Part shown: positions 1-64,000 of the stretch, in pieces
Position numbering within the stretch: the stretch's first letter is position 1
Layout: each line of letters begins with the position of its first letter
Source: a virus
DNA: 64,000 nt
IMG/VR virus record: IMGVR_UViG_3300050014_000899
Reading direction: 5' to 3' (one strand)
Translations under genes and position numbers: made by a program
The notes under the pieces: generated by a model
Database searches by the model: none
What the model was told of the DNA's origin: nothing
What the model saw: only the letters and a program-made list of their open reading frames with translations

Positions 1-2
1 TT

Positions 3-521
3 GTTGCAACAGGAAATCATACAGAAATAGTTTTGGGATGGGCAACCTTTCATGATATAGGTTCAATTGGAACCCATGCACTTATTGGGGATTTAACCAA
101 AATGGAACTTTACGAATTGGCAAGATATATCAATAAATTTCTTTACAACAAAGAAGTAATACCACCGGATTTGTTCAATGGAAAATTCGTTCCAGCTGCG
201 GAATTACCAGATGCAAAAGAGGATCCAATTGACTATACCGTTCAGAGCGGAATCTGTGCAATGCTTATCAGGGATAGAAAAAATCAAAGACAGATTCTAA
301 AAGAAATTTATGAAGAGGCCCCAAATCCGGATTATTTTCCGGATATTGATGAGGTTCGAAAATATTCAAAAGAAGGTCTTAAAGCTCAGATTGAATTTGC
401 TGTTAAAGCTATGAAAAGATCTGTTTTCAAAGCAGGACAAGCTGCTCCAACCGTAATTATATCTCCAAGAAGTCGGGGATTTAGCAATAGAGAAACACTT
501 ATAAATTACTATAATATTTAA
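3..521 (+). CDS. nadE: NAD+ synthetase, C-terminal part (5' truncated by window edge)
   Basis: Frame is open from position 3 (VATGNHTEIVLGW, a TGNKSE-like motif); also IGDLTKxELYELA and PAAEL (PSAEL-like). Confidence 0.88.
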   Translation, partial: VATGNHTEIVLGWATFHDIGSIGTHALIGDLTKMELYELARYINKFLYNKEVIPPDLFNGKFVPAAELPDAKEDPIDYTVQSGICAMLIRDRKNQRQILKEIYEEAPNPDYFPDIDEVRKYSKEGLKAQIEFAVKAMKRSVFKAGQAAPTVIISPRSRGFSNRETLINYYNI

Positions 522-525
522 AATA

Positions 526-837
526 ATGGAAGAAAAAATAGGTAACACCGCATGTTATTATAAAAGAAAAACTTTATCTTCGATTGCAATTACATTAAAA
601 GATGTTTTTGATCAAATCGATATGGCTGCTTCTAGCGGAAAATACGGAGCCAATATTAAAGAAGAACTATCCGATGATCAATTGGAAGTTCTAGAAGGTC
701 TAGGATTTGAACTAACCGTTTATGATGAAGATGATACGGAATGGGACGAAGGTATCAAATATCTTATAGAATGGGAACAGGCAGATCTTGATGAGGATGA
801 TAATAATTCTAAATATACTGACGGAGACAATAACTAA
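526..837 (+). CDS. hypothetical acidic protein
   Basis: Tightly packed co-directional ORF. Confidence 0.7.
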   Translation: MEEKIGNTACYYKRKTLSSIAITLKDVFDQIDMAASSGKYGANIKEELSDDQLEVLEGLGFELTVYDEDDTEWDEGIKYLIEWEQADLDEDDNNSKYTDGDNN

Positions 838-842
838 AAAAA

Positions 843-1508
843 ATGAAGAATAATAAAGCGTTAATCGTAGTAGATGTACAGAATGATTTCTGTCCAGGGG
901 GAGCATTAGCCGTTACAGAAGGTGATACGATTATACCGATTATCAATAAGCTCCTTCCAGAATTTGAGCTAGTTATTTTTACAAAAGATTGGCATCCAGC
1001 AAGACACAATGGATTTGCATCAAATCATAAAAACGTCAAACCCTTTGAACACTTGATTGTGTGGAACAACAGCGGAGGTTTTGGTGGTGTAATGGATACG
1101 AGTGATGACAATAAAGTTGATCTGGGAATTATGTGGCCCGATCATTGTGTTCAAGATACTCCAGGTGCAGATTTTCATCCCTATCTAGATTTAGGAAAGT
1201 GTAAAGGAGAGTTCTATATCTTTAAAAAAGGAATGGAGACTCATGAGCAGGGTTACAGCGCATTTGAAAAACCTCAATTAGCTTCTTTCTTAGATGGGAA
1301 GGGAATATCTGAACTCTACATTTGCGGGTTGGCTACTGATTATTGCTGCAAACAAACAGCTTTGGATTCTGAAAAATTGGGTTTTGAAACATTTGTTGTT
1401 TTGGATGCTATGAAAGCTATTTCGGACGAAGGAGAAAAAATTGCAATGCTTGAATTAAATAAAAATAACATAAAAATTATTCAATCTTCCGAATTATTAA
1501 CACAATAG
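843..1508 (+). CDS. pncA: nicotinamidase/pyrazinamidase
   Basis: VVDVQNDFCPGGALAV, DWHP, WPDHCVQ and GLATDYC motifs. Confidence 0.97.
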   Translation: MKNNKALIVVDVQNDFCPGGALAVTEGDTIIPIINKLLPEFELVIFTKDWHPARHNGFASNHKNVKPFEHLIVWNNSGGFGGVMDTSDDNKVDLGIMWPDHCVQDTPGADFHPYLDLGKCKGEFYIFKKGMETHEQGYSAFEKPQLASFLDGKGISELYICGLATDYCCKQTALDSEKLGFETFVVLDAMKAISDEGEKIAMLELNKNNIKIIQSSELLTQ

Positions 1509-1544
1509 ACAGAGGCATCATGAATATATAAATAAAACATATTC

Positions 1545-2273
1545 ATGAAAAGAAAATTTAATTTTGTTTATCTAACTATCTGTAAATCCAATGGCAAGTG
1601 TTATGTGGGAAGCCATTGTACGGATCGGACGGATTTAGATGTTAACAGATATTTTGGAGGAGGGGATTTATTTAAAATAGCTTTTAGAAAATACGGAAAA
1701 TCGAAATTTCTTAGAATTATTTTAAAACAATGCGATGATATTATTGAAGCTAGAAATTTAGAAAGACATTATATTGATCTATTTGAAACTCTACGTCCGA
1801 ATGGATATAATATAAGCCCATCTGGCGGGATGGATAGAGGAATGTTTGGAAATCATTCAGAAGAATCCAAATTGCAGATGAGTCAATCAAGGATAGGACA
1901 AGAACCATGGAATAAAGGAAAAACGGGGGTTTATATAACTTCGGAGGAAACTAAGAAAATATTGAGGGACAAAAATTTAGGGGAGAATAATGCTATGTAT
2001 GGGAGAAAAGGAAAAAACTCACCCATATATGGAATCAAGAAATCCCAAGAACATCGAGAAAATCTGGGTAAAGCTAAATTAGGTAATAAAAACCCAAATG
2101 CGGGGCAATATGAAATAATTGATCCCTATGGTAATAAATTTTTAGTTTTGTCGGCAACAGATTTTATAAATGAACATCCAGAATATGGAATTAATCGTCA
2201 TTTTTTATATTCAGCTTCAAAGACAAAAAAACCAAATCATAAAGGATGGAAGGTAATAAAAATACAGGATTAA
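1545..2273 (+). CDS. GIY-YIG homing endonuclease with NUMOD3 repeats
   Basis: FVYLT..CYVGSH, PNGYN, HSEESK/PWNKGK; ATATATAAATA promoter just upstream. Confidence 0.9.
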   Translation: MKRKFNFVYLTICKSNGKCYVGSHCTDRTDLDVNRYFGGGDLFKIAFRKYGKSKFLRIILKQCDDIIEARNLERHYIDLFETLRPNGYNISPSGGMDRGMFGNHSEESKLQMSQSRIGQEPWNKGKTGVYITSEETKKILRDKNLGENNAMYGRKGKNSPIYGIKKSQEHRENLGKAKLGNKNPNAGQYEIIDPYGNKFLVLSATDFINEHPEYGINRHFLYSASKTKKPNHKGWKVIKIQD

Positions 2274-2659
2274 TTGATTGCAATTGTTTACCTATTTTAG
2301 TTGGTGATAAATTTCGGGTTACTAAGCATCAAAATGAATGTTGTAATCATTGGGTTATTTGCGAAGTAAAAGAAGATTTGACTTGCCGATGCGGGTATGG
2401 ATTGTTTTCGGTTGAAACCGGTGAATTAATCTCCAATGCAGCAATAGCAAATTATCGAGTATGATAGAAATCGATCTTAAAACTGAGTTTCCGCCCAAGT
2501 GGATTGGTGTTAGATTCAACGGATCCCGAAAAATGGTTTATCGAATTGATGGAGAGATGGGGTTGGTATTCCACATGAATAAAATTACTGGAGAAAGCGA
2601 TCACAGGTGGGAACATTTTACAAAATTTATAGATAGCAAAACTTCAAAATCACAATAAC

Positions 2660-3076
2660 ATGAATCAGACAGAACAATCAATTTATAATTTTAAAAAAGG
2701 GGATCTAATTACTCGCCTTAAACCGATGGTTGATGGAGATGGATTTAGAGATTTTTCTCTTGTTGGAACAGAAGTTACCTTTATTGGGATCGCTAATGCC
2801 TGCATTTATCTTTCAAAAAGAGCTGATTTCTTTTCTCAAATGCTTTTAGGATTAGCTGTTTCTCAGGTTAAAATTCCTCTGGAATTGGGGCAAGATGGAT
2901 GGGCATTTTATGTCAAACCCGATTTCCTGGAAGATCAGGATCCTACCGAATTTACGGATCAAGGTATGGTTGAAGCTGAAATCCAGAAAGCTATTGAAAA
3001 GGAAGATTATATGAGAGCAGAGTATCTTAAACAAAAGTTAGAAGAACTTTTAAAAAAGAATAAAGATGGAAAATGA
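2660..3076 (+). CDS. hypothetical protein with C-terminal UvrB/UvrC-like coiled motif
   Basis: KAIEKEDYMRAEYLK resembles the UVR motif. Confidence 0.6.
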   Translation: MNQTEQSIYNFKKGDLITRLKPMVDGDGFRDFSLVGTEVTFIGIANACIYLSKRADFFSQMLLGLAVSQVKIPLELGQDGWAFYVKPDFLEDQDPTEFTDQGMVEAEIQKAIEKEDYMRAEYLKQKLEELLKKNKDGK

Positions 3077-3560
3077 AATTGAAGGTTCTATTATAGTTGA
3101 ACCAAACCCAGAATTGGTTCTTTATGCTGTAAGAAGTCAGCAAGGTCAGTATTTTCGTGCTAAGGGTTATCAAGGATATGGTGAAAGTTGGGTAGATACT
3201 CTCCAGGAAGCTAAAATCTATGGCAAAATAGGTATGGCAAAAAGACAAGCCACTTATTGGGGAGCTCATTTTCCTAAATACGGAACTCCGGATGTTATTA
3301 AATTAACACTAGGCTCCATGGAAGTAATTGATCAAAAATCTCGTGTAGAAAAATTCAAGCTTAAAAAAGCTCAGGAAGAAGCTAAAGAAAAGGAAAGAAG
3401 AGCTAAGGAAAGAATAAAAGAAGCTCATGCAGATATTGCTAGGGCTAAAAGAGATATGGAAAATGCTGAAAAGGAGATTCAAAAAATAGGGGAACATTTT
3501 CGAAATCCCAAACTTTCTTTTAACCCCTATGATCCTAGCGAAGACATCGAATTAGATTAA
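3066..3560 (+). CDS. hypothetical phage protein
   Basis: Overlapping co-directional ORF with coiled-coil C-terminus. Confidence 0.7.
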   Translation: MENEIEGSIIVEPNPELVLYAVRSQQGQYFRAKGYQGYGESWVDTLQEAKIYGKIGMAKRQATYWGAHFPKYGTPDVIKLTLGSMEVIDQKSRVEKFKLKKAQEEAKEKERRAKERIKEAHADIARAKRDMENAEKEIQKIGEHFRNPKLSFNPYDPSEDIELD

Positions 3561-3608
3561 AATAGTCTCAAAAATATTTTTTACTTTGGATTCTTTTTTG
3601 TATATTTG
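3560..3608 (+). promoter_or_regulatory. Bacteroidota-type sigma70 (early) promoter
   Basis: TTTG element, T-tract and TATATTTG (TAnnTTTG) upstream of ATG at 3624. Confidence 0.7.
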
Positions 3609-3623
3609 CTTAAAGAATATACA

Positions 3624-4136
3624 ATGAAGACCCTTGTTATACATCCTAAAGATTCCACAACTGATTTTCTTTCAGCTATCTATGCTGACAAGGGTTGGGA
3701 TGTAATCAATACTAATGTTTCAAAAAGTTATTTATGCAGTCAGATCAAAGATCATGACCGCATAATCTTGATGGGCCACGGAACGGATCAGGGGCTTATT
3801 GGTTACAATCATTATGTTATTGATTCACGTTTTGTATATCTTCTTCGTGACCCAAATAAAACTTATATCTTTATCTGGTGTAATTCTGATTTATTTGTTC
3901 AAAAATATAAACTTAAAGCTTTTCATACGGGAATGATCATTTCTGAATATGAAGAGGCCCTTATGTTTTGTATTCCCACAACTTCAGCAGACTTGGATCA
4001 TTCAAACAAAATTCTTGCTACAGCATTTAGACATTCTATAGATAGCAAAGATATGCTTGGAGATATGAGGCTTTTTTATGCTGGGGTTAGTCCTGTTGTT
4101 CAATTTAACCAACATCATTTTTATGATAACCGCTAA
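3624..4136 (+). CDS. hypothetical phage protein
   Basis: ATG at 3624 follows the promoter; 170 aa. Confidence 0.7.
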   Translation: MKTLVIHPKDSTTDFLSAIYADKGWDVINTNVSKSYLCSQIKDHDRIILMGHGTDQGLIGYNHYVIDSRFVYLLRDPNKTYIFIWCNSDLFVQKYKLKAFHTGMIISEYEEALMFCIPTTSADLDHSNKILATAFRHSIDSKDMLGDMRLFYAGVSPVVQFNQHHFYDNR

Positions 4137-4692
4137 CATATCTCAATATGTAGGAATGGATGCAGAACATTATTACTGCACATGGAAAGAAGTTGAAGAA
4201 AGTTTTCCTCGACCCAACTCAGGAGGTTCTCATGGAACTCAAGATCTCAAACATTCCTTAACTTATGCACAAGCTTGTGCATTATCTAGAAAGGACCACT
4301 ATCGCTGGGAGGAAGGAACAAAAACCAATAGATTTGATACAATTGAAGAAATTCATGAGGAACTTCAAAACCAATTTCCCAATCAAACGATTGTAACCTA
4401 CGAGGATGGCCAATTTTATAAAGACATGCTTTATATAAAAGATGGCGTTAATCTAGGAATCAAAGCATTTGGAGAAGTGTGGGTCAATTGTCCCCAATCG
4501 GTTTATACAGATCTTCTTCCAAAAGAAGGTATAAAAATTAAATGTTGTGACTGCGGTCATGAATATACTCTTGATGAGGTAACTACTGAAAGAGATTGGG
4601 CGGGGAGAGGATTAACTCAGTTTATTCGTAAGCGAGATATGGATGACCCCTGCTGCGATTATTTTGATCTCATTTGGAATGTTATATTGTAA
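4123..4692 (+). CDS. hypothetical protein with Cys-rich motifs
   Basis: CCDCGH and PCCDY motifs. Confidence 0.65.
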   Translation: MITANISQYVGMDAEHYYCTWKEVEESFPRPNSGGSHGTQDLKHSLTYAQACALSRKDHYRWEEGTKTNRFDTIEEIHEELQNQFPNQTIVTYEDGQFYKDMLYIKDGVNLGIKAFGEVWVNCPQSVYTDLLPKEGIKIKCCDCGHEYTLDEVTTERDWAGRGLTQFIRKRDMDDPCCDYFDLIWNVIL

Positions 4693-4731
4693 ATATTTTT
4701 TTATTCAAGATATTTGTTGTACATTTACGAT

Positions 4732-5151
4732 ATGAAAAAATTAGCATTGATTCTTTTCTTTTCTCTGGCGCCTTTAATCTGCTTTAGTCAGGTTAAAACA
4801 TCAGGCACTTTTGAAACAGGTTACGAATATCGAAGAACAGTCATTTATCTTGATCCGGAATTCCAGAGAAATACTGGCTGGTTTCCAATGTATGAGAGAG
4901 GGCCTTTTTACGGACATTTTTATGCTGATGCTGAATTGGAAGGTTTTAAACTTTACACATCAGACAAAACTTGGTTCAACAAGGATTCTCAAATTTACTT
5001 TAATCCGCAGGCATCTGAATTCATTATCGGATTATCATACAGCCATAATAAAATAAGTACCGGGTATGAGCACATGTGTACTCATTCATTTGAAGCACAA
5101 AAATTTTCGGATTTTTACGATAGAGTTTACATAAAATTTAAATTATTCTAA
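4732..5151 (+). CDS. secreted/outer-membrane beta-strand protein
   Basis: Signal peptide MKKLALILFF; alternating residues ending in C-terminal Phe. Confidence 0.6.
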   Translation: MKKLALILFFSLAPLICFSQVKTSGTFETGYEYRRTVIYLDPEFQRNTGWFPMYERGPFYGHFYADAELEGFKLYTSDKTWFNKDSQIYFNPQASEFIIGLSYSHNKISTGYEHMCTHSFEAQKFSDFYDRVYIKFKLF

Positions 5152-5488
5152 TGAAAAGAGCTTTAAAAATAACTTCTTGGATAGTTGGAATATTAACTTG
5201 CATTGTCGTTCTCATGCTGGTCATTGCAATGGTTTATGATGTTCCTCTTGGTGGTTTATATGAAGACATTTTTAAACCCATTTTAGTTATTTGGGTAGCA
5301 AGTGTTCTGGCATGGTTATTGATCTATGTTCCGGGAACTTTCAATGGAAAATTTGACAACCTATTATGAAATTATCTCTGCGAAATATAAAAAGAAGGTT
5401 ACGTATCTGGTATAAAAGACAGTGGCCTCACAATATTTGCAAACTTTTTAATGATGCTTATCGTTATTTTGGAACATAATCTTAATCT

Positions 5489-6412
5489 ATGAATATACAA
5501 ACCATATCAATCGTAGTCCCAACAAAGGGATGTGTGAATAACTGCAAATTTTGTTGCAGCAAAATGCATGACTGTCCTTATGAAAATCATTGGGATGAGG
5601 TAGGAATGATGGATCGTATTAAGTATGCTACCATGAATGGAGTCAATACCTGCATTCTTACAGGTACCGGAGAAGCGATGCAGAACATTCCATTTTTGGA
5701 AAAACTATCAAGTTTATTTCATCAGATGGATCGGCCATTTCCAAATATCGAACTTCAGACGACCGGAGTATTTTTGCAGAAGGAAGAAATCAAATCAAAG
5801 TACACTTTTGGCAAATATCCATATCTGGAATTATTGAAAATGCTAGGGGTCAAAACCATTAGTCTTTCGGTTGCAAATGTCTGCGCAAATGGAAAAAACA
5901 TGGAAATCATCGGAGTAAAACCTGCTCTCCAATTTAAACTTGAAGAATTAATCCCTCTTATAAAAGAACGGGGCTTTAATGTTCGTTTGAGCCTTAATAT
6001 GCTAAACTATTATGATCACCTTACCCCTCTAATGCTTCTTCAAAGATGTAAGGAACTTGGAGCAGATCAGGTTACTTTCAGAAAAATGTACAGGGGTCAA
6101 GCTGATACAGAGGAGAACTTTTATGTTTCAGATAATAAATGTTTGGACTCAACCCTCGAAAACATAAAGAAATATGTAGAAGGAGTTCATACAGTAAATT
6201 TTGCAGGTTACCGAACAGATCTTGAGGGTCATGGGACATTTCTTTATCCTCTCCCATTCGGCGGAAAAGTTTATTCAATAATGGGGATGTCAACGGTTAT
6301 GGATGACGATTGCATGTCAAAAGAAGCCGGCGAAGCCCTTAAATATATCATCTTAAGAGAAAACGGAAAGCTTTATTCTCGCTGGGATGACGAAGGTAGT
6401 TTAATCTTTTAA
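5489..6412 (+). CDS. radical SAM protein
   Basis: CVNNCKFC (CxxxCxxC) and LTGTGEA. Confidence 0.9.
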   Translation: MNIQTISIVVPTKGCVNNCKFCCSKMHDCPYENHWDEVGMMDRIKYATMNGVNTCILTGTGEAMQNIPFLEKLSSLFHQMDRPFPNIELQTTGVFLQKEEIKSKYTFGKYPYLELLKMLGVKTISLSVANVCANGKNMEIIGVKPALQFKLEELIPLIKERGFNVRLSLNMLNYYDHLTPLMLLQRCKELGADQVTFRKMYRGQADTEENFYVSDNKCLDSTLENIKKYVEGVHTVNFAGYRTDLEGHGTFLYPLPFGGKVYSIMGMSTVMDDDCMSKEAGEALKYIILRENGKLYSRWDDEGSLIF

Positions 6413-6467
6413 TCACTTAAAAATAAAAATTATAAAAAAGTTATTTATCATAGGGGTAATAATTAGA

Positions 6468-7010
6468 ATGACTTTATCATGCTTCGGGCAGGAAGATTAT
6501 ATTGTTTCTTCTAGTTGTTTTATACATTCAAATATGGGGGAACCCTTTACAGTTTTAGGGTCTTTGGAAAAAGGGTCTCATGTCGGAGTTATTTCATTGG
6601 ATTCTCTTTTTAATTCAACTTTTAAAAGTTGGGATGTTTATTGTAAAATAGTAGACCCCAGTGCTTTATCTAAATATGGATATGTATTAAGAGAAAAAGT
6701 ATCTTCTAAATTGGACCTTCAAAAAGAATTAAAATTACTTCAAAATAGGGTAGAGGCTGTTGACAAAGCATATAAACTTCATAATGCTAATTTAATCAAA
6801 AAATATGGTTCTGTTAATGGAAAAATGATAATAGAAGGAAAAATCTGGATTGGGATGACGGATAAAATGTGCAGAGAAAGTTGGGGTTCCCCCGATGAAA
6901 TAAACAGCAGCACTTATTCTTTTGGAGTTAAAGAACAATGGGTATATGGAAGCTCCTATGTTTATTTTGAAAATGGTATTTGCTCTTCATTTCAACAAAC
7001 AACTAGATAA
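6468..7010 (+). CDS. hypothetical protein
   Basis: IWIGMT..SWGSP..EQWVY C-terminal module. Confidence 0.6.
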   Translation: MTLSCFGQEDYIVSSSCFIHSNMGEPFTVLGSLEKGSHVGVISLDSLFNSTFKSWDVYCKIVDPSALSKYGYVLREKVSSKLDLQKELKLLQNRVEAVDKAYKLHNANLIKKYGSVNGKMIIEGKIWIGMTDKMCRESWGSPDEINSSTYSFGVKEQWVYGSSYVYFENGICSSFQQTTR

Positions 7011-7061
7011 TTTTTTGTATAAATCATTGTCAAAAGCGTAGATATATAAAAATAAAACGCT

Positions 7062-7730
7062 ATGATAATCTATAGAACAACTAATTTAATCAATGGAAAA
7101 ATTTATATAGGAAAGGACAAAAAAGAAAATCCCGCTTATTATGGTTCCGGCATTGTTCTTCGTCAAGCGATAAAAAAATATGGCAAAGAAAATTTCAAAA
7201 AAGAAATTTTAGATAAATGCAGTACTTCGGAAGAACTCAATGAAAAAGAAATTTTTTGGATTAATAAGTTGAAATCATGCAACAGAAAAATCGGATATAA
7301 CAAAAGTTTAGGCGGGGATGGATTTTCGGGTATGCTCCCCGAAACATTTGAAAAAATTCGATTAAAAAATATTGGTCAAAAAAGAACAAAGGAAACAAAA
7401 AATTTGCAAAGTGTTGCATCAAAAGATAAACCCAAATCTGAAGAACATAAAAAAGCATTATCTAAAGCTTGGGAAAAAAGAAAAATCGAAAAACCGCATA
7501 CTCAAGAAACTTTGGATTTAATGAGTAAATCTATGATAGGAAAAAATGTTGGAAAGTATGTGAAAATATATCAATTTAAAGGACCAGATGGAAAAATACA
7601 TCAAACCGATGAGGGATTAGTTAAATTTGCAAAATCTATTCATAAACATCCTATTTCATTCAGGGATTTAATACAAGGAAAAATTAAAGAATATCATGGT
7701 TGGACATATTTACAAACTATAAAAGAATAA
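7062..7730 (+). CDS. GIY-YIG homing endonuclease (Seg-like)
   Basis: IIYRTTNLINGKIYIGK, YYGSG, GYN..GGDG, NUMOD3. Confidence 0.93.
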   Translation: MIIYRTTNLINGKIYIGKDKKENPAYYGSGIVLRQAIKKYGKENFKKEILDKCSTSEELNEKEIFWINKLKSCNRKIGYNKSLGGDGFSGMLPETFEKIRLKNIGQKRTKETKNLQSVASKDKPKSEEHKKALSKAWEKRKIEKPHTQETLDLMSKSMIGKNVGKYVKIYQFKGPDGKIHQTDEGLVKFAKSIHKHPISFRDLIQGKIKEYHGWTYLQTIKE

Positions 7731-7733
7731 AAT

Positions 7734-8912
7734 ATGAATCAAATTATTAAAAGCATCCTAGATAATGACCTTTATAAATTTTCGATGCAATGCGCTGTCA
7801 TGCTACTTTTCCCAAGAGCTAAAGTTCGTTATAAGTTAATAGTTAGAACAAAGGTTGAATTCCCCGAGGGTTTTGCGGAAGAATTGAGAGAACAAATAAA
7901 TAGCATGAGGAATCTTAAACTTGGCGTAGAAGAAAAAACATTTTTCTCTTCTAGATGTAAGTATATGAATCCAATGTACTTCGATTTTCTCGAAGGCTAC
8001 AGATACAATCCTTCTGAGGTTGGGATCATTCAAAATGGTGGGGATCTTCAAATAAACATAGAAGGTTACTGGTATCGCACCATTCTCTGGGAAGTTCCTT
8101 TGATGGCTCTTATTTCAGAGTTATACTTCAAAATGACATTTCATTCAATTTATGATGAAACAACTCGTCATGATCATAATCAGAAAAAAGCAGCCCTTTT
8201 TAATTACAGCAATGTTAAGGTAGCTGATTTTGGAACTAGAAGAAGATATTCTTTCGACATCCAAAAAGAAATGGTAGAGGATCTTAGCCAAAGAATGAAT
8301 TCCGGCTTATTCGTTGGAACTTCAAATGTATTTCTTGCCTACAAATATAATTTAACTCCAATAGGCACTGAAGCTCATGAATGGTTTATGTTTCATGCCG
8401 CAAAATATGGTTTCCAGATGGCAACCGAGCTGGGACTTAAACATTGGTCAGATGTTTATCAAGGTGATCTTGGAACAGTTCTCTCGGATACATTTACTAC
8501 GGATGCTTTCCTGAAATCTTTTGGAAAGAAATATTCAAAACTTTATGATGGACCTCGACAGGATAGCGGAACAGAAATTGTAATTGCTCAGCAATTCATT
8601 GATCATTATAATAAAATGGGTATTGATCCTCTTTCGAAAACCATAGTTTTCTCCAATGCATTAACTCCTGAAAAAGCTATCGAAGTAAACAAATGGTGCA
8701 ACGGACAAATCAAATGTTCATTTGGAATTGGAACCAATTTAAGTAATGATATTGGAGCAGTTCCGCTGAATATGGTTATTAAGATGTCTGCTGCAAAGCC
8801 AGAACCAGAAGACGACTGGATTCCTACTATTAAACTTTCTGATGATGCAGGTAAACATACCGGAGATGAGAAAATGATTGAAGTTTGTAAATATCAACTT
8901 CATATAAAATAA
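7734..8912 (+). CDS. pncB: nicotinate phosphoribosyltransferase
   Basis: LDNDLYKFSM, DFGTRRR, GTSNV, GTEAHEW, RQDSG, FGIGT, KLSD. Confidence 0.97.
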   Translation: MNQIIKSILDNDLYKFSMQCAVMLLFPRAKVRYKLIVRTKVEFPEGFAEELREQINSMRNLKLGVEEKTFFSSRCKYMNPMYFDFLEGYRYNPSEVGIIQNGGDLQINIEGYWYRTILWEVPLMALISELYFKMTFHSIYDETTRHDHNQKKAALFNYSNVKVADFGTRRRYSFDIQKEMVEDLSQRMNSGLFVGTSNVFLAYKYNLTPIGTEAHEWFMFHAAKYGFQMATELGLKHWSDVYQGDLGTVLSDTFTTDAFLKSFGKKYSKLYDGPRQDSGTEIVIAQQFIDHYNKMGIDPLSKTIVFSNALTPEKAIEVNKWCNGQIKCSFGIGTNLSNDIGAVPLNMVIKMSAAKPEPEDDWIPTIKLSDDAGKHTGDEKMIEVCKYQLHIK

Positions 8913-8963
8913 ATTTTTTTCCTACGGTTTTTATTTGTACATTGCGAGTCTAATACTTAATTT

Positions 8964-9887
8964 ATGAAGTATCCCGAAATAGTTGCCAAAACAAAACTTC
9001 TTTATACCGGAGGCGGTGTTCCACTTATCAAACCCGGAGTCTTCACAGACGAATTTATCGACGAACAGATTACTTTAGTAATGGATGAAAAGCTTCTTTC
9101 TGAAAGAGAAATAGATGCTATTGTTCGTTATTGTGTTGATAATAATCTTAATAAAGAGGATAGTGAAAAGCAACTCATGAAATTCCTCAATTGGAATTGC
9201 AAACCAGATGAAAAATTCTGGAGAGAAAGCGGTTCCATCATAATCAAAAAGGAATATTTCAAAACTTGTTCTGGGGAATCGGGAAAAATTCCATGGAATG
9301 CTCTTGGATGGGACGATGTTTTTGGGCCAGAAAGACATGAAACATTTTACAAGCAAAGGAGTTTAATATATGGTTTGGATAATGCCATCAAAACTCTAAG
9401 AGAACTCAGGAAGCAGAAGACTACCCTAAAGTCTCAGAATTCTTACATGTTTAAAAGTGCGGATGAGTATATCAAGGCTATTGAAAATGCCAAAAAAACC
9501 ATCGAAGCTGATGCTATTAAATTTTATAGGGATCCAAATCATTCATTCCAGGATCGTTTGAGTCTTTTTAACATGCTTGGCAAATCGGAGACCTATATCT
9601 TCCATCCTAAACATAAAGGATTGGATAAAATATTTGAGATTCACCAGGAACAAGGATACGTCGAAAGACATCAAAAATATTACTGCTGGGATGTTATCGA
9701 ATGGTGGATGAATCAGATGCTGGAAGGAAGATGCAAAATTGACTATTCAAGAAATCAGTATCACCCGGATCTTAAGCAAAAGAAAAGAAATTATGTTTCT
9801 TCTCAGGCAGCTATTGATAGGCTTTACAATTACTATCTAAATCTTCTGATTGTTGAAGGAGTTAGTGAATTTATATTTGACTGGTAA
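8964..9887 (+). CDS. hypothetical protein
   Basis: 307 aa ORF after an early promoter-like site. Confidence 0.7.
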   Translation: MKYPEIVAKTKLLYTGGGVPLIKPGVFTDEFIDEQITLVMDEKLLSEREIDAIVRYCVDNNLNKEDSEKQLMKFLNWNCKPDEKFWRESGSIIIKKEYFKTCSGESGKIPWNALGWDDVFGPERHETFYKQRSLIYGLDNAIKTLRELRKQKTTLKSQNSYMFKSADEYIKAIENAKKTIEADAIKFYRDPNHSFQDRLSLFNMLGKSETYIFHPKHKGLDKIFEIHQEQGYVERHQKYYCWDVIEWWMNQMLEGRCKIDYSRNQYHPDLKQKKRNYVSSQAAIDRLYNYYLNLLIVEGVSEFIFDW

Positions 9888-11008
9888 TGAAAACAAAAAC
9901 AATCACAGTTTGCGATGCAATTCATATAAACGTACTTTGTGCGTATAATGATTATGCAGACATAAAATGCGGAGGTTCCCCAACATTAGGGTATGACTTT
10001 TTTGTCTCCCCAGATGAAGACAAACTCGCAATGACAAAATTTATTAAGAAATGTCTAAAAGAATATCAGAGACCATTTATCGGACTTGATTATGATATTA
10101 AGAAAGATTTCAAAATCGATAATCTCTGGACAAAAGAAGAAATTGAAGAATGTATTAAACAACACGCCGTATGTTAAAAAAGTATCGGGTTATCAGAGAT
10201 GTAACCTACAATGAATGTTCCTGGTTAGACCGGGATTTTATCGAAGGAGAAATCCTTTATGAATACACAGGTTATACCTATGGCTGCATAAGCTCTAATG
10301 GTATTGCTTTAACCGAAAGCCAAGATGGTGGAGAACCATTTTTCGAATTTCCGTATAATGCAGTGGAGGAAATGTAATATGAAAGAAGAAAAAACTGAAG
10401 ACCCAACAAGTGAATTTGATCCTCTAGGACACTTATCTGGATTTGCTACAGCTAGAACTCATATTGAGATCTTAACGGTTCTCAAAGATAATCTCGATCA
10501 ATTCTCTAAAGATCATTTTACCTGGAAAAGAATATCTATCGTTGATCTAGGGAACCTGGACAAGATAACTTATGAAGTTTATTTTGATGGAGAACTCTTT
10601 TCAACTTATGCCGTTCCATTCGAAAAAATGCTGGTCTTAATAGTTGAAGCTCTTGAAACCGGATACAGATTAGGCGGTAAAACGATTATGAATTTAGTTA
10701 TTGACAGCATGAAAACTCCCGGAAAATGAAAAAATTTCTATTACTTTTTATAATTATTCTCTTCTTTAGTCAATGCCAAATTAGTGTTAGGACTAGAGAA
10801 GCTGCTGCTCAAGATGCAATCGGTTCTCCCGAATATCAGGATCATCCTGCTACATCCTGGACAGTTCAAAAAGATGATGTGACCTATCGAGTTTTTTCCT
10901 TTGGAACTGGCTATAATAGCGCTGCTATTTATGTTGTTAATGTAACCAAAGAAAGACTTGAAATAGAAAAACTCAAATTGGAAATCGCTAAAATAAGAGG
11001 ATACTAAT

Positions 11009-11551
11009 ATGAAAGCAAGCGAGTACATAAACAAAAAACCGGAGCTTCAATATAAAGAACCAAAAAAGAGGTTCTTTACAGGAGACAATGTTTCAAAGAT
11101 TATTGGAAATATGGTCTCTCTTGTGATAGTTTTTCTTTTGCTATCTACCGGAAAATGGGCTATGGAATTTATGATTGATCACCAGCCAGTTAAATTAACA
11201 CAGGCTCAAATTGATAGTGCTGTTGTAAAACTGGTAAAACCTGATACTGTTCGCATTGTAAAACCAGACACTCTTACCATTCCGGTTGAATACAAATATG
11301 TTGACTCTCGTTTTACAAGTAACGGGGACACAACTTATTGGTTTCTTACAGGTCGTTTGTTTGGCCCAAATGATTATTCATATGGAATGACACGAGTAAT
11401 AAAGCTTCCCTATTCTCATTTTGATTTTTATCAAGCCACTCAAATGATTATTAAAAGGGATTCCAAAGCCAATGATGCTGTTATTGAATATTTTTCTCAG
11501 ATTTCCAAAGCAACTTTTATTAGTTACAACAAATATGCAAAACATAGTTAA
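11009..11551 (+). CDS. hypothetical membrane-anchored protein
   Basis: One hydrophobic segment and a VKPDT repeat. Confidence 0.6.
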   Translation: MKASEYINKKPELQYKEPKKRFFTGDNVSKIIGNMVSLVIVFLLLSTGKWAMEFMIDHQPVKLTQAQIDSAVVKLVKPDTVRIVKPDTLTIPVEYKYVDSRFTSNGDTTYWFLTGRLFGPNDYSYGMTRVIKLPYSHFDFYQATQMIIKRDSKANDAVIEYFSQISKATFISYNKYAKHS

Positions 11552-11552
11552 A

Positions 11553-13520
11553 ATGAAAAGAAACTTAACAATTTTATTCCTGTTTATCTCTCTGAACCTA
11601 TTTGCTCAGAAATCGATATTGGATACAATTCAAATAAAAGAGGTAGTTGTTACCGGATCTCATACAGCTTCAAAGGAAACTCCTTTCACAGTTCAAAATC
11701 TTGATTCTAAGGATATTAGTTTGAGATGCATTGGAGCAGAACCTGCTACGGTTTTATCCTCCACTCCCTCTGTTACCTTTTATTCAGATAATGGTTCTGG
11801 AACGGGCTATAATTATTATCGTCTAAGAGGAATCGATCAGACTCGTATAAATTCCACTCTTAATGGGGTTCCTCTTAATGAACCGGAAGACCAGGGAATT
11901 TACTACAATAACTTTGGCGGATTTCTAAATGCTGTTTCTGGTATACAGATAATTAGAGGTGCTGGGCTTTCCAAGCCCGGGGTTTCTTCTTATGGTGGAA
12001 GCATTGATTTTACATCTCTTGAATTCTCTAAAAAATGGAGTGGAGTTGCTCAAGTTACCGGAGGATCTTACAATACTCGACAAATAAACGGTCTTATAAA
12101 TAGCCCCAATTTCTTTCTTCAGTTTAATAAAAGCTATACTGATGGATACAAAGAAAGATCCCAAAATAGCACTAATTCAGCATTTTACGGAGGAAAAATA
12201 TCTAAGGGAAATAATGAATTTAAACTCTATGGCTTTGTAGGAGAACAGGAAAATGGTATGGCCTGGATGGGGGAACCGCTTGACAGTATAAAGAAAAATC
12301 CCAGATATAATTCTAATACTGATAAAGAAGTCGATCATTTTTTAGAAGTTCACAATCAGCTTAATTGGAAGAATGGAATTGTTCAAGCTACAGTTTATCA
12401 CACTTACTTAGATGGATGGTATACAACTGATATGGGGCATTTTGACCCTTCCCATAAAATGGGGGACTTGATTAATAAATTAGCTCTTAAATCTAATTGG
12501 TTTGGAACAAATTTAAATATCCAACCAAAATTAGGATTTCTTTATACCAACTTTGGATTAAGTGCTTACACGTATACTCGCGATCATGCAGGATCTTATA
12601 ATAAATACAATCCAGCGGAACCTTGGTATTATTCTTATAACAACTCAGGAACTAAAAATGAATTTGCCCCTTATGCAAAAGCCGAAATAAAACTTGGAGG
12701 ATTTGCTATTTATGGGGATGCTCAATACCGATTATCCAGTTTTTCTTATAGTGGATTGATGCCATTCGAAACTCAAAAATATAAATTCTTCAATTGGAGT
12801 GGCGGTATGTCCATGTCAACTGGCAACAAATCCTCAGCTTATTATGGGGTTGGTTTAACCCACAGAGAACCTTCAAGGTCTGATATGTTTGCAGGGATTG
12901 ACGATTTGGATACTTCCATGATAGTCAACATATTACCAGAACAGGCTTTAAGTAATGAGCTTGGATGGAAATATAGGGATGGCGATATTGCATTCAATGC
13001 AAATCTTTATTATATGGACTTTAAAAACGAGATAGTTCTTAATGGAAAAGTGGGCCCAAACTCTTTACTTCTTCACCAAAATGCTGCTAAATCTTTTAGA
13101 AGCGGACTGGAAATAGATGCTTCATGGAATATAAATCCATTATGGACCTTATCTACGACTAACTCATTCTCCTACAATCGAATAAAACAAAATGGAGAAA
13201 CATTTCAGCCAGTTTTAACTCCTTCAATAATGCTAAGTGGAGACATCATGTTTAATGTATGTAGGAGCGTGTATACGGGACTCAATGCAAGTTACATCGG
13301 TAAATCTTACATTGACTTTTCGAATGAGCACCAATTACCCTCCAATACCTCAGCAAACATTTATGCAGGGGTCAATTGGAAACAGTTTTCAATCCGAGGA
13401 GAAATCTATAATATTTTGGATCAGGTTAGTTTTGCCAGTGCTGTTATGTCCGGATCAGAACCAAGATACTTCGTACAATCCAGAAGAAGCGGGATATTAT
13501 CATTAACCTATAAATTTTAA
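11553..13520 (+). CDS. TonB-dependent outer-membrane receptor (Bacteroidota vitamin-uptake type)
   Basis: Signal peptide from ATG at 11553, TonB box EVVVTG, plug RLRGIDQTRIN..NGVPLN, C-terminal LTYKF. Confidence 0.92.
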   Translation: MKRNLTILFLFISLNLFAQKSILDTIQIKEVVVTGSHTASKETPFTVQNLDSKDISLRCIGAEPATVLSSTPSVTFYSDNGSGTGYNYYRLRGIDQTRINSTLNGVPLNEPEDQGIYYNNFGGFLNAVSGIQIIRGAGLSKPGVSSYGGSIDFTSLEFSKKWSGVAQVTGGSYNTRQINGLINSPNFFLQFNKSYTDGYKERSQNSTNSAFYGGKISKGNNEFKLYGFVGEQENGMAWMGEPLDSIKKNPRYNSNTDKEVDHFLEVHNQLNWKNGIVQATVYHTYLDGWYTTDMGHFDPSHKMGDLINKLALKSNWFGTNLNIQPKLGFLYTNFGLSAYTYTRDHAGSYNKYNPAEPWYYSYNNSGTKNEFAPYAKAEIKLGGFAIYGDAQYRLSSFSYSGLMPFETQKYKFFNWSGGMSMSTGNKSSAYYGVGLTHREPSRSDMFAGIDDLDTSMIVNILPEQALSNELGWKYRDGDIAFNANLYYMDFKNEIVLNGKVGPNSLLLHQNAAKSFRSGLEIDASWNINPLWTLSTTNSFSYNRIKQNGETFQPVLTPSIMLSGDIMFNVCRSVYTGLNASYIGKSYIDFSNEHQLPSNTSANIYAGVNWKQFSIRGEIYNILDQVSFASAVMSGSEPRYFVQSRRSGILSLTYKF

Positions 13521-13524
13521 AATC

Positions 13525-13878
13525 ATGTTAGACGCATCAGGTCCAGCAAAAGAAATCAAGCCGATATTACCGAAAGAAATAGACGATGCTAAATCGGCAA
13601 CAGTCCATCCAAAGCTTATTGAAGCTGCCAACAATCTGATTGTTAAGGAATGGAATGGATATAGTGCTAATTTCAAGTTGAAAGAATTGGTTGCTGAATT
13701 TGTCAGGATTACTGAAGATGAGGTAACTGAATCTGCTAAAAGTCGGGTTTATAAAGACCAGAATTTGAATATTGAAGATATTTTCCGTAAAGCTGGATGG
13801 AAAGTCAATTATGACAGTCCAGGTTACAATGAAAGCTACGATGCTTATTTTGAATTCACAAAAAAGAAAAAATCATGA
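13525..13878 (+). CDS. hypothetical phage protein
   Basis: Co-directional ORF. Confidence 0.65.
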   Translation: MLDASGPAKEIKPILPKEIDDAKSATVHPKLIEAANNLIVKEWNGYSANFKLKELVAEFVRITEDEVTESAKSRVYKDQNLNIEDIFRKAGWKVNYDSPGYNESYDAYFEFTKKKKS

Positions 13879-14393
13879 ATGCAATGACAATTGGAATGTT
13901 TGGAACCTGCGGTGGTTCAAAATGGAGAGATCGTTTTATAAAAGAATATCAATCTCAGGGTATACCTTTCTTTAATCCTCAGAAGGATAATTGGAAACCT
14001 GAAGATGCAATAACAGAAGCAGAACATCTGGCCAATGATAGAATTATGCTATTTCCAGTTACTGATGAAACTTATGCTTTTGGGAGTCTCGGAGAGGTTG
14101 GCTTTTCTATTCTGAATGCCCTCAAACTTAATTCAAATAGGGAAATAATCGTAATGATCGATCCTGAGGTCAATGTTGAACACGAGAATGCAGTACTTGC
14201 AGAGATCATCATGTATGATGCCCAGAAAAAAGATAGCTTGAGAGCAAGAAAGCTTGTAATGGAGCATCTCCGCAAAATTAGTCATCCAAATGTTTATATG
14301 GTAGACAACCTTGCAGACATGCTTTGGCTTAGCATAGATCTTTACAATCTTCAGATTCTTAAAGATTCTGCCAGAAAAAAATACGCAATATAA
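13875..14393 (+). CDS. nucleoside 2-deoxyribosyltransferase-like protein
   Basis: GTCGGSKWR, FFNPQxxxW and SLGE pattern. Confidence 0.75.
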   Translation: MNAMTIGMFGTCGGSKWRDRFIKEYQSQGIPFFNPQKDNWKPEDAITEAEHLANDRIMLFPVTDETYAFGSLGEVGFSILNALKLNSNREIIVMIDPEVNVEHENAVLAEIIMYDAQKKDSLRARKLVMEHLRKISHPNVYMVDNLADMLWLSIDLYNLQILKDSARKKYAI

Positions 14394-14427
14394 TTTTTTA
14401 TTCAAGGAATAATTAGTACATTTGGAT

Positions 14428-14952
14428 ATGAAAGAAATTGAAGGCAATCTTATTGCTTTAATGAAAGAGTTTAAATTCCAGGTTATGGCTCATGGTGCAA
14501 ATTGTTTTTGTACGATGGGTGCTGGTATAGCTAAGCAGGTAAGGGAAGAATTTCCAGAAGCATGGGAAGCTGATCAGAAAACAATCAAAGGAGATATTAC
14601 TAAGCTTGGCAATTATACTTTTGCCGACTATCGCTGGAATGGCCAATTTGCTTTCAGAGTGATAAATGCTTACACACAATATGGTCACAATCCTCTTGAA
14701 AAACCTTTCGATTATGAAGCTTTCACACTTTGCATGAGAAAGATCAATTTTAATCATAAAGGAATGACAATAGGCTTGCCTCTTATTGGTGCAGGTTTAG
14801 CCAGGGGTAATTGGGCAAGAATTGACCAAATCATCAAGGATGAATTAAAAGATATGGATGTTACCATTGTCAAATATGTTCCTTATGGTGCTGAAAATGC
14901 CAATAAAATCAATCAACTTTTGAAAAGCTTTGATGATGGGCAGACCAAGTAA
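14428..14952 (+). CDS. macro domain protein (ADP-ribose processing)
   Basis: AHGANCFCTMGAGIA, NAYTQ, PLIGAGLARGNW. Confidence 0.92.
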   Translation: MKEIEGNLIALMKEFKFQVMAHGANCFCTMGAGIAKQVREEFPEAWEADQKTIKGDITKLGNYTFADYRWNGQFAFRVINAYTQYGHNPLEKPFDYEAFTLCMRKINFNHKGMTIGLPLIGAGLARGNWARIDQIIKDELKDMDVTIVKYVPYGAENANKINQLLKSFDDGQTK

Positions 14953-15393
14953 ATATCCTCGATTCGTTATGATGATGCAAGATGGCAAGAAAGGATGTGC
15001 CATGATATTGCAGAGAAATGATGATTATGGAACACGAAGACCTGAATGGGAATATTGGAGGGATGGGGGTGAATGGGGAATCCATATTCGAGAGGAAAAT
15101 GGAAAACTGGTTTCAGATGCAAAACGTTATGGCGAGGATCTTCAATATTTGGATGGACAAGAATTAATTCCGATCACTGAAGCCGAATGGAAAGAAGATA
15201 ACGGACGATATGCTAGAAGTTTAAAAACCCACAAAAAAATAAAGACCGATGAACTTCCTTATTAGTCTTATAATCATTATCATTGCTATAGAATTCATTT
15301 ACAAGCCAAGATTAGACTTGACCGTAAATAAAAATTTAATTCTATGGTATGGGAGAAAAAAGAGAACCCCTATAATTTTACACTGTTTTTAAA

Positions 15394-15705
15394 ATGGACT
15401 TTGAAAGACATACAGAAGACCCTCTAAAATCGATGGGTATTGGAGTTGATGCTCGATTAAAAGATCTAGGGTGTAAATTCGTACGTACTCAGCATGGGGA
15501 GCCTATTTTTGTTAAAGGGGATGATCCCCAGACAACTGTTTCGGTTAGACCTGTAAATTGGAATGCTGAACAATTAAGAGCTATAGCAGATTATTTAGAT
15601 GCTCATCCTGAAGCTAATAAATGTATTGAGGTTATAGGGGAAGATAATTCCGCATTAAATGCACTGAAAAAATATACTCAAGCTTGCTCCGCTGGTCTTG
15701 GATGA
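15394..15705 (+). CDS. hypothetical protein with shared N-terminal FxR..DP..xIG motif
   Basis: MDFERHTEDPLKSMGIG. Confidence 0.7.
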   Translation: MDFERHTEDPLKSMGIGVDARLKDLGCKFVRTQHGEPIFVKGDDPQTTVSVRPVNWNAEQLRAIADYLDAHPEANKCIEVIGEDNSALNALKKYTQACSAGLG

Positions 15706-15827
15706 AATTAATGATGAACTGGATGCATTTGGAAATTGATAAATTATGATAAAAGGATTTGCACCCTTATGTCCTTTATGAAATAGCCAAAAACTTTATT
15801 TATTTTCGGATATATAAAATAAAAACA

Positions 15828-16607
15828 ATGTATATTCCGGAATTTGAAACAATTAAAATTGAAATTAATAATTATCAAAATAGGGGATTTTTCTCTAAAC
15901 TTTTAAATAAGGAGGTACGGGTAGGAGAAATTGTTGATGTTCATTGGTTATTATTGAGGAAAACCCATTATCGAAGAAATAAGATAAAGATAAAATGTGA
16001 TGGGTGTTCTTCTATAATAGAAAGAGAAATTAGGCATTTAAATATAAATAATTTTAATCATTTTTGCAAAAAATGTTCTAAAATAGGGAATAAAAATCCT
16101 GCATTTGGAAAACCCCAACACCCAAATATTGCAAAAGGGTTAAAAGATTTTATGGATGAATTTGGAAATCCGTCTACATGGGAATCAACAAAAGAAAAAT
16201 TAAGGGAAAAAAGAAAATTACAGGTGATGCCCAAAGGCTGGCATGCATCGGAGGAGACAAAAAAAAGAATGAGTGCCGGAATTAGATTAGCTTATAAAGA
16301 AGGGAGAATTTCGCCTTCTAAAAAATGGGGAAATTCAAAAATATTATTTTATAATGAAATTGGTTATCAAAGTACTTATGAATTAAAATTTTTAAAATAT
16401 TGTGAGGGAATAGGAATATTTGATAAAATTGAAAGGGGGCCTAAGATTCAATATATCGGATTAGATGGAAAATCGCATACATATTTTGTAGATTATAAAT
16501 TAAAAAATAGCAATAAAATTTTTGAAATAAAAAGTTCTTATATTTATAATAAACACCCTAAAATAACAGAATTGAAAAAAGAAGCAGCTTCTAAATTATA
16601 TGATTAA
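15828..16607 (+). CDS. putative homing endonuclease (Zn ribbon, NUMOD3, PD-(D/E)xK/TnsA-like)
   Basis: CxxC pairs, HASEETKKRMS, STYELKF..YFVDY..FEIKS; ATATATA promoter. Confidence 0.8.
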   Translation: MYIPEFETIKIEINNYQNRGFFSKLLNKEVRVGEIVDVHWLLLRKTHYRRNKIKIKCDGCSSIIEREIRHLNINNFNHFCKKCSKIGNKNPAFGKPQHPNIAKGLKDFMDEFGNPSTWESTKEKLREKRKLQVMPKGWHASEETKKRMSAGIRLAYKEGRISPSKKWGNSKILFYNEIGYQSTYELKFLKYCEGIGIFDKIERGPKIQYIGLDGKSHTYFVDYKLKNSNKIFEIKSSYIYNKHPKITELKKEAASKLYD

Positions 16608-17604
16608 AGGATTTGTTTGTGGGAAATGGAGTCCATTTCACAAGGGACATGAAGCATTAATTGATTATGCTAAATCTAATTGTGATCAATTAACTATTTT
16701 GATCACAACTCTTCCTGATGAAACTATTCCATATAAATATCGTCTTAAATGGATTCTTTCCACTTATCTTGATGATCCTAAAGTGGATATTTTGGCAGAC
16801 GTAATAGAAGAACCTGATATTCAAGGTGATGCTCTTTCAGGATGGTGGGGAAATTATGTAAAGTCTAAATATGGCCAATTTGATCGAGTATTCACTTCAG
16901 AAGATTATGGAGATGTGTTTGCTAAATCAATGGGAGCTGTTCACTGGAATTTTAATCAGGGCCGAACCATTGTTCCTGTAAGTGCTACTATAATTCGAAA
17001 CAAACCATTTAAATATTGGGACTACATTAATAGTTTTGCCAAAGATTATTTCGTTAAGAAGATTGCTATTGTTGGAACTGAATCAACTGGTAAGACCACA
17101 ATGTGCAAGAGATTAGCAGAAAAATATAATACGGTTTGGGTTCCTGAAATGGGTAGAGAATTAGTTCCGGATACCAGAAAATGTACCGTAGATGATCTTA
17201 AATTGGTTGCTTCGGAACATGCCAAAAGTATTATCAGACATACTCGTTTAGCTAACAAACTTCTTTTCATAGACACGGATGTTAATATCACTAAGAGTTA
17301 TTCTGAATTCTTATTTGGCAAATCTCTTAAGGTTGAACCCTGGGTAGAAAAAGCAAACGATGTAGATTATTACATCTACTTATCCCCAGATGCCCCGTAT
17401 GTGAATGATGGAACTAGAATCGAAAAAGATAGAAGAGACGAACTCGATAAGAGCCACCATAAAATGTTAAATAGAAAATTATTACATGAATTTAGGTGGA
17501 ATTCAGGAGGATATAATGAATTTACAGCTGAACAAAAATACGAAGAAAGATTCAAAGAAGTAACATATCACTTGAATCAATTCATTTATACATTCCAAGA
17601 TTAA
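16600..17604 (+). CDS. nadR: NadR-type NMN adenylyltransferase / ribosylnicotinamide kinase
   Basis: PFHKGH (HxGH), VSATIIR and P-loop GTESTGKTT; no N-terminal HTH. Confidence 0.93.
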   Translation: MIKGFVCGKWSPFHKGHEALIDYAKSNCDQLTILITTLPDETIPYKYRLKWILSTYLDDPKVDILADVIEEPDIQGDALSGWWGNYVKSKYGQFDRVFTSEDYGDVFAKSMGAVHWNFNQGRTIVPVSATIIRNKPFKYWDYINSFAKDYFVKKIAIVGTESTGKTTMCKRLAEKYNTVWVPEMGRELVPDTRKCTVDDLKLVASEHAKSIIRHTRLANKLLFIDTDVNITKSYSEFLFGKSLKVEPWVEKANDVDYYIYLSPDAPYVNDGTRIEKDRRDELDKSHHKMLNRKLLHEFRWNSGGYNEFTAEQKYEERFKEVTYHLNQFIYTFQD

Positions 17605-18441
17605 TGCTGGAATTTCCATTACCTGATCCTGAGAATGACGATCCATTTGGGGTAAAAGATTTGATGGATCAATTAAGGAAGGATGCGCCTAATCTCTCAG
17701 AAGAAGAATTTGATAGAAGACAATCGGAATTACTTGATATAGCGGGGTTTAGAAAGGTTCAGGAACGCCCGGATTTAATGAATGGATGGGTTGAACCAGA
17801 TGGAACTTTTCATAGATTGCTTAAACCAGATTGGCATGAAATGTGGTCTCTTGAGAAGTTTGGTATAAGACACAGAGAATTAATGTATAGGGGATGGGTT
17901 AAAGTTACCCAATGGGATAGGCAAGATAAATCCGTTGGCATGTATTTTACAGAACTCACTCCAGAACAAGAAAATAAATTAAAGGAACTAAACGTTAGAT
18001 TTTCAGAAATTTCAAGATTTTATTAATATGAGCAAAAAACACACAGTTTCTATCGAATCCCATAGCGGGATGGATAAAAGATTTGAAATGAATTTCCCAG
18101 GAGACTTACTGGTTTATGTTGATTACGATGATGTAGATCATGACTCCGTAGATGCTGCTGTTAAAGCATTAAAAGAAATTGTTGAAAAACATTGGGATGA
18201 AAAGGTATTCAAAAAATACTACATCAAAGAAGTAATGATCAGATGGGGAGAAAATGAATATGATCTTCAAGGAGATTATGAAGGCGGGTTAGAAGAATAT
18301 CTATCCGACCACAATTTTTCCGAAAAAGAGATAAAAGAAATCATTGAAGACTATCCCCCGGCGCTGTGTCCCGGATGAAATTATCTGAATTGATAAAACT
18401 TTTCGTCGCTATGTCCATATTATAGACCTAATGCTTTAAAA

Positions 18442-19068
18442 ATGCCCGAGAGAGGTTTGGTTACACAAAGTGGAAAATCATATAATTATCTGGAAAATAT
18501 AATTTTTCAGGATGGAGATATTTTAATAACGAAAAATGAGTTTCCGTCTAAGGATGCTATAGTTCTTTTTCTAATCGAGTATCTGGAAGAATGCATGGAA
18601 GAGGTAAATAGTCACAGTCAGCAAAATATAATGTTTGTTCTTAAGACCTGGTTTCGATTATTTGACCGATCGGATCTACAAGAATATGATGTCCAATATA
18701 TGTATCAATTATATGATGACTTTATAGTAGGAAATGAATTTCCCAAATTAAGCTTGGAGTTAGCGGGATCTTTTGTTACCGGAATTACTAAAATAAAAAA
18801 TCAAGCTATAGAGTATAATTTTGGTCAATCGGGACGTATTTTCAGCTATAAAAAAATCACGGAAACTATTAGGGAAAGAATAGAGGATATAAAAAGGGGT
18901 CAAATCATAGATAAAATTCAGGATACCTCCTTTTCATTGGATGGAAATATAGGAATGGTTATTAAAAGTTCGACAGAAATTTGGATTAAATTTATTCTTT
19001 CTGAAAATTCTCGACCGTATAAGCCATATGACGATTTGGAAAATCTTATGCCTCTGAATAGTTGGTAA
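18442..19068 (+). CDS. hypothetical protein
   Basis: 208 aa ORF. Confidence 0.65.
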   Translation: MPERGLVTQSGKSYNYLENIIFQDGDILITKNEFPSKDAIVLFLIEYLEECMEEVNSHSQQNIMFVLKTWFRLFDRSDLQEYDVQYMYQLYDDFIVGNEFPKLSLELAGSFVTGITKIKNQAIEYNFGQSGRIFSYKKITETIRERIEDIKRGQIIDKIQDTSFSLDGNIGMVIKSSTEIWIKFILSENSRPYKPYDDLENLMPLNSW

Positions 19069-19649
19069 TGTATTCGGGACTTATATATTGTGCTACCTCT
19101 CCTTCGAATAAAAAATATTATGGAAGAACCCGAAAATCTCTTCAATCAAGGATAAAGATCCATTTAAAAAATTCAAAGAATCAAAGATTTCCAAATGCTC
19201 TTCGAAAATATGGAAACTCCTCTTTTAAGTGGAATGTTATTGAGTCTTTCGAATTTGAATCAGAGAAAGAACTTGAAATAAAGCTCAATGAACGCGAAAC
19301 CTTTTGGATTAAAACGGATAAAACACTAAATCCAGAATATGGATACAATATGACTGAGGGCGGAGATCGAGGCCCTGCGAAAGGGATAAAACACAAAAAT
19401 CATACCCAACAGCATCGAGATCATATATCTGAAAGCAAAACAGGCATACCCATGGCCGAAAATACAAAAAAATTGCTTAGTTCTTTAAATATGGGGCATA
19501 CAAGACAATCAAACGGTCTAAATTCTCAAAAAGGAAAGAAATGGATGATAAATCCAGATAGAACACAAAGATCCCTGATTAAAATAGAGGAAACTCAAAA
19601 ATATCTGACGCTAGGTTGGGGTTTTGGAAGAAAACACATTAATAGATAA
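19068..19649 (+). CDS. GIY-YIG homing endonuclease
   Basis: MYSGLIYC..KKYYGRT, GYNMTEGG; paralog of 20153..20944. Confidence 0.9.
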   Translation: MYSGLIYCATSPSNKKYYGRTRKSLQSRIKIHLKNSKNQRFPNALRKYGNSSFKWNVIESFEFESEKELEIKLNERETFWIKTDKTLNPEYGYNMTEGGDRGPAKGIKHKNHTQQHRDHISESKTGIPMAENTKKLLSSLNMGHTRQSNGLNSQKGKKWMINPDRTQRSLIKIEETQKYLTLGWGFGRKHINR

Positions 19650-19685
19650 TAAAACATACGTTCTTTGAACATATTTAAAATTTAA

Positions 19686-19949
19686 AGTGTAGTAAGTGAT
19701 TTGCTTTACTTCGTACTAATTCTTGGCTTCGGTCAGGACTATGGGAGGATTCCCAGACACTATGTGATTATACTCATGTAAACGGCAAGTGACATGAGAA
19801 GCTTCGGCTTCAAAAAGGTCAGGAACTCAGAAAGGCTGGCAGGACGAATAAAATAAATCCTGTATCTGGGATGGTTTGGCAAGGTCCAGGTTTAAAAAAA
19901 TCTTCTAGAGATAGGAACTCTTAAAAACGCGCAACACCGGATTCTCACT
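19686..19949 (+). ncRNA. large Y-RNA-like structured RNA (copy 1)
   Basis: AGTG-TAGTAA..TTTACTTCG..GATTCT-CACT scaffold around many UUCG/GNRA hairpins. Confidence 0.65.
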
Positions 19950-19957
19950 CAATTTTA

Positions 19958-20081
19958 ATTATTAGCGATAACAAAACATATCTAGCACTGCTGCTCAACA
20001 TCACAGTTCCTATTTGCGGTCATTATGGGGTGAATTAAATTCACGGACAGAAGATTACGTAGGGTTGAGCCCGCTAATAAT
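19958..20081 (+). ncRNA. unknown structured RNA
   Basis: ATTATTAGCG/CGCTAATAAT and GCTCAAC/GTTGAGC helices. Confidence 0.5.
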
Positions 20082-20087
20082 ATAATC

Positions 20088-20132
20088 AAAAGGATCCATA
20101 GTTGGTGTTTAGCATTGACTATGGATTTTTTG
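20088..20132 (+). terminator. intrinsic terminator
   Basis: ATCCATAGTTGGTG/CATTGACTATGGAT stem followed by T-tract. Confidence 0.8.
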
Positions 20133-20152
20133 TGAATATATAAAATAAAACT

Positions 20153-20944
20153 ATGTATTCAGGACTTATCTATTGTATTGTTTCCAAAGATGGAAAAAAG
20201 TATTATGGAAAAACTATTCAGCCTTTTAAAATAAGAATTAAACAGCATTTAAATGAAAAAAGGAATTGCAAAATTTCTAATGCTTTAAAAAAATATGGAA
20301 AAGATGAGTTCACCTATAATATAATAGAAAAATATGAATTCATATCAAGAGAGGAACTAATTGATAGACTTAATCAAAGAGAAATATATTGGATAGATAA
20401 GGATCAAACTCAAAAAAATGGATATAACATGACTCCAGGAGGGGATCGGGGGTCAGATACAAGAGGAATGGTAAAAGTTATAGATCCAAATTCAGGACAA
20501 AAATATTTTGTATCCACTAAAGATTCTAGATATATTTCGGGACAATTAATTTCTGCAATGAAAGGATTTTTATCTGTTAAAGATTTAGATGGAATAAGAT
20601 ACAGAATAAAAATTGATGACCCTGAATATTTAAAAGGAGTCTTAGTTTCTGTAAATAAAGGAATTGGAAAGGTTTCCGGAATGAAAGATAAAAAAATGTC
20701 GGAAGAGGCAAAAGAAGAAATCCGAAAAAAACGAGAAGGGACAAAACTTTCCGATATAACAAAATATAATATTAGTAAATCTAATTTAAATCATAAACGA
20801 ATGTCAGGAGAAAAAAATTCTCATTATGGTAAAAAATGGATACTAAATCCTTCTAAAACTCAAAGAATTTTAATAGAAAAAGATAAAGCAGAAGAATATA
20901 TTGCGTTAGGATGGGTTTTTGGCAGAAAAATAATTAATAAATAA
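20153..20944 (+). CDS. GIY-YIG homing endonuclease
   Basis: MYSGLIYC..KKYYGKT, GYNMTPGG, NUMOD3. Confidence 0.9.
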   Translation: MYSGLIYCIVSKDGKKYYGKTIQPFKIRIKQHLNEKRNCKISNALKKYGKDEFTYNIIEKYEFISREELIDRLNQREIYWIDKDQTQKNGYNMTPGGDRGSDTRGMVKVIDPNSGQKYFVSTKDSRYISGQLISAMKGFLSVKDLDGIRYRIKIDDPEYLKGVLVSVNKGIGKVSGMKDKKMSEEAKEEIRKKREGTKLSDITKYNISKSNLNHKRMSGEKNSHYGKKWILNPSKTQRILIEKDKAEEYIALGWVFGRKIINK

Positions 20945-20964
20945 TCAAATATAAGTTCTTTTAA

Positions 20965-21208
20965 ATCTATAGTAAGTTGGCGTGATACATCGTTCGAGGA
21001 GCAATCCTCACAATAAAAATTCTTGCGTAAGCAAAATCAAAATTGATTCTACGACGATTGTCAATACAGAGCAGGAATTTTCCCACTGGGTTCGACAGCG
21101 AAAGCTTCGGTAGTTAGGCGACTTAATCTCGTACTAACCATTTTCCTAGGACGTGACGATCAAGAGAAGTTAAACTCTTTAAAATCTCACCCCACAATTT
21201 TCTTGGAT
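20965..21208 (+). ncRNA. large Y-RNA-like structured RNA (copy 2)
   Basis: ATCTA-TAGTAA..TACATCG..AATTTTCT-TGGAT scaffold. Confidence 0.62.
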
Positions 21209-21213
21209 AACAC

Positions 21214-21729
21214 TTAAAAGCCAGTAGGTCGCATAGCGTCCACTGGTTTTTTTATGGACTGTCGGAAAGCTCTTATTTTATCTTTAGCTTTATCAGAATG
21301 ATGCTGAAGCCCCGTTTTTCCTTTATTCCACGGGGTTCTTCCTAGATATGGTTTTAATTGTTCGTCAGATAGTTTTATTCCTTTATTCCAAGGCGAAATT
21401 CCTTTTTTTGCATCTTTCATTTTATCTAAAGATTCCCCATTAAGAAAAGTATATCCTCCTTTTGGATGAAGATTATATCCATTGGGGAATAAGGTATTAA
21501 ATTGATTAATATATCTTTCTTGAGCATCAAAAGCTTCTTGACGGGTTTCAAACCATTCTAATATTTCTTTAAAAAAGTTTTTCCTTTGATACTTTTTTAT
21601 AGCATTTTTTAGATAGGGTTTTCCGCTCCCAATATAATGGCATCTCTCATTCAATGTTATTGTATGATCCCCAATATATTGTTTCCCTGTAATTAAATTA
21701 GTAGTAATATAAACGTAATGCTCTTTCAT
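21214..21729 (-). CDS. GIY-YIG homing endonuclease, inverted orientation
   Basis: YVYITTNLITGKQYIGDH, PNGYN, PWNKG repeats; ATATATAAAAT upstream on the minus strand. Confidence 0.9.
   Translation of the reverse strand: MKEHYVYITTNLITGKQYIGDHTITLNERCHYIGSGKPYLKNAIKKYQRKNFFKEILEWFETRQEAFDAQERYINQFNTLFPNGYNLHPKGGYTFLNGESLDKMKDAKKGISPWNKGIKLSDEQLKPYLGRTPWNKGKTGLQHHSDKAKDKIRAFRQSIKKPVDAMRPTGF
21217..21253 (+). terminator. intrinsic terminator for the upstream RNA transcript
   Basis: AAAAGCCAGT..ACTGGTTTTTT. Confidence 0.65.
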
Positions 21730-22018
21730 ATTTTATATATCTCCGCATAGCGTCTAAATTTTTTATTTTCAAATTTAACGAATTAATTGAGATATTTTTC
21801 GTATATTTGTCTATAATAATTATGAACGACTTTTTAAAATCTGGCTTTAATCTAAAGAAAACTTCAGGAAGAACCTTTCTAACTGATAAGAGAACTGTTT
21901 GTATCAAACATCAGGATGGTCATGTAACTGAACATCGAGGAATTAGTGATCCGTGGAGATATATTGCTAAAGTCAAAAAAGAAATGGGCGTACAAGACGC
22001 CTGGATAAAAGACGAATA

Positions 22019-22621
22019 ATGAATTTCACAAGAGGCGGCGACGTCAAAGAAACCCTAGGTATTGGTCGAGATGCAATTCTAAAAGAAATTGGGGGAGTTG
22101 TAATAAATGATAAGGGTCAAATTGAAAGATGGAGAACCACTGAGAAATGGGATGCTACGGGGTTACTTTCTGGATTGGAAGATTTGGAAAAGGAGGAGAA
22201 AGAACTTGCAGAAAATGATTTTAGAAAGAAAAATGTCATAATTGGAGTTAGTGATGGGACTTTTACTATCCTACGAAACCGAATAAAATATGATGGCCCA
22301 GATAAAGGAGATGAAAAAGATCTAATTACAGTTCTTCTTGATTTACGAGATTGTTTTCGTAAATGGGGAATTGATAATGGTTTCTTTCCCTTCGCTAAAA
22401 AGGTAGCTGCTACAACTATTGGATTGGATCTTGTGTCGGTGGTCCCCATGTCTGCTCCATCAGGTCAATTGGCATATTTAGATTATGAATACGGCAAAAA
22501 GACTCTAGCAAAAAGAGTTAAGAAAATTTTCAAAAATATTTATTGGTTTTTCTACGTAAAAACAAGAAAATTTTACTATTTGTACTTGAATAAATACATC
22601 AATAAAAACAAACAAAAATAA
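22019..22621 (+). CDS. protein carrying a major-capsid (Gol-region) fragment
   Basis: FFPFAKKVAATTIGLDLVSVVPMSAPSGQLAYLDYEY aligns with the MCP at 62822. Confidence 0.75.
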   Translation: MNFTRGGDVKETLGIGRDAILKEIGGVVINDKGQIERWRTTEKWDATGLLSGLEDLEKEEKELAENDFRKKNVIIGVSDGTFTILRNRIKYDGPDKGDEKDLITVLLDLRDCFRKWGIDNGFFPFAKKVAATTIGLDLVSVVPMSAPSGQLAYLDYEYGKKTLAKRVKKIFKNIYWFFYVKTRKFYYLYLNKYINKNKQK

Positions 22622-22651
22622 CTAATTCAAAAGTAAATTTTTTACACATTA

Positions 22652-23821
22652 ATGGAAGAAAAAGATTCCTCTAAAGAGAGGCAGACTCAACAGCTAGAGC
22701 AAGTTGATTCTACCGAACCTCCCCTCGTCTGCTCTAACCAATCTCAGGTATTCAAAAACAAATTTTATCCTAATGCAACCCAACAAGAATGGGGTGACTG
22801 GAAATGGCAAATCAGAAATAGCATTACCAGCTATGAAGAATTAGCCAGAATTTTCGGTTCATCTGATTGCGAAGTTTCGGAAGATATAAATTTGCCTCTC
22901 AGAATTACTCCTTATTACGCCAGTACTATCAAGGATCCAAAAGGTCCGATTGGAAGATGCGTGATTCCCTCAAGCAATGAACTTATTGTAACAGAAAATG
23001 AAGAAAATGATTCTTTGCATGAAGAACAATACAGTCCTGTTCCGAATATCGTTCATCGTTATCCAGACCGTGTTCTATTCTTGACGACTGATTTTTGTTC
23101 ATCCTACTGTCGTTATTGTACCCGATCTCACATGGTTTCTCATCAGGAGATAACCAAAAAATTATGGGATAAGGGTATCGACTATATTCGCCAACATCCA
23201 GAAGTAAGAGACGTTCTCTTATCTGGTGGGGATTTTTTAACAATGAGTGATGAATCTATTGAGTACTTATTGAAGAATATCAGAGCTATTGAACACGTGG
23301 AATTCTTACGTATTGGAACTAAAGTTCCGGTTGTACTTCCACAAAGAATAACTCCAGAACTCGTCAACATGCTCAAAAAATACCATCCATTGTTTATGAG
23401 TATTCACTTTTCTCATCCGGATGAATTAACTCCAGAAGTAAAAGAAGCTTGTGAAAGACTTGCCGATGCAGGTATCCCATTAGGGTCCCAAACTGTCTTG
23501 CTGAAGGGTGTTAACGATGATGTAGCGACCATGAAAAGTCTTATGCATGGTTTACTTAAGATCAGAGTTCGACCTTATTATATCTATGCGTGCGACCTCG
23601 TACCGGGAACTTCCCATTTTAGAACTACAATCAATACTGGGCTTCAAATTATCCAGGGATTAAGAGGTTGGACAAGTGGTTATGCAGTTCCGCAATTTGT
23701 TATAGATGCTCCTGGCGGAGGTGGAAAAATTCCATTACTTCCAGAGTATTTCTTGGGTATGGATGGAAACAAAGTAAGACTTCGTAACTACGAAGGAAAA
23801 GAGTTTATCTATACGGAATAA
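22652..23821 (+). CDS. kamA: KamA-family radical SAM aminomutase (lysine 2,3-aminomutase-like)
   Basis: HRYPDRVL, CSSYCRYCTR, LLSGGD, QTVLLKGVND, DAPGGGGKIP. Confidence 0.93.
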   Translation: MEEKDSSKERQTQQLEQVDSTEPPLVCSNQSQVFKNKFYPNATQQEWGDWKWQIRNSITSYEELARIFGSSDCEVSEDINLPLRITPYYASTIKDPKGPIGRCVIPSSNELIVTENEENDSLHEEQYSPVPNIVHRYPDRVLFLTTDFCSSYCRYCTRSHMVSHQEITKKLWDKGIDYIRQHPEVRDVLLSGGDFLTMSDESIEYLLKNIRAIEHVEFLRIGTKVPVVLPQRITPELVNMLKKYHPLFMSIHFSHPDELTPEVKEACERLADAGIPLGSQTVLLKGVNDDVATMKSLMHGLLKIRVRPYYIYACDLVPGTSHFRTTINTGLQIIQGLRGWTSGYAVPQFVIDAPGGGGKIPLLPEYFLGMDGNKVRLRNYEGKEFIYTE

Positions 23822-23892
23822 CCTGTTAAAATATTGTTAAAAAAGATCCCAAATTATTTCATAGTTTGGGATTTTTTATGTACTTTTACTTT

Positions 23893-24246
23893 ATGAACTT
23901 TCAAAGAATAGATAACGATCCATTAAGAACCCTCGACATAGGGAAAAGAGCTCTTAAAAAACAAAAGATTCAGAGTCTTATGTATAAAGAGGGATTTGTA
24001 ACCCAAGGACAATTATGGATGGGCATGGGAAATATTATAGATCTCATCAAAGAAACTAAAGATGGTGAATATATTGAGATTTTTAAAGAAGATTTCTTAC
24101 AATATTTTGCTATTCCAGTTAGAAAGGGTGAAAAATGGAGATGGGAACAATTATATGAAATCATACCCCAATTTCCGAATAAAGGGGTTTTTAAAGTTCA
24201 TTCTAACGTAATGGAAATTGTTGCAGCTTTTGCAAAACTTTCATAA
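23893..24246 (+). CDS. hypothetical protein, FxR..DP..xIG family
   Basis: MNFQRIDNDPLRTLDIG. Confidence 0.65.
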   Translation: MNFQRIDNDPLRTLDIGKRALKKQKIQSLMYKEGFVTQGQLWMGMGNIIDLIKETKDGEYIEIFKEDFLQYFAIPVRKGEKWRWEQLYEIIPQFPNKGVFKVHSNVMEIVAAFAKLS

Positions 24247-24333
24247 TCCCGTTAAAATATTGTTAAAAAAGTCCTGAATTATTTTTTAGTTTGGGATATT
24301 TGTCGTACATTTACCGTATAAACCACAACCACT

Positions 24334-24849
24334 ATGGAACTTATTATCGACAGACTCAAAAAAATCAAAGAATTAGCTGAACGTGGAGTAGAAGGTGAAG
24401 CCGCTGAAGCTAAAAGAAAACTGGCAATTCTGTTGATGAAATACGGATTGAAAATTGAAGATCTTGAAGATGTTAAAGTATATCAATACAAATTCAAATA
24501 TATTACCATTCAGGAAAGACAGATAATTCTTCAGTGTATTGCTCAGGTAACTGATGATCCTGAACTTACATATTCACATTATAAAGACAAAAAGAAAGAA
24601 TTCTTTGTTAAATTAACGGAATGGCAATATGCGGAAGCAAAAGCCATGATCGATTTCCATATCAAGTTATTCAGAAAAGAACTCAAAGCTCAGTTGGCTG
24701 CTTTAACCAGTGCATATTGTGCAAAGCATTCTTTATTTGCAGCTAGTGCAAAAAGTGGCGGATCAAAATTAACCCCCGAAGAATTAGCTCGTTTATTGGC
24801 AATCTATTCTGCTTTGGATGATAAAATTTTCAGAAAACAATTAGCATAA
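24334..24849 (+). CDS. DUF2786-like protein
   Basis: RLKKIKELAERGVEGEAAEA..LLMKYGL. Confidence 0.7.
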   Translation: MELIIDRLKKIKELAERGVEGEAAEAKRKLAILLMKYGLKIEDLEDVKVYQYKFKYITIQERQIILQCIAQVTDDPELTYSHYKDKKKEFFVKLTEWQYAEAKAMIDFHIKLFRKELKAQLAALTSAYCAKHSLFAASAKSGGSKLTPEELARLLAIYSALDDKIFRKQLA

Positions 24850-25382
24850 TGTTCTCCAGAGAAATGACCCCAATGACTCTTGGCATCGGAATTGAAGCCA
24901 AGATACAAGCAAGAATGGAAGGAATGGGTAAACTCAGAAAGGGGTTACCGGATTCTATTGTATGGTCAATTCGTCATAATGAACGTGGGTTTTTTGAATA
25001 TTTTTTAGCTCAGGAAGGAGCAATTGAAAAATGTTTGGAAAATTCAGATATTTCAAAAGAGATAGTTCATAAAAATGCTCATTGGGCTTTAAAGAGTATT
25101 GTGGAAAAATCCCCGGATAAAGCATCTATGAAAATTTTACCTAAAGTCATTGTTAGAAATAACGGTAATATGCTTCAGCTTCTTTTAGAAAAATGGGGAG
25201 AATACTATAAGACCATGCAAGATTTCAAAAAGAGGTTATTTATGGCACTGTCTAATATGGATGGAACCAAAAAACTAAAACCGCCGACGATTAAGTCTTT
25301 GGAATACTTTTTTACTCTTGAAGAAATAGACGATATTCTGATCAAAAGAGGGCAGGCTCATGTAATAATTAACCTATCATGA
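24849..25382 (+). CDS. hypothetical protein, FxR..P..xIG family
   Basis: MFSREMTPMTLGIG. Confidence 0.6.
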   Translation: MFSREMTPMTLGIGIEAKIQARMEGMGKLRKGLPDSIVWSIRHNERGFFEYFLAQEGAIEKCLENSDISKEIVHKNAHWALKSIVEKSPDKASMKILPKVIVRNNGNMLQLLLEKWGEYYKTMQDFKKRLFMALSNMDGTKKLKPPTIKSLEYFFTLEEIDDILIKRGQAHVIINLS

Positions 25383-25720
25383 ACTTTGAAAGAACAAATA
25401 ATCCTTTAAAATCTCTTGATATTGGAAAAGATAGAATGCTCAAAATTGGGGATTCTTTTACGGTTCATATCGGAGATATGAAAGTTCCAGTTGTTGCTAC
25501 TTCTGATGAAACCAGAAATAAGCATTTCTATATGGAGAAAACCGATTGTTTTGGTCAAAAAGAATATACCGGATATGAGGTTCGACAGGTGGGGTACAAT
25601 GGATCTTTATACATCGGAATTGCAGAATGGAGAGAAAATTGTGAACACCCCAAATGGGAACATACAGATCATCCAGAAGATTTTCGAAAAATAAATCCAG
25701 AAGATGGAAGTTATATGTAG
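25379..25720 (+). CDS. hypothetical protein, FxR..NP..xIG family
   Basis: MNFERTNNPLKSLDIG. Confidence 0.65.
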   Translation: MNFERTNNPLKSLDIGKDRMLKIGDSFTVHIGDMKVPVVATSDETRNKHFYMEKTDCFGQKEYTGYEVRQVGYNGSLYIGIAEWRENCEHPKWEHTDHPEDFRKINPEDGSYM

Positions 25721-26075
25721 ATTTGAACGTAGAGCTGATCCGATTAAAACATTAGATATTGGTAATGCTAGGATTCTTCGAAAAGGAGATATGTTTGAGG
25801 TTACCCTTCCCTATTTACTTTGTGATTGTGATTGTGATGGGCAAGGGTATACTCATAGATGCATTGCAGTCAAGGATGAAAAAACAATGATTCTGATGAA
25901 TATAGGAAAGTATAAAATTCCTCAATTGGTGACTTCCGAAAACAGGGACAGAATTAAAGATTATACTGAACGTAGGGAAATAGAATTTTATCTTCTTAAT
26001 GTTGGATATGGAACAGCATATTTTGATGAAAAATTGAATATTTGGAAAATCGAAGAAAATGAATCGATAAGATGA
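25704..26075 (+). CDS. hypothetical protein, FxR..DP..xIG family
   Basis: RFERRADPIKTLDIG. Confidence 0.65.
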   Translation: MEVICRFERRADPIKTLDIGNARILRKGDMFEVTLPYLLCDCDCDGQGYTHRCIAVKDEKTMILMNIGKYKIPQLVTSENRDRIKDYTERREIEFYLLNVGYGTAYFDEKLNIWKIEENESIR

Positions 26076-26253
26076 ACCTTTAACGAACTTTTAACGTTTA
26101 AAATTTTTTTACTAAGAAAACTTTTCGTATAATTGCACTATTAAACATAATCTGCTTGTGTCTTTGTGAGCAAGGAATCAATGATTACCGGTCTGGATTT
26201 TAAATTCAGCGGCGGGAACTAACAGCAAGCAGATTTCTTTTTATTTTTGTTTA

Positions 26254-26805
26254 ATGGAAAATTTAATTTATGGTCTTTATTGTCCTATAAGAAAAAAACC
26301 AGTTTATGTTGGTCAAACTACTAAAGGAATTGATAGACCCTTTCAACATATAAAAGAACGATCTCATAGTAAAAAAGTTAATGAGTGGGTTCATGAATTA
26401 AAGAAGGATGGATTAACTCCAATAATAGTAATTTTGGAGACTTTTGAAGATTCTTCATTGTTGGATGATAAAGAAAGATTTTGGGTTCAGAAATTTTTAA
26501 ACGAAGGCGAATTACTTTTAAATCAACAATTAGTATCCCCTTTAATTTTAACAGTAGCTGAATTTTCAGAACAGAGGGAAACAACATTTAAAGATGAATT
26601 AGCTTTATTTGTTAAGGGAAGGAGAAAAATTTTAAATTTAACTCAGCAAAGATTTTGTGAAAAGACTGGGATTGGATTAAGATTTCTTCGAAGTGTTGAG
26701 CAAGGAAAATTCAAAAAAGATAATTTTAGTACGAAATCAATTGAAACTGTACTTTATTATTTAGGAGCAAGATTAACTATAGGACCTTATAAAAAAGAAG
26801 AATGA
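26254..26805 (+). CDS. GIY-YIG-like domain fused to XRE-type HTH
   Basis: LIYGLYCP..YVGQT and LTQQRFCEKTGIGLRFLRSVEQG; paralog at 45944. Confidence 0.8.
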   Translation: MENLIYGLYCPIRKKPVYVGQTTKGIDRPFQHIKERSHSKKVNEWVHELKKDGLTPIIVILETFEDSSLLDDKERFWVQKFLNEGELLLNQQLVSPLILTVAEFSEQRETTFKDELALFVKGRRKILNLTQQRFCEKTGIGLRFLRSVEQGKFKKDNFSTKSIETVLYYLGARLTIGPYKKEE

Positions 26806-27410
26806 AATTATTTCTCTTAAAAAGAAAATTCGATGGATTTGATCACTGGGATGTTACAATGGGTCTCGTGGTCGCTGCAGATAATGAAAATGATGCTTGG
26901 GAAGTTAATGGAGCAATCAATTTCAATCTTGACCGTCAAGAGGTAGAAATAACAGAATTAGGGGGAGCAAACCCAAACATTGAAAGAGGAATTATTTTGG
27001 AAGATTATAAAAGCTAAATAAGATGTTAACAGAAAAAAATACCGTACTTTTACCTCTTGAAGATTATAATGATCTTAGAGATTTTAAACAGAATCTTGAA
27101 AAAAATAATTCTGCTCGAATTACAGGAGGCAGATACAGTGGTGGAAACTCTTACACTTTTGTGTCTACAGAAGAAACGGTAAAATTGGCTACAAAATTTA
27201 ATGATGAGCTGATTAAGGAAAATAATGAATTAAGATCTAAAGTTTCAGAATTGCAAACTTTGAAGGATCTTCCAAAACCGGCACCAGTACCGTTAAACAC
27301 ATACCAACTTAATGAACTCAAAAATATGACAATTTGGGAGTTCAGAAAATGGAAAAAACAAAAATAAAAATAATTTTACATTAAGTTAAAACTTTTCGGG
27401 AAAATCCCGT

Positions 27411-27420
27411 AATATATAGA
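27411..27420 (+). promoter_or_regulatory. putative phage (late-type) promoter for tRNA operon 1
   Basis: AATATATAGA, same ATATATA core seen before the HE genes and the prohead protease. Confidence 0.55.
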
Positions 27421-27443
27421 GAAACTAATAAATACTACAGCAA

Positions 27444-27548
27444 ATGACAAGGCGTGCAAATATGGATAATTTCGTGGATTGGGGCTTTAATAGAGCAGCC
27501 AATAAAGACGGAGGTTATGGATGCCCGCTAAGGTGGAGAGGTATTTAA
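27444..27548 (+). CDS. attenuator leader peptide of tRNA operon 1 (MTRRANMDNFVDWGFNRAANKDGGYGCPLRWRGI)
   Basis: 34-codon ORF between promoter and terminator; codons 3-24 match downstream anticodons; contains antiterminator GGATGCCCGCT (27519-27529). Confidence 0.8.
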   Translation: MTRRANMDNFVDWGFNRAANKDGGYGCPLRWRGI

Positions 27549-27575
27549 CGAGGTAGTTAAAAAAATCTTTATATT

Positions 27576-27608
27576 AAGCGGGATCCCAACAGGTCCCGCT
27601 TTTCTTTT
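27576..27608 (+). terminator. attenuator terminator upstream of tRNA operon 1
   Basis: AAGCGGGATC-CCAACA-GGTCCCGCTT followed by TTCTTTT. Confidence 0.9.
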
Positions 27609-27675
27609 GATTAAAATTATGGAGCTTAAGCTAATCTAGTGAAAGCACTAACTCATCTAAATTTCTCTACTTTAT

Positions 27676-27762
27676 GGTCTCAGGAGCTGCTAGGCGTGGC
27701 TGCCGGACTGTCACTCCGGAACAGGTAAAACTGACAGGTGGGTTCGAATCCCATTGAGACCG
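27676..27762 (+). tRNA. tRNA-Asp(GTC) with long variable arm
   Basis: GGTCTCA/TGAGACC acceptor, CCGGA-CTGTCAC-TCCGG, TTCGAAT T-loop. Confidence 0.85.
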
Positions 27763-27817
27763 CAACAAATATGCTCGGTAAAGCCTCTTATGATAAATAA
27801 CGTAACTGAGTACTTAT

Positions 27818-27894
27818 AGGGGTGTAGTTCAAGTGGTAGAATAGTGGTCTCCAAAACCAAAGGTTTGCGGGTTCGAGTCCTGCCACCCCTGCCA
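27818..27894 (+). tRNA. tRNA-Trp(CCA)
   Basis: AGGGGTG/CACCCCT acceptor, loop CTCCAAA, encoded CCA. Confidence 0.93.
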
Positions 27895-27984
27895 GAGATT
27901 TAGTATATGTGAAGACTTGAAGGACTTTGGCCCTTGATTTTAGAGCTTACATACTTTCATGCCAATGAAGGAACTAAATCACAA

Positions 27985-28058
27985 GGGGAATTAGCTCAGT
28001 TGGCTAGAGCACCTGCCCTGCAAGCAGGGGGTCACGAGTTCGACTCTCGTATTCTCCA
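27985..28058 (+). tRNA. tRNA-Ala(TGC), C33 variant
   Basis: G3-U70; CCTGC-CCTGCAA-GCAGG. Confidence 0.92.
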
Positions 28059-28189
28059 CTCGAGGATGTTCGGCATCATTCAACTCATTCCAAGAAGGTG
28101 TCAAGTAACGAATGTCTAAGTTAAGTCACAGCGGCCGTACCTATAACGGTCAAAATTTCATGCTCGGGCTTTTTTCCGGTTCGTTACTT
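28059..28189 (+). ncRNA. structured RNA containing a 23S rRNA helix 69 mimic
   Basis: GCGGCCGTACCTATAACGGTC at 28131-28151. Confidence 0.65.
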
Positions 28190-28192
28190 TAT

Positions 28193-28265
28193 GCGCTTTT
28201 AGCTCAGATGGTAGAGTAGGTGCCTCTTAAGCATCGGGTCCAGGGTTCGATCCCCTGAAGGCGCA
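28193..28265 (+). tRNA. tRNA-Lys(CTT)
   Basis: Cloverleaf with loop CTCTTAA. Confidence 0.92.
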
Positions 28266-28350
28266 CAAATGAAAGTGAACGGCGCGTCTACCGTTTAATG
28301 ATTACCGACAAGTTGAAAAAGTCTTGGGCTATAACAGCTTTCATTTATTT

Positions 28351-28426
28351 GGGACGTAGGTCAAACGGTTAAGATGTCGGCCTGTCACGCCGTACGGAGC
28401 GGGTTCAACTCCCGTACGTCCCGCCA
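28351..28426 (+). tRNA. tRNA-Asp(GTC)
   Basis: Cloverleaf, loop CTGTCAC, G73-CCA. Confidence 0.93.
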
Positions 28427-28528
28427 ATATGTAGTAAGAAAAGGGTTACATCGGTTATGATTGGTTCGATTCCAATTTTACCCTGCGAAAGCTCGGGTGA
28501 ATTAAAGCTCTTTTCAATTTTCTCATAT
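28427..28528 (+). ncRNA. Y-RNA-like (YrlA-like) RNA with T-arm and closed acceptor cargo
   Basis: ATATG-TAGTAA..TTACATCG..ATTGG-TTCGATT-CCAAT..AATTTTCT-CATAT. Confidence 0.72.
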
Positions 28529-28534
28529 CGTTTT

Positions 28535-28608
28535 GTCGATAATAGTTTAATGGTAGAATATCCAGCGGTAAAACGAGGGAAGGAACCGGTTCGATTCCGG
28601 CTAAGACT
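28535..28608 (+). ncRNA. degenerate tRNA-like element
   Basis: D-arm and T-arm present; anticodon arm and acceptor are aberrant. Confidence 0.45.
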
Positions 28609-28611
28609 CCT

Positions 28612-28761
28612 GGGAGTATAGCTCAATGGTAGAGCAATTGGCTGTCTACAGACAGAAGTGTCTGAATAAAAACTTTAGGTGAAGTCTTATGAAGTTAAAG
28701 GAATCAAAATCCTCTTCATCTGCTAACCAATAGGTTCTGGGTTCGAGTCCCTGTGCCCCCG
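28612..28761 (+). tRNA. tRNA-Asn(GTT) interrupted by a 78-nt anticodon insertion
   Basis: ATTGG-CTGT[28646-28723]TAA-CCAAT; G73. Confidence 0.75.
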
Positions 28762-28828
28762 CTAATAACTAATAAGCAAAAAGATAAAAGTTCGAAACTT
28801 TTTCTGAATATATAGTAAAAGATATATT

Positions 28829-29548
28829 ATGAAGAGTTGCGAAAATTGTCAAAAAGAGCATGAAGGAACTTATGGTTCTGGAAGATTTTGTTCAGCTGAA
28901 TGTGCTAGGGGATTTAGCACAAAAGAAAAACGTTCTTTGATAAATGAAAAAATAAGCAAAAAAATGAAAGGATCGGGACATTCTGATATAAAAATAATTT
29001 GTCCTATATGCCAAACAGAATTTGAAGTTTCATGGAATAAAAGAAATCAAAAATTTTGTTCACGAAATTGTTCAATGAGATTTTCTAATTCTCAACCAGA
29101 AAATATAAAAAATTTATCTTTAAAAAGAATCAACAAAATACTTAAAGGACAAGTAAATGATTATGGTATAAAGATGATATATAAATTCAAAAATAAGGAT
29201 ATTAAATGCGATTCAAAAATAGAATTTGCTTGTTTAAATTTTTTTGAAACTAAAGAGGCATCAGAGATGGAAAGATGCAATCTAATTATTGAATATAAGG
29301 ATAAAGATAAAATAAGAAGATTTAATCCGGATTTTAAAATAAAAATAGATAATAATATTTATATTGTTGAAGTTAAGAGTTATATGAGTATTAAATCTAT
29401 AAATGAAAAATGGCGAAATTATAATGAATTATCTAAATTGAAAAAAGAAGCTTTAATAAATTTTTGTCAATTAAATAACTATATTCCCTTTTGGTTTACA
29501 AAAGATTTAAACAGAAATTTTTATAATAATGTTTCGGTCGTACTATAA
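28829..29548 (+). CDS. putative homing endonuclease (Zn fingers plus PD-(D/E)xK)
   Basis: CENC..GSGRFCS, FNPDF..IVEVKS; ATATATA promoter. Confidence 0.8.
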   Translation: MKSCENCQKEHEGTYGSGRFCSAECARGFSTKEKRSLINEKISKKMKGSGHSDIKIICPICQTEFEVSWNKRNQKFCSRNCSMRFSNSQPENIKNLSLKRINKILKGQVNDYGIKMIYKFKNKDIKCDSKIEFACLNFFETKEASEMERCNLIIEYKDKDKIRRFNPDFKIKIDNNIYIVEVKSYMSIKSINEKWRNYNELSKLKKEALINFCQLNNYIPFWFTKDLNRNFYNNVSVVL

Positions 29549-29606
29549 TTGGTCAGACTGCACTCTGTTAAAGTGAATAATGTAGGTTCGAATCCTACCC
29601 GAAACG
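29531..29606 (+). tRNA. tRNA-Asn(GTT), atypical D-arm
   Basis: GTTTCGG/CCGAAAC acceptor, CACT-CTGTTAA-AGTG, T-arm. Confidence 0.75.
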
Positions 29607-29680
29607 CCGCGCCGCCCAAAGGACGGATGCCCTGGTCACACAAAACCGTATTTGTGCAACTCACCTACGGGGTGAGTATT

Positions 29681-29917
29681 GCCCTGGTAGTTTAACTGGA
29701 GGAGGAACATGAAGTTATTAAATGCTCTCAACACTCAGCGCTGAGATGTTGGTCAAAGAGACATCAGACCTGATAAAAAAGTTAGGGAGGTGCAAAGGCA
29801 TTTATTAAAGAATGGTGGAATAGCTTGCCATCCAAATTTAATTTATGCTGGTAATAGACATTCCGAGAATTCTGGATTCGTTCAGAGGTGTGGGTTCGAT
29901 TCCCGCTGGGGGTTCCA
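29681..29917 (+). ncRNA. tRNA-like RNA with a ~165-nt structured insert replacing the anticodon loop
   Basis: GCCCTGG plus D-arm at the 5' end; TGAA/TTCA stem; T-arm plus TGGGGGT-T-CCA at the 3' end. Confidence 0.6.
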
Positions 29918-29925
29918 ATTTTAAA

Positions 29926-29998
29926 GTTCTTTTAGCTCAGTTGGAAGAGCGCTTCCGTGACATGGAAGAGGCCGTAGATTCGAGTTCTACAAGGAACA
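29926..29998 (+). tRNA. tRNA-Val(GAC)
   Basis: CTTCC-GTGACAT-GGAAG. Confidence 0.9.
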
Positions 29999-30003
29999 CA
30001 AAC

Positions 30004-30079
30004 AGCGACATAGCTCAGTGTGAGAGCGCTCCCGTTCATAGGGAGAGGTGCGGAGGTTCAATTCCTTCTGTCGCTACCA
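30004..30079 (+). tRNA. Met-scaffold tRNA with loop GTTCATA (formal anticodon TCA, or off-centre CAT)
   Basis: AGCGACA/TGTCGCT-A-CCA; CTCCC-GTTCATA-GGGAG. Confidence 0.65.
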
Positions 30080-30080
30080 A

Positions 30081-30182
30081 GGGAGTATAAGCTGTTAGAT
30101 GCATAAACAGCCATACGGGAGAACGGCGAATTTGGTGCTAAGACCATCATCCGCTGAGAGGGTTCGAATCCCTTTACTTCCA
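30081..30182 (+). ncRNA. tRNA-like RNA with expanded D and anticodon domains
   Basis: GGGAGTA/TACTTCC acceptor and a canonical T-arm. Confidence 0.55.
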
Positions 30183-30247
30183 CGAAATTCACTGTGAAGG
30201 TGAAATTTAATTTTCTTTCCAAAAGTTCGAACATAAGAAAGAAGATT

Positions 30248-30322
30248 TGCGATATAGAGCAGTGTTAGCTCGCTCCCGGGAAAAGGGAGAGGTCGGAGGT
30301 TCAATTCCTTCTGTCGCGACCA
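30248..30322 (+). tRNA. tRNA with GAA (Phe) anticodon on the same scaffold as 30004
   Basis: CTCCC-GGGAAAA-GGGAG; T-arm identical to 30004; CCA end. Confidence 0.65.
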
Positions 30323-30396
30323 GTTCCTTTAGCTCAGCTGGAAGTAGCGCCACCCCTACATGGTGGATGTCATAGGTTCGATCCCTATAAGGAACA
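30323..30396 (+). tRNA. tRNA-Val(TAC), C33 variant
   Basis: CCACC-CCTACAT-GGTGG. Confidence 0.85.
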
Positions 30397-30397
30397 C

Positions 30398-30537
30398 AAA
30401 CTGTAGTAAAACAGCGAGTTACTTCGTATTCCAAACGACTAGTCTAGGTGCAAATCCTGGGTCCCCTGCCAAAATTACTTAGGGGATTAGTGTAATAGAT
30501 AGCACAGTAAAAACACTCAAGTTAAATTTCTCAGTTT
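30398..30537 (+). ncRNA. Y-RNA-like RNA containing a circularly permuted tRNA-Trp
   Basis: Scaffold encloses the 3' half (TTCCAAA..T-arm..GTCCCCT-G-CCA) before the 5' half (AGGGGAT plus D-arm). Confidence 0.78.
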
Positions 30538-30539
30538 AC

Positions 30540-30641
30540 GGGAATGAAACTATTAGGGGGCGGAACCCTTTTATCCACAGTAGGAATAGTGATAAGGAAG
30601 CAGGCCGATCACCTGAGTGAGTTCGATTCTCACCATTTCCA
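30540..30641 (+). ncRNA. tRNA-like RNA (acceptor and T-arm, novel interior)
   Basis: GGGAATG/CATTTCC; GTGAG-TTCGATT-CTCAC. Confidence 0.55.
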
Positions 30642-30699
30642 CTAGTAGACCGTTATAATTTCATAGGACTCACATTGGAGAGTACAGCGTAGAAATTAA

Positions 30700-30773
30700 T
30701 GGGACACATGTTCCAAGGCAAGGCGAATGAGTTTTGCAAACTTGTTGGGAGGTTTCGATTACCTTTGTCTCCA
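30700..30773 (+). tRNA. atypical tRNA-Ala(TGC)
   Basis: G3-U70, loop TTTGCAA, U1/C72 mismatch, unusual D-arm. Confidence 0.7.
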
Positions 30774-30778
30774 CACAC

Positions 30779-30874
30779 TGCGGAAGAGTGAAACGGATAG
30801 AGATTTTAATTAATTTCGCTATCATCCAGGGCTCATAACCCTCGGGATATTGGGTTCGACTCCCATTTCCGCTA
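30779..30874 (+). tRNA. initiator-type tRNA-Met(CAT) with extended D-arm
   Basis: 1:72 mismatch, GGG/CCC anticodon stem, ~20 extra nt in the D-loop. Confidence 0.8.
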
Positions 30875-30880
30875 CTAAAA

Positions 30881-30984
30881 ACAAATGGCAGCACAACACC
30901 TAAAGGGACGCTTTTAAGGTAGTGGCCGAAGCATCGAAAATCAGAAATGACCTGCCGATGTAAAAAACGAATCCGGGCGTTTGT
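30881..30984 (+). ncRNA. unknown structured RNA
   Basis: ACAAATG/CGTTTGT closure, GCATCG/CGATGT helix, possible GGCAG/CTGCC pseudoknot. Confidence 0.45.
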
Positions 30985-30991
30985 TTTATAT

Positions 30992-31078
30992 GCCGTCGTG
31001 CCAGAGTGGCCAATCGGGGAGGGCTCATATCCCTTGGCTTTTATAGCCCCATAGGTTCGAATCCTATCGACGGTACCA
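30992..31078 (+). tRNA. class II (Leu-like body) tRNA with CAT anticodon
   Basis: GCCGTCG/CGACGGT-A-CCA, loop CTCATAT, variable arm GGCT-TTTAT-AGCC. Confidence 0.8.
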
Positions 31079-31094
31079 AATTTAATGTATAAAA

Positions 31095-31601
31095 ATGTAT
31101 TATACAATTTACAAAACTACGAATAAATTTAATGGCAAGTTTTATATCGGAAAGCATCAGACTCAGAAATTAAATGATAATTATTTAGGGTCTGGAAAAG
31201 CTTTGGAACTGGCTATTAAGAAATACGGTAAAGAGAATTTTCAAAAAAGAATTATTTTTGTTTTTGATAATGAAATTTTAATGAATCAAAAAGAAAAAGA
31301 AATTGTTACAGAGAATTTTATATCCAGCAATACAAATTATAATTGTGGGGTTGGGGGAGAAGGAGGAGCTCAATTCTTAAATAAATCTCACTCTGAAAAA
31401 ACTAAAAAATTGCTTGCTGAAAAAGCTAAATTAATAAAGCCCTCTAAAGAAACTAGAGATAAAATATCAGAGGGTAATAGAAAAAGAACATTATCTAAAG
31501 AAACAAGAAATAAACTCTCTCAAAAATCTTTCGAGAGATGGAAAAAATTGCGGGTTGGAGAAAATAGTCATCTCATTGGGCTCATAACCCAAGGTTGCTA
31601 G
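31095..31601 (+). CDS. GIY-YIG homing endonuclease (SegB-like)
   Basis: YTIYKTTN..FYIGKH, YLGSG, NUMOD3. Confidence 0.92.
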   Translation: MYYTIYKTTNKFNGKFYIGKHQTQKLNDNYLGSGKALELAIKKYGKENFQKRIIFVFDNEILMNQKEKEIVTENFISSNTNYNCGVGGEGGAQFLNKSHSEKTKKLLAEKAKLIKPSKETRDKISEGNRKRTLSKETRNKLSQKSFERWKKLRVGENSHLIGLITQGC

Positions 31602-31624
31602 GGCGGTACTAGTGCCCGCTACCA
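31549..31624 (+). tRNA. initiator-type tRNA-Met(CAT)
   Basis: TTGGG-CTCATAA-CCCAA, 1:72 mismatch, divergent T-loop, CCA. Confidence 0.8.
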
Positions 31625-31629
31625 ATTAA

Positions 31630-31741
31630 GCTGTAGTAACTGTAAGAATTACTTCGTTGAGTTCGATTCTCAATTTTCCCGCCAGATTTTAAAGGGAAAA
31701 TCGCCACAAAGGGTGGCATTATTCTTCTAATTTTTCTCAGC
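31630..31741 (+). ncRNA. Y-RNA-like (YrlA-like) RNA with T-arm, acceptor and D-like cargo
   Basis: GCTG-TAGTAA..TTACTTCG-TTGAG-TTCGATT-CTCAA-TTTTCCC..GGGAAAA..ATTTTTCT-CAGC. Confidence 0.75.
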
Positions 31742-31797
31742 GAAAATACATGCCGGATGACCCCCGTTGTATCACGGTGCCGGCTCCAATAAGGTCA

Positions 31798-31870
31798 GAT
31801 CTCGTAGCTCAGTTGGTAGAGCACATCCCTTTTAAGGATGGGGTCCTGGGTTCGAGCCCCAGCGGGATCA
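31798..31870 (+). tRNA. tRNA-Lys(TTT)
   Basis: Canonical cloverleaf, loop CTTTTAA. Confidence 0.95.
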
Positions 31871-31871
31871 C

Positions 31872-31977
31872 AATCGTAGTAATGGAAAGAGTTACTTCGT
31901 GCTAATGGTTAGCAAAATCCTGTTAAGATTACTTCGCGGTTCAATTCCGCCTGTTACCTCTTCCGATTTTCTCGATT
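31872..31977 (+). ncRNA. Y-RNA-like RNA carrying D, anticodon (GTT) and T arms
   Basis: AATCG-TAGTAA..TTACTTCG, D-arm, AATC-CTGTTAA-GATT, T-arm..GATTTTCT-CGATT. Confidence 0.72.
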
Positions 31978-31980
31978 ATG

Positions 31981-32054
31981 GGAGCTTAGCTCAGTTGGTT
32001 CAGAGCATCTGCCTTACAAGCAGAGGGTCGAGGGTTCGAATCCCCCAGTTCCCA
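31981..32054 (+). tRNA. tRNA-Val(TAC)
   Basis: Canonical, loop CTTACAA. Confidence 0.95.
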
Positions 32055-32143
32055 CATAACGTATAAAATAATATACGTTAACTAAGAAAAAGGGACTTAA
32101 TGTATAATATTTTATCCGTTATGACCCGATAATATCCGATAAT

Positions 32144-32216
32144 GGTCCGGTAGCTCAATGGATAGAGCACCTGCCTTCTAAGCAGGTGGTTGAGAGTTCG
32201 AGTCTCTCCCGGATCA
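32144..32216 (+). tRNA. tRNA-Arg(TCT)
   Basis: Canonical, loop CTTCTAA. Confidence 0.95.
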
Positions 32217-32223
32217 CTAATTT

Positions 32224-32298
32224 GGTCTCATAGTACAACGGATAGTGCGCGAGTTTCCTAAACTTGAAATCCGGGTTCGATTCCCAGTGAGATCACCA
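32224..32298 (+). tRNA. tRNA-Arg(CCT)
   Basis: Loop TTCCTAA, CCA end. Confidence 0.92.
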
Positions 32299-32579
32299 AA
32301 TAATTTATAAACATGACTCATACTCTTAAGCAAATTGTTAAGGGTAATACTGCTCGCTTTTCATATGCATGCGAAGGGAAGCTCTATTACACTATTGAAG
32401 TAGAAGAATCAGTATATCAAGTAGAATTGGACAGTACCGCCGATGAATGGAGGGCAACATATATGACCCCAACTTTTCCTGCCATCACTCTTATGAGATG
32501 GATCAGAAAAGGTATGGAAAATGAAAAATTTATTCAGATAAAGTAGACAACTTTAGGATATTTTTCGTATATTTGTCCC

Positions 32580-33011
32580 ATGGTAATTCACGAAATATTG
32601 AAGGAACATGGGATTTTTAGTAATGACATAAAAGTCAAAATTAAAAATGGCCAGATTAAATTAAATGGAGAAGTTGTTACGGATCCTTTAATGGATTTGG
32701 ATATTGAATTCGTGAAGAAGGAGGACCGGCCTACCAAAGAAACCCCTGCATTTGAAGATGCTGGAAATTTTCTTTTCAGAGCAATTAGTAAAGACAAAGA
32801 ATGTTTTGACTTATGTACAGCTATGGGGGTTGATGGATTGGGTATTCATCCAGAATTTTGGCCAGATTTGAATTTTACCAACAAACTAGTTGAAAAATTT
32901 AGAAAGGTTTATGTCTTAAAGATTTCTAAAAAAGAATGGATCATACTCCAGAAAAAAGAAGTTGAAATTGAAACGGAAGAATTTTTAATATTGAAGAAAA
33001 ATGATTGTTAA
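32580..33011 (+). CDS. hypothetical protein with N-terminal S4-like RNA-binding motif
   Basis: LKEHGIFS..IKNGQIKLNGEVVTDP. Confidence 0.55.
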   Translation: MVIHEILKEHGIFSNDIKVKIKNGQIKLNGEVVTDPLMDLDIEFVKKEDRPTKETPAFEDAGNFLFRAISKDKECFDLCTAMGVDGLGIHPEFWPDLNFTNKLVEKFRKVYVLKISKKEWIILQKKEVEIETEEFLILKKNDC

Positions 33012-33230
33012 AAAAAGAACTGATAAGATTGAAGTTGACCTGACAGGTCCGCATGGAAATGCTTATGCTCTTTTAGGATTAGCAAGTGATATTTGCAAGA
33101 ATTTAAATCGTCTTGCAGGAAAAGAATTATATGACTTCAAAGAAATTGAAAAAGATATGAAGAGTTCTGATTATGAACATCTTTTGGAAGTTTTGGAAGA
33201 ACACTTTGGTAACTTTATAATATTATACAG

Positions 33231-33638
33231 ATGAGATTTGCAAATGATCCAGCGGAGCCAACAACTCCCACGAACCCGAAATTATCTTCGATAGCTTATA
33301 CATTGTCAAAATTGACTGTATTGGAAGCTAAAGAATTAGCTGATATACTTGAAAACGATTTTGGTATCAAGAAAGCTAAAACAGAGTTTAAACCTGCAGG
33401 ATATGAACCTGTTCCTGAAGTGGAACAAACTGAATTCAATGTTTACCTCAAAGAAATTGGCAATCAAAAATTGCAGGTTATAAAAAAGGTCCATGAAGTA
33501 ATGGGATTGGGTCTTAAAGAAGCCAAAGCATTGGTTGATTCTACCCCCTGTCTTTTAAAAGAAAAGATTTTAAAAGCTGAAGTAACAACCATAAAAGCCG
33601 AATTGGAAAATGTCGGAGCAGTAGTGGAAGTGAGATGA
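33231..33638 (+). CDS. rplL: ribosomal protein L7/L12
   Basis: LTVLEAKELADILE, EQTEFNV, KLQVIK..GLGLKEAKALVD. Confidence 0.93.
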   Translation: MRFANDPAEPTTPTNPKLSSIAYTLSKLTVLEAKELADILENDFGIKKAKTEFKPAGYEPVPEVEQTEFNVYLKEIGNQKLQVIKKVHEVMGLGLKEAKALVDSTPCLLKEKILKAEVTTIKAELENVGAVVEVR

Positions 33639-34313
33639 AATTAAAGAACCTCATATTAGCATTAAAAGATCAAGGTCCGCTTAAAAGAGCTTTTCGAAAC
33701 TTCTTTATAACTGGAAATGCATGGGGTTTATTTTCCATAAACTCTCACATAAGGCAGGATACTCAAAAGCCAAAGGTGACTTATAATACTCAAGAAACAG
33801 CTGCTAAATCAGCTATCAGTTTGGGTAAGAAAAATGGGGTTCACTTTAGCTATTACAAATGTGCTTACTGTGATGGTTATCATATCGGTAAGAATAGAGA
33901 CAATAAAACAAATGAAAAATAGAGCAAAAGGTTTTTATTGGGTTCAATATGCAAATTTATCTTGGGTAGTTTGCGAATGGGATGGTGTCCAATGGCATCA
34001 CCAAGGGGCAAGTTATCCGGATGAAAGTTTTAAACAGATTCATGAGATAAGAATTGAGCCTCCAAAACCCAAAGATGTTAGAAATTCCGATGGTATATGG
34101 ACTCCAGAATGTTTAATTTTTTAAAATGAGAATAATAATCACAGCTGAAGAAGCAATCGATAAAGGAATCTGGGAAGATTTATGCGACATGGTCGGATAC
34201 AGTTATTATGCAGTTAACGAAGGTATGGACCCTGATACAGAAATTTCTTTAACAGAGGATCAAGCAAGACAGCTGGGAGTAATACCTGCAAAAAATAGTA
34301 TTTCCTGGGACTA

Positions 34314-34948
34314 ATGAAAGCATATCACACAATACAGAAATATACCGAGGATCACTATGGAAAGTTTGTATGGGCTTTCGATAAGGTAGATGGATCTAAT
34401 TTCAGGTAGAGTGGGATAGAAAACTTTCAAAGAAAAGCCAGTTTACATTTGGATTCAAAAAATTCGGGACAAGAACCGAAATGATAATGAACAACAGAAA
34501 TCCATTTATTGAAGCTGTTACTTTGTTTGAAATGGAATATGCTCCAAAATTTGACCAGATTTTTAAAGACGCAAAAGAGCTAAGAGGAGTTCCGATAATT
34601 ACCTTATTTGGAGAGTTTTATGGTCCAGGTAGCTTTGCAGGTATGCACGATTGGAACGCTACCCATAGTTTAACATTTTTCGATGCGGCAATATATAAGA
34701 AGGGATACCTTCCTCCATCAGATTTTCAAAATCTATTTGGAGAACTCCCCATACAAAAACTTATTTGGAAAGGAATTTTCAATGAGGAATTTGTAAAAAG
34801 AGTAGAAGCCAATGAATTCGGACTTTCCGAAGGAATAGTTTACAAGGGCGTTGAAGACGGAGATGTCTTTATGGGCAAAATCAAAACTCTTCAATGGCTC
34901 GAAAGTATAAGAAATAAGTACGGTATCAAAAAAATGCTAGAGTACTAA
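34314..34948 (+). pseudogene. Rnl2-like RNA ligase with a 1-nt frameshift near 34406
   Basis: Motif I DKVDGSNFR then TAG; the other frame continues with FGEFYG, FFD, EGIVYK and KIK motifs. Confidence 0.75.
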
Positions 34949-35135
34949 TGGAAGATTTCAAAAAGAAGCGAAAAGATCTTCGCGATCGAAAAAGAGAAGC
35001 AATGAACGAGGAATATAAATCCGCCAAAGAAAGAAAAGGGGTTGTTAACACATTTAAAAGAGAATCCAGATCCATTAAGAGATCTGAGAAAAATGAAATA
35101 AAGAAAGTTCTTCGGAACGATTTTGGAATTTAAAC

Positions 35136-35211
35136 GCGCCGGTATCACGCCTCGCTACGAACGAGGAGAAGTGTAATTGGACACATGAGGGTTCGAATCC
35201 CTTTCGGCGTT
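35136..35211 (+). tRNA. non-canonical tRNA-Arg(ACG) with D-loop relocated 3' of the anticodon arm
   Basis: 7-nt linker, CCTCG-CTACGAA-CGAGG, then AGAAGTGTAATTGGACACAT and a T-arm. Confidence 0.75.
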
Positions 35212-35215
35212 CTAA

Positions 35216-35375
35216 TGGGTAAAGTGTTATACGGTCTGAAGCCCGGGTTTGGGAAATGAATCATCAGAGTACCTCAGGTCTATAAAATAACACAAGAGGG
35301 GAATCTTTTCAGATGATCAATCCTTCAAAGACGCTGAATTTATCCAGGTGGGAAGGGTTCGCCCGATTCTCACCA
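35216..35375 (+). ncRNA. unknown structured RNA
   Basis: TGGGTAAA/TTTATCCA closure, GTGTTAT/ATAACAC pseudoknot, terminal hairpin ending in CCA. Confidence 0.5.
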
Positions 35376-35379
35376 AATT

Positions 35380-35451
35380 GCGGAGGTAGTATAACGGTTA
35401 GTATAGGGCCTTGCCAAGGCTCAGATGGGTTTTCGATTAACCTTCTCCGCA
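35380..35451 (+). tRNA. tRNA-Gly(GCC)
   Basis: GGGCC-TTGCCAA-GGCTC; GCGGAG acceptor. Confidence 0.88.
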
Positions 35452-35503
35452 CAAAGTAGCAAAATTGGTAGAGCGCATGTGAATATATATAGAAAATATT
35501 CGC

Positions 35504-36310
35504 ATGCTACCAAGAAATAAAAAAAATTGTGAAAAATGCAATAAAGAAATAAGTTTGTCTAATTTTAATTTGCATTATTCTTCATGTAAAGGAAATATAG
35601 AAGAAACAAAGATAAGAGTAAAAGAAGAATGGAAATTGGTCAACGGAAAATACAAATGTCCATATTGTAATAAAGAGTATTCGAAGAATGGAATTTCTAC
35701 ACATATTATAAGAAATCATACCGAAAAAGGAAAAGGGCAAAATCCCAATATTGGTTTTTTAAAGGAAACCCAAATTATTTGGAATAAGGGGTTATCAAAG
35801 GAAACAAATAAAAGTCTTGAAAATCTTTCAAAAACATTATTAAAAAAATATAAATCTGGAGAATTAAAATCCGGATTTAAAAATAAAAAACATAATAAAA
35901 TATCATGTGAAAAAATGTCTAAAAGTGCTATTCTAGCATTTCAAGAAGGAAGACATTCTGGATGGGTTTCAAGAAAAATACAAAGTTATCCTGAGATATA
36001 TTTTGAAAAGGTTTTAAAAAGCAAAAAGTTATTTGAAGAATGTATCCCTGAATATTTTATTAAACATAAAAACAATTCTAATTATTTTTTGGATTTTTAT
36101 TTTCCAAATAAAAGGATTAATTTAGAAATTGATGGCTCTCAACATGAATTGGAAGATCGAAAAATATCTGATAATCAAAGAGATAATTTTTTATCAGAAC
36201 AAAATATATTTGTTTTTAGAATAAAATGGAGAAACCCAAAATCATTAGATGGTAAAAAATATTTGGAGAATAAAATAAAAGAATTTATTGAATTATACAA
36301 GCGGAAGTAG
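35504..36310 (+). CDS. putative homing endonuclease (Zn finger plus DUF559/Vsr-like)
   Basis: CPYC..H..H, SYPE, YFLDF..LEIDGSQH..RD. Confidence 0.85.
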   Translation: MLPRNKKNCEKCNKEISLSNFNLHYSSCKGNIEETKIRVKEEWKLVNGKYKCPYCNKEYSKNGISTHIIRNHTEKGKGQNPNIGFLKETQIIWNKGLSKETNKSLENLSKTLLKKYKSGELKSGFKNKKHNKISCEKMSKSAILAFQEGRHSGWVSRKIQSYPEIYFEKVLKSKKLFEECIPEYFIKHKNNSNYFLDFYFPNKRINLEIDGSQHELEDRKISDNQRDNFLSEQNIFVFRIKWRNPKSLDGKKYLENKIKEFIELYKRK

Positions 36311-36373
36311 CTCAGTTGGTAGAGCACCGTCCTTCCACGTCGGGGGTCGCGAGTTCGAACCTCGTCTTCCGCT
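36301..36373 (+). tRNA. tRNA-Gly(TCC)
   Basis: GCGGAAG/CTTCCGC-T, loop CTTCCAC. Confidence 0.93.
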
Positions 36374-36380
36374 CAATTTT

Positions 36381-36452
36381 GCCTCTATGGTGTAATGGAT
36401 AACATGGGTGACTTCGGATCATCTGTTACGGGTTCGAATCCTGTTAGGGGCA
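36381..36452 (+). tRNA. tRNA-Arg(TCG)
   Basis: GGTGA-CTTCGGA-TCATC. Confidence 0.9.
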
Positions 36453-37464
36453 CAACTTTTTTAAACTAAAATAATGAATTATACAAATTATATTTTAAGC
36501 GGAAACTCTATCAATATCAATTCTCTCATCTCCAAAAAAAGATACTTAAAACCAATAACTATTACAATTGCTATTCCAGTAGCTATAGTAGGATTTCTAG
36601 CATTTTCGGGAATATTACCAGCAACCTATATAATAGATCGTGTTAAAGAAGGAGAAATTAAATATCTTAAAGTTATAAGAAAATATAAAAGAAACAAAGA
36701 GTTTCAAGCTTTTTTAGAAACCATTTCAGATGATAAAGAAGAAATGAAAAGAATCAAAAAAATGTATCATTAATCATGAAAAAATTATTCGATGGTCATT
36801 AGGTAAGAAAGTTACCTAAAATAAGACCATTATGAGAAGAAGACATTATTTGAAAACGACTCAAATACTTGAGCACACCACAAATCGTAGAGAATTTAAA
36901 ATTCTTACCACCGTTGATCAAGATCCATATCCTGAAGAGTATGGGTATTACCAAAAGCACAAATGGGGATTCAGAGGATGCAGAAAGTCCAGATTAATCT
37001 GGAAACATCAAGTAAGAATGTATCGTACTTGGAAGCATAATAGAAAAACCCAGTATAAATATAATAAAAACGATGGATATATCCACAATAACGAAGGAAC
37101 AATTTGATTTAGCTTATAATAAGTTTCAACCAAATGCTTGGGTCAAATTTGGATTTAAGTACTTTTCTAATAGTACTTTAAAAGAAAATTTCAAAATAAA
37201 GAAAACTGTAACTTGGATTCTCGGTGTTCTTTTTGGAATTGGTTTTTTAGCAACTGTAATTGGATTACCGCACAATGTAATTGCAGTTCCTGTTCTAATA
37301 TATTCAGGAATTATTGTTATTTTAGCTATTATTATGGGGGGATCCGCTCTAATGAATAATCTGAGAATTAAAAAAATTCAGAAAGAATTAGGAGTAAACA
37401 TTTGGCAATATGAAGCTTTAGTAAATATGTTTTATCCAACCCCTATCAACCCACTTCAAAATTA

Positions 37465-38052
37465 ATGAATAAATTGAGTCCTTTTCTTCAATACAAGGAC
37501 ATCCTTGAGAAATATTTGTCTCCTAAAACCATTTTTAAATTAAAGGAGGCTTGGAATGAACCCAGAAGAAGGTATCATAATGAAGATCACTTATATCAGA
37601 TTTTAAAAGATCTCGAAAAAAGTAAATCAAAAGTATCTTCAGTTCAATGGGAATCTTTAGTAATAGCCGCTTTCTTTCACGATGCTATTTATGTTCCGGG
37701 GAATTCCAATAACGAGGATCAGTCCATTAAAGTTTTCTTAGAGTCTTTTTTAGGAAAAAGATTTGATATGGTTAAAGCTATTAAAGAAATGATCAAAGCA
37801 ACTCAATTTAGAGTGGTTCCAGCGGATAAACTAGTTAAGATTTTTTGGGAAGCAGATAATGCAGGATTCCAGGGACCATTTGAAAGTTTTTTAGAAACCG
37901 AGAAGAAGATTAGATTAGAGTTTGGACATGTTTCTTTGCATACTTATAAGAAAGGAAGACTAAAGTTTCTCAATTCCTGTTTAGGATTAATGGGGCCAAA
38001 AGCAGACGAAAACGTCTCAAAACTAATCGAGTACATAGAAAAAAATTACTAA
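37465..38052 (+). CDS. HD-superfamily metal-dependent phosphohydrolase
   Basis: RRYHNEDH, AAFFHDAIY..NEDQS, EAD. Confidence 0.85.
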   Translation: MNKLSPFLQYKDILEKYLSPKTIFKLKEAWNEPRRRYHNEDHLYQILKDLEKSKSKVSSVQWESLVIAAFFHDAIYVPGNSNNEDQSIKVFLESFLGKRFDMVKAIKEMIKATQFRVVPADKLVKIFWEADNAGFQGPFESFLETEKKIRLEFGHVSLHTYKKGRLKFLNSCLGLMGPKADENVSKLIEYIEKNY

Positions 38053-38589
38053 TTTTAACGTTTTTTCTTCAAAAATATTTTTTTTCTAAGTAAAATAATT
38101 GTACATTTACTATGAAATTAAAAATAAGAGATATGAGAACCACAGGCGTTATCGAATTCGAAGGATTTAAATTCAAAAATACAGAATTTCAATTTAAGAA
38201 CAAGAAAGAGATGAACAGCTTTTTTAATGAGGTTCTTATTGATAGTCCTCAGAGATTCATTAATACTTTGGATCGTTGGAATTTGGAAAATATGCACATT
38301 GCGTTTTCACAATTTATGCTGATGAAAGTTATTGCTTTTTCAGGTCTTGGAATGGGATTAGTATCAATACTTGCAAAGCTTCCGTCAATTGTTGGAATTG
38401 GTTTCGTAGTAATGGCAGCAGTTAATTATATTGCAAGCAAAAAAGCCGAAAAAAGACTTGATAACATCAACTACAGCAGAGGAGATTATGAAATGATGGC
38501 TGAAGGACTTGATGAAGTTCGTGAAGATTTAATAAAAGAAAAAAATTCAAAGTAATACAAAACCTAAGCATTTTTACGTATATAAGATA

Positions 38590-38600
38590 GATATATAAAG
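38590..38600 (+). promoter_or_regulatory. putative phage (late-type) promoter for tRNA operon 2
   Basis: GATATATAAAG. Confidence 0.55.
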
Positions 38601-38621
38601 AAACAACAAAAAGTTAAAACA

Positions 38622-38699
38622 ATGAAAAGGCAGTCCATACATACGATTAGTATTACCTCATCACACGATAAGGGCGGCCTTTTTATGACTAGACTTTAG
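38622..38699 (+). CDS. attenuator leader peptide of tRNA operon 2 (MKRQSIHTISITSSHDKGGLFMTRL)
   Basis: Codons 5-15 are all Ser/Ile/His/Thr and match the operon; alternative 1:2, 2:3 and 3:4 pairings. Confidence 0.87.
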   Translation: MKRQSIHTISITSSHDKGGLFMTRL

Positions 38700-38724
38700 T
38701 ACTAAGATATTAAATGATTTATTC

Positions 38725-38757
38725 AAAGGAAGGCTCCAATCAGTCTTCCTTTTTTTT
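38725..38757 (+). terminator. attenuator terminator upstream of tRNA operon 2
   Basis: AAAGGAAGGCT-CCAATC-AGTCTTCCTTT followed by T-tract. Confidence 0.9.
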
Positions 38758-38762
38758 GTTTT

Positions 38763-38848
38763 GGAGAGTAGCATTCGATGGTGGATAACAGGTCTCGAAA
38801 ACCTGGCCGGCGGTTCAAATCCCAAGGGTTCGACTCCTTTACCCTCCG
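38763..38848 (+). tRNA. tRNA-Ser(CGA)
   Basis: Loop CTCGAAA, long variable arm, G73. Confidence 0.85.
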
Positions 38849-38864
38849 CTAGAAAATAAAATAT

Positions 38865-38954
38865 GGATGGGTACCCAAATTGGTTAAGGGGGCGGTCTTG
38901 AAAACCGTTAGGTCGTGTAAACACGGCGCGTGGGTTCGAACCCCACCTCATCCG
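38865..38954 (+). tRNA. tRNA-Ser(TGA)
   Basis: Loop CTTGAAA, long variable arm. Confidence 0.93.
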
Positions 38955-38957
38955 CAA

Positions 38958-39027
38958 GGGGCGAAACCAACTTCGCAAGTTGGATCTGGATTTAGCTACC
39001 AGATAAGCATATGTGTGATGCTGTCCC
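38958..39027 (+). ncRNA. four-way cloverleaf RNA without tRNA consensus motifs
   Basis: GGGGCG/TGTCCC closing three hairpins. Confidence 0.5.
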
Positions 39028-39033
39028 GGTTAT

Positions 39034-39110
39034 GGTGGTATTAGTGTTAGTGGTAAGCACGAAAGTCTGTGGAACTTTTAGGATGGGTTCGAATCCCATA
39101 TAACACCCCA
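39034..39110 (+). tRNA. tRNA-His(GTG), encoded G-1
   Basis: Loop CTGTGGA, C73, CCA. Confidence 0.92.
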
Positions 39111-39114
39111 TTAT

Positions 39115-39194
39115 GGTAGACGTAGCTTAATTGGTTAAAGGGCCAGATTGTGGATCTGATGCGATTGAGGGTTCGAATCCCTTCGTCTACCCCA
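39115..39194 (+). tRNA. tRNA-His(GTG), second copy, encoded G-1
   Basis: Loop TTGTGGA, C73, CCA. Confidence 0.9.
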
Positions 39195-39195
39195 C

Positions 39196-39268
39196 GCCTC
39201 TATAGTATAGTTGGTAATTATAGCTGATTCGTAATCAGCAGACTGGGATTCGAATTCCCGTAGAGGCT
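39196..39268 (+). tRNA. tRNA-Thr(CGT)
   Basis: GCTGA-TTCGTAA-TCAGC. Confidence 0.9.
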
Positions 39269-39275
39269 CAATAAT

Positions 39276-39349
39276 GCACCCTTAGCTCAGCTGGTAGAGC
39301 ACTTGCTTGGTAAGCAAGAGGTTCCCGGATTCGATCTCCGGAGGGTGCT
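39276..39349 (+). tRNA. tRNA-Thr(GGT)
   Basis: CTTGC-TTGGTAA-GCAAG. Confidence 0.92.
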
Positions 39350-39430
39350 CAAAAGCATACGTGTATGCGACAATAGTGAAGAGTGGTAATACACCCCGCC
39401 GTTAACTTGAGGAGGTCAGGCACTATTTTT

Positions 39431-39515
39431 GGAGGGTTGACCGAGAGGTAAGGTATCGCTCTGGAAAGGCGAAGTCAGGGTTAAACTTGGGTGGGATCGT
39501 TACCCGCATCCTCCG
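39431..39515 (+). tRNA. tRNA-Ser(GGA)
   Basis: Loop CTGGAAA, long variable arm, G73. Confidence 0.87.
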
Positions 39516-39522
39516 CAAAAAT

Positions 39523-39595
39523 ACTGGTGTGGCGCAATGGTAAGCGCAGGACCCTTATAAGGTCAAGGTTGGGGGTTCAAGTCCCTTCACCAGTA
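39523..39595 (+). tRNA. tRNA-Ile(TAT)
   Basis: Loop CTTATAA, A73. Confidence 0.88.
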
Positions 39596-39602
39596 CAAAT
39601 TT

Positions 39603-39679
39603 CGGCCTGTATACCCTCTGTCTGATAAACAGTTGAAAGGTTAGCTGGTTGCATAGTGGTTCGACTCCACTCAGGCCGA
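39603..39679 (+). tRNA. non-canonical tRNA-Ile(GAT) with relocated D-loop
   Basis: CGGCCTG/CAGGCCG, 7-nt linker, CTGT-CTGATAA-ACAG; same architecture as 35136. Confidence 0.75.
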
Positions 39680-39685
39680 CAAAAT

Positions 39686-39758
39686 GGGCGTATCATATAG
39701 TTGGTTAGTATACGTGCCTGATAAGCACGACACGGAGGTTCGAGGCTTCCTATGCCCA
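39686..39758 (+). tRNA. tRNA-Ile(GAT)
   Basis: CGTGC-CTGATAA-GCACG. Confidence 0.9.
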
Positions 39759-39833
39759 CAAATTCTAGAGGGTTAAGAAATGGGGATAGCAATCTAGCCT
39801 GCATTTTTACGGATATATATAATAAATAATATT

Positions 39834-40580
39834 ATGTATAAGTGTAATCATTGCGATAAAGAATTTGAATTAAAACAACAAAAAACTAATCATGAAAGAT
39901 GGCATGCCAATCCTAAACACAATGAGATTAAAAAAGAATATTGTTGTTCGATATGTGGAAAAACATTTACAAATTTTGGATGGAAACAAATTCATGAAAA
40001 ATATTGTGATGGATCAGGATTAACTAAAAAAGAAAAAATTCTTAAAAACAGAGAAAATAATAAAGGCAAAACTTTTGATGAAATTTTAGTTCAAAAAGGA
40101 ACTTATGAAAAGTTTTGTCAAAATGTATCTTTTGGAATGAAAGAAGCTTTTAAAGAAGGCAAATTTACCGGATCCCCATCTACAGAAGAAGGCAAAAAAA
40201 GAAAAAATGAAAAATTAAGACAGAGTACATTAAAAAGATACAAGGAGGGGTGGGATTCAAAATGTGGAAGAGCTCCTAAATATCATTACGAAAGCAAGAT
40301 AGCAGGAAAAATAACTGTTGATGGGTCATGGGAATTAAATGTAGCCAAATATTTAGATAACAATAATTTTAGATGGATTAGAAATACAAAAAGATTTGAT
40401 TATGTTAATTTAGAAGGAAAACAATCAACATATAAACCGGATTTTTATATTTTTAATTGGAGTAGTTATTTAGAAATAAAAGGATTTGAAACAAAACTGG
40501 ATAAATGTAAATGGGAGCAATTTAAAGAACCCCTAATAATATGGAAAAGAAATGATTTAAAAGAATTAAAAATAATTTAA
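39834..40580 (+). CDS. putative homing endonuclease (C2H2 fingers plus PD-(D/E)xK)
   Basis: CNHC..HERWH, GSWE, YKPDF..LEIKG. Confidence 0.82.
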   Translation: MYKCNHCDKEFELKQQKTNHERWHANPKHNEIKKEYCCSICGKTFTNFGWKQIHEKYCDGSGLTKKEKILKNRENNKGKTFDEILVQKGTYEKFCQNVSFGMKEAFKEGKFTGSPSTEEGKKRKNEKLRQSTLKRYKEGWDSKCGRAPKYHYESKIAGKITVDGSWELNVAKYLDNNNFRWIRNTKRFDYVNLEGKQSTYKPDFYIFNWSSYLEIKGFETKLDKCKWEQFKEPLIIWKRNDLKELKII

Positions 40581-40582
40581 AA

Positions 40583-40669
40583 GGAGAGTAAACCGGAAAG
40601 GTTTGCCGGAACCGCCTGCTAAGCGTGTTGAGCGTTAATTCGCTTGGTTTTCGAATATCCTGCTCTCCG
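40583..40669 (+). tRNA. tRNA-Ser(GCT)
   Basis: Loop CTGCTAA, long variable arm, G73. Confidence 0.82.
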
Positions 40670-40675
40670 CTCATG

Positions 40676-40724
40676 AAAAAGACCCAATATAATTTTTTTA
40701 TATGGGTCTTTTTTTGTACATTTA
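40676..40724 (+). terminator. terminator ending tRNA operon 2, overlapping an early promoter
   Basis: AAAAAGACCCA..TGGGTCTTTTTTT followed by TACATTTA. Confidence 0.8.
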
Positions 40725-40744
40725 CAGAGTTAAAAAGTATATGT

Positions 40745-41128
40745 ATGAACTTTGAAAGACATCAGGATCCTTTAACCTCAATGAATATTGGGATTACTAC
40801 TTGGGATAAACTGCAGCAAGGTCAAGTCCTAAAAACTAAAAGAAGCGTAAAGCTTACCGAAATCCCTGGGGGAGCATGGAAAATAAAAGCTGATGGTAGT
40901 GTGTTGGATAATTCTATTGGTAAAGATATGTTCTGCCATCTTATTCGTGTAAACCACGTTAGGGTAAAAGACGGAAAAACAAAAATTTTACAAATTGTAT
41001 TTGCTGAATATTTATGGTTAGACAGTATAGCTAAAGATACTAAACAATTTACAGCTACAAAAACTTTAATTGGAAATATTGATCAGATCAAAAGTAGATT
41101 TGAAATTATTCAAAGAGTAAAAATATGA
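40745..41128 (+). CDS. hypothetical protein, FxR..DP..xIG family
   Basis: MNFERHQDPLTSMNIG. Confidence 0.65.
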   Translation: MNFERHQDPLTSMNIGITTWDKLQQGQVLKTKRSVKLTEIPGGAWKIKADGSVLDNSIGKDMFCHLIRVNHVRVKDGKTKILQIVFAEYLWLDSIAKDTKQFTATKTLIGNIDQIKSRFEIIQRVKI

Positions 41129-41910
41129 AAAATCATTTTGTCCGAGGGGGAAATGTCATTAAGAAATTAGGTATAGGAAGATCCATTCTTGATGAACTCA
41201 TGGAACATAAGGTTGCTAGACCTATGAATGATCCTCGTGAAAAGCTGGAGGGAGATGAAAAATACAGTCAGAATATTGCTGTTTGGATAAATCCTAGTAA
41301 TCAAACCTGTTTTAATGCTATGTGGTGTGACTATCAGAATCTGGAGGATTGGATGAACGGAAAAGGACCGATGGTTAAAGGGGATACAGATGAGGAAAAG
41401 AAAAAATATTGGGATTATGCTGTAGCTGAAGCAGAAGACACGGAACATATGATGTGGTCCATTTTATATCATTGGAAATGGTTTGACCAGTTTACAACAG
41501 ATTTTGATCCTCATAAACATGCAGCTTCTTTTGGAATAAGTAACGTTATAAAAAATCCTCTTAAGCTTAACAAGAAAGACCCCTCGGAAACTATAAAAGC
41601 TATGTATGCTCCGTATGTGGATGAAATGGCCAGAGATATGGAATATAGGGACTGGGGTAACATTAGAAGAGAAGCTGAAAAAGAATGGTATGGGATTAAA
41701 AGAACCCTTTATTGTTTAGGAATTGGTTATATGGGAGCTTGCAATACCCCAGAGGAGATTGAAAATCTTAATTGGATTGAAGGTATTGTTCTATCTAAAG
41801 CATATTATAATGGATTGATTAAATATTCCCCCCATAAATCTCTTCCTGATTTTGCATGGCTTTCCCAAAAAGAGCAAGATAAATACAAGAAAGATAAGAT
41901 GGATTTATGA
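41125..41910 (+). CDS. hypothetical protein, FxR..xIG family
   Basis: MKNHFVRGGNVIKKLGIG. Confidence 0.65.
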   Translation: MKNHFVRGGNVIKKLGIGRSILDELMEHKVARPMNDPREKLEGDEKYSQNIAVWINPSNQTCFNAMWCDYQNLEDWMNGKGPMVKGDTDEEKKKYWDYAVAEAEDTEHMMWSILYHWKWFDQFTTDFDPHKHAASFGISNVIKNPLKLNKKDPSETIKAMYAPYVDEMARDMEYRDWGNIRREAEKEWYGIKRTLYCLGIGYMGACNTPEEIENLNWIEGIVLSKAYYNGLIKYSPHKSLPDFAWLSQKEQDKYKKDKMDL

Positions 41911-42329
41911 AAAACCAACTCCTATGGAATGAATCGCTTGAAACTGGTATCGTTGAATTAGATATTCAGCATAGAAACCTTTTCAACATATTTAAGATTC
42001 TACGCGATGCTATTGAAAACAAAAAATCTTCATTAGTTATTAAATACATTATTGAAGAGGTAGAACGATACGGAGAGTATCACATAAATGCCGAAGAAGA
42101 GATTCTAAGAAAATATCAGGTATTAAGTGAATCCCATTATAGGGAACACGAAAGCTTCAAAAAAATCGTTCATGATTTTAAAGAAAGATATATCACAACC
42201 CCAGATAATATTTTAGCTGAGGAAATTTCTAAATATCTCTATAGCTGGGTAACGAATCATATCATGAAAATTGATATGGAAGACATTCGGCTTCTGAATG
42301 AAGAATTTAAAAAAGCTGGAAAGCTTTAA
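41907..42329 (+). CDS. bacteriohemerythrin
   Basis: W..SLETGIVELDIQH, HxxxEE, HxxEH, WVTNHIMKID. Confidence 0.9.
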   Translation: MKNQLLWNESLETGIVELDIQHRNLFNIFKILRDAIENKKSSLVIKYIIEEVERYGEYHINAEEEILRKYQVLSESHYREHESFKKIVHDFKERYITTPDNILAEEISKYLYSWVTNHIMKIDMEDIRLLNEEFKKAGKL

Positions 42330-42377
42330 AAAAGATCCCAAATTATTTTTTAGTTTGGGATCTTTTTTGTACATTTG
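42328..42377 (+). promoter_or_regulatory. terminator-like inverted repeat overlapping a TAnnTTTG promoter
   Basis: AAAAAAGATCCCAAA..TTTGGGATCTTTTTT-GTACATTTG. Confidence 0.75.
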
Positions 42378-45034
42378 TCCTATATAAATGACGACACATG
42401 GAAGAAATGGATCCCAGAGACGTAAAAGATAAAGATGGCAACATCGTTATGAACTGTACTGGTTACGAAGCTTATCTCAAAGAAAACGGAAAACTCAGCT
42501 TAAAAGGAATGAAAAGAGGAGACCAGATTGAGGTTAGTACTTACTGGGGGAGCAAAAGAGTCGTAGTAGATGGTTTCGAGGATAATCATATTTTCTGCGA
42601 TGATGATGGTGTTGAAATGTGTGTTGCTTTACAACAGGATTCTGGAAGACTTATGTTTGTTGATAGAACTGAAAGATAATGGCAAAAGAAACCGAATTAC
42701 ACAGAGCTATAATGAGTAGCCGAGAAATCTCCTTCGAAGAAGCAGATGATTTGATTGCTGAAATGAAAGAACGATTCAAAGAAGGGGAAGACCCGGAAGA
42801 GGTTCTTTTAAGCGAAGGATATGAACCTGATTACGTATTTGATATATTATTTGACTAATGAAAACATTTGAAGAAATCGACATTACTGCTCCTCTTTTGA
42901 AAGAGGAATTCTTCATGTTATTTGATACTCAGCTTCCATTAAATGATGCTGAAAAGAAGAAAATAAATGAAGACTATTTTCCCTTATATGCTTTATTTAT
43001 AACTGATGGCGGAGTTACGCCGGAAGTAGCATTTGAAGCAACCAAAACAGTTTTTTATAGTCAGGAAACTCAGATTAAAGAACGTCTCGATGGAAAAATT
43101 TGAAAATACAGGAAAAACAACCCATTGCGATGCATTGGGAAATCCTATTGAAATAGGCAAGGCTTATGGTTTTTCTAAAAATGTAAACGGTCTTACCCAA
43201 GTCATAATAGGGGTTGCTAAAAAACTTACTGATCATGGGGTAACTCTTACCGTAATCAGTTCTTGCAAAGCTCTTTATGATTATGATTCGGAACCTGAAG
43301 AAACAAAAGCATCTGTAACAACTCGAGGAATGATGATGTTTCCTATTCCGCCAGCGAAAACTCGTAATCCCGGGACATTTATTCATGGAAACAACAACGG
43401 GTTTGCTCATTTGGATGATTAAGATTTAACCAGAATTTAACAAAAACTTCAAAACTATCTCTAAAACTAGCATAAAAAGAGTGTCCAGAGAGAAGGTAAG
43501 AAGGTTACTTATAATAGAAAGGAAAGAAATGGCAACAAATTTCATGACGACTAAGTTCGATAAGTGGTTAAACAGAGATGTTAAAACCCACAAAAAAGGA
43601 GTAACCTTAATCCATTTATTTCACGAAGTATGGAGAACCGGAAAACTCAATGAGAAAAAAGATAAACCAGCTCACCTGGTTATCTATGATCCCCATGATA
43701 AACAATACGATGTTTATGGGCAGGAAGCTTTGGATTTAATGAGTGCCTACACTCGCGAATTTCGTGGATGCATGAGAGTCGATCCAGCCAAAGTAAAAAT
43801 CTATATCTTATCTTCAATCCTTGATAAAAAGGAAAACTGGTGCTTTAATCTTTCGGAAAAACCAGCTGTTGATGCTATGATCAAAGTTATTTATAACAAC
43901 GGAACGATCAAAGTTATCAAATCTACAGGTAACTGGGAGCCTGAAGTTATTGACAGAAAATACTCAGAGGATACTTCTATACCTCAAACAATTTACCCGG
44001 TTGCTTATAAATGCAAACAATGAAAAGCGATAAAAAATACGTCGTTTTAGAACATCTAACCCTACCAGATAGAGGTTTTAGATTTTTCACTGCCAATACG
44101 GAAGATAATACTCACGGACGTAATGGGGAACTTTGGTATAAAGAAGTTCTTTTTACCGATAGCACCAAGGAAGCTCAGGAGGCATGTCGAAGTCTTGGCG
44201 AGGTTCCATCCATGCATGAATTGGAAGAATATTATAGAAACTTATTAGAACAAGAAAATGAAAATTAAAGGTTATGTACTCGTTGGGGTTTCCAGAGGGG
44301 TTTCCAGAGATGTAAATTTTTACTTCTCTAGATCTCAGGAAAAATTTGTGGATAGTGTTATGAAATTAAATCTGTCTGATCTGGAAGAAGAACCAAGCGG
44401 GGTTGGCCCAACTGAGATGCTTAAGATAAGACAGGATTATCCGCTTATTGATAGTATCAAAGGATATGCTAAAATCAAAATTAAAATAAAGCTATGAATA
44501 GAAGAAACTTGCGTAGAATGATTCTACTTTTAGCCACTGCTGTTGCTATAATTCTAATGTTATCCAGCTGTATGTGCAAAGGGATGCCCGATGATGCAGT
44601 AACAGTCACCACGAATTTTTATGTTACCGATGTTTATGTCGGCAAATATTCTAAGGTAAAGGGATATATCATTTACAAAGATATAAAAATCCCAGCTGAT
44701 AATGGTGGTTCTGGATATTATAGTTTAACTGAAGGAAGCGTTGTTCCGGTAACAATTAGTATTGCTATAGAGAATGATGGGTATAATTCTGTTACTCTTA
44801 GAACTTCCGCTCTGGATTTAACCAAATACATTCAATAATGGAATTCAATACATGCGGCACTTGTGGTGCTAAAAATGGAAGAGCAGGTCCTCTTATAGCT
44901 ACAGAAAAAAGCAATCGGGTTTTTGAATGTATGAATTGTCATGATACCAGGGAATCTGGAGAAATTACTATTCATACGAATCTATCCAGAACTGATGCAG
45001 AAATTGAAAAAACAATGAAAATACTTGATACAAA

Positions 45035-45907
45035 ATGAAAGACGAATTAGGTGACAGAATGAAGGGTAATTACGAAGACAGAACTCGTTTCTCCCTTCCA
45101 AGAAGAACATATACAATTATCCGAGTTGACGGAAAAGCATTTCACACATTAACAAAGGGGATGTGTAAACCGTTCAGCGTAGATTTTAAACAAAACGTAT
45201 TTGCTGGTTTTATGGACAAAACAGCAAAAGCTTTATGCGAACATATTCAAGGAGCTCAGTTTGCTTTTGTTCAGTCCGATGAAATCTCAGTTTTGTTAAC
45301 TGATTTTGAAAAGACTACAACTGATGCATGGTTTGATGCCAATATTCAGAAAATGGCTTCCGTAGCTGCTTCAATTGCTACAGCTGCTTTTAACAAAGCT
45401 AGACTGATAAGAGTTTTCGAGGAATTCCCCAATACATTTGATATTGAACCTGAATTGGATTGCTATACTGTTGCAAAAATGATCGATATGGTTAAAGTTG
45501 GGGAATTTGATGCAAGAGTATTTACTATCCCGGATCCAATAGAAGTTGAAAACTACTTTATATGGAGACAAAAAGATGCCGTAAGAAACTCTGTTTCGAT
45601 GGCCGCTAAATCTCTTTATTCAACAAAAGAACTCGAAGGAGTATCTTCTCAGGGAAAACTGGATTTGATTCACGATAAAGGAGAAAATTGGAATGATCTC
45701 CCCGATGGATTTAAAAGAGGACGTTTAATATCTTACAACTATTCTTTTGATCTTGAAACTGCTCCTTTAAATACTGGATCCTTTAAAGAAGAACACCAAA
45801 TGGTTGAGGGGGTTTCCAGAGGAGCTTGGGAAGTTAATCCTGCTCCGGATTTTCTTAAGGAAAGGGATGAGTTGAGAGACCGTATTCCAAAAATAGAAGT
45901 AAATTAA
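45035..45907 (+). CDS. thg1: tRNA-His guanylyltransferase-like protein (Thg1/TLP)
   Basis: IIRVDGKAFH, QSDEIS, FDAR, YFIWRQKDA. Confidence 0.95.
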   Translation: MKDELGDRMKGNYEDRTRFSLPRRTYTIIRVDGKAFHTLTKGMCKPFSVDFKQNVFAGFMDKTAKALCEHIQGAQFAFVQSDEISVLLTDFEKTTTDAWFDANIQKMASVAASIATAAFNKARLIRVFEEFPNTFDIEPELDCYTVAKMIDMVKVGEFDARVFTIPDPIEVENYFIWRQKDAVRNSVSMAAKSLYSTKELEGVSSQGKLDLIHDKGENWNDLPDGFKRGRLISYNYSFDLETAPLNTGSFKEEHQMVEGVSRGAWEVNPAPDFLKERDELRDRIPKIEVN

Positions 45908-45943
45908 TTTTTTTACTAAGGATTTTTGTTGTACATTTGCTTT

Positions 45944-46471
45944 ATGAATAAGTATTTAATCTACGGACTTTATTGCCCATTTACCGATAACTTACATTAT
46001 GTCGGACAAAGCAGTACCGGAATGACGAGACCCAAATCTCATATGACCGGAAGAAGTTCAAAGAAAATAGGTGAATGGGTTGACCAATTAAAATTTTTAG
46101 GATATAAGCCTATAATTAAAATACTTGAAGAATGCTCAAAAGATAATCTTGATGAAAAAGAAAAATATTGGATTAAAAAATCCAAAGATGAGGGGGCATA
46201 TCTTTTAAATGTTGTGTACAACAAAACTGAGAAGATATTATTTCAAAAAGAATATGAATTTAGTGATGCGGATATTTTAACTATTGCTAAAATAATTCGA
46301 GAAACCCGCCACAAATTAGATATTCGTCAAGAGGATTTATGCGAAGCAGCAGGAATTACTCGTCCAACTTTATACATGATTGAAAAAGGAAACAATAAAA
46401 CAGTTTATAATAATTTGAAAAAGGTTTTGGGGATTTTGGGATTTGAAATTACGATTCGAAAAAAATCATAA
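45944..46471 (+). CDS. GIY-YIG-like domain fused to XRE-type HTH
   Basis: LIYGLYCP..YVGQS and RQEDLCEAAGITRPTLYMIEKG. Confidence 0.8.
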   Translation: MNKYLIYGLYCPFTDNLHYVGQSSTGMTRPKSHMTGRSSKKIGEWVDQLKFLGYKPIIKILEECSKDNLDEKEKYWIKKSKDEGAYLLNVVYNKTEKILFQKEYEFSDADILTIAKIIRETRHKLDIRQEDLCEAAGITRPTLYMIEKGNNKTVYNNLKKVLGILGFEITIRKKS

Positions 46472-46524
46472 CGTCAAATATCTTTTACAAAGGCCCCGGT
46501 AAATTCGCAAATATAATTGACATT

Positions 46525-46797
46525 ATGGAAAATACTACATTTGACAATAAACAAAAGGAACTTAGGGAACAACTCATGGCAAGACCTACCCCGGTTCACT
46601 TTACTTACAGAAAAGCTGATGGAACTATCAGAGATGCCATTGGTACCCTTCGTCCTGGATTAATTCCGGTAAGCAAAGAACCTAAGTCTCCTAATTTAAA
46701 CGACAATCCAAGTCTTAATCTGAGATATTATGATCTTCAGAAAGAGGCTTGGAGGTCTTTAACACAGGATTGTTCAATTATAAATATTTTGGACTAG
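46525..46797 (+). CDS. WYL-like/SH3 beta-barrel protein (DUF2693-like)
   Basis: FTYRKADGTIRDAIGTL..YYDLQKEAWRS. Confidence 0.8.
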   Translation: MENTTFDNKQKELREQLMARPTPVHFTYRKADGTIRDAIGTLRPGLIPVSKEPKSPNLNDNPSLNLRYYDLQKEAWRSLTQDCSIINILD

Positions 46798-46856
46798 GTT
46801 AAATGATGGAACAAAACTTTTTAGAAGATTTTGATATATAATACAAAAACAATATT

Positions 46857-47435
46857 ATGTTTTATGTATATCAATTAAGTTCTTTATCTTACGGGGTTTT
46901 TTATATTGGAAAAGGAAAAGGAAACAGAATGTACCGGCATAGTGAAATAGCTCGGGGAAATTCTATTAATAGGAAAACTAATATTCATTTGTATAACCGA
47001 ATTTTAAAAATTATTCAGTCAGATGAAAAATTGGTTTATAAAAAAATATTTACTTCTGAAAATGAGGAGGAATGTTTAAAAGTTGAAATCCAATATATTA
47101 AGGAATATGGAACTTTTCATAAAGTTAAAGGAATTAAGCGAGGCCCTTTATTAAATTTGACACTAGGTGGAGAAGGAACTTCCGGATATACATTATCCGA
47201 AGAGACAAAAGAAAAAATGTCAAAAGCAAAAAAAGGAAAAAGTTTGCCTAAATGGTCGGATGAGTCGAAAGAAAAGTTGTCAAAAACAAATATGGGGAAG
47301 AAGGGATTCTGGGAAGGAAAAAATTTATCCGAAAAAACAAAAGAGAACATGAGCAAATCTCATCTTGGAAAAAATAAAGGACCCATTTCTGAGAAACGAA
47401 GATTAGCTATTATAGAAGGAATGAAAAAATATTGA
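46857..47435 (+). CDS. GIY-YIG homing endonuclease with NUMOD3 repeats
   Basis: FYVYQL..FYIGKGKGNR, LNLTLGGEG, SEETKEKMS repeats. Confidence 0.9.
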   Translation: MFYVYQLSSLSYGVFYIGKGKGNRMYRHSEIARGNSINRKTNIHLYNRILKIIQSDEKLVYKKIFTSENEEECLKVEIQYIKEYGTFHKVKGIKRGPLLNLTLGGEGTSGYTLSEETKEKMSKAKKGKSLPKWSDESKEKLSKTNMGKKGFWEGKNLSEKTKENMSKSHLGKNKGPISEKRRLAIIEGMKKY

Positions 47436-47633
47436 TACAGAGAATTCGTCGCACTACGGTGAGAAACTTCAGTCCATCACAGCTGAAAGCGGGAGATCTA
47501 ACTAATCGTTAATACCGCTGAGAGATGCAACTTAAACAGACTTAGACTAAAAGCTGATCAATGATAGTCGGGTTAAGGCCAATAGACAAATGACGAAATA
47601 AAGCAAAAGACTGGGTACGCTCATATCAATATT
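47428..47633 (+). ncRNA. rnpB: compact RNase P-like RNA
   Basis: P1 ATATTGATA/TATCAATAT; P2 TTCGTCG/TGACGAA; P3; P4 GAGAA-ACTTCAGTC with CAAAA-GACTGGGT-AC (bulged U); CR-IV-like TAGACAAATG. Confidence 0.75.
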
Positions 47634-47637
47634 AAAT

Positions 47638-47745
47638 GGTTTCGTAGCTTAGGGGCAGAGTACTGGCGGAACATGCGGGGAGCGAGAGATCGTCCGTAAT
47701 GACCTAGAGGCATACGGGGCGGAGGTTCGATTCCTTCCGAGACCA
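47638..47745 (+). ncRNA. tRNA-like RNA with enlarged anticodon domain
   Basis: GGTTTCG/CGAGACC, D-arm, T-arm, ~50-nt structured insert. Confidence 0.6.
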
Positions 47746-47758
47746 CAAAAATTAAATT

Positions 47759-48292
47759 ATGAACACAAAACAGATTGCAGTTACAGGAGATTTGGCTTTA
47801 GGGAATTCGGTAAAACCCCTTTTGAAAAATACAGAACTTTATTGCGAAGTCTGTAAAGACTACACTGAACACGAAGAAGGTGAAATCACAAAATGTATGG
47901 TTTGCGGCTCCGTCTATCGGAATGTTAAAAGATATATCATCTGCGGTAAACCTGATAATGCAGAAGTAATTGCAGCTCGCGAGGCATTATTGGACAAAGA
48001 ACCCGATGTTATTATCATCGATGAAGAGGTTGCTTGGAAACATAAGGTTAAAGGATTTTCTAACAATCCATTCCAATCTCGCCCAACAATGCCAATCTAT
48101 CCTAATCCCGAATTATTTCAGGGTTTAGAAGATATGAGATATGATCATCTTTCCAAAAGAGAAAGAAATGCTGTTATTGAGCCGGTTCGTACCGAACCTA
48201 AATACCAAAGGAACGAACCATGTCCTTGCGGTAAAACCGACGATAATGGTAAGAGATTAAAATACAAAAAATGCTGTGGAAAAAATGGCTAA
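47759..48292 (+). CDS. SEC-C motif protein
   Basis: RNEPCPCG..KYKKCCG. Confidence 0.8.
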   Translation: MNTKQIAVTGDLALGNSVKPLLKNTELYCEVCKDYTEHEEGEITKCMVCGSVYRNVKRYIICGKPDNAEVIAAREALLDKEPDVIIIDEEVAWKHKVKGFSNNPFQSRPTMPIYPNPELFQGLEDMRYDHLSKRERNAVIEPVRTEPKYQRNEPCPCGKTDDNGKRLKYKKCCGKNG

Positions 48293-49236
48293 GAAAGAAA
48301 AAAGAATCAAAAATCAGGACATTATTGATTTCCGATATTGGCTAATCAATCAGATGTATCCCGGATCAGTTCCCGATACTTCAAGCACTTCTTTTATTGT
48401 TAATGGAAAGAAAAGAGAAATGGATCCGTATGAAAGAGCAGTCTATGATGAAGTGCTGCTTCAGTTTAACAGTCACTTTGGAGTAAGAGGTTATGATATA
48501 GGATAATTATGGCTATAAATTTTGCAGAGTTAGATAAGGAGCTCAAGGAGGGTCCGCTAACAAGAGACGAATTATTAATCATTGAAAGATTTGAAAATCA
48601 GATCGACAAAGATATAAAAAGACAATATACTGGAAACAACTCGGTTCATATTTCTGATCATCAAGTTGAGTTTACTTTTGACTCAATACAGGATCGTCAA
48701 TTAAATCTTCCTTATGCCCGAAGAAAAATCATGACAAAAGAACTTTTGAATCGATATGATAGAGCTGGATGGAAAGTTCAGAAGGATTCAGGTGGAGAAG
48801 ATGATGGCCCAAATCGTCCAGCAATTCCATTTTACGTATTCACAGGCAAAACCTTAAGATAATGTATACGGATGCACTTTCACTCGAAGAAAAGAAATAC
48901 AGGCAAACAAAGTCTGTAAGGTGGTTAGATACACCAGAGGGAACTATTTGGGCAACATATGGTTTTAGAAACTATATCCAGCCCGTTGATCCGAATTTAA
49001 GATATACCCCGCTTGGAGTTGATCTTGATCTTTTGTTTGATGAAGATGAAGCAATATTTGAACCTACAAAATAATATGGCTAAAATTATTATTGATCCCG
49101 TCGGAGACTATGATGTAAATTGGAGAAGGGGTCTTTGGAAATCTGTTTGGAAAAATGCTTTTATTCCAGAAGGTTTGCGAGGAAAAATCAAAATAGTTTT
49201 TGATAAGAAAGACGGGCATCCTATAATTAAAAAGAA

Positions 49237-49812
49237 ATGATTGAAACCCTTGCGGTCATATTTACTATAATAGATGTTTGGCTGACAACCAAAAGGCATA
49301 TTTTAACTTGGCCTGTAGGAATCATCGGGGTTATTCTTTATGGCATCGTTTTCTGGAATTCCAGACTTTATTCTGACTTTGGTCTTCAATTTGTTTTCTT
49401 AGCTCAAAGTATTGTTGGCTGGATAACTTGGAGCAGACATCTGGAGGATGTTAAAACTCATACGAGAGTCACATGCATGACTCCAAAAGAAATGGCTTAT
49501 TGGTTTTCTGGGGGAATTTGGGCATATATCATTTTAGCCATAGTGATGAAAAAATATACAAATGCTGCTGTTCCATGGGTAGATTCATTTGTAGCAGTTT
49601 TTAGCTTAATAGCCAACTGGTTACTTGCTAAAAGGAAACTTGAAAATTGGTATGTCTGGATTCTTGCAAACACGATTTATGTCGGACTATTTTTATATAA
49701 AGGGCTTTACCTATCCTCAGTTCTATATGCTGGATTAATATATTTGGATATTGTAGGATTGAAAGATTGGACCAAAAAATTAAAAGAACAATTTTTAATG
49801 TTTAAATCATGA
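49237..49812 (+). CDS. pnuC: nicotinamide riboside transporter PnuC family
   Basis: WPVGI, GWITW, PWVDS, LLAKRKLENWYVW. Confidence 0.93.
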   Translation: MIETLAVIFTIIDVWLTTKRHILTWPVGIIGVILYGIVFWNSRLYSDFGLQFVFLAQSIVGWITWSRHLEDVKTHTRVTCMTPKEMAYWFSGGIWAYIILAIVMKKYTNAAVPWVDSFVAVFSLIANWLLAKRKLENWYVWILANTIYVGLFLYKGLYLSSVLYAGLIYLDIVGLKDWTKKLKEQFLMFKS

Positions 49813-50493
49813 ACTGCGCAGCTAAATTATTTTGGTTAATGTTAGGGCTCTTTTTTATCATGTGCCTTATATTCTTCTTTTCGTGGATAGTGATGATTGT
49901 ATTTGGAGCAATTCTGATAACCGGAATCTGCGGAATATTCTCCAATAAAAGAAAAAAGGAAATATCTATTTCAGTAAGAGGTACTGGAACTGTGGATGAA
50001 AATGGAAAAGTGACAGATTATAAATTGCAAGGTATTGATATAGTGGAAAATGAAAACACCAAAGAAAGCTAAAATGAGCGATGATCCTCGATGGGAAAAA
50101 TATGATGAACTGAGGAAAGCTGGAGATATTTTAAAAGCAGATAAATTAAAAGAGGAAATCAAAGATACTTACATTTGGAAAAAACCGTGTCACCATGTCG
50201 GAGAAAAATGAACTAAGCAAATCCTATCGCGATTGGGAAAAAGATGTTGATCTTGACGAACTGGATAAAAAAATGGCAAAAGAATTGGAAATGACACAGC
50301 AGGATAAGGACTTGGCTAAAGTTACTGGTTTTGTTAGTAAAAATTATGGGCCAAAAGCTGCTCTAATTTTTTACATTGATTTTATACAACCTATTAAAGA
50401 ACGTTTAGAAGAATTAAAAGATGAGTCATAAACGTATAATTTTTGTGGGTTCAACTTTTTCGGGAATGAACTTGGATATATATAATAAAAACT

Positions 50494-51357
50494 ATGTATT
50501 CAAGAAATTGTCCAAAATGCGGAAAAGTAATAAATTATCGAAATAAAAGATCTTTTTTAATTTCGATAAAACAAAATACCAACTGTGGGCCATGCCGTTC
50601 TGCTGGTATAAATAAAGGGAAAAAAGCTTCAGAAAAAACAAAGAAGAAATTAAGTATAAACAATTCCGGCTCTGGAAATGGTTTTTTTGGTAAAAATCAT
50701 ACAAAACAATCCAAAGATGCTATAAAAAATTATAATATTGGGAAAACATATTCTGATGAAACAAATAAAACTAAAGGATTAAAAGGAGAATTAAATCCTA
50801 GATATGGCAAAAATAATTATGATTCATGGCTTAAAAAATATGGAGAAAAAGAAGCAAATGAAAAACTTAATAATTTTAAAAAGAAAGCATCAATAAATTC
50901 TTCAGGAAAAAATAATCCAATGTATGGTAAGCCTTCCCCAACTGGTTCTGGGAATGGTTGGTCTGGTTGGTATAAAAATAAATATTTTCGAAGTTTGCGA
51001 GAACTTTCTTTTATAATTTACTATATTGAAAGATTTAATCTAAAATATGAAACTGGAGAAAGTAAGAAATATCAAATAAAATATAAGGATAATGAAGTTG
51101 AAAGAAATTATTATCCTGATTTTTTTATAAGCAACCATTATTTAGTAGAAATTAAGCCAATAAAACTTTGGAATAGTAGATCCGTTCTATTAAAAAAAGA
51201 AGCAGCAATTAGATTTTGTGAAGAGAGAGGATTAAAATATAAATTGATAGACCCCATAAAATTAGTTACAAAAATCGAGTTAATGAAAAAAATTGAAATG
51301 GGGGAACTCCAATTTTTAGAAAAATATCAACTAAAATTAAATAATTATGAGTCATAA
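50494..51357 (+). CDS. putative homing endonuclease (NUMOD3 plus TnsA-like nuclease)
   Basis: NGFFGKNHT, NPMYGK, FRSLRE, YYPDF..VEIKP. Confidence 0.85.
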   Translation: MYSRNCPKCGKVINYRNKRSFLISIKQNTNCGPCRSAGINKGKKASEKTKKKLSINNSGSGNGFFGKNHTKQSKDAIKNYNIGKTYSDETNKTKGLKGELNPRYGKNNYDSWLKKYGEKEANEKLNNFKKKASINSSGKNNPMYGKPSPTGSGNGWSGWYKNKYFRSLRELSFIIYYIERFNLKYETGESKKYQIKYKDNEVERNYYPDFFISNHYLVEIKPIKLWNSRSVLLKKEAAIRFCEERGLKYKLIDPIKLVTKIELMKKIEMGELQFLEKYQLKLNNYES

Positions 51358-51832
51358 ACGCGTGATAATTTGTGGCGCAACTTGCTCCGGTAAGACCTAT
51401 CTTCGAAAGAAACTTGAAGAAAAAGGATTTCATTTTGATGTTTCATATACTACTCGCCCTCGTAGACCAGGTGAGGAGGACGGAGTTCATTACAAATTCA
51501 TTAAACAAGATGCATTTGAATTTATGGTTAAGATAGGATCTTTCTATGAACATGTAGAGTATAATGGATTTGGTTACGGAACTGGAAAACAGGAATGGAA
51601 TACCTCAGATTGTTTCATCATGGAAACTGATGGTATCAAACACATTGATAAAACCAGCAGAAAACATACATTCATCATATACATCAACCCACCAGTAAAA
51701 ATTCGTAAAGAAAGAATGCTTGGAGAACGTGGTTGGTCCGAAGAAGAAGCTAATGCGAGACTCAAAACAGATAAGAAGAAATTCAAAGACTTCACGGATT
51801 ACGATTTAATGATTACAAACCCCGATTTCTAA
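51347..51832 (+). CDS. gmk: guanylate kinase
   Basis: GATCSGKT, SYTTRPRRPGEEDGVHYKF, YGT. Confidence 0.92.
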   Translation: MSHKRVIICGATCSGKTYLRKKLEEKGFHFDVSYTTRPRRPGEEDGVHYKFIKQDAFEFMVKIGSFYEHVEYNGFGYGTGKQEWNTSDCFIMETDGIKHIDKTSRKHTFIIYINPPVKIRKERMLGERGWSEEEANARLKTDKKKFKDFTDYDLMITNPDF

Positions 51833-52074
51833 TGAAAGAAATACTAACCGGTTTATTATACCTTTTAGGATTTATAGCAGTCCTTATAGGAACTCTATAT
51901 TTTCTGGGTCATGCTGGCCGAATTATTAAGAATTTTTTCTCTTGCTGTAGCTATACCCCTCCAGAAAACTTTGAAGATACCTGTTTAAGAGGAGTAACAA
52001 GTATGCTAATTCTTTTATAGTAGCTGCATTTATAATGGTATGCTATGCTCTAGGATCTGCAATTTTAAATTAAT

Positions 52075-52968
52075 ATGGACTCAAAATCTCTACAAAAGAA
52101 AGTTTCGGGGGTTTTCAAAGATAACTTTGGATATACTCCTCTTAGCGAACGTCTTCAAGATATTCAAAGAGAATTCTTTGAACTTATGAAATGGACTGAT
52201 GTAAAAAATCTTAAAGAGGAAGCAGGGGATCTCTTAACTTCCTTGATTGCTCTTCATGAAGAAAATGAGTGGTGGTTTGATGAGAATGTTCATGCAACTT
52301 TAGAAAAAATAGAAAAGAGGAAACTTCAATATAAAACACTTGGAAGAAAAACCAAGGTAGCTATTTATGGCGGAGCATTTAATCCTATCACAACTGGTCA
52401 CATTCAAGTTTGTAAATTCTTATTGAACACTTCCAAAGAATTTGACGAAGTTTGGATAATGCCGGCTTATCACCACATGTATAATAAAGAAATGGTATCT
52501 CCCGAACACCGTCTTTCAATGTGTGAACTTGCTGCTCAGGTTGATAAAAGAATCAAAATATTCCCATTTGAGATTGACAATAAGCTTCATGGGGAAACTT
52601 ATTACTTTGTCAAGAAACTCAAAGAAGAAACACTTAACGAACAATACAATTTTAGCATAGTTATTGGTTTGGATAATGCTAATACTTTCTATCATTGGGT
52701 TAATTATGAACTACTTGAAAGACTAATTCGTTTCGTGGTTGTTCCTAGAAAAGGATACTCAGCTATTGAAAATGCCTGGTATTTTAAAGAACCTCATATT
52801 TACTTACATGAAGATCCTAATGCAATAGAGGTTTCATCTTCGGAAGTTCGAGGACTATTAGGCATGTCGGAATTTAACGCAGAAAATCATAAACATTTAA
52901 TGACTAAAATTTGTCCGGAAGTCTTCGAGTATATTATAAAAAACAAATTATACATCTATGGCACGTAA
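52075..52968 (+). CDS. nadD: nicotinate-nucleotide adenylyltransferase with N-terminal MazG-like domain
   Basis: EFFEL..EEAGDLL N-domain; YGGAFNPITTGH, HRLSM, IGLDN, VSSSEVR. Confidence 0.92.
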   Translation: MDSKSLQKKVSGVFKDNFGYTPLSERLQDIQREFFELMKWTDVKNLKEEAGDLLTSLIALHEENEWWFDENVHATLEKIEKRKLQYKTLGRKTKVAIYGGAFNPITTGHIQVCKFLLNTSKEFDEVWIMPAYHHMYNKEMVSPEHRLSMCELAAQVDKRIKIFPFEIDNKLHGETYYFVKKLKEETLNEQYNFSIVIGLDNANTFYHWVNYELLERLIRFVVVPRKGYSAIENAWYFKEPHIYLHEDPNAIEVSSSEVRGLLGMSEFNAENHKHLMTKICPEVFEYIIKNKLYIYGT

Positions 52969-53223
52969 ATCTATTTGTTCAGATTGCGGCGAAGTTCTGG
53001 AACCAACTAACAAAGATTATGTTGTTTGCGGAAATTGCGGTGAATTCCAATGGGTTGACTTTGATCAAAAAATAGAAGAGGAACCTACAATTTCAGAAAG
53101 ACTCAGGGAAGCTGCAAAGAAATATAAAGCAGTAACAGAAGAGATGGGGGTACCCGGAAAATTTCACGGAAATAAAGTCATGAAAAGCACATTGGTTAAA
53201 AAGAAACGTAATAAAAAATATTA

Positions 53224-53760
53224 ATGGTAAGACCTATCGTATTATTTGGAGACCCTATGCTAAGGCTTATTAGCACAGAGGTTCAAAAAAATAGCAAAAT
53301 TCCTATTGAGCCGCTTCTTGTTGACATGTTTGAAACTGTGAAGAAAGCAAACGGTGCTGGTCTTGCTGCAATTCAAGTTGGAGTTCCTCTTCGTATTTTT
53401 GTTGTTGATGCTAATCTTGAAAAGGAGGACTTTCACTTCAAACAGTCATTTATAAATCCTAAGATTTTAAAAGAATGGGGAGAACCGGAAAAGCATCCGG
53501 AAGGTTGTCTTTCTATTCCTCAATTAACAGCGATGATCTCACGTCTTCCTAATATAGAATTCGAATGGTATGATGAAGAATGGGTTTACCATAAGGAAGA
53601 ATTTTCTGGTTACGCAGCTCGCATTATACAGCATGAATACGAGCATTTAAATGGTGGGTTATATGTTGATGATCTGGATCTCATGTGGAGCGAAATGTTT
53701 AAACTTCCTCTTGACTTAATTGAAAAAAGAAAAATCAAATTACCATATTTATGGAGATAA
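53224..53760 (+). CDS. def: peptide deformylase
   Basis: GAGLAAIQVG, EGCLS, QHEYEHLNG. Confidence 0.95.
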   Translation: MVRPIVLFGDPMLRLISTEVQKNSKIPIEPLLVDMFETVKKANGAGLAAIQVGVPLRIFVVDANLEKEDFHFKQSFINPKILKEWGEPEKHPEGCLSIPQLTAMISRLPNIEFEWYDEEWVYHKEEFSGYAARIIQHEYEHLNGGLYVDDLDLMWSEMFKLPLDLIEKRKIKLPYLWR

Positions 53761-53986
53761 CATCTGATTTCATTTACACAGAAAGGATCAAACGATTAGA
53801 GAAACTCTATCAGGATGGAATTGATCTATTGAAAGAAAATAAAAGACAATGGGATAAAGCTGTCGACGATGAAACCTGCAATCCCATTATGCTAAATATC
53901 ATAGCGGATAATATGTACTCGATGGAAGAAACTCTTCGAGTCATTAAGGAACGAATGGGTACAATTAAACTTGAAATATCCAATTA

Positions 53987-54496
53987 ATGAAGAATAGAAT
54001 ACCACATGAATTTTTTATAACCAAAGGTTCTGGTTGTAGTGACTTAGCTCTCCATCCGGGTTCATATCACATGGCTTTGCATGATGCTGGAATACACCAA
54101 TTCAATATAGTTGGATATTCTTCAGTGTTACCTGCTTCAGCTAAACTCGTAACTACTGATGAAGTAGATTTACCCGAATTTGGTTCAGAACTTTCTACAA
54201 TAATGGCTTGTGCCAGCGGTAACTACGGAGAACATATTTCAGCAGGGATTATTTATGCTTGGTTATACAAGGATGATAATTTTGATGAAAAAATCGGTGG
54301 CATTGTTTGTGAACTTGCCGGATATTTTAACGTAGAAGAATTAGAAGGAAGATTGTATGCAGTTATTGAAGACATGCATAAGAAAACTTTCGACCAATAC
54401 TTTATGGGGGAACCTCAGGTTCTTACAGAATCTCTTACCATAGATAAAAGATTTGGTACCGCTTTAGTTTCAATGTGTTTCGTAAATTACAAATAA
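53987..54496 (+). CDS. pdaD: pyruvoyl-dependent arginine decarboxylase
   Basis: ALHDAGI..FNIVGYSSVLP (Ser-Ser autocleavage site). Confidence 0.88.
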   Translation: MKNRIPHEFFITKGSGCSDLALHPGSYHMALHDAGIHQFNIVGYSSVLPASAKLVTTDEVDLPEFGSELSTIMACASGNYGEHISAGIIYAWLYKDDNFDEKIGGIVCELAGYFNVEELEGRLYAVIEDMHKKTFDQYFMGEPQVLTESLTIDKRFGTALVSMCFVNYK

Positions 54497-55585
54497 GATG
54501 GATAGCAGGATTTGTACATATCTCAACACTGTTGAGCTGGATGCAGTAATCCAGAGAATAATTAACGAACTTACAAATATTCAGATTATATCTGTTGTTC
54601 GTACTTCGGAATTTCAAAGATTAACTCCTACATCGGGAGACTGTGCCGATTATATAATACTTTATACCAATACCAATTAATATGACAAAAGAAGAAATTG
54701 CTCGAGAAGTAGCTGTAATGACCCCGGTTAAAAATGGTCGTTACTTAATGGGAACCAAAGCATATCATCAACTTGGTGATATAAGCAGAGATGAACCTGA
54801 TCTTTTCTGTGCTTCTGCCGAAACCGAAAAGTTTTACATTGGTATGTGGGTTACTGGTTTTGGATTTTTCAATGTATGTTTCCCTAAAGAAACCAGCCGG
54901 GAACTTACTCCTGAAGAAATTGAAAAGTACAACAAAACCTACATTCAGATCTCTTCACAGCCTCCCATAAAATTAAAAGTCGATTAATTTCTTAAAAATA
55001 TTTTTTTTCTAAGGAATAATTGTGTACATTTGTATCCACATTTAAATTAACTTAATCGAATACACATGAAGAAAATCGTATTGTTATTTATGCTACTTAT
55101 TTTTTCAGCTGTGGCTTATTCCCAGTCTAGCGGAATAACACTCACTCCTGATCAAATTAGTAAGTTGGACCCCGCCACAAAGGCTCAGATTGTAGCTTTA
55201 CAGGCTGAACAGAAAACAGATCAACTAATTTCTACCGGATCAAAATGGGTAGGATTAGGAAAAGAAATTGCTGAAGCTGTAAATGAATCAGCTAAAGGAG
55301 TCGCTTTAACTGCATCTGAATTTGCCGAAACTAAACTCGGAAAGTATACCATGTTTCTTATTGCTTATAAGGTACTTGGTGGAGATTTTCTGCGATTTTG
55401 CTTCTTATAAACACTATGGTTTATGGAGGTCTTATCTGGTTTCTTGATTCCCAACTTTTGCAGGATATAAAAGATCCAATCAATCCTAAAACAGCAATTA
55501 ATGCAATTCTTTTAACTGGATGGGCATTAAGCTCTGTAGTTTGTTGCATACTTCCATACATTAAACTTCATAAAAACAAGACAAT

Positions 55586-57049
55586 ATGATAATGTTCGGT
55601 GCCCTTATCGTTGTTATCCTTATCACTGGGATATTCTATTTTCTCAAACCTAAAGAATTTACTTGGTGGGAATTTTTTGTTCCTATGATTATAACTACCG
55701 GAATTATATTCGGTATGAAAGCATTGGTTGAACGTAGCAATGTTATGTTCACGGAATATTGGGGGGAAACTATCGACGTTGTCGGGGAAGAAGCTCCTTA
55801 TAATTACTGGCATAGTGAAACATGTTATCGTCAGGTCGCTTGTGGAACTGACAAAGATGGGAATACAGAATATTGTTCAGAACCTTATGATTGTTCTCAT
55901 CAGGAAGACGTTGGTCCAAGTTGGTGGGCTCATACTAATTTAGGAAACACTTATTCTCTTACTGAACATCAGCATGATAGTATCGTAGCTTTGTTTAGAA
56001 CTCCTAAAATAATCGTTAGCAGAAGAGACAATTATTCTCCTCGGGATCGAGCTGTTGGCTCAGATGGAACTAAATTTGAAGGAACTTGCGTAGGACAATC
56101 TAGCCCAATATGGAATACAACTTGGTCTGGGACAGATCAAACTCGGAAAGGCTATTTTACAATGCATACTTATGAAAATCGAATTAAAGCTTCGGATTTA
56201 ACCATATTTAATATTTCAGTTATTGATGATAAAGAAGCAGATAGTATTGGCCTTTATAAATACCCAAATATGAATGAAGGCGGATTTTTCAGAGGGATTG
56301 GGGATGCTATTTATTTTCCCACAATACTTGGTAAGAATGTTTCCAAAACTACTCAAACAAAATTTCAACGACTTAATGCGAAGTTTGGTCCGTCAAATGA
56401 ATTAAGATTGTGGATTCTCTTATTTGATAAGAAGCCTGCTTCAATAGCTGCACTTCAGGAAAATTACTGGGTTAAGGGAAATCAGAATGAATTAATCATT
56501 TGTATTGGAACCAATGGCGATGAAATTACTTGGGTACATTCATTCTCATGGGCTTTATCTGGAGACCTAACAGCCGAAACAACTCAAAAAGCTTTGGATC
56601 TTTATATGATGAATATTGAAACCAAAAAGGGCCAAACTCTTCCAGTTGCAATACCATTAAATTCTCAGCTGAAAGAAACTATCGGAAAAGGAACAGGCAT
56701 AGATACTGCATTACTTCCTCCAGTTCTTCCTTTAAACTTGAATAAGAAAGATATAACCAAAGTCACCAAAGGAAAGTATCCTGTTCTCAACGATCAAACC
56801 TGGGATGTATATTACAACTATCTTAATCAGAACCTAAACAAATTTAAGAGGAGACATTTTGAGGAATTTTCTTATTTGAAAGTAGTTCCAAAGACATGGC
56901 AGGTTATCTTGCTATACGTATTAGCCATTGCCATTGCGATAGGTATAAACTTTTGGAATATCAGTAATGAGTTTAATGATGATAGTCCAAGGGGAAATTC
57001 AGGCTACGGTGGTTACAATATTCAATACAGAAATAAATTCAGGTACTAA
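55586..57049 (+). CDS. membrane-anchored hypothetical protein
   Basis: N- and C-terminal TM helices with a Cys-rich loop. Confidence 0.7.
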   Translation: MIMFGALIVVILITGIFYFLKPKEFTWWEFFVPMIITTGIIFGMKALVERSNVMFTEYWGETIDVVGEEAPYNYWHSETCYRQVACGTDKDGNTEYCSEPYDCSHQEDVGPSWWAHTNLGNTYSLTEHQHDSIVALFRTPKIIVSRRDNYSPRDRAVGSDGTKFEGTCVGQSSPIWNTTWSGTDQTRKGYFTMHTYENRIKASDLTIFNISVIDDKEADSIGLYKYPNMNEGGFFRGIGDAIYFPTILGKNVSKTTQTKFQRLNAKFGPSNELRLWILLFDKKPASIAALQENYWVKGNQNELIICIGTNGDEITWVHSFSWALSGDLTAETTQKALDLYMMNIETKKGQTLPVAIPLNSQLKETIGKGTGIDTALLPPVLPLNLNKKDITKVTKGKYPVLNDQTWDVYYNYLNQNLNKFKRRHFEEFSYLKVVPKTWQVILLYVLAIAIAIGINFWNISNEFNDDSPRGNSGYGGYNIQYRNKFRY

Positions 57050-57387
57050 TGAAAATGTATATCTTCCTCTGGGAACATGTCCCAGATCATATGGCACCGG
57101 TTGTTGCAGCTCATGCTTCATTAGCTTGTTATCTTAAATTTCAAGACGATCCAAGAATGAAAAAATGGCTGGAAACCTCATTTAAAAAAGTAGTTTGTCG
57201 AGTATCTGAATCCGACTTTAAATGGTTAAAGCTGTGTGATAAGATTGATAACCTTAAACATCTCAATTATAATGTTACTACAGAATCTTCATTAAGTGGA
57301 GAAGAAGTAGCTATTACATTCTGTCCTGAAGAAACATTCCCTGAATTCTTTCATAAATTTAAACTCTGGAAACCTAATAAATCTTAA
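57049..57387 (+). CDS. peptidyl-tRNA hydrolase, Pth2-like
   Basis: KMYI..AAHASL..W..SFKKVVCRV..FCP..KLW. Confidence 0.8.
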   Translation: MKMYIFLWEHVPDHMAPVVAAHASLACYLKFQDDPRMKKWLETSFKKVVCRVSESDFKWLKLCDKIDNLKHLNYNVTTESSLSGEEVAITFCPEETFPEFFHKFKLWKPNKS

Positions 57388-57447
57388 AGTCCGGATTACT
57401 GGGGATATTTGGTATTTCTTCATGAATATATAAATAAAAAGATATTC

Positions 57448-58311
57448 ATGAAAGAATTAAGAAAAGAAAAAGAATTATATATTTGTGAAGAATGTGGAAC
57501 CCTACATAAAAAAATTAATGGTTTATTAACCCATGTTGCTTTAAAACATGATAAAAAAGCATATTTTGATAAATGGAGAAAAGAAGAAATAGATGATAAA
57601 TGCAAAATTTGTAATCAAAAAACCGAATTTATTTCTGTTTTCTTAGGATATAAAAATGGATGTTGTAAAGAGCATCTGAATCAATATGTTTATAAAACTA
57701 GTCAAGAAGCTATATTTGATAGATATGGAGTTGAAAATCAGTATCAAAGAGAAGATGTAAAAAAGAAATTGAAAAAAACCTGGTTTAAAAATTATGGATT
57801 TGATAATCCTTCCAAATCTGAAGCTATAAAAAGTCAAAAAGAAAAAACTTGTTTAAAAAATAATGGAGTTAAATATGCTTTACAATCCTTAGTATTTCAG
57901 GAAAAATACAAGCAAACTTGTTTAAGAAAATATGGGGTTGAATATAGTCATCAGAATAGAGGGATTTTAGATAAAGCTCTAAAATCTAGTAGATTGCTAA
58001 AACCCTTTGCCAATACCTCGCTAAAATATCAGGGAACATATGAATTAGATTTTTTAGAAAAATATTATAATAGTTATCCAGATATTAAAAAAGGATTTTC
58101 TTTCAGATATAATTATAATGGCAAAAATAGAGTCTATCACTCTGATTTTTATATTCCTTCTTTAAATTTAATTGTCGAAATAAAAAGTTCGTATATTTTA
58201 ACACTTGATATAGAAATTGAAGAAAAAAAGAAAAGTGTTTTGAATAGCGGATATAACTATATAATGATACTTGATAAAAATTATGAAAAAATGATAAATT
58301 ATGAAAAATAA
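57448..58311 (+). CDS. putative homing endonuclease (Zn finger, YGV repeats, PD-(D/E)xK)
   Basis: CEECG..H..H, KTCLxKYGV repeats, YHSDF..IVEIKS. Confidence 0.78.
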   Translation: MKELRKEKELYICEECGTLHKKINGLLTHVALKHDKKAYFDKWRKEEIDDKCKICNQKTEFISVFLGYKNGCCKEHLNQYVYKTSQEAIFDRYGVENQYQREDVKKKLKKTWFKNYGFDNPSKSEAIKSQKEKTCLKNNGVKYALQSLVFQEKYKQTCLRKYGVEYSHQNRGILDKALKSSRLLKPFANTSLKYQGTYELDFLEKYYNSYPDIKKGFSFRYNYNGKNRVYHSDFYIPSLNLIVEIKSSYILTLDIEIEEKKKSVLNSGYNYIMILDKNYEKMINYEK

Positions 58312-59113
58312 GGTAATTGTTGGTAAGAAAATATTATTCATAGGAGACATCCACGGTAATTCAGAGTGGGAAGATCTTGTAAAAGAAGGTCTAAAATCTT
58401 TTTATGAAATTGTTTTTCTTGGCGATTATGTCGATAGTTTTCACGTTCGTCCAGTAGAACAAATTCACAATTTAAATAATCTTGTTAATTTTTTAAGCAA
58501 GCAACGTAAGATTGGTGGCAAAGTTACTGCTCTTTTGGGAAATCATGATTATGCTTATATCTATAATTATCCAGGTATAAGTGGACATAATTTTATTCAA
58601 GGACCAGAATACCGTAAGATATTCACAGATAATCTTGATTTATTTCAAATGGCCTGGGGATATGCTAGTGCCAATACTGGAAGATATACTCTTGCCAGTC
58701 ATGCAGGATTAACTCAAACATTTTGGAGTCAGTTTATGTTACCGGAAATGAATAATCCAGAAAGTACGGTTGCTCAATTAATTGCTGCTGAAGAAAGAGG
58801 AAATGGAAGTGTCGATGGCGATCCATTTAAACCGGCTCGAAAATTGGCTATTCATGAGAAGCTAAATTTTTTCAGGGATAAAAGCGACATTTTATGGAAA
58901 GTAGGATCTGATCGTGGTGGATGGGGAACTCCCGGACCACTATGGGGGGATTTCAGAGAATTGCTTGAAGATCCATACGAAGGAATTGATCAGGTTGTAG
59001 GGCATACACCCAAAATTTCTCCTTCGGTAGTTCCAAACCAGAATGGATGTTTTTATGCTTGTATTGACAATTGGGGAAATAAAAAAACAGCTAGCTTGAT
59101 CGTCTCTTTATAG
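58301..59113 (+). CDS. calcineurin-like metallophosphoesterase
   Basis: GDIHG, GDYVD, GNHD, HAG, GHT. Confidence 0.93.
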   Translation: MKNKVIVGKKILFIGDIHGNSEWEDLVKEGLKSFYEIVFLGDYVDSFHVRPVEQIHNLNNLVNFLSKQRKIGGKVTALLGNHDYAYIYNYPGISGHNFIQGPEYRKIFTDNLDLFQMAWGYASANTGRYTLASHAGLTQTFWSQFMLPEMNNPESTVAQLIAAEERGNGSVDGDPFKPARKLAIHEKLNFFRDKSDILWKVGSDRGGWGTPGPLWGDFRELLEDPYEGIDQVVGHTPKISPSVVPNQNGCFYACIDNWGNKKTASLIVSL

Positions 59114-59138
59114 AATATATAAAGAAAACGACCTACGC

Positions 59139-60176
59139 ATGAAAGTTATTATAAGTATTGATGGCGGCGGAATACGAGGAATTGTAACCGCCGCCATTTT
59201 AGATTACATCGAAAGAAAGATACAAGAAATTCAGGGGGATAATAGAATAAGAATTGGTAATCTAGTTGACTTAGTGGCTGGAACCTCTACCGGATCTATT
59301 GTTGGAGCTCTAATGCTTATTCCATCTGAAACAAGTCCATGGGCAAAATATACCATGAAAGAAATCATAGATTTGTATTTTAGTTTAGGAGAAACTGTTT
59401 TTAAATCTGACACTAAACATAATTTTAAAACTTTGTGGGGATTAATTGGTCCACAATTCTCTGCAAGTAATATCGAGGATCCATTATTAACTCAATTTAA
59501 TCATTACAAATTAAAGGACCTTATTAAACCTTGTTTATTTACTGGCTACGACATCGACAAAAGAATAGTCAATATCTACACTAACTCGGATATAGATCGA
59601 AAATATGCTGAGTATTATGTAAAGGATATTGTAAGAGGATCTACTGCTATTCCATCAATTTTTCCACCAGCTTATTTTAAAGAAGGAATTGACATTAATA
59701 CTATTGTCGATGGTGGAGTTTTTGCAGGGAATCCTTCCATGATTGCTTATATTGAAGCATTCAAAACACTTTTTGGAAAAGCAGATAATGTTGCAAATTT
59801 AGATCCTAATCAAGTTCTGATGATTTCTTTAGGAACTGGAATAGGAGTTAGAACCCCATATTCATTCAATACAGTTAAACGTTGGGGAAAAGCTCAATGG
59901 TTAATGCCGGTTCTAAATGTCCTAATGTCCGCAGCAACAGATATTACCGATTATGAAATGTCGATGATGTTTAAATCTGTTTTGAGAAATGATAACTATA
60001 AAAGAATAAATCCCCCTCTTACCCATAATGTTCAACCTTCTACCGATGCATCAAAAGAAAACATGTTGAATCTGCTGAAAGATGCCAACGATTACATCGA
60101 AGCAAATAAAGCATATCTCGATTTAATTGCACATGAAATTTGTGATCTTCACTACCTAATTAAGCTCGACGATTAA
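59139..60176 (+). CDS. patatin-like phospholipase
   Basis: DGGGIRG, GTSTG, DGG. Confidence 0.95.
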   Translation: MKVIISIDGGGIRGIVTAAILDYIERKIQEIQGDNRIRIGNLVDLVAGTSTGSIVGALMLIPSETSPWAKYTMKEIIDLYFSLGETVFKSDTKHNFKTLWGLIGPQFSASNIEDPLLTQFNHYKLKDLIKPCLFTGYDIDKRIVNIYTNSDIDRKYAEYYVKDIVRGSTAIPSIFPPAYFKEGIDINTIVDGGVFAGNPSMIAYIEAFKTLFGKADNVANLDPNQVLMISLGTGIGVRTPYSFNTVKRWGKAQWLMPVLNVLMSAATDITDYEMSMMFKSVLRNDNYKRINPPLTHNVQPSTDASKENMLNLLKDANDYIEANKAYLDLIAHEICDLHYLIKLDD

Positions 60177-60187
60177 GAAAATATACT

Positions 60188-60214
60188 AAACCCCAGCGAA
60201 AACTGGGGTTTTTT
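60188..60214 (+). terminator. intrinsic terminator
   Basis: AAACCCCAG-CGAAAA-CTGGGGTTTTTT. Confidence 0.9.
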
Positions 60215-60356
60215 GTTGTGGGCTTAACATTGAAGTAACATCATGAATTCGTATAAACCCTTAAAATACATGCACTTTCTTAGATATTTTCAGTCATATT
60301 TTAATTAAATTTTAACTATTTTACGTTATACCCCTTATCCACAAGAATACTAAACG

Positions 60357-60369
60357 TATATATAAATAA
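60357..60369 (+). promoter_or_regulatory. T4-like late promoter
   Basis: TATAAATA upstream of the prohead protease. Confidence 0.7.
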
Positions 60370-60384
60370 AAAAATAGTATTCAG

Positions 60385-62751
60385 ATGAGTCAAAGAAACG
60401 TATTGATCCTTGAAAGATCGAGCCAAAACCTTCAAAAGATAAGTAAAGAAGGAAAAGTTGTCCTAGAAGGTGTCTTTGCCGAATTCGGAGTCGAAAACAG
60501 AAATGGACGTATTTACGAGGAAAAGGAATACCTTCCACATTTGGAATATCTAAAGAAAGATATTGCATCAGGTAACTTACTTGGCGAACTAGATCACCCA
60601 GAACGTTTTGAAGTAGCCTTAGGCAGTGTTTCTCACAGAATTTCCGAACTTTGGTATGACCAATCCGCTAGACAAATTAAAGGTAGAATTGAGGTTCTCA
60701 ATACACCTAAAGGCCAGATCGCTAAATCTCTTTTAGAAGCTGGTATCCCACTTTCAATCTCTTCACGTGCCGCTGGTACGGTCAATGAAGACAAAACCGT
60801 TTCAATTCAGCAAATTTACACTTATGACTTAGTTGCTAAGCCAGGGTTTGAGAATGCCCAATTGTCAACCGTTAATGAAGGTGCTAAGGCACGTATTCAG
60901 AGTCAAATTTCTAAACTAAATGAGTCTTACAGTAAAGGTGCGTCTCATAACGTTGCCAAGACTGAATTTGGTATAGTCAATGAAAATATTACTATTGTCG
61001 ATTTAACTGACAAATTTCCATCAGTTAAGTTGAGGGAAGAGGCAATTGCCCTTCAAAACCCAAACGTTAAAAATAAAAGCGAGTTTAAAATGGAAAATGT
61101 TAATGAAGATCAGGCTCTTCAGCAATGGACAGTATTCTTTAAAAACGAGCTTAGCAAAATGAACCAAAAGTTAACTTCAATTGAGAACACTATTCTTGAA
61201 GGAACTAATGAAGGTGTTGCCAAAGAAATTGGAATTATTAAGGAATACCTTGAAAAACTAAGAGGCGTTCAAGAAAAATCTCTTAATTGGACAGGCGATA
61301 TTGCTAAAGCAGTTAACAAAGTTGCTACCTATGCAGACACTCTTGCAGAAAAGAACAACGTTCACTACAAACTTACAAAGAAAGTAGTTGAGACAGTTGA
61401 TCACAATGCTAAGACTTTAAATGCAACCCAGGACTGGGTAGGTAACAATGCAAAGATTCTTAATATTGTTGCAGAAACAGTAGACCACAATGCAGAAATG
61501 ACAAACGGTCTAAATGAATGGAACGGCCAAATTTCTAAGGCAGTTAATGCACTCCATGAATGGGGTGGCGAAAAAGCAAAAGCAATTAATGGAATTCACG
61601 AGTGGACTTCATCTATTGCAAAGAATGTAAACGAAATGGCAAACTGGTCAGAAGACATGTTCGGAAGAGCAGTTAGCAAAGAAGATGCGAAGACTCTTAT
61701 TAAATATATCGAGTTGGTAGCTGAATCCAAAAAGGATCCTGAACTCAAGGCAAAACTTGACGAAACACTATCTAAACATGGGATCACCGAAAAACCATTA
61801 ACCGAATCTATGATCACAGGAATTAAAGGAATTAAAGGACTCGGTGTTATCACAGACGTTACTAAAATTGGCAACGAAAAAGTAAACACCGATGCTGGCA
61901 AGAGTGCTGGCGTAACCTTCGATGGTAAAACTATCGTTGCGAAAATGAATAAATCTAAAGTTGGTTCTGGAAACAAACCAAAGGCTCTAAAGACGATCGA
62001 AGATCAGAAAATGGAACCAGGTAAAGTATCCGGAGCTAAAGTAAAAGGAATTATGGTTCTTGACAAAATCAGCGGAACCCTACATTCTGTAAAAGGAACC
62101 TCAACAGAAGGTAATCTCAAAACTTCAAAACAGAACATGAAGCTTGATACCAAACCTGCTGGAAAGGGATTTATAACCGAAAAACAGGAAACTCCAATTC
62201 TTACAAAGGCACCCGCCATTAAAGAAAGAGCTTCTAAACTCGATGAGAAACTAAGTGCAATCATTACCAATATCGAAAAAGAAAAGACTTTGATTGAAAA
62301 CGCGAGGGCTCAATATCCATTTATCGCTCTCTTAGCTGAAAGTGATAAGAAAGATTTTGCTGCACTATCAGACTCCGACAAAAAGAAGGTAGCCGCAGAA
62401 GTTAGCAAAAATCCAACTGTTGATTCTGGAACAATTAAAGGACTATGGTCAGCTGCATTAGTTGAAAACAAAGTTGAAGAACCATTATGGTTAGCACTTG
62501 CTCCAAAAGAGTACAAAGAGCTATACACAAAGGCTTCTCCCGTTATGCAGGAATCTATTAAAGCTAGATCAGAATTCTATCCTCTAGAAACACAGTACCA
62601 AATCATCAATTTCTGGGAAACTTCTAAGATTGCCCCAAGAACATCAAGCCTCAATGAGGTCTTCGTTGCTCCAGGCGTTAAGGGAGAAGAACCAAAAATG
62701 GACCCATTCATCGCTCAAATCGGTGAAGAAATGAAAAGGTATCAGAGATAA
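60385..62751 (+). CDS. prohead protease (gp21-like) fused to a long scaffold/core region
   Basis: EGVF..NRNGRIY, GELDHP, TPKGQI, ISSRAAG, YDLVAKPGF, then helical repeats. Confidence 0.9.
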   Translation: MSQRNVLILERSSQNLQKISKEGKVVLEGVFAEFGVENRNGRIYEEKEYLPHLEYLKKDIASGNLLGELDHPERFEVALGSVSHRISELWYDQSARQIKGRIEVLNTPKGQIAKSLLEAGIPLSISSRAAGTVNEDKTVSIQQIYTYDLVAKPGFENAQLSTVNEGAKARIQSQISKLNESYSKGASHNVAKTEFGIVNENITIVDLTDKFPSVKLREEAIALQNPNVKNKSEFKMENVNEDQALQQWTVFFKNELSKMNQKLTSIENTILEGTNEGVAKEIGIIKEYLEKLRGVQEKSLNWTGDIAKAVNKVATYADTLAEKNNVHYKLTKKVVETVDHNAKTLNATQDWVGNNAKILNIVAETVDHNAEMTNGLNEWNGQISKAVNALHEWGGEKAKAINGIHEWTSSIAKNVNEMANWSEDMFGRAVSKEDAKTLIKYIELVAESKKDPELKAKLDETLSKHGITEKPLTESMITGIKGIKGLGVITDVTKIGNEKVNTDAGKSAGVTFDGKTIVAKMNKSKVGSGNKPKALKTIEDQKMEPGKVSGAKVKGIMVLDKISGTLHSVKGTSTEGNLKTSKQNMKLDTKPAGKGFITEKQETPILTKAPAIKERASKLDEKLSAIITNIEKEKTLIENARAQYPFIALLAESDKKDFAALSDSDKKKVAAEVSKNPTVDSGTIKGLWSAALVENKVEEPLWLALAPKEYKELYTKASPVMQESIKARSEFYPLETQYQIINFWETSKIAPRTSSLNEVFVAPGVKGEEPKMDPFIAQIGEEMKRYQR

Positions 62752-62821
62752 TTGCGACGCTATGTCCCTATTTCAATGAACCGTTAAAAAATAAATAAAT
62801 AAAAATAAATAATTTTTCAAA

Positions 62822-64000
62822 ATGAAACAATTAAACGAACAACAAATCGTAGAAAAATGGAGTCCTATGATTGAGTCTACAACCGGTCTTAAAGATAAGT
62901 CAAGACTTAATTGGATTTCTAAATACGCTCATTTTCACGCCTTAAACGAGGCTGACATGGGTGGTGTATCTGCACCATATGCAACTCTATTCAATGTTCC
63001 TGGCGTTGGTAATGCTCAGCCTGCTTCTCAGGCAGCTACAACTGGTAACCAGTTCTATCAGCAAGGTACAAAGGGTTCAGGTGACAAATGGCCTGCACTT
63101 CTTCCAATGGCTCTTCAGGTTGCTGCAAGAACAGTTGGTTTCGACATCGTTAACGTAATTCCTATGGCTGGTCCAACTGGCGTAGTTTCTTACCTTGATT
63201 ATGTATACGCTGGTGGAAAACAGCCTTATGGCGCTCCTCCTGCTCACGATCCAAACTCAGCTAACCCTCCTTATTTCCAGGGAAGCAACGCAACCGGAAA
63301 ATTTGAAGCTCCACTTGCATTCAAAATCCAGCTAAAAGCTGTTGATGCTTCTGCAGTTGTAGCCGGACTTTACAATGGTGAAGTTGTTACATTCCAGAAT
63401 GGCGGACCTTCAATTCAGGTTACAGCTACTTATATTGGAAAATCACGTATTGATGGTTTTGCAATGTTTAAAACAGGCGCTTTCACAGGAACAACCAAGA
63501 ACTTAGCAGAAGTATTTGATGGCTCAGCTATCATCGTTTCTGACACATCAGTTGGTGGTGTTGTTACTACTTACCCAACCTTAGTTTCTACTCTTGAAGA
63601 TCAGATCCAGGGATTCACTGGCGCTGGCGAACAGGACAATAACGCATGGCAGGGAACATTCGTATCAGGTACAACCCTTTACGAACCTATGGAAAGAGGC
63701 GTTGGTGAAATGCAGTACCCAAGGGCTTTAGGTCTTCAGGTATTCACCAAATTCGTTACCGTTGGAACTTACCAGGTATCAGTTTCTGTAACTCAGGAAC
63801 AAATTCAGGACCTTAACAAACAGTGGGGTATTGATGTTATCGCAATGGTAGAAAACGCTGGTATCAACGAAATCAGCCAGTCAATTAACAAACACATCCT
63901 TTCAAGATTATTCGGTCTAGGATGGAAGAACCACCTTAGAGCTTACAATGCTGAAGCTATTAACCTTAACTTCAGAGTAGACTCATCAGCTGACGGCGTA
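62822..64000 (+). CDS. major capsid protein (T4 gp23-like), 3' truncated
   Basis: MKQLNEQQIVEKWSP..VAARTVGFDIVNVIPMAGPTG..EQIQDL..EISQSINKHIL; open to the window end. Confidence 0.92.
   Translation, partial: MKQLNEQQIVEKWSPMIESTTGLKDKSRLNWISKYAHFHALNEADMGGVSAPYATLFNVPGVGNAQPASQAATTGNQFYQQGTKGSGDKWPALLPMALQVAARTVGFDIVNVIPMAGPTGVVSYLDYVYAGGKQPYGAPPAHDPNSANPPYFQGSNATGKFEAPLAFKIQLKAVDASAVVAGLYNGEVVTFQNGGPSIQVTATYIGKSRIDGFAMFKTGAFTGTTKNLAEVFDGSAIIVSDTSVGGVVTTYPTLVSTLEDQIQGFTGAGEQDNNAWQGTFVSGTTLYEPMERGVGEMQYPRALGLQVFTKFVTVGTYQVSVSVTQEQIQDLNKQWGIDVIAMVENAGINEISQSINKHILSRLFGLGWKNHLRAYNAEAINLNFRVDSSADGV

What the first reader, a model, noticed from the sequence alone, without database searches (positions are those of the whole stretch)
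19686..31977. Family of six Y-RNA-like scaffolds with interchangeable cargo
Seen: six RNAs (19686, 20965, 28427, 30398, 31630, 31872) share the layout closing helix, TAGTAA, helix, TAC(T/A)TCG, cargo, helix, RATT(T)nCT, closing helix. The terminal helices covary (AGTG/CACT, ATCTA/TGGAT, ATATG/CATAT, AAACTG/CAGTTT, GCTG/CAGC, AATCG/CGATT). Cargo ranges from tRNA arms to ~200-nt multi-hairpin domains. A 3'-half remnant lies at about 27620-27670. Known: bacterial YrlA RNAs join a Ro60-binding stem (GNCGAA-type motif) to a tRNA-like domain in T, acceptor, D order. Inference: this is an expanded phage repertoire of Ro60-bound tethers or decoys. No Ro60/TROVE gene is in this window.
Basis: partly seen in the sequence, partly recalled or inferred. 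Interest (0 to 1): 0.8.

Follow-up and report, generated by a model that had tools for sequence, protein, structure and literature searches.

The report
Phage Y RNAs with swappable inserts
Six small RNA genes among this phage's tRNA genes share one base-paired handle and carry different inserts, mostly tRNA look-alikes. In related phages the same handle always sits beside the gene for the RNA-surveillance protein Ro60, so these are a diverged, enlarged version of the known Ro60 partner RNAs (Y RNAs).

Summary
The 5' signature TAGTAA-N6-14-TACWTCG occurs six times on the + strand against 0.01 expected. Each copy has the matching 3' strand, and the 3' remnant near 27650 is real.

A covariance model built on the handle finds 72 members in related phage DNA. 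All 15 base pairs show compensatory changes, with 91% of cells paired against 60% in shuffles.

The Ro60 reading is supported by context. In 18 of 21 phage TROVE/Ro60 loci the RNAs flank the gene, and all 62 hits there lie on its strand, mostly within 2.5 kb. In two complete phage genomes they occur nowhere else.

Caulobacter phage CcrColossus, a published YrlA host, bridges the families. It has eight such elements upstream of its Ro60 gene, and one is also matched full length by Rfam YrlA.

The window's handle (U-AG-UAA ... UUACUUCG) looks like an AU-rich form of YrlA's GNCGAA and YUAY motifs. Inserts include permuted tRNA bodies with a built-in GCCA, a normal-order tRNA body without an acceptor stem, and two unknown ~200-nt domains.

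I found no Ro60 gene in the window. Earlier notes of this scan place one upstream, which I could not check. The scan has reported this class before, on this and other genomes. Ro60 binding and function remain inferred.

The parts
19686..19949 (+). E1: handle (P1 AGTG/CACT, U, AG, UAA, P2, UUACUUCG; 3' GGAUU-CU) with a ~212-nt tetraloop-rich insert of unknown kind. It starts 37 nt after the stop of a GIY-YIG ORF.
   Evidence: Full-length alignment to model R2 at 18.2 bits with filters off. The insert has no match to E. coli genomes or to other loci.
20965..21208 (+). E2: handle (P1 ATCTA/TGGAT) with a ~193-nt multi-hairpin insert. It starts 21 nt after the stop of a paralogous GIY-YIG ORF.
   Evidence: R2 34.2 bits. 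No similarity of the insert to E1 or to other loci.
27637..27675 (+). 3'-half remnant of an E4-type element (P2', AAAUUUCU, P1' CTACTT at 27651-27672). No 5' half is present. It lies just after a terminator-like hairpin at 27576-27601.
   Evidence: blastn 87% over 39 nt to the 3' part of L012 4446-4589. Terminator scan.
28427..28528 (+). E3: handle with a permuted mini tRNA body. T arm 28460-28476, 7-bp acceptor hairpin 28477-28483 / 28495-28501, no D arm. It starts directly after tRNA-Asp (ends 28426).
   Evidence: R2 69.6 bits.
30398..30537 (+). E4: handle with a YrlA-type insert. V hairpin 30425-30437, T arm 30444-30460, acceptor 3' strand 30461-30467, GCCA 30468-30471, acceptor 5' strand 30481-30487, UA, D arm 30490-30505. 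It starts directly after tRNA-Val (ends 30397).
   Evidence: R2 56.2 bits. Homologue in L012 with compensatory P2 changes.
31630..31741 (+). E5: handle with a minimal YrlA-type insert. T arm 31657-31673, acceptor 31674-31680, GCCA 31681-31684, acceptor 5' strand 31694-31700, D-like arm 31703-31717.
   Evidence: R2 54.1 bits.
31872..31977 (+). E6: handle with a tRNA body in normal order but no acceptor stem. D arm 31901-31913, anticodon-like arm 31916-31930 (loop CUGUUAA), T arm 31936-31950. It starts directly after tRNA-Lys (ends 31871) and ends 2 nt before tRNA-Val (31980).
   Evidence: R2 57.2 bits.

Best explanation
The six RNAs are divergent, AU-rich members of the YrlA-type Y RNA family, the noncoding partners of the ring protein Ro60 (Rsr, a TROVE plus vWA protein).

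Each has two modules. [quoted passage not shown] By analogy with YrlA and animal Y RNAs, this is the Ro60-binding site. The second is a variable insert that would be displayed from the Ro60 ring.

Shown: the handle is a real, covarying RNA structure. The family is tied to phage Ro60 genes. It connects to canonical YrlA through CcrColossus. The inserts are tRNA bodies in two permutations or unrelated domains.

Inferred:
- The RNAs are co-transcribed with the tRNA array and released by tRNA end-processing. E3, E4 and E6 abut tRNAs to the nucleotide.
- The 7-bp acceptor hairpins of E3-E5 are cut by RNase P as in M. smegmatis YrlA. For E4 and E5 this would expose the encoded GCCA.
- The phage Ro60 binds the handle.
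- The inserts either recruit tRNA- or RNA-binding host factors to Ro60 (as Y RNA tethers PNPase) or act as decoys for them.
For: - Six signature matches against 0.01 expected.
- 15 of 15 pairs covary on 72 members, with shuffled and slid controls far lower. AG:CU changes to GG:CC in 24 members and to GU:AC in 2.
- TROVE genes sit in the contigs of two of the three first relatives found by the RNA pattern alone.
- In the reverse test from the protein, 18 of 21 TROVE loci have the RNA. All 62 hits lie on the gene's strand, and 41 of 42 upstream ones lie within 2.5 kb.
- Whole-record searches of four relatives (two of them complete, 173 and 434 kb) find hits only around their TROVE genes; the fourth (G001) has one hit and no TROVE gene in the contig.
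- The TROVE protein matches full length the solved Thermus phage Ro60 that binds Y-like RNAs (9KOP/9L5Y, E 2e-19; PMC12135203).
- CcrColossus has eight elements upstream of its Ro60 gene aligned full length by my model, with GUGGCG(U/C)AG ... UACUUCG ... UUCCC. Rfam YrlA matches one of them and Gordonia phage Neville's GGUUACUUCC-bearing RNA full length.
- Rfam YrlA scores 33.8 bits on the tRNA-like part of a permuted element next to TROVE.
- UUAC fits YrlA's conserved YUAY, and the UA between acceptor and D arm is kept (PMC4201824; 10.1101/312249).
Against: - No TROVE gene lies in these 64 kb, and I could not read the rest of the genome.
- Rfam YrlA gives no hit on any of the six elements, even in a 151-nt search of E4.
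- The literal GNCGAAN0-1G motif is absent. My mapping AGUAA ~ GNCGA rests on the model's alignment of CcrColossus elements, and Rfam's own consensus draws that motif inside a helix.
- Folding energies are not better than shuffles for E1 and E6.
- The covariation alignment was fitted to the model, and many members are close relatives.
- There are no expression, processing or binding data.
- The model finds nothing beside the TROVE genes of Vibrio phage phiKT1024, Thermus phiLo or halovirus HGTV-1, so the handle is specific to part of the Ro60 tree.
Confidence: 0.8

Rival explanations
1. The handle is a Ro60-independent processing or stability element of phage tRNA operons, for example a site for an RNase or for another phage protein. 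It lies near TROVE genes only because those genes sit in tRNA clusters.
For: In the window the elements are embedded in the tRNA array and abut tRNAs. No TROVE gene is in the window. One relative contig (G001, 62% complete) has an element but no TROVE gene.
Against: Whole-record searches of two complete relatives find the RNA only next to TROVE, not at their other tRNAs. In L140, L136 and CcrColossus the elements directly abut the TROVE ORF. The handle shares motifs with RNAs shown by immunoprecipitation to bind Rsr (PMC4201824).
Confidence: 0.08
2. They are circularly permuted or split tRNA genes that mature into working tRNAs, as in Cyanidioschyzon merolae. The handle would serve as the end-joining helix.
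For: E3-E5 have a T arm, a 7-bp acceptor stem and, in E4 and E5, an encoded GCCA. Relatives carry complete permuted tRNAs with 5-bp anticodon stems and 7-nt loops.
Against: E4 and E5 have no anticodon arm. E6-type members have no acceptor stem. About 25 of 72 members have no tRNA part at all. The handle is not a bulge-helix-bulge motif, and I know of no bacterial or phage tRNA splicing endonuclease. The conserved handle residues would be pointless in a mature tRNA.
Confidence: 0.05
3. They are DNA-level repeats spread by the neighbouring homing endonucleases, with no RNA function.
For: E1 and E2 each follow a paralogous GIY-YIG gene (53% identity in the catalytic domain). Other GIY-YIG and PD-(D/E)XK genes interrupt the array.
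Against: Compensatory changes in all 15 pairs and strict strandedness show selection on an RNA structure. The primary sequence of P1, P2 and the inserts differs between copies, unlike mobile repeats.
Confidence: 0.02

Closest known systems
YrlA / YrlB Y RNAs of bacterial and phage Rsr (Ro60) loci (Rfam RF02553; Chen et al. 2014, PMC4201824; structure 10.1101/312249)
   Same: Both have a two-module design: a stem formed by the 5' and 3' ends with a conserved purine-rich 5'-strand motif, then YUAY (here UUAC), then an insert. The T, acceptor-hairpin, UA, D order is found in E4 and E5. A 7-bp acceptor hairpin like that of M. smegmatis YrlA is present. Both are encoded on the Ro60 strand within a few kb (shown here in relatives). 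More than one Y RNA per genome, with different second modules, is also seen.
   Different: The literal GNCGAAN0-1G is replaced by (A/G)G(U/c)(A/g)A, and UUACUUCG is far more conserved than YUAY. Rfam's model does not detect the six elements. There are six copies in 12 kb, spread through a tRNA array rather than beside Ro60. Some inserts are not described for YrlA: normal-order D, anticodon and T bodies without an acceptor stem, fully permuted tRNAs with anticodon arms (in relatives), and ~200-nt non-tRNA domains. GCCA is encoded rather than added.
Caulobacter phage CcrColossus Ro60 locus (listed as a YrlA-bearing phage in PMC12135203, citing Chen 2014)
   Same: Eight tandem handle elements lie directly upstream of TROVE, aligned full length by my model. 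They have the same order: bulged U, GG:CC, loop, P2, UACUUCG.
   Different: It is a GC-rich version (GUGGCGUAG, UUCCC) that is still close to GNCGAANG. Its Ro60 is about 26% identical to the protein family found beside the window's RNA family.
Thermus phage phiLo Ro60 with Yrl1/Yrl2 (PMC12135203; PDB 9KOP, 9L5Y)
   Same: It is a phage Ro60 with phage-encoded Y-like RNAs upstream. The relatives' TROVE protein aligns to it over residues 16-516.
   Different: My model finds no handle element in the phiLo locus. The phiLo RNAs are described with a CGAA motif in a large bulge and no tRNA array.
Animal Y RNAs bound by Ro60 (Stein et al. 2005, as cited in PMC4201824)
   Same: Both have a terminal helix with a bulged pyrimidine and an internal loop. 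Conservation is concentrated on the 5' strand.
   Different: There is no sequence similarity, and the origin of the second module differs.
Phage T4 stable RNAs rnaC and rnaD in the tRNA cluster
   Same: Both are small stable RNAs embedded in a T4-type tRNA cluster next to a Seg homing endonuclease gene.
   Different: T4 rnaC and rnaD lack the handle motifs, and my model does not hit them.

Membership tests
YrlA-type Y RNA (Rfam RF02553; Chen et al. 2014) | Score at or above Rfam's gathering cut-off (69 bits) | tested here: not met
   No YrlA hit overlaps any of the six elements at gathering or at E<=10. E4 alone in a 151-nt search also gives none. Accepted phage YrlAs score below the cut-off too: Neville 44.1 bits and CcrColossus 42.3 bits.
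YrlA-type Y RNA (Rfam RF02553; Chen et al. 2014) | GNCGAAN0-1G motif near the 5' end | tested here: inconclusive
   The literal motif is absent. At the same place the family has U-(A47/G25)-G69-(U66/C6)-(A51/G15)-A67 out of 72 members. CcrColossus elements with GGCG(U/C)AG align to it column by column. This fits a transition-shifted version, but Rfam's consensus pairs the motif differently.
YrlA-type Y RNA (Rfam RF02553; Chen et al. 2014) | Conserved YUAY after the Ro60-binding stem | tested here: met
   UUAC or AUAC is present in all six. In the family the counts are U72, A68 and C72 of 72.
YrlA-type Y RNA (Rfam RF02553; Chen et al. 2014) | tRNA-like module in T arm, acceptor hairpin, D arm order | tested here: met
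   Met for E4 and E5. E3 is partial, with no D arm. It is not met for E1, E2 (no tRNA parts) or E6 (normal order), which would be YrlB-like 'other' Y RNAs.
YrlA-type Y RNA (Rfam RF02553; Chen et al. 2014) | Encoded within about 4 kb of a Ro60/TROVE gene on the same strand | tested here: inconclusive
   Not met inside the window. It is met for the family in relatives: 18 of 21 TROVE loci, with 62 of 62 hits on the gene's strand. Earlier scan notes place a Ro60 gene upstream in this genome, which I could not check.
Y RNA in the functional sense | Bound by Ro60 in vivo or in vitro | not testable with these tools
   This needs a pull-down or gel-shift assay.
Circularly permuted tRNA genes (C. merolae type) | All tRNA parts present, including the anticodon arm; bulge-helix-bulge at the joined ends | tested here: not met
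   E3-E5 lack an anticodon arm. The handle has a 1-nt bulge and an asymmetric loop, not a bulge-helix-bulge.

The most novel reading that the evidence does not exclude
The phage keeps a library of Ro60-mounted RNA baits. Each handle displays a different tRNA face (elbow only, anticodon arm without acceptor, or CCA end without anticodon) or a larger RNA domain. The baits would capture or mislead host tRNA-targeting defences such as anticodon nucleases, or steer Ro60 and an exonuclease to chosen RNAs.

The displayed loops evolve fast. In four relatives one 144-nt element is nearly identical except for the anticodon loop (AUGAAAA, CAGUAAA, CUCAUAA). That is what an arms race at the bait surface would produce.
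Probability: 0.2. Interest if true: 0.8.

Novelty: new variant of a known kind. Interest (0 to 1): 0.58.

Why it matters
Bacterial Y RNAs are known as one or two RNAs next to rsr, with one tRNA-like module whose binding partner is still unidentified. Here the same handle carries many different modules in one phage, and Rfam's model misses the whole branch.

That gives three things:
- A covariance model that finds Ro60 partner RNAs in large uncultured phages.
- A natural module-swap series for asking what the second module of a Y RNA does.
- A testable link between phage Ro60, tRNA arrays and tRNA-directed host defence.

I found no paper in the searchable library that describes this branch.

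Tried and rejected
- Rfam at gathering and at permissive thresholds gave only tRNAs on the window and no YrlA on the six elements.
- T4 rnaC and rnaD were considered as relatives. They have no shared motif and no model hit.
- A D-arm-like hairpin GUAA/UUAC enclosing the P2 5' strand was suggested by a weak tRNA-model alignment. I rejected it because variants on either side are not compensated in the rows I read, while AG:CU and P2 covary.
- Sarcin-ricin, k-turn and UUCG-tetraloop readings of the conserved loops do not fit the opposite-strand sequences.
- MAFFT could not align the 3' strands. I built a crude model from five sequences and refined it by model-guided alignment.
- Most of the 119 IMG/VR pattern hits were chance. 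Only L012, L058 and L073 were real.
- Locating the window's own contig failed. An exact 42-mer is absent from IMG/VR and an exact 47-mer from the JGI metagenome contigs.
- The 487-aa ORF at 55586-57049 is not a TROVE protein.
- The E1 and E2 inserts show no similarity to E. coli genomes (including rRNA), to each other, or to the inserts of relatives.
- A promoter and terminator scan was uninformative.
Full report
**What is in the window.** The window comes from a T4-like phage. It has gp23-type capsid and prohead protease genes and several GIY-YIG Seg-like endonuclease genes. ARAGORN tRNAs on the + strand. TAGTAA alone is at chance level.

Reading the sequence gives one layout for all six:
- P1 of 4-6 bp formed by the two ends
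- an unpaired U
- AG
- UAA
- P2 of 8-10 bp
- (U)UAC(U/A)UCG
- the insert
- an A-rich run
- P2'
- a U-rich loop
- CU
- P1'

The refined boundaries are E1 19686-19949, E2 20965-21208, E3 28427-28528, E4 30398-30537, E5 31630-31741 and E6 31872-31977.

Minimum-energy folds recover P1, AG:CU and P2 for E2-E6 but not for E1. The z-scores are unremarkable, so stability alone proves nothing.

E3, E4 and E6 begin at the base after a tRNA. E6 ends 2 nt before the next tRNA.

**Is it a real RNA family?** A scan of IMG/VR with the 5' signature gave mostly chance hits, but three contigs had several complete elements inside tRNA arrays. I built a crude covariance model from five elements. I then re-aligned 42 hits to it and rebuilt the model as R2.

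R2 finds 72 elements at E<=0.01 in 24 sources. On that alignment:
- All 15 pairs have changes on both sides.
- 91.0% of cells are paired, against 60.3% in shuffles and 43-52% when partners are slid by 1-3 columns. The 42-sequence alignment gave the same picture.
- The two-pair helix AG:CU is replaced by GG:CC in 24 members and by GU:AC in 2.

The invariant or near-invariant bases lie mostly on the 5' strand: U7, G9, A12 and U-A-C-N-U-C-G. The alignment is fitted to the model and many rows are related, so these numbers overstate independence. The slid controls share that bias and are still far lower.

All six window elements align full length: E2-E6 and E1 at 18.2 bits with filters off. The claimed remnant is real. 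27637-27675 is 87% identical to the 3' part of the E4-type element of L012.

**What the inserts are.** E4 and E5 read T arm, 7-bp hairpin, UA or UC, D arm. This is a tRNA opened at the anticodon stem and closed at the acceptor end, and the hairpin loop begins G-CCA. E3 is the same without a D arm. E6 has a D arm, a 4-bp arm with a 7-nt loop CUGUUAA, and a T arm in normal order, with P2 standing where the acceptor stem would be. E1 and E2 carry 212 and 193 nt of tetraloop-rich hairpins. These show no detectable similarity to each other, to relatives or to E. coli rRNA.

Across the 72 members a simple parser finds:
- 22 permuted bodies, some with a complete anticodon arm
- 25 placed in the normal-order or T-arm-only class, mostly normal-order bodies without an acceptor stem; a few are mis-sorted (E2 and several permuted elements)
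- 25 without a tRNA part, either short A-rich inserts of 17-40 nt or a conserved 137-151-nt insert that lies directly after the TROVE gene

'Interchangeable cargo' is therefore an accurate description.

**The link to Ro60.** A search of the whole contigs behind the three first relatives found TROVE (PF05731) genes in two of them. They encode 525- and 512-aa proteins that are 62% identical. The TROVE domain scores above Pfam's cut-off, and one of the two proteins has a weak vWA match.

In L058 four elements lie in tandem at 4725-5243. The TROVE ORF follows at 5332-6909, and a large-insert element at 6972-7163, all on one strand. L073 shows the same arrangement.

Starting from the protein instead, 20 IMG/VR loci encode relatives at 29-100% identity, and a 635-kb GenBank phage encodes one at 36%. 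Of these 21 loci, 18 have at least one R2 hit. All 62 hits are on the TROVE strand. 41 of 42 upstream hits are within 2.5 kb, and 11 of 20 downstream hits are within 1 kb.

Whole-record searches of four relatives find the RNA only around TROVE. Two of those records are complete, at 173 and 434 kb. So the association is with the gene, not with tRNA clusters in general.

The protein aligns over residues 16-516 to the solved Ro60 of Thermus phage phiLo, which binds phage Y-like RNAs (PMC12135203).

**Relation to YrlA.** Published YrlA features are as follows (PMC4201824; 10.1101/312249):
- a GNCGAAN0-1G motif near the 5' end
- a conserved YUAY at the start of the variable region
- T arm, acceptor hairpin, UA, D arm in that order
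- location within about 4 kb of rsr on the same strand
- in M. smegmatis, a 7-bp acceptor stem that is cut by RNase P and receives CCA

Rfam's YrlA model does not hit the six elements. It does score 33.8 bits on the tRNA-like part of the permuted element at L058 4904-4979.

The bridge is Caulobacter phage CcrColossus, cited as a phage with Ro60 and Y-like RNA. With filters off, R2 aligns eight tandem elements at L149 1642-2834, directly upstream of its TROVE ORF at 2881-4290. Each reads GUGGCG(U/C)AG ... (U/A)UACUUCG ... UUCCC. Rfam YrlA matches one of these full length at 42.3 bits, and matches Gordonia phage Neville's upstream RNA at 44.1 bits. The Neville RNA contains GGUUACUUCC.

In the model's alignment, the window's U-AG-UAA sits on CcrColossus' U-GG-CGU. 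So AGUAA corresponds to GNCGA with A for G and U for C, and UUAC corresponds to YUAY.

I conclude that the family is an AU-rich, diverged branch of YrlA-type Y RNAs. The motif mapping is the weakest link, because Rfam's consensus draws GNCGA inside a helix.

R2 finds nothing at the TROVE loci of Vibrio phage phiKT1024, Thermus phiLo or halovirus HGTV-1, nor in the T4 tRNA region.

**How it most likely works.** Shown: the structure, the family, the genomic coupling to Ro60 in relatives, and the tRNA-like nature of four inserts.

Inferred:
- The RNAs are cut out of the tRNA transcript by tRNA end-processing.
- RNase P cuts the acceptor hairpins of E3-E5. For E4 and E5 that would leave a two-piece RNA held by P1, P2 and the acceptor stem, ending in the encoded CCA.
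- The phage Ro60 binds the handle.
- The inserts tether Ro60 to tRNA-binding or other RNA-binding proteins, or act as decoys.

**What I could not do.** The window holds no TROVE gene. I could not fetch the rest of the genome. Earlier notes of this scan say a Ro60 gene with seven more elements lies upstream in the same genome. That is a lead, not evidence.

Other agents of this scan reached the same class assignment on other phage genomes. My tests were run before I read those notes, and they agree.

**Novelty.** No paper in the held library describes this branch or such multi-insert arrays. The jumbo-phage survey mentions only that some phages have a TROVE protein with a tRNA-like partner. I rate it a new variant of a known kind.

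Noticed in passing
L125:4426-4569, L127:4425-4569, L128:4431-4574, L135:4425-4568 (and L124:5771-5912): The orthologous, fully permuted tRNA-type element is almost identical in four related phages except in its 7-nt anticodon loop: AUGAAAA, CAGUAAA (twice) and CUCAUAA. In G002 it is CUGCAAA. The variation is concentrated in the displayed loop.
   Followed up: partly
L149:1642-2834 (Caulobacter phage CcrColossus, NC_019406): Eight tandem handle elements lie directly upstream of the annotated 'RNA-binding protein' (TROVE). None is annotated in the record. Rfam YrlA sees two of them.
   Followed up: partly
window 19062-19649 / 19686-19949 and 20153-20944 / 20965-21208: This is a duplicated cassette. 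Two paralogous GIY-YIG ORFs (53% identity in the N-terminal domain and a similar C-terminal end) are each followed within 21-37 nt by a large-insert handle RNA. The inserts are unrelated.
   Followed up: partly
window 28612-28761 and 47638-47745: The tRNA model matches full length over 150 and 108 nt, which suggests tRNA genes with insertions or introns.
   Followed up: no
window 30004-30079: A tRNA with anticodon UCA, called tRNA-SeC by ARAGORN but of ordinary length. It is a candidate UGA-reading tRNA.
   Followed up: no
window 28542-28602, 29534-29603, 30702-30773, 35136-35211: Tool-listed tRNA-like stretches, three below and one just at the tRNA cut-off (21-29.1 bits), lie between the handle RNAs and lack the handle. 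On reading the sequence, the array seems to hold other T-arm-bearing stretches as well.
   Followed up: no
Rfam gives no RNase P match here at E<=1, so this simple test does not confirm it.
   Followed up: partly
window 11472-13520, 7734-8912, 22652-23821, 59139-60176: The phage carries unusual auxiliary genes: a TonB-dependent receptor-like ORF (Plug plus beta-barrel), a nicotinate phosphoribosyltransferase, a lysine-2,3-aminomutase-like radical SAM protein, and a patatin-like phospholipase.
   Followed up: no

Follow-up and report, generated by a model that had tools for sequence, protein, structure and literature searches.

The region analysed lies within a 64,000-nucleotide stretch of viral DNA (IMG/VR record IMGVR_UViG_3300050014_000899), referred to below as the window, which carries a block of tRNA genes interspersed with homing-endonuclease-like genes in a T4-like genome encoding a Gp23 capsid protein and a prohead protease. 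A short open reading frame and a terminator precede the tRNA genes, and the features of the locus are as follows.

27411..27424 (+), promoter-like motif, an AT-rich box resembling the T4 late-promoter type, about 20 nt before the leader start codon
27444..27548 (+), leader ORF of 34 codons plus TAA
27450..27515 (+), putative sensing block, codons 3-24 of the leader ORF
27451..27458 (+), region 1, the 5' side of the closing stem of the predicted ORF hairpin (anti-antiterminator)
27519..27529 (+), region 2, predicted to pair either with region 1 or with the terminator 5' arm (antiterminator)
27576..27586 (+), region 3, the terminator 5' arm
27591..27611 (+), region 4, the terminator 3' arm (27591-27601) and T-rich tail
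27621..27649 (+), remnant (5' part) of a Phe-anticodon tRNA-like gene, followed by a ~440-nt deletion
27676..28426 (+), tRNAs Asp(GTC, 88 nt with a long variable arm), Trp(CCA), Ala(TGC), Lys(CTT) and Asp(GTC)
28612..28761 (+), tRNA interrupted by a 78-81 nt insertion in the anticodon loop, probably Asn(GTT), alternatively Ser(GCT)
29926..30397 (+), tRNAs Val(GAC), suppressor(TCA), Phe-like(GAA, no U33) and Val(TAC)
30992..32298 (+), tRNAs Met(CAT), Lys(TTT), Val(TAC), Arg(TCT) and Arg(CCT), with a homing-endonuclease-like ORF (31095-31601) between them
35136..36453 (+), distal tRNAs Arg(ACG)-like without a D arm, Gly(GCC), Gly(TCC) and Arg(TCG), with the endonuclease-like ORF 35504-36310 inside

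Codons 3-24 of the leader ORF use only Arg, Ala, Asn, Met, Asp, Phe, Val, Trp, Gly and Lys, and include AGG, CGT, AGA, GGC, GGA and GGT. This confirmed the first-pass annotation, which had proposed that the leader samples exactly the ten amino acids encoded by the downstream tRNAs, although the word 'exactly' relies on three atypical tRNAs and ignores a suppressor tRNA. Asp (two genes), Trp, Ala, Lys(CTT, TTT), Val(GAC, TAC twice), Met, Arg(TCT, CCT, TCG) and Gly(GCC, TCC) were found as stated there. In contrast, the interrupted tRNA assigned to Asn reads GTT or GCT depending on the splice point, and it is synteny with intact tRNA-Asn genes in relatives that favours Asn; the Phe-like tRNA (30248-30322) lacks U33 and is a paralogue of the neighbouring suppressor; and Arg(ACG) (35136-35211) lacks a D arm and scores at the Rfam threshold. 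The suppressor tRNA(TCA) at 30004-30079 had not been mentioned and is not sampled by the leader, and neither are Lys(CTT), Val(GAC) and Arg(TCG). The tRNAs immediately following the leader were removed by the ~440-nt deletion, as the relative L138 keeps the whole Phe-anticodon element followed by tRNA-Lys(TTT) and tRNA-Gly(TCC).

To assess whether this composition could arise by chance, we measured runs confined to the ten-amino-acid set in all six frames of the window. The leader block was the longest such run (22 codons, the next longest being 12), where about 0.0006 runs of this kind are expected, while the chance that 22 draws cover all ten amino acids is 0.14. The block also uses minor codons (AGG, CGT, GTG, GGC, GCC) that match separate phage isoacceptors. 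No Shine-Dalgarno sequence precedes the ORF, but only 1 of 38 genes in the window has one. The promoter-like motif upstream of the leader, whose function as a promoter is inferred, is also found before a second leader (38590) and before the structural genes at 59139 and 60385, with 8 matches in total when one mismatch is allowed against 1.5 expected, and the region is strongly conserved in relatives.

The sequence 27576-27601, followed by its T-rich tail, was the best + strand terminator-like site in 26500-40500, the second best being the terminator of leader 2. Region 2 pairs with region 3 in 10 bp with one bulged G, as the first-pass annotation had proposed, and this duplex is -17.1 kcal/mol against -16.3 kcal/mol for the 10-pair terminator hairpin. 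Only 8 sites in 64 kb pair with the terminator 5' arm as well, and one of them is the terminator itself. Region 1 pairs with 27522-27529 both in the minimum free energy structure and in the RNAalifold consensus; its positions are invariant, leaving no covariation to count there. The consensus keeps the ORF hairpin closed by the pairing of regions 1 and 2, with all three variable pairs remaining wobble-compatible, although the hairpin is only moderately better than shuffled sequence (z = -1.75).

Relatives were then used to examine the conservation of these elements. Searches of IMG/VR for close relatives with the upstream 114-aa protein and with an exact 20-mer of the leader gave no hits, a 16-mer scan gave mostly chance hits and only two leader variants already seen, and a search of GenBank phage DNA returned only tRNA matches and no close relative. 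Twelve distinct DNA variants of the leader from related giant T4-like phages, whose protease is 57-75% identical, keep the ORF in frame, with all indels inside it being whole codons while those after the stop codon are not. All 7 amino-acid replacements and both codon insertions in the sensing block stay within the set, against a null of 0.39 each, and include non-conservative changes such as Asp/Val and Gly/Asp. The tail beyond codon 24, however, is free at the protein level but keeps the region 2 nucleotides.

The terminator and the competing antiterminator were kept in every variant, the region 2:3 duplex being -17 to -20 kcal/mol against -12 to -18 kcal/mol for the terminator. The top of this helix changes in step between variants, with two column pairs showing changes on both sides and 88% of cells paired against 29-65% when the partners are slid. 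This covariation was not significant against shuffles (about 52-58 of 500 shuffles reached the observed value) because the variants are few and related, and since the column-based test is also weakened by a one-column misalignment of two variants, we relied on the per-sequence duplex energies instead. Folding with a ribosome footprint (-15 to +11 nt around the A site, at equilibrium) predicted the antiterminator for stalls at about codons 3-22, and the terminator once the ribosome had passed or with no ribosome. In the window and in 7 relatives the switch from antiterminator to terminator fell at codons 22-25, where the in-set block ends, although some stall positions (window codons 11-14 and 20-22) still favoured the terminator.

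A similar layout was found at other tRNA clusters. Leader 2 of the window (38622-38699) is unrelated in sequence to leader 1 but has the same layout, and its run of Ser/Ile/His/Thr is 11 codons against a next-best of 7, although its antiterminator is weak at equilibrium. A third leader class, which we saw only in relatives, stands before Cys/Gln/Leu/Pro/Tyr/Glu tRNAs in two of them, G004 and G005, and unrelated leaders in Lak-A1, Lak-B2 and LR756500 sit before strong terminators and their own clusters. Fisher tests on amino acids exclusive to one cluster gave 0.0026, 0.0008, 0.0003 and 0.0006. In G004, where tRNA-His lies in operon 1, leader 1 has a His codon and leader 2 has none. The correspondence is not perfect, however, as the relatives L135 and L143 carry tRNA-His in operon 1 with no His codon in leader 1, the G002 type of relative has tRNA-Leu right after a leader whose panel lacks Leu, and one G005 cluster has no leader within 400 nt upstream.

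Taken together, these observations are best explained by a ribosome-mediated (leader-peptide) transcription attenuator that gates a phage tRNA operon, a reading that we consider likely and well supported by comparison, although regulation itself has not been shown experimentally. In the proposed mechanism, a transcript started at the inferred promoter would carry the ORF within its first ~180 nt, codons 3-24 forming a panel of the codons read by the downstream tRNAs. If no ribosome is engaged, or the ribosome has run on past about codon 22 to the stop codon, region 2 would be either locked to region 1 or covered by the ribosome, so that the terminator forms and transcription ends before the tRNA genes. 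If instead the ribosome stalls inside the panel because a needed aminoacyl-tRNA is scarce, the ORF hairpin would stay open, region 2 would pair with the terminator 5' arm and RNA polymerase would read into the tRNA genes, giving negative feedback on the supply of those tRNAs. Translation of the ORF, transcription-translation coupling and the response to tRNA supply are inferred. Linkage of the distal tRNAs to the leader is uncertain, since promoter-like motifs at 28807 and 35482, ahead of the inserted homing-endonuclease genes, could bypass the attenuator.

The same hardware could alternatively respond to amino-acid starvation or general translation stress, the operon simply being switched on when translation slows for any reason. 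Leader-peptide attenuators, as with those of trp and his, cannot distinguish a lack of tRNA from a lack of charging, and the panel is broad. However, each of the two or three leaders per genome samples only its own cluster's amino acids and the His codon follows the tRNA-His gene between operons in G004, a partition for which a general stress sensor would have no need, and making more tRNA does not relieve amino-acid starvation; this alternative is thus regarded as unlikely.

Less likely still is that the ORF encodes a conserved micro-protein with its own terminator and a function unrelated to the tRNAs, these being transcribed by constitutive read-through or from other promoters. While the in-frame conservation with start and stop codons and the internal promoter-like motifs could be read in this way, the substitutions are physico-chemically non-conservative yet restricted to the set, the C-terminal tail is not conserved as protein, the unrelated ORFs in Lak phages and LR756500 match their own clusters, and region 2 mimics the terminator 3' arm in every variant. 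An RNA-only switch binding tRNAs directly through codon-anticodon contacts, in the manner of a T-box, is also very unlikely: although the element precedes translation-apparatus genes and has a terminator/antiterminator pair, no T-box or other Rfam family matched 27370-27680 even at E = 10, and the conserved ATG and stop codon, whole-codon indels and contiguous 22-codon frame are what translation requires, not what a single specifier loop requires. Finally, although short ORFs are common in AT-rich DNA, a chance ORF next to an ordinary terminator of the upstream gene is refuted by the rarity of such runs, the conservation of the ORF and the independent replicates.

In its arrangement the element resembles the multivalent attenuators of enterobacterial amino-acid operons, such as the ilvGMEDA leader, which probably senses Ile/Leu/Val, and the thr leader, which probably senses Thr/Ile, in that a short leader ORF samples several amino acids and four RNA regions form 1:2, 2:3 or 3:4 pairings before an intrinsic terminator, with a stall in the panel favouring read-through. 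It differs from these in that the regulated genes are tRNAs and not biosynthetic enzymes, ten amino acids are sampled one to four times each rather than in runs of two or three kinds, two to three leaders per genome partition the amino acids, and the element is phage-encoded, lacks a Shine-Dalgarno sequence and is preceded by a phage promoter motif shared with structural genes. The pheM leader of the E. coli pheST operon likewise appears to apply leader-peptide attenuation to a gene of the translation apparatus, but it would sense one amino acid, regulates a phenylalanyl-tRNA synthetase and not tRNA genes, and has no sequence relation to the leader described here. T-box riboswitches also exert terminator/antiterminator control of translation-apparatus genes in response to tRNA status, but bind one uncharged tRNA directly and are not translated.

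Phage tRNA genes are usually discussed in terms of codon-usage matching or escape from host tRNA-cleaving defences, and we found no published description of attenuator control of the tRNA clusters of T4-like and other large phages, such as T4, KVP40 and the Lak megaphages. A leader of this kind would show that phages measure translational capacity codon by codon and top it up on demand, extending classical attenuation from amino-acid biosynthesis to the tRNA pool itself, and would offer both a compact natural sensor of tRNA availability and a sequence-only way to predict which tRNAs a phage treats as one regulatory unit. It could further be envisaged, and we consider it somewhat more probable than not, that giant phages of Bacteroidota-type hosts (this clade, Lak megaphages and related huge phages) run a tRNA-supply homeostat, in which two or three codon-panel attenuators per genome divide the twenty amino acids among them and each turns on its own operon only when ribosomes decode that operon's codons slowly, as could follow host tRNA decay, anticodon-nuclease defence or the codon demand of late genes. 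This would be the first case of tRNA genes controlled by leader-peptide attenuation, and the first attenuator that reads a panel of ten amino acids. The public genomes of Lak-A1 and Lak-B2 do carry matching leaders.

The DNA under study is AT-rich (34% GC), with nearly all genes on the + strand, and comes from a T4-like giant phage carrying a Gp23-type capsid protein (from 62822) and a prohead protease (60385-62751). Relatives found through the protease include a complete 405-kb genome, while the nearest named phages are the Lak megaphages of Prevotella and uncultured huge phages, at 33-37% protease identity. The phage also encodes a TonB-dependent receptor-like outer-membrane protein, a nicotinate phosphoribosyltransferase and a radical-SAM protein similar to lysine 2,3-aminomutase (11472-13520, 7734-8912 and 22652-23821). 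Only 1 of 38 genes has a Shine-Dalgarno-like sequence, as might be expected for a Bacteroidota-type host, so the missing ribosome-binding site before the leader does not count against its translation. tRNA genes fill 27676-39759 and are interspersed with homing-endonuclease-like ORFs; such ORFs (PD-(D/E)XK, NUMOD3, DUF559/Vsr-like, phrog_314) are inserted among and beside the tRNA genes at 28829-29548, 31095-31601, 35504-36310 and 26254-26805, and two of them have their own promoter-like motif.

The first-pass annotation had proposed that a short ORF upstream of the first tRNA operon samples the ten amino acids encoded by the downstream tRNAs, and that it is followed by a terminator, with a competing antiterminator just after the sensing block. 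These elements were confirmed and are listed below, together with region 1 and leader 2.

27444-27548, leader ORF (leader 1), in which codons 3-24 form the sensing block
27451-27458, region 1, which pairs with region 2
27519-27529, region 2, which pairs either with region 1 or with the terminator 5' arm
27576-27586, region 3, the terminator 5' arm
27576-27601 (+ strand), terminator hairpin, followed by a T tail
38622-38699, leader 2

The ORF translates as annotated, and codons 3-24 use only Arg, Ala, Asn, Met, Asp, Phe, Val, Trp, Gly and Lys. The hairpin with its T tail was the strongest + strand terminator-like site in 26500-40500, the second strongest being the terminator of leader 2. The proposed antiterminator, formed by regions 2 and 3, gave 10 bp with one bulge at -17.1 kcal/mol, against -16.3 for the terminator, and only eight places in the 64 kb pair with that arm as well. 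When all six frames were searched, the longest run confined to these ten amino acids was the leader itself (22 codons; next 12; 0.0006 expected), while for Ser/Ile/His/Thr it was leader 2 (11 codons; next 7; 0.013 expected).

The downstream tRNAs give the same ten amino acids, although three of the genes are atypical. The Asn gene (28612-28761) is a class I tRNA interrupted by a 78-81 nt insertion in the anticodon loop, flanked by a short CTG repeat and too short for a typical group I intron, and the spliced anticodon would be GTT (Asn) or GCT (Ser). The Phe(GAA)-like gene (30248-30322) lacks U33 and is a paralogue of a neighbouring suppressor tRNA(TCA) (30004-30079), which the first-pass annotation did not list. 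Both have an encoded CCA end. This pair of tRNAs hints at UGA read-through or recoding in this phage, whereas relatives carry tRNA(CTA) suppressors instead (sequences L075 and L076). The Arg(ACG) gene (35136-35211) is tRNA-like, with an ACG anticodon loop and a long variable arm but no D arm, and is unlike the normal tRNA-Arg(ACG) at the syntenic place in relatives. In addition, an 88-nt tRNA-Asp(GTC) with a long variable arm and an odd D arm (27676-27763), which is not called by Rfam, sits next to a normal tRNA-Asp and is conserved in relatives (in sequence L069, reverse strand, 3024-3111).

The tRNA regions of five relatives, together with one metagenome scan using a leader pattern, were then used to assess conservation of leader 1, and yielded 12 distinct DNA versions. 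All of these keep the start codon, the frame and a TAA stop. Indels inside the ORF are whole codons, while after the stop codon indels of 1, 2 and 11 nt occur. Within the sensing block we found 3 synonymous differences, 7 amino-acid replacements and 2 inserted codons, and every replacement and insertion stays inside the ten-amino-acid set, although only 39% of possible single-base replacements would do so. Several of the observed replacements are chemically drastic (Asp/Val, Gly/Asp, Ala/Gly/Val). In contrast, beyond codon 24 the peptide is not conserved, but the nucleotides of region 2 are. Thus the first part of the ORF appears to be selected for which tRNAs it calls, and the last part for RNA pairing. 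A more distant relative (G004, 57% protease identity) has a different leader 1 with a similar composition, followed by a terminator and the Lys/Gly/Asp/Trp/Ala... tRNAs.

With no ribosome, the transcript is predicted to fold into a long hairpin across the ORF, closed by region 1 pairing with region 2, and the terminator forms as well. RNAalifold recovered both elements on the 12 variants, and the three variable pairs of the ORF hairpin stay wobble-compatible. The region 2:3 duplex was as strong as the terminator, or stronger, in every variant. The top of that helix differs between variants in a matched way, with four different complementary versions, one of which pairs the otherwise bulged G. 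By columns, 88% of cells pair, against 29-65% when the partners are slid, and two pairs change on both sides, although the shuffle control is not significant with so few, related sequences.

Folding of the RNA 3' of a stalled ribosome was used to assess the effect of ribosome position, in the window and in seven relatives. For A-site codons of roughly 3-22 the antiterminator dominated, while from codons 22-25 onward the terminator did, a switch point that coincides, within about two codons, with the end of the in-set block. This is an equilibrium model with an assumed footprint, however, and a few internal positions in the window (codons 11-14, 20-22) still favoured the terminator.

Further leaders with this layout were found both in the window and in other phages. 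Leader 2 has 11 consecutive Ser/Ile/His/Thr codons, a terminator, and then only Ser, His, Thr and Ile tRNAs, and it is conserved in three relatives with synonymous changes, although its antiterminator is weak at equilibrium. A third leader class, rich in Cys, Gln, Leu, Pro, Tyr and Glu, precedes those tRNAs in G004 and in a further relative, G005. In G004, tRNA-His lies in operon 1, and there leader 1 has a His codon while leader 2 (found in sequence L073, reverse strand, 8529-8588) has none. In the public genomes of Lak-A1, Lak-B2 and LR756500, unrelated small ORFs sit before strong terminators directly ahead of the first tRNA of a cluster, at the following places.

Lak-A1 (MK250016), 764-892 of sequence L149 and 815-994 of sequence L148 (reverse complement), small ORFs plus strong terminators
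Lak-B2 (MK250021), 804-932 of sequence L151 and 765-878 of sequence L150, small ORFs plus strong terminators
LR756500, 416-490 of sequence L154 (reverse complement), small ORF plus strong terminator

The composition of each ORF matches that cluster's amino acids (His/Pro/Arg/Gly/Cys/Met in one, the remaining amino acids in the other), and in Lak-A1 the segment just after the panel again mimics the terminator's 3' arm. Whole-ORF tests on amino acids exclusive to one cluster of a genome gave Fisher p = 0.0026 (window), 0.0008 (G004), 0.0003 (Lak-A1) and 0.0006 (Lak-B2).

The correspondence between leader and operon is nevertheless imperfect. The window has lost about 440 nt right after the leader (a Phe-like tRNA, tRNA-Lys and tRNA-Gly), leaving a remnant at 27621-27649. 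Four anticodons of the operon are not sampled by the panel, some relatives carry Leu or His tRNAs in operon 1 with no matching panel codon, and one G005 cluster has no leader within 400 nt upstream. Promoter-like motifs stand before the inserted endonuclease genes at 28829 and 35504, so the distal tRNAs may not depend on the attenuator alone. In several relatives a conserved motif (T-rich, then TTGACAT) also lies between the terminator's T tract and the first tRNA (sequences L069, reverse complement, ~12905-12920; L071, ~13865-13880; L072, reverse complement, ~9812-9826; and L074, reverse complement, ~15815-15830), as well as between some tRNAs. It is absent after both leaders of the window, and may be a second promoter element or a processing signal.

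On this evidence, which is entirely computational, the best reading is a classical four-region leader-peptide attenuator whose panel reports decoding speed for the tRNAs it controls. It would give feedback on tRNA supply, most likely during late gene expression, because the promoter motif is shared with structural genes, although that this is a late promoter is inferred. While leader-peptide attenuation is itself a known kind of regulation, no Rfam family covers the element, and literature searches found nothing comparable for tRNA genes. Codon choice fits this reading, as the three Arg and three Gly codons in the panel are all different and each matches a separate phage isoacceptor, several of them being minor codons in this phage.

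Follow-up and report, generated by a model that had tools for sequence, protein, structure and literature searches.

The window analyzed here, a 64,000-nucleotide stretch of DNA, comes from the genome of an uncultured phage of roughly 300 kb whose host, likewise uncultured, is probably a member of the Bacteroidota. This phage has ~45 tRNA genes in three co-oriented arrays with nearly disjoint amino acid sets (Table 1). ARAGORN detects 26 tRNAs in the window, all on the plus strand and in two groups, of which the first (27676-36453) includes Asp, Trp, Ala, Lys, Val, Phe, Met, Arg, and Gly anticodons and a UCA tRNA, and the second (38763-39759) consists of Ser (three genes), His, Thr, and Ile (two genes each). 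The third array is found ~21 to 14 kb upstream of the window in locus L010, the recovered upstream part of the same genome. L010 comes from a sequencing run in which the other contigs match the window with 100% identity, and it encodes proteins that are also present on a 152,742-bp JGI contig that carries the window's own proteins. Exact-pattern scans for array 3 in collections of viral contigs and metagenome contigs returned no match, and the gene at 41125-41910, used as a protein query against viral contigs, returned no relative. About 230 kb in the rest of the genome lie outside the tRNA scan for a further (fourth) array.

Table 1. Predicted features of the three tRNA arrays and their leader regions (window coordinates unless preceded by L010)
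Feature	Position	Strand	Description
Leader ORF 1	27444..27548	+	34 codons; residues 3-24 form block RRANMDNFVDWGFNRAANKDGG, only array 1's ten amino acids
Candidate antiterminator segment 1	27519..27529	+	GGATGCCCGCT; pairs with 5' arm of terminator 1
Intrinsic terminator 1	27576..27610	+	Hairpin 27576-27601, 10-bp stem with 6 G-C pairs, then T-tract; -15.8 kcal/mol
tRNA array 1	27676..36453	+	Asp, Trp, Ala, Lys, (Asn), Val, UCA, Phe, Met, Arg, Gly
Leader ORF 2	38622..38699	+	25 codons; residues 5-15 form block SIHTISITSSH, only Ser, Ile, His, Thr
Candidate antiterminator segment 2 (weaker)	38672..38684	+	GGCGGCCTTTTT; pairs with the ORF start (ATGAAAAGGC) or 5' arm of terminator 2
Intrinsic terminator 2	38725..38762	+	Hairpin 38725-38752, 11-bp stem, then T-tract; -12.9 kcal/mol
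tRNA array 2	38763..40670	+	Ser CGA, Ser UGA, His GUG (x2), Thr CGU, Thr GGU, Ser GGA, Ile UAU, Ile GAU (x2, one non-canonical), homing-endonuclease gene, low-scoring Ser GCU
Leader ORF 3	L010:4650-4748		32 codons, begins MKNFLSYQPLTLTLTQEEQLPCGL; block FLSYQPLTLTLTQEEQLPC, only array 3 amino acids
Terminator 3	L010:4777-4806		Hairpin, -18.1 kcal/mol, then T-tract; downstream of leader 3
tRNA array 3	L010	co-oriented	Cys GCA, Thr UGU, Gln UUG, Pro UGG, Gln CUG, Pro CGG, Leu UAG, Leu UAA, Pro UGG, Pro GGG, Tyr GUA, Glu UUC, Leu GAG, Glu CUC

Arrays 1 and 2 have no amino acids in common, and no Leu, Glu, Gln, Pro, Tyr, or Cys anticodon is detected by ARAGORN anywhere in the window, even when introns and low scores are allowed. 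Both observations confirm what an earlier note on this DNA had read from the sequence alone. That note counted ten amino acids in the first array and four in the second; the lack of overlap stands, while the tenth amino acid of array 1, Asn, is represented only by interrupted or degenerate genes. One of these, at 28612-28762, has a 78- to 81-nt insert in the anticodon loop, and its anticodon is GUU, GCU, or GUC depending on the junction; this gene could be Ser GCU rather than Asn. The other, an Asn-like gene at 29534-29603, is below the score threshold. Among the tRNA genes of array 1 lie homing-endonuclease genes, Y-RNA-like modules, and small ORFs, one of which encodes a homolog of bL12. Non-canonical tRNA-like genes are found in the window at positions 27676, 35136, 39603, and 40583. 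Array 3 also includes an atypical 72-nt “Ser CGA” gene, and in a close relative this array has one more Glu UUC.

All three arrays display two hallmarks of leader-peptide attenuators, namely, a cluster of regulatory codons in a short ORF and an intrinsic terminator between this leader and the genes. The uninterrupted runs of residues from the set of the respective array comprise 22, 11, and 19 residues in leaders 1, 2, and 3 (P ~2e-6, ~5e-7, and ~1e-6, respectively), and each leader ranks at the top of the 643 short ORFs. The residues L, E, Q, P, Y, and C, which the earlier note had described as missing from the sensing blocks in the window, are indeed absent from both of them but occur in the leader tails, outside the blocks (Y, C, P, and L in leader 1; Q and L in leader 2). 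From this and the disjoint anticodon sets, one or more further clusters had been predicted for these six amino acids, each behind a leader rich in them, an expectation that would fail if the remaining tRNAs were scattered or had no such leader. When checked at L010, neither was the case: array 3 has all six amino acids, with Thr UGU as an extra, and upstream of it are a 32-codon ORF with an in-set block that includes every array 3 amino acid (C, T, Q, P, L, Y, and E) and a hairpin of about -18 kcal/mol, albeit at a distance of 1.1 kb.

The correspondence between leaders and arrays is specific. In a 3x3 leader-to-array matrix, leaders 1, 2, and 3 match their own arrays at 27/33, 12/24, and 23/31 residues and score lower against either of the other arrays, with the long in-set runs confined to the own array. 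Moreover, each block holds every amino acid of its own array (joint P ~0.014). Given the amino acids, the codon choice in the blocks matches the array anticodons no better than expected (P = 0.4 to 0.5), since almost every codon for the amino acids of an array can be decoded by that array, and codon-level matching was set aside as evidence. The number of distinct anticodons sampled by the blocks is only slightly higher than expected (P = 0.02).

Terminator 1 is the best plus-strand terminator-like site between positions 26000 and 42000, and terminators 1 and 2 are the two strongest such sites in this 26- to 42-kb segment. The T-tract of terminator 2 ends right at the first tRNA gene, which leaves no space for a separate promoter before tRNA-Ser at 38763. 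In all three leaders, the best antiterminator partner is located 1 to 3 codons after the block and exceeds what is found in shuffled sequences (P < 0.0025, P = 0.04, and P = 0.0025 for leaders 1, 2, and 3, respectively). The predicted duplex of antiterminator 1 has an energy of -16.3 kcal/mol versus a shuffle mean of -8.2 kcal/mol, with 0 of 400 shuffles as good, and masking the codons 5 to 13 of leader 1 as if occupied by a ribosome changes the minimum free energy (MFE) structure to the antiterminator 1 pairing. A ribosome-mask fold switches the structure of leader 3 as well. Support for antiterminator 2 is weaker (-10.7 versus -7.1 kcal/mol), and MFE folds of leader 2 do not prefer the antiterminator pairing and keep terminator 2.

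Comparison with other genomes provides additional insight. In the relative BUCK21-1, block 1 is conserved with a single in-set R-to-K change, whereas the flanking residues, the tail, and the terminator arm have diverged; a 12-bp equivalent of the antiterminator is retained despite the sequence change. Close relatives (ENA k141_47100, k141_287561, and SRR7151659) are 100% identical in the leader 2 and leader 3 regions and carry no covariation information. The Lak megaphages and the huge phage LR756500.1, whose genomes are published (MCP identity of 47% and 41%, respectively), belong to the same lineage and share with this phage large tRNA complements and, in LR756500.1 and Lak-A1, the leader design, but differ in their amino acid groupings and in the presence of a CUA suppressor tRNA. 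In LR756500.1, a leader and a terminator precede the arrays {A,L,P,Y,Q,G,T}, {N,D,R,M}, and {H,E,V,W,L}, and a leader-like ORF, whose terminator was not checked, precedes {K,M,F}; a strict terminator finder missed visible terminators in this genome and was not used. In Lak-A1, a leader-like ORF is located 80 nt before {H,P,R,G,C,M} (terminator not examined), and the large array of that phage has no clear leader. For the four leader-like ORFs of LR756500.1 and the one in Lak-A1, the array set matches its own leader and not the others. In phage T5, taken as a control, none of the short ORFs upstream fits the tRNA genes that follow (best P of 6e-3 among 52 to 91 ORFs). We found no paper on the leaders of LR756500.1 or Lak, and both records are without annotation. 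Stop codon recoding, an idea raised by the UCA and CUA tRNAs, was rejected for the window, where TAA, TGA, and TAG all end long ORFs.

The order of the genes, the match between blocks and arrays, the terminators, their potential alternative pairings, and the reappearance of the design in relatives are all observed features of these genomes. We consider it likely that they reflect three nearly disjoint tRNA arrays, each headed by its own leader-peptide attenuator that gives negative feedback. When matching charged tRNAs are scarce, the block would be decoded slowly, the antiterminator would form, and RNA polymerase would read into the array; when the codons are decoded fast, the ribosome would cover the antiterminator segment, the terminator would form, and transcription would stop. 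Sorted by isotype, each array would regulate itself by negative feedback, separately from the others, for its own share of the genetic code. Translation of the leaders, control of read-through, and what exactly is sensed are inferences; no RNA run is listed with the window, and three peat metatranscriptomes contained next to none of the sampled words. The suggestion of the earlier note that the phage divides the code among separately attenuated operons is supported in that the arrays are near-disjoint, except that Thr is split, and each has a leader, but attenuation itself remains inferred. It is also unproven that one attenuator governs the distal Gly and Arg tRNAs of array 1, which spans 9 kb and contains many protein ORFs. 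Only tentatively do we extend the proposal to a phage that senses and selectively compensates the loss of particular host tRNAs, as might be caused by host anticodon nucleases or by tRNA depletion during infection, via independent closed feedback loops. In this reading, an array would be transcribed only in response to slow decoding of precisely its own codons, and the division of the code among arrays would enable a sensor and counter-measure at the level of translation.

The isotype sorting might instead be a historical by-product of local duplication and anticodon change, with the leaders tracking whatever lies downstream; the attenuators would then be real but the division of the code would not have been selected. 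Many isoacceptors are indeed adjacent (Ser-Ser, His-His, Thr-Thr, Ile-Ile, and Arg-Arg), an orthologous tRNA gene with 97% identity reads Val UAC in the window and Ala UGC in BUCK21-1, and the groupings vary among LR756500.1, Lak-A1, and this phage. For arrays 1 and 2, zero sharing is seen in 0.03 to 0.05% of the shuffles under free isotype permutation but in 5% of them when adjacent same-isotype genes are kept as units, which is only P = 0.05. With all three arrays, however, Thr alone is shared among the confident calls, and the probability is <5e-6 under free permutation and still 2e-4 with adjacent duplicates as units. Furthermore, the front of the BUCK21-1 array contains different, non-homologous tRNA genes (Phe, Lys, Gly, and Asp) that all stay in set 1, which suggests a constraint on set membership and not only shared descent. 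A purely historical origin of the sorting appears to us rather unlikely, though it retains some force. Since the Thr genes in arrays 2 and 3 have different anticodons, the partition holds by anticodon and not strictly by amino acid; further imperfections are the “Ser CGA” gene of array 3 and the possible reading of the interrupted gene at 28612 as Ser GCU. Together, the three sets include all 20 amino acids, with Asn of array 1 counted.

It is also conceivable that the attenuators report amino acid starvation, that is, uncharged tRNA, rather than tRNA abundance or integrity, the link to tRNA genes being part of a general stress response. The architecture is the classical one, and a stalled ribosome cannot distinguish a missing tRNA from an uncharged one. 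However, extra tRNA does not relieve amino acid starvation, and the one-to-one match between blocks and tRNA sets, found in five leader-array pairs from three phages, would serve a purpose only where the transcribed tRNAs act in turn on what is sensed; we regard starvation sensing as improbable. A more local objection is that leader 3 and terminator 3 control only a 108-aa ORF, array 3 being transcribed from other promoters and not an attenuated tRNA operon. The 1.1-kb gap between this leader and the first tRNA gene contains that ORF and a homing-endonuclease gene, and an independent promoter of array 3 is possible, given that TATATTTG, a match to the Bacteroidota -7 promoter box, is found at L010:4861-4868, downstream of terminator 3; there is also a weak hairpin at L010:5248-5283. 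Against this stand the 19-residue run and the presence of every array 3 amino acid in the block, and the homing-endonuclease gene is a mobile insertion; the objection, too, has a low probability in our estimate. Finally, the notion that the arrangement is due to chance, with short ORFs that are never translated, hairpins that do no more than end the upstream protein operons, and constitutively expressed arrays, draws on the absence of expression data but is barely tenable in view of three independent outliers of ~1e-6 each, a design that recurs in LR756500.1 and Lak-A1 with different amino acid sets while T5 shows nothing of the kind, the retention of block 1 next to diverging flanks, and a terminator 2 that abuts its first tRNA.

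Phage tRNA genes are usually regarded as constitutive cargo that serves codon-usage adjustment or the replacement of damaged host tRNAs. If the attenuation proposal is true, a ribosome-read feedback switch in front of every tRNA block would represent the first description of a regulatory logic for such genes, would extend leader-peptide attenuation to a new target class and to Bacteroidota-type huge phages, and would explain why isotypes are sorted into blocks. We have found no published account of isotype-sorted, leader-gated phage tRNA arrays. The pattern could act as an annotation rule for many unannotated huge-phage genomes.

In T5 and other large phages, too, clustered tRNA genes alternate with homing endonucleases, small ORFs, and tRNA-like stable RNAs, but the isotypes in T5 are unsorted. 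The T-box riboswitch resembles the proposed system in that tRNA status is read and converted into transcriptional read-through into translation-related genes; it lacks a leader ORF, however, and recognizes uncharged tRNA by direct binding. No T-box (Rfam RF00230) or other cis-regulatory Rfam family was detected in the window at the gathering threshold, the only hits being to tRNA. In pheST of Escherichia coli, which encodes phenylalanyl-tRNA synthetase, leader-peptide attenuation controls a translation component that serves the sensed codon; in contrast to the phage arrays, a single amino acid is sensed, the synthetase rather than tRNA genes is controlled, and there is no partition into parallel units. 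A close parallel is provided by the multivalent leader-peptide attenuators of enterobacterial amino acid operons, such as ilvGMEDA (Ile/Leu/Val) and thr (Thr/Ile), and also trp, his, leu, and pheA. These likewise have a short ORF, translated in their case, in which regulatory codons for several amino acids are clustered ahead of an intrinsic terminator. Their alternative antiterminator helix just after the regulatory codons, with the 1:2, 2:3, and 3:4 pairing logic, has predicted counterparts in the phage that are clear for leader 1, present for leader 3, and weak for leader 2. We know of no such attenuators in Bacteroidota. The phage leaders differ in being phage-borne, in having blocks of up to ten amino acids, and in comprising several units that split the code among them. 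Their targets are tRNA genes and not biosynthetic enzymes, and they depart from the classical members, whose target genes serve to produce or charge the amino acid that is sensed. We infer that the leaders of these arrays work in the manner of leader-peptide attenuators, but outside the known target range of that family.

The earlier note predicted that tRNA genes for Leu, Glu, Gln, Pro, Tyr, and Cys, whose residues are missing from the sensing blocks of the two leaders in the window, would form one or more further clusters elsewhere, and such a cluster is found in an upstream part of the same phage genome. It was reached by walking outward from the window with exact protein look-ups. Logan contigs of runs SRR35911552 and SRR35915826 show 100% identity to the window, WOOD18-1 scaffold_335 and several ENA contigs represent close relatives, and tRNAs for Pro, Leu, Tyr, and Glu lie ahead of the window region in a close relative. 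According to cluster look-ups, a 152,742-bp JGI contig bears proteins from both the window and this upstream tRNA region. Through a protein variant specific to the JGI contig, L010 was then reached, a contig of 13.3 kb from SRR35911552. All six predicted amino acids are represented in its tRNA array (array 3), in which Rfam supports 11 of the tRNA calls; an additional Glu UUC is present in the close relative's array. Two L010 calls are doubtful: an 86-nt "Phe GAA" with a poor fold and, by sequence, Y-RNA-like motifs, and a 72-nt "Ser CGA" that lacks U33 and the long variable arm. Arrays 1, 2, and 3 jointly cover all 20 amino acids. Their sets are nearly disjoint, so that the proposed division of the code among arrays holds except for Thr, which occurs in both arrays 2 and 3.

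The leader and terminator expected in front of the third cluster are also present. Leader 3 is followed by a hairpin with a T-tract, the distance from ORF start to terminator end being 159 nt; past the terminator there is a gap of 1.1 kb as well as a promoter-like box, TATATTTG, at L010:4861-4868. The leader 3 block (the central run of residues drawn only from the amino acids of its own array), FLSYQPLTLTLTQEEQLPC, represents every array 3 amino acid. Arrays 1 and 2 show the order short ORF, terminator-like site, tRNA group, and their terminators are the two strongest plus-strand terminator-like sites in the 26-42 kb region. The blocks of leaders 1 and 2, 22 and 11 residues long, are built solely from amino acids of the downstream group and, as previously claimed, lack L, E, Q, P, Y, and C; some of these occur in the tails, outside the blocks. 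The T-tract of terminator 2 stops right at the first tRNA of array 2, which therefore can be reached only by read-through.

Leaders, tRNA arrays, and other features of the window and of related contigs
Feature	Position	Description
Leader 1	window 27444-27548	MTRRANMDNFVDWGFNRAANKDGGYGCPLRWRGI; antiterminator duplex -16.3 kcal/mol, terminator hairpin -15.8 kcal/mol, shuffle P < 0.0025
Leader 2	window 38622-38699	MKRQSIHTISITSSHDKGGLFMTRL; duplex -10.7 kcal/mol, hairpin -12.9 kcal/mol, shuffle P 0.04
Leader 3	L010:4650-4748	32-codon ORF MKNFLSYQPLTLTLTQEEQLPCGLAKEEIVIF upstream of array 3; duplex -13.0 kcal/mol, hairpin -18.1 kcal/mol, shuffle P 0.0025
Terminator 3	L010:4777-4817	hairpin and T-tract, -18.1 kcal/mol
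Array 1	window 27676-36453 (+)	Asp, Trp, Ala, Lys, Val, Phe, Met, Arg, Gly, and a UCA tRNA (ARAGORN)
Array 2	window 38763-40670 (+)	Ser CGA/UGA/GGA, His GUG x2, Thr CGU/GGU, Ile UAU/GAU (ARAGORN)
Array 3, first half	L010	Cys GCA, Thr UGU, Gln UUG, Pro UGG, Gln CUG, Pro CGG, Leu UAG
Array 3, second half	L010	Leu UAA, Pro UGG, Pro GGG, Tyr GUA, Glu UUC, Leu GAG, Glu CUC
tRNA-like, GUC	window 27676-27763	normal D-arm or T-arm missing
Arg ACG	window 35136-35211	low-scoring, non-canonical tRNA-like gene
Ile GAU	window 39603-39679	low-scoring, non-canonical tRNA-like gene
Ser GCU	window 40583-40670	low-scoring, non-canonical tRNA-like gene
Amber-suppressor-type tRNA (CUA)	L004:5347-5419	upstream, in close relative
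Y-RNA-like modules and TROVE/Ro60-like gene	window 30405-30475, 31628-31690, 31873-31975; L010 ~6008-6345, 8948-9033; L002:1-1327	
bL12 (L7/L12) homolog	window 33231-33638	inside array 1; Pfam E = 6.9e-23
Homing-endonuclease-like ORFs	window 28829-29548, 31095-31601, 35504-36310, 39834-40580; L010:5357-5959	among tRNAs
TonB-dependent-receptor-like gene	window 11472-13520	
Nicotinate phosphoribosyltransferase gene	window 7734-8912	
Lysine-2,3-aminomutase-like radical SAM gene	window 22652-23821	
Patatin-like phospholipase gene	window 59139-60176	

The leader-by-array matrix is dominated by its diagonal. Against phage amino-acid usage, the block runs of leaders 1, 2, and 3 have probabilities of ~2e-6, 5e-7, and 1e-6, each leader ranks first as an outlier in the set of 643 short ORFs from both strands, and the blocks contain all amino acids of their own arrays (joint P ~0.014). 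When isotypes are permuted, P is 3-5e-4 for arrays 1 and 2 and < 5e-6 for all three; with adjacent same-isotype genes taken as units, these become 0.05 and 2e-4. Given the amino acids, codon choice matches the array anticodons no better than expected, and the leaders sample only slightly more distinct anticodons than expected (33 vs 28.7, P = 0.02); therefore, the robust signal sits at the amino-acid level.

In all three leaders, the best upstream partner for the 5' arm of the terminator lies 1-3 codons past the block. Masking a ribosome footprint inside the block makes the antiterminator the minimum free energy (MFE) structure of leader 1; the same switch is seen for leader 3 in early or nascent states. 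The terminator forms when the ribosome is at the block end or the stop codon. For leader 2, the antiterminator is weak and the terminator persists in MFE folds.

ARAGORN detects 26 tRNA genes in the whole window, all on the plus strand between 27676 and 39759, and Rfam backs the majority of them, adding an interrupted tRNA (28612-28761) and two weak tRNA-like genes that begin at 35136 and 47638. By ARAGORN anticodons, and as the earlier note had it, arrays 1 and 2 share no amino acid and the window lacks anticodons for Leu, Glu, Gln, Pro, Tyr, and Cys; none of these emerges when introns and low scores are allowed. Nine of the 10 amino acids it assigned to array 1 are borne out; the tenth, Asn, hangs on two doubtful genes, a sub-threshold, Asn-like one at 29534-29603 (25 bits) and the interrupted tRNA (28612-28762), whose anticodon is GUU with the junction at CUGU|UAA and GCU according to ARAGORN. 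Its 78- to 81-nt insert within the anticodon loop is too short for a group I intron; the diverged BUCK21-1 counterpart (L022:3369-3520), at the equal array position, is likewise interrupted. The GUC, ACG, GAU, and GCU tRNA-like genes have no normal D-arm or T-arm, and their scores are close to or under the calling thresholds; readers for leader codons CGT and AGT come from this group. The anticodon loops of two paralogs with an encoded CCA end (30004-30079 and 30248-30322) are unusual: one is GUUCAUA, with the opal-suppressor-type anticodon UCA, and the other is GGGAAAA, without U33. This loop changes quickly, as the ortholog at L022:5212-5286 has GCUUGAA. Stop codon recoding in the window is not indicated, because long ORFs end in TAA, TGA, and TAG. 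The tRNA-like gene at 47638-47745 (Rfam, 37.5 bits) has a 47-nt insert in place of the anticodon arm; the stretch just before it (47429-47632) has no Rfam match to RNase P RNA.

Some modules between the tRNAs resemble Y RNAs, with TAGTAA and TTACTTCG motifs and weak Rfam YrlA matches, and a TROVE/Ro60-like gene lies ~8-9 kb upstream of the window. The homing-endonuclease-like ORFs are of the PD-(D/E)XK, GIY-YIG/NUMOD3, DUF559, and zinc-finger types, and their presence varies between close relatives. NAD synthase and isochorismatase genes lie near the TonB-receptor-like, nicotinate phosphoribosyltransferase, radical SAM, and patatin-like genes.

In close strains, the leader 2 and leader 3 regions are identical to those of the window phage. 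In the more diverged BUCK21-1, leader 1 reads MIKRANMDNFVDWGFNRAANKDGGYGYSLEDIIDW: the block is kept except for one in-set R-to-K change and a 12-bp antiterminator is retained, while the tail and terminator arm diverge. The Phe, Lys, Gly, and Asp genes at the front of its array have no close homolog in the window, and all fall within the array 1 amino-acid set. The nearest database phages by major capsid protein are Lak megaphages (47%) and LR756500.1 (41%). An unbiased scan of the latter finds a short ORF and terminator 90-140 nt before {A,L,P,Y,Q,G,T}, {N,D,R,M}, and {H,E,V,W,L}, with P values ranging from 4e-6 to 1e-4 in a set of 117 ORFs; there is also an M/K/F-rich leader-like ORF ahead of {K,M,F} and, in Lak-A1, a G/M/H/P/C/R-rich one 80 nt upstream of {H,P,R,G,C,M}, both without terminator data. 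The larger Lak-A1 array has no clear leader, and the leader scan found nothing in the negative control, phage T5. Thus, leader composition tracks array content across phages, whereas the amino-acid grouping varies by phage.

Alternatively, local duplication and anticodon change might have produced the isotype sorting as a by-product, an explanation that competes only in part with a regulatory one. Evidence in its favor includes two 97% identical orthologs, of which the window copy (30323-30397) reads Val UAC and the BUCK21-1 copy (L022:5527-5601) reads Ala UGC. This switch remains within the array 1 set.

Under leader-peptide control, each array would form a negative-feedback loop, as its tRNAs decode their own leader, and isotype sorting would keep the loops independent of each other. 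The sensed quantity, by inference, could be tRNA abundance, integrity, or charging. The weak points are the 9-kb extent of array 1, the weak antiterminator of leader 2, the gap and promoter-like box after terminator 3, and the division of Thr between arrays 2 and 3. Full-text literature searches turned up no description of tRNA genes under leader-peptide control. The inferred arrangement works like classical leader-peptide attenuation, except that the genes under control here encode the tRNAs that decode the leader itself.

Follow-up and report, generated by a model that had tools for sequence, protein, structure and literature searches.

The tRNA operon of a large T4-like phage from peat holds, between two tRNA genes, a hairpin that nearly duplicates helix 69 (H69) of 23S rRNA, which raises the question of what a phage might do with a free copy of a single ribosomal helix. 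As the central inter-subunit bridge of the ribosome, H69 is a substrate of RluD and comes into contact with tRNAs in the A and P sites, with release factors and RRF, and with tmRNA-SmpB (PMC1190176). The window, meaning here the whole 64,000-nucleotide (64-kb) stretch of DNA that was analysed, covers part of the phage genome, with a gp23-type capsid gene, a prohead protease gene, NAD-salvage genes and at least 26 tRNA genes, the latter all on the + strand. Genes for a TonB-dependent receptor-like protein (11472-13520; Plug and barrel) and a Thg1-like tRNA-His guanylyltransferase (45035-45907) were also observed in the window.

The first-pass annotation, made from the DNA letters alone, had described a 21-mer at 28131-28151 on the + strand as an H69 mimic. 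The 21-mer was present exactly as claimed, with 20 of 21 bases identical to the 23S consensus, and the H69 sequence used for that comparison agreed with the real E. coli 23S gene. Extended to 28128-28151, the match to one E. coli allele comprises 23 of 24 bases, equivalent to E. coli 1901-1924. With the numbering anchored on the three uridines U1911/1915/1917 (PMC1190176), the sole mismatch falls at A1913, where the phage base is C, confirming the position that had been assigned to the change. All other loop bases considered, namely A1912, C1914, U1915, A1916, U1917, A1918 and A1919, are retained, and the H69 stem, the 7-nt loop size and the functionally critical loop bases are preserved in the phage hairpin. 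In E. coli, strong phenotypes were reported for the loop positions A1912, U1917, A1919 and A1916 (assembly in the case of A1916), and A1913G, the sole mutation tested at A1913, gave no clear phenotype (PMC1190176). A loop that keeps the phenotype-critical bases and changes only A1913 is the pattern expected of a mimic maintained for recognition, although a single sequence cannot prove selection. The A1913C variant had no other match in IMG/VR and was absent from all phages of the GenBank set.

The similarity to rRNA is sharply bounded. None of 100 shuffled sequences gave any match to H69 with up to three mismatches allowed, and in the short-word BLAST comparison that the first-pass annotation had proposed, here run with the 64-kb window against five rRNA operons, the H69 stretch was the only outlier. 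The flank upstream of the copy does not resemble 23S rRNA (p = 0.68 against shuffles). Downstream, an alignment of 28153-28168 with 23S 1936-1950 (H70/71) has one gap and 13 identities in 16 columns, which shuffled sequence equals with p of about 0.05, so that the second 23S match previously read after the hairpin is marginal. A search of the spacer 28060-28192 against Rfam with E up to 10 returned no match to LSU, group I intron or YrlA families. In these comparisons, the demonstrably rRNA-like part is the hairpin plus the three bases before it, and nothing more.

Such a short match could have arisen by accident, in one hairpin of an ordinary structured spacer or processing element. By our own estimate, chance alone should yield roughly 0.3-0.5 equally good matches to H69 in a scan of about 250,000 windows, and the copy comes from a single lineage in which no covariation can be seen. 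We nevertheless consider chance resemblance unlikely: the match is the sole rRNA-like outlier of the window, it covers a complete and self-contained hairpin, and it lies on the strand predicted to be expressed, in the little of the window that is both non-coding and structured.

The hairpin is part of a larger predicted structure (Table 1). The minimum-energy and centroid folds of the cassette agree (z = -2.4), and the closing stem of 11 bp consists of 10 Watson-Crick pairs and one G-U pair. Inside this stem, the H69-like hairpin is followed by an unpaired A-rich strand. The annotation had placed the copy among further helices, which the folding supports: 28103-28113 pairs with 28179-28189, and the minimum-energy fold keeps the H69 hairpin inside. 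The 5' hairpin at 28072-28102 is weak and predicted with low confidence. No second copy of the cassette was found in the window, and no terminal duplication of the transposon kind was found at the cassette.

Table 1 Features of the cassette and of the tRNA genes that bound it
Feature	Position	Strand	Basis
tRNA-Ala(UGC), 5' boundary of the cassette	27985-28059	+	ARAGORN; Rfam tRNA 65.8 bits
Strain-variable cassette, 133 nt, the entire inter-tRNA spacer	28060-28192	+	Contig comparison
Predicted 5' hairpin, G-U-rich, low confidence	28072-28102	+	Minimum-energy and centroid folds
Closing stem, 5' strand (AAGTAACGAAT), holds the CGAA tract	28103-28113	+	Pairs with 28179-28189
Segment resembling 23S rRNA, counterpart of E. 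coli 1901-1924	28128-28151	+	23/24 to one E. coli allele
Hairpin resembling H69, with a stem of 6 bp (28133-28138/28146-28151) and the 7-nt loop ACCTATA	28133-28151	+	Fold
A-rich linker and possible short hairpin, weakly like 23S 1936-1961 (H70/71)	28152-28178	+	p about 0.05
Closing stem, 3' strand (GTTCGTTACTT), 3 nt before tRNA-Lys	28179-28189	+	Pairs with 28103-28113
tRNA-Lys(CUU), 3' boundary of the cassette	28193-28266	+	ARAGORN; Rfam tRNA

The placement of the hairpin inside the tRNA operon, which had also been annotated, holds as well: it lies in a structured RNA, in the sense orientation of a + strand tRNA operon, 3' of the operon leader and its terminator. The only strong terminator-like site (27576-27601) heads the tRNA array, upstream of the cassette, and one weak terminator-like site (28165-28183) lies inside the cassette. 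No promoter-like site was found on the + strand around the cassette, and with only the weak terminator-like site inside, the cassette is probably co-transcribed with the tRNAs. No RNA dataset was listed with the cassette stretch, and two metatranscriptome runs of a related study contained next to none of its sequence words. Endonuclease-like ORFs lie in or beside the array, including two of the GIY-YIG type (26254-26805 and 31095-31601), one of the PD-(D/E)XK type (28829-29548) and a homing endonuclease (20153-20944). The neighbouring ORFs led to few relatives. A 389-aa protein (22652-23821) led to five loci, with synteny limited to that gene and without the H69 motif; no relatives were found through the ORF at 28829-29548; and the 114-aa ORF at 27023-27367 has only two homologues, both distant. 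In a comparison of the window with the huge phage LR756501, the tRNAs were the only shared part.

To follow the cassette among strains, contigs from four other peat metagenomes (X3, X4, X5 and X8) were compared with 27400-29000 of the window. A 2240-nt contig from X3 is identical to the window over 27649-28268, cassette included, and a contig from X4 spans 28117-28448 with one difference. The 413-nt contig from X8 has no difference in tRNA-Ala, one in tRNA-Lys and five in 28347-28504, and is identical to the window at 303 of 309 aligned flanking bases, but 28060-28192 is absent from it exactly, five bases (AATTC) joining 28059 to 28193. The boundaries of this indel coincide with the tRNA ends, which marks the 133-nt spacer as a separate module rather than filler. 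The same contig also lacks 28268-28346, with 28267 joined to 28347 and no bases between; this spacer of 79 nt is closed by a 9-bp stem (AAATGAAAG/CTTTCATTT). Since both stem-closed spacers are exactly absent from the X8 relative, both are optional cassettes. Conservation in relatives, on which the first-pass annotation had made its reading depend, therefore holds in part: the motif is unchanged in two other samples and is missing from one near-identical relative, so that the cassette is accessory, dispensable in at least one lineage, which counts against an essential role. The copies seen are identical or nearly so and thus offer no covariation and allow no test of selection, and searches of IMG/VR, metagenomes and GenBank phages found no diverged relative with the cassette.

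Other parts of the tRNA array vary as well, and the array is reshuffled between strains in whole modules. In the X3 contig, 18 different bases stand where the window has 514 nt (28269-28782) that include tRNA-Asp, a scaffold RNA at 28427 and a tRNA with a 78-nt insert (28612-28761). For the last of these, two DNA contigs from X5 skip exactly 28646-28723, and in contigs from X3, X4 and X8 the interval from about 28636-28639 to 28733 is taken up by 15-18 different bases; DNA of relatives free of the insert therefore exists.

The presence of the cassette in some strains and its absence from another would also fit a relic of captured host DNA, that is, a functionless scrap of a 23S rRNA gene, and so would the tRNA-Ala(UGC) gene directly upstream. 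tRNA-Ala(UGC) precedes the 23S gene in many rrn operons, and the scrap may have been captured together with this tRNA, although beyond the tRNA itself nothing recalls an rrn spacer. By a second route, the source of the scrap would be a 23S allele that carries a group I intron after U1923, with homing-endonuclease repair as a possible means of transfer. Homing-endonuclease-like ORFs populate the tRNA array, and the best database match to the cassette is to intron-bearing 23S alleles, at 23 of 24 bases including the first intron bases CAAA.

The second route can be compared with real examples. When metagenomes were scanned for the hairpin with AAA directly after it, 12 matches resulted, of which ten are genuine 23S genes interrupted by an intron after U1923, as established with Rfam for three and by matching 23S flanks for the other seven (L008-L011, L013, L014 and L016-L019). 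In these genes, the exon stops at ...ACGGT, the group I intron starts with CAAA and ends with G, and the exon resumes with CCTAAGG; in the five loci long enough to include the 3' exon, the intron measures about 700 nt. Resumption at CCTAAGG marks the classical, I-CeuI-type site after U1923. Insertions in rRNA have been surveyed (PMC11270868). The cassette shares with the intron-bearing genes an identical 5' exon end plus CAAA but has no intron core, guide sequence or 3' exon. In particular, the exon complement that would act as guide sequence for TATAACGGT is absent downstream, unlike in the ten real introns, and the right half (3' exon) of the I-CeuI-type site (CTAAGGTAGCG) is also absent. 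AAA after the hairpin is expected about one time in 30 in this A-rich DNA. Against a relic of either origin, the 23S similarity is confined to 24 nt, with no Rfam match to LSU or group I models, and the fragment is neatly integrated in a stem-closed fold. Moreover, 96% identity over one complete helix beside random flanks is not expected from uniform decay. Because the identity stops abruptly and the flanks are not 23S-like, selective retention or copying of the hairpin fits better than uniform decay of a captured gene, and we regard a functionless relic as improbable.

The reading that we favour, tentatively, is an accessory small RNA that is freed by tRNA processing and shows its H69 look-alike as bait or decoy, possibly in connection with Ro60 and Y RNAs. 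The analysis shows the match to H69, the fold around it, its setting in the operon and its place in a variable cassette; that a stable RNA is released, and that it binds anything, is inference. The operon transcript would be cut by the maturation enzymes of the neighbouring tRNAs, with 3' processing behind tRNA-Ala generating the 5' end of the cassette RNA and RNase P, acting at the 5' end of tRNA-Lys, generating its 3' end. The freed RNA of 90-133 nt, its 3' end tucked into the 11-bp closing stem, would then present a near-exact 23S H69 hairpin followed by the unpaired A-rich strand, and is probably a ribosome look-alike. Before a factor that recognises the hairpin, it would compete with or replace ribosomal H69 and so serve as bait or decoy. 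An RNA-surveillance particle of the Ro60/Y-RNA type appears to be the best lead for a partner, given the scaffold RNAs in the same operon; H69-modifying enzymes, H69-binding factors and H69-directed nucleases are alternative candidates. The sequence by itself singles out none of the targets that the first-pass annotation had proposed, namely toxins, RluD, RlmH and splitting factors. An isolated hairpin may compete poorly for RluD and RlmH, whose action on H69 takes place in assembled subunits.

Further copies of H69 were searched for in other phages and genomes. An IMG/VR scan for the exact hairpin returned one rRNA contaminant and four phage contigs. Three of the four are interrelated and carry a copy of 23S 1907-1934, identical at 27 of 28 positions, that adjoins tRNA genes on the opposite strand (L025 940-967, L028 101-128 and L029 7432-7459). 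RNA made at these copies may be antisense to H69-H70; by eye only, a promoter-like site was noted upstream on the tRNA strand. The fourth contig is a complete phage of 205,462 bp with terminal repeats, unrelated to the window phage, and contains an exact 21-nt H69 copy. A tRNA-like 3' end precedes this copy by about 55 nt and a terminator (hairpin plus T run) follows it; the copy stands 76 nt upstream of, and on the same strand as, a 520-aa ORF with TROVE and Ro60-vWA domains. The order upstream of Ro60 (L031 1223-1560, corresponding to about 82125-82462 of G002:C1) is a scaffold RNA ending in AATTTTCTC, a tRNA-like acceptor/T-arm minihelix ending in CCA, the H69 copy and the terminator. No close relative of the 205-kb phage was found in the GenBank phage set, but proteins 70-76% identical to its Ro60 are encoded on contigs of 208-222 kb. 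That an unrelated phage has an exact copy, in a small-RNA cluster upstream of Ro60, suggests that H69 copies are indeed maintained by phages.

The remaining occurrences are more isolated. IMG/VR gave no match for the exact hairpin not followed by C, and one match for the hairpin followed by AAA, in a Staphylococcus-phage-like contig. In Staphylococcus phage SpP (PP468606; L022 1250-2030), and also in locus L001, an H69 17-mer followed by AAAA lies in a 780-nt unannotated stretch that matches no Rfam family; this stretch, which folds strongly (z = -3.4), has the fragments of a split terminase large-subunit gene on one side and the following gene on the other. The other two of the 12 metagenome matches, in which the exact hairpin is followed by AAAA, come from long intergenic regions of high-GC bacteria. 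One is upstream of an SPFH gene in a Kofleriaceae MAG (L012 3553-3575, the same locus as L020 7901-7923, recovered in both the metagenome and the species-genome scans), and the other is on the - strand of a high-GC contig (L015 566-588), with the hairpin about 55 nt after a tRNA-like 3' end. An AT-rich 23-mer is unexpected in the high-GC DNA of these two loci. In the predicted folds of the SpP, Kofleriaceae and high-GC-contig sites, the hairpin forms one arm of a junction closed by a stem, and none of these sites has a TROVE gene. When the five H69-bearing contexts outside rRNA were aligned, the hairpin was the only common structure. The isolated exact 17-21-mers at the SpP, Kofleriaceae and high-GC-contig sites occur at roughly the number expected by chance and would, like the close relative without the element, suit an accidental resemblance. 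The exact copy in the 205-kb phage, however, has an equivalent small-RNA setting, and this precedent, together with placement in a structured non-coding module, makes chance the less favoured explanation for the cassette.

The neighbourhood of Ro60 in the 205-kb phage directs attention to Y RNAs, for which a scaffold pattern was defined as a closing helix, TAG[TC][AG]A, a later ATTT(T)CTC and a final segment complementary to that helix. Among 80 phage Ro60 loci, 11 contain the pattern, with 13 occurrences in all; every one is on the strand of Ro60 and none on the opposite strand, and most precede the gene by 75-300 nt. The window contains strict matches for at least three RNAs on the + strand (28427-28528, 30399-30536 and 31872-31977) and none on the - strand, indicating that the tRNA operon of the window phage carries RNAs of the type adjacent to phage Ro60 genes; these three are probably Ro60-type Y RNAs. 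In both phages with a sense H69 copy (n = 2), the copy is clustered with scaffold-type RNAs. An H69-like 19-mer with up to three mismatches was found in only one of the 80 phage Ro60 loci with 2.5-kb flanks, that of the 205-kb phage, and a link between Ro60 and H69 is therefore not general. No TROVE gene was found in the 64-kb window when 16 ORFs (10 of them of at least 200 aa) were searched by Pfam and five further large ORFs in PHROGs, and tblastn of the entire window with phage Ro60 gave no TROVE match.

The cassette might itself belong to the Ro60-bound Y-RNA family, with H69 replacing the usual tRNA-like module. In that case Ro60 would sit on the closing stem, and the H69 module would link the particle to a partner that recognises this helix. 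The location of the other phage's copy in a Y-RNA cluster upstream of Ro60 and the three or more strict Y-type scaffolds in the operon of the cassette are in line with this, as are the AGTAA and CGAA tracts of the closing stem, which resemble the 5' motif of the scaffold and the CGAA motif of Y RNAs (PMC4201824; PMC12135203). The CGAA motif has been used to find Y RNAs, in whose terminal stem the Ro60-binding motif GNCGAAN0-1G occurs near the 5' end (PMC4201824; PMC12135203); the 5' strand of the closing stem (AAGTAACGAATG) contains CGAA with an A in place of the first G. Yet the cassette has neither ATTT(T)CTC by its closing strand nor an internal loop or bulge, ARAGORN identified no tRNA-like gene in it, and Rfam YrlA (RF02553) gave no match with E up to 10. 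Since the 3' motif and the internal loop are lacking, the cassette is not a Y RNA by the tests run. With no TROVE gene in the window and 79 of the 80 phage Ro60 loci without an H69 copy, direct membership in the Y-RNA family is quite doubtful.

Among known systems, two non-tRNA RNAs of phage T4, RNAC and RNAD (species 1 and 2), come from the tRNA region and have no known role (PMC3014915). Like the cassette, they are small non-tRNA RNAs among the tRNA genes of a T4-like phage, and they are co-transcribed with the tRNAs (PMC3014915), so that they may be regarded as its nearest described analogue. The cassette has no BLAST-level similarity to phages in GenBank, however, and rRNA mimicry is not reported for the T4 RNAs. 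Y RNAs of the YrlA type, which Ro60/Rsr binds (RF02553; PMC4201824; PMC12135203), are likewise stem-closed, display a look-alike of a cellular RNA, in their case a tRNA, and occur in phages, whereas the cassette has no Y scaffold, tRNA-like module or Rfam match, and the window no Ro60 gene. A third comparison concerns the ribosome itself.

Mimicry of rRNA sites in the leaders of ribosomal-protein mRNAs underlies the autoregulation of L1, L20 and S15. In these leaders, as is proposed for the cassette, a short extra-ribosomal copy of an rRNA element and the ribosomal site compete for a binding partner, but the leaders act in cis on the mRNA of the binder itself, whereas the cassette stands alone between phage tRNAs. 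To our knowledge, H69 is not the primary binding site of any ribosomal protein. Mimicry of tRNAs by viral and bacterial small RNAs is established, whereas a copy of an rRNA helix in a phage RNA was not found reported; our literature search returned no paper on a phage-encoded H69 copy or on a phage RNA that copies a functional rRNA helix.

If the cassette RNA is made together with the phage tRNAs, a free H69 copy would point to an H69-aimed activity, of the host or of a rival, that phages buffer or exploit, and the copy would provide a defined bait for fishing out such an activity. The question is directly testable, as natural variants with and without the cassette exist. A broader proposal, which we consider rather unlikely at present, is that large phages deploy free H69 copies, released from tRNA operons, as a toolkit of the Ro60/Y-RNA type that diverts or recruits the factors inspecting, modifying, splitting or degrading the large subunit. 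Were it true, the phage H69 toolkit would represent a class of rRNA-mimicking regulatory RNAs without known description in the literature. In addition, a 16/16 match to another conserved stretch in the 3' third of 23S rRNA (GGCTGAAGTAGGTCCC) was observed about 1.4 kb upstream of the Ro60 gene of another phage (L062 1064-1079), and may represent a second kind of rRNA look-alike or a chance match (E = 0.006 in a small search).
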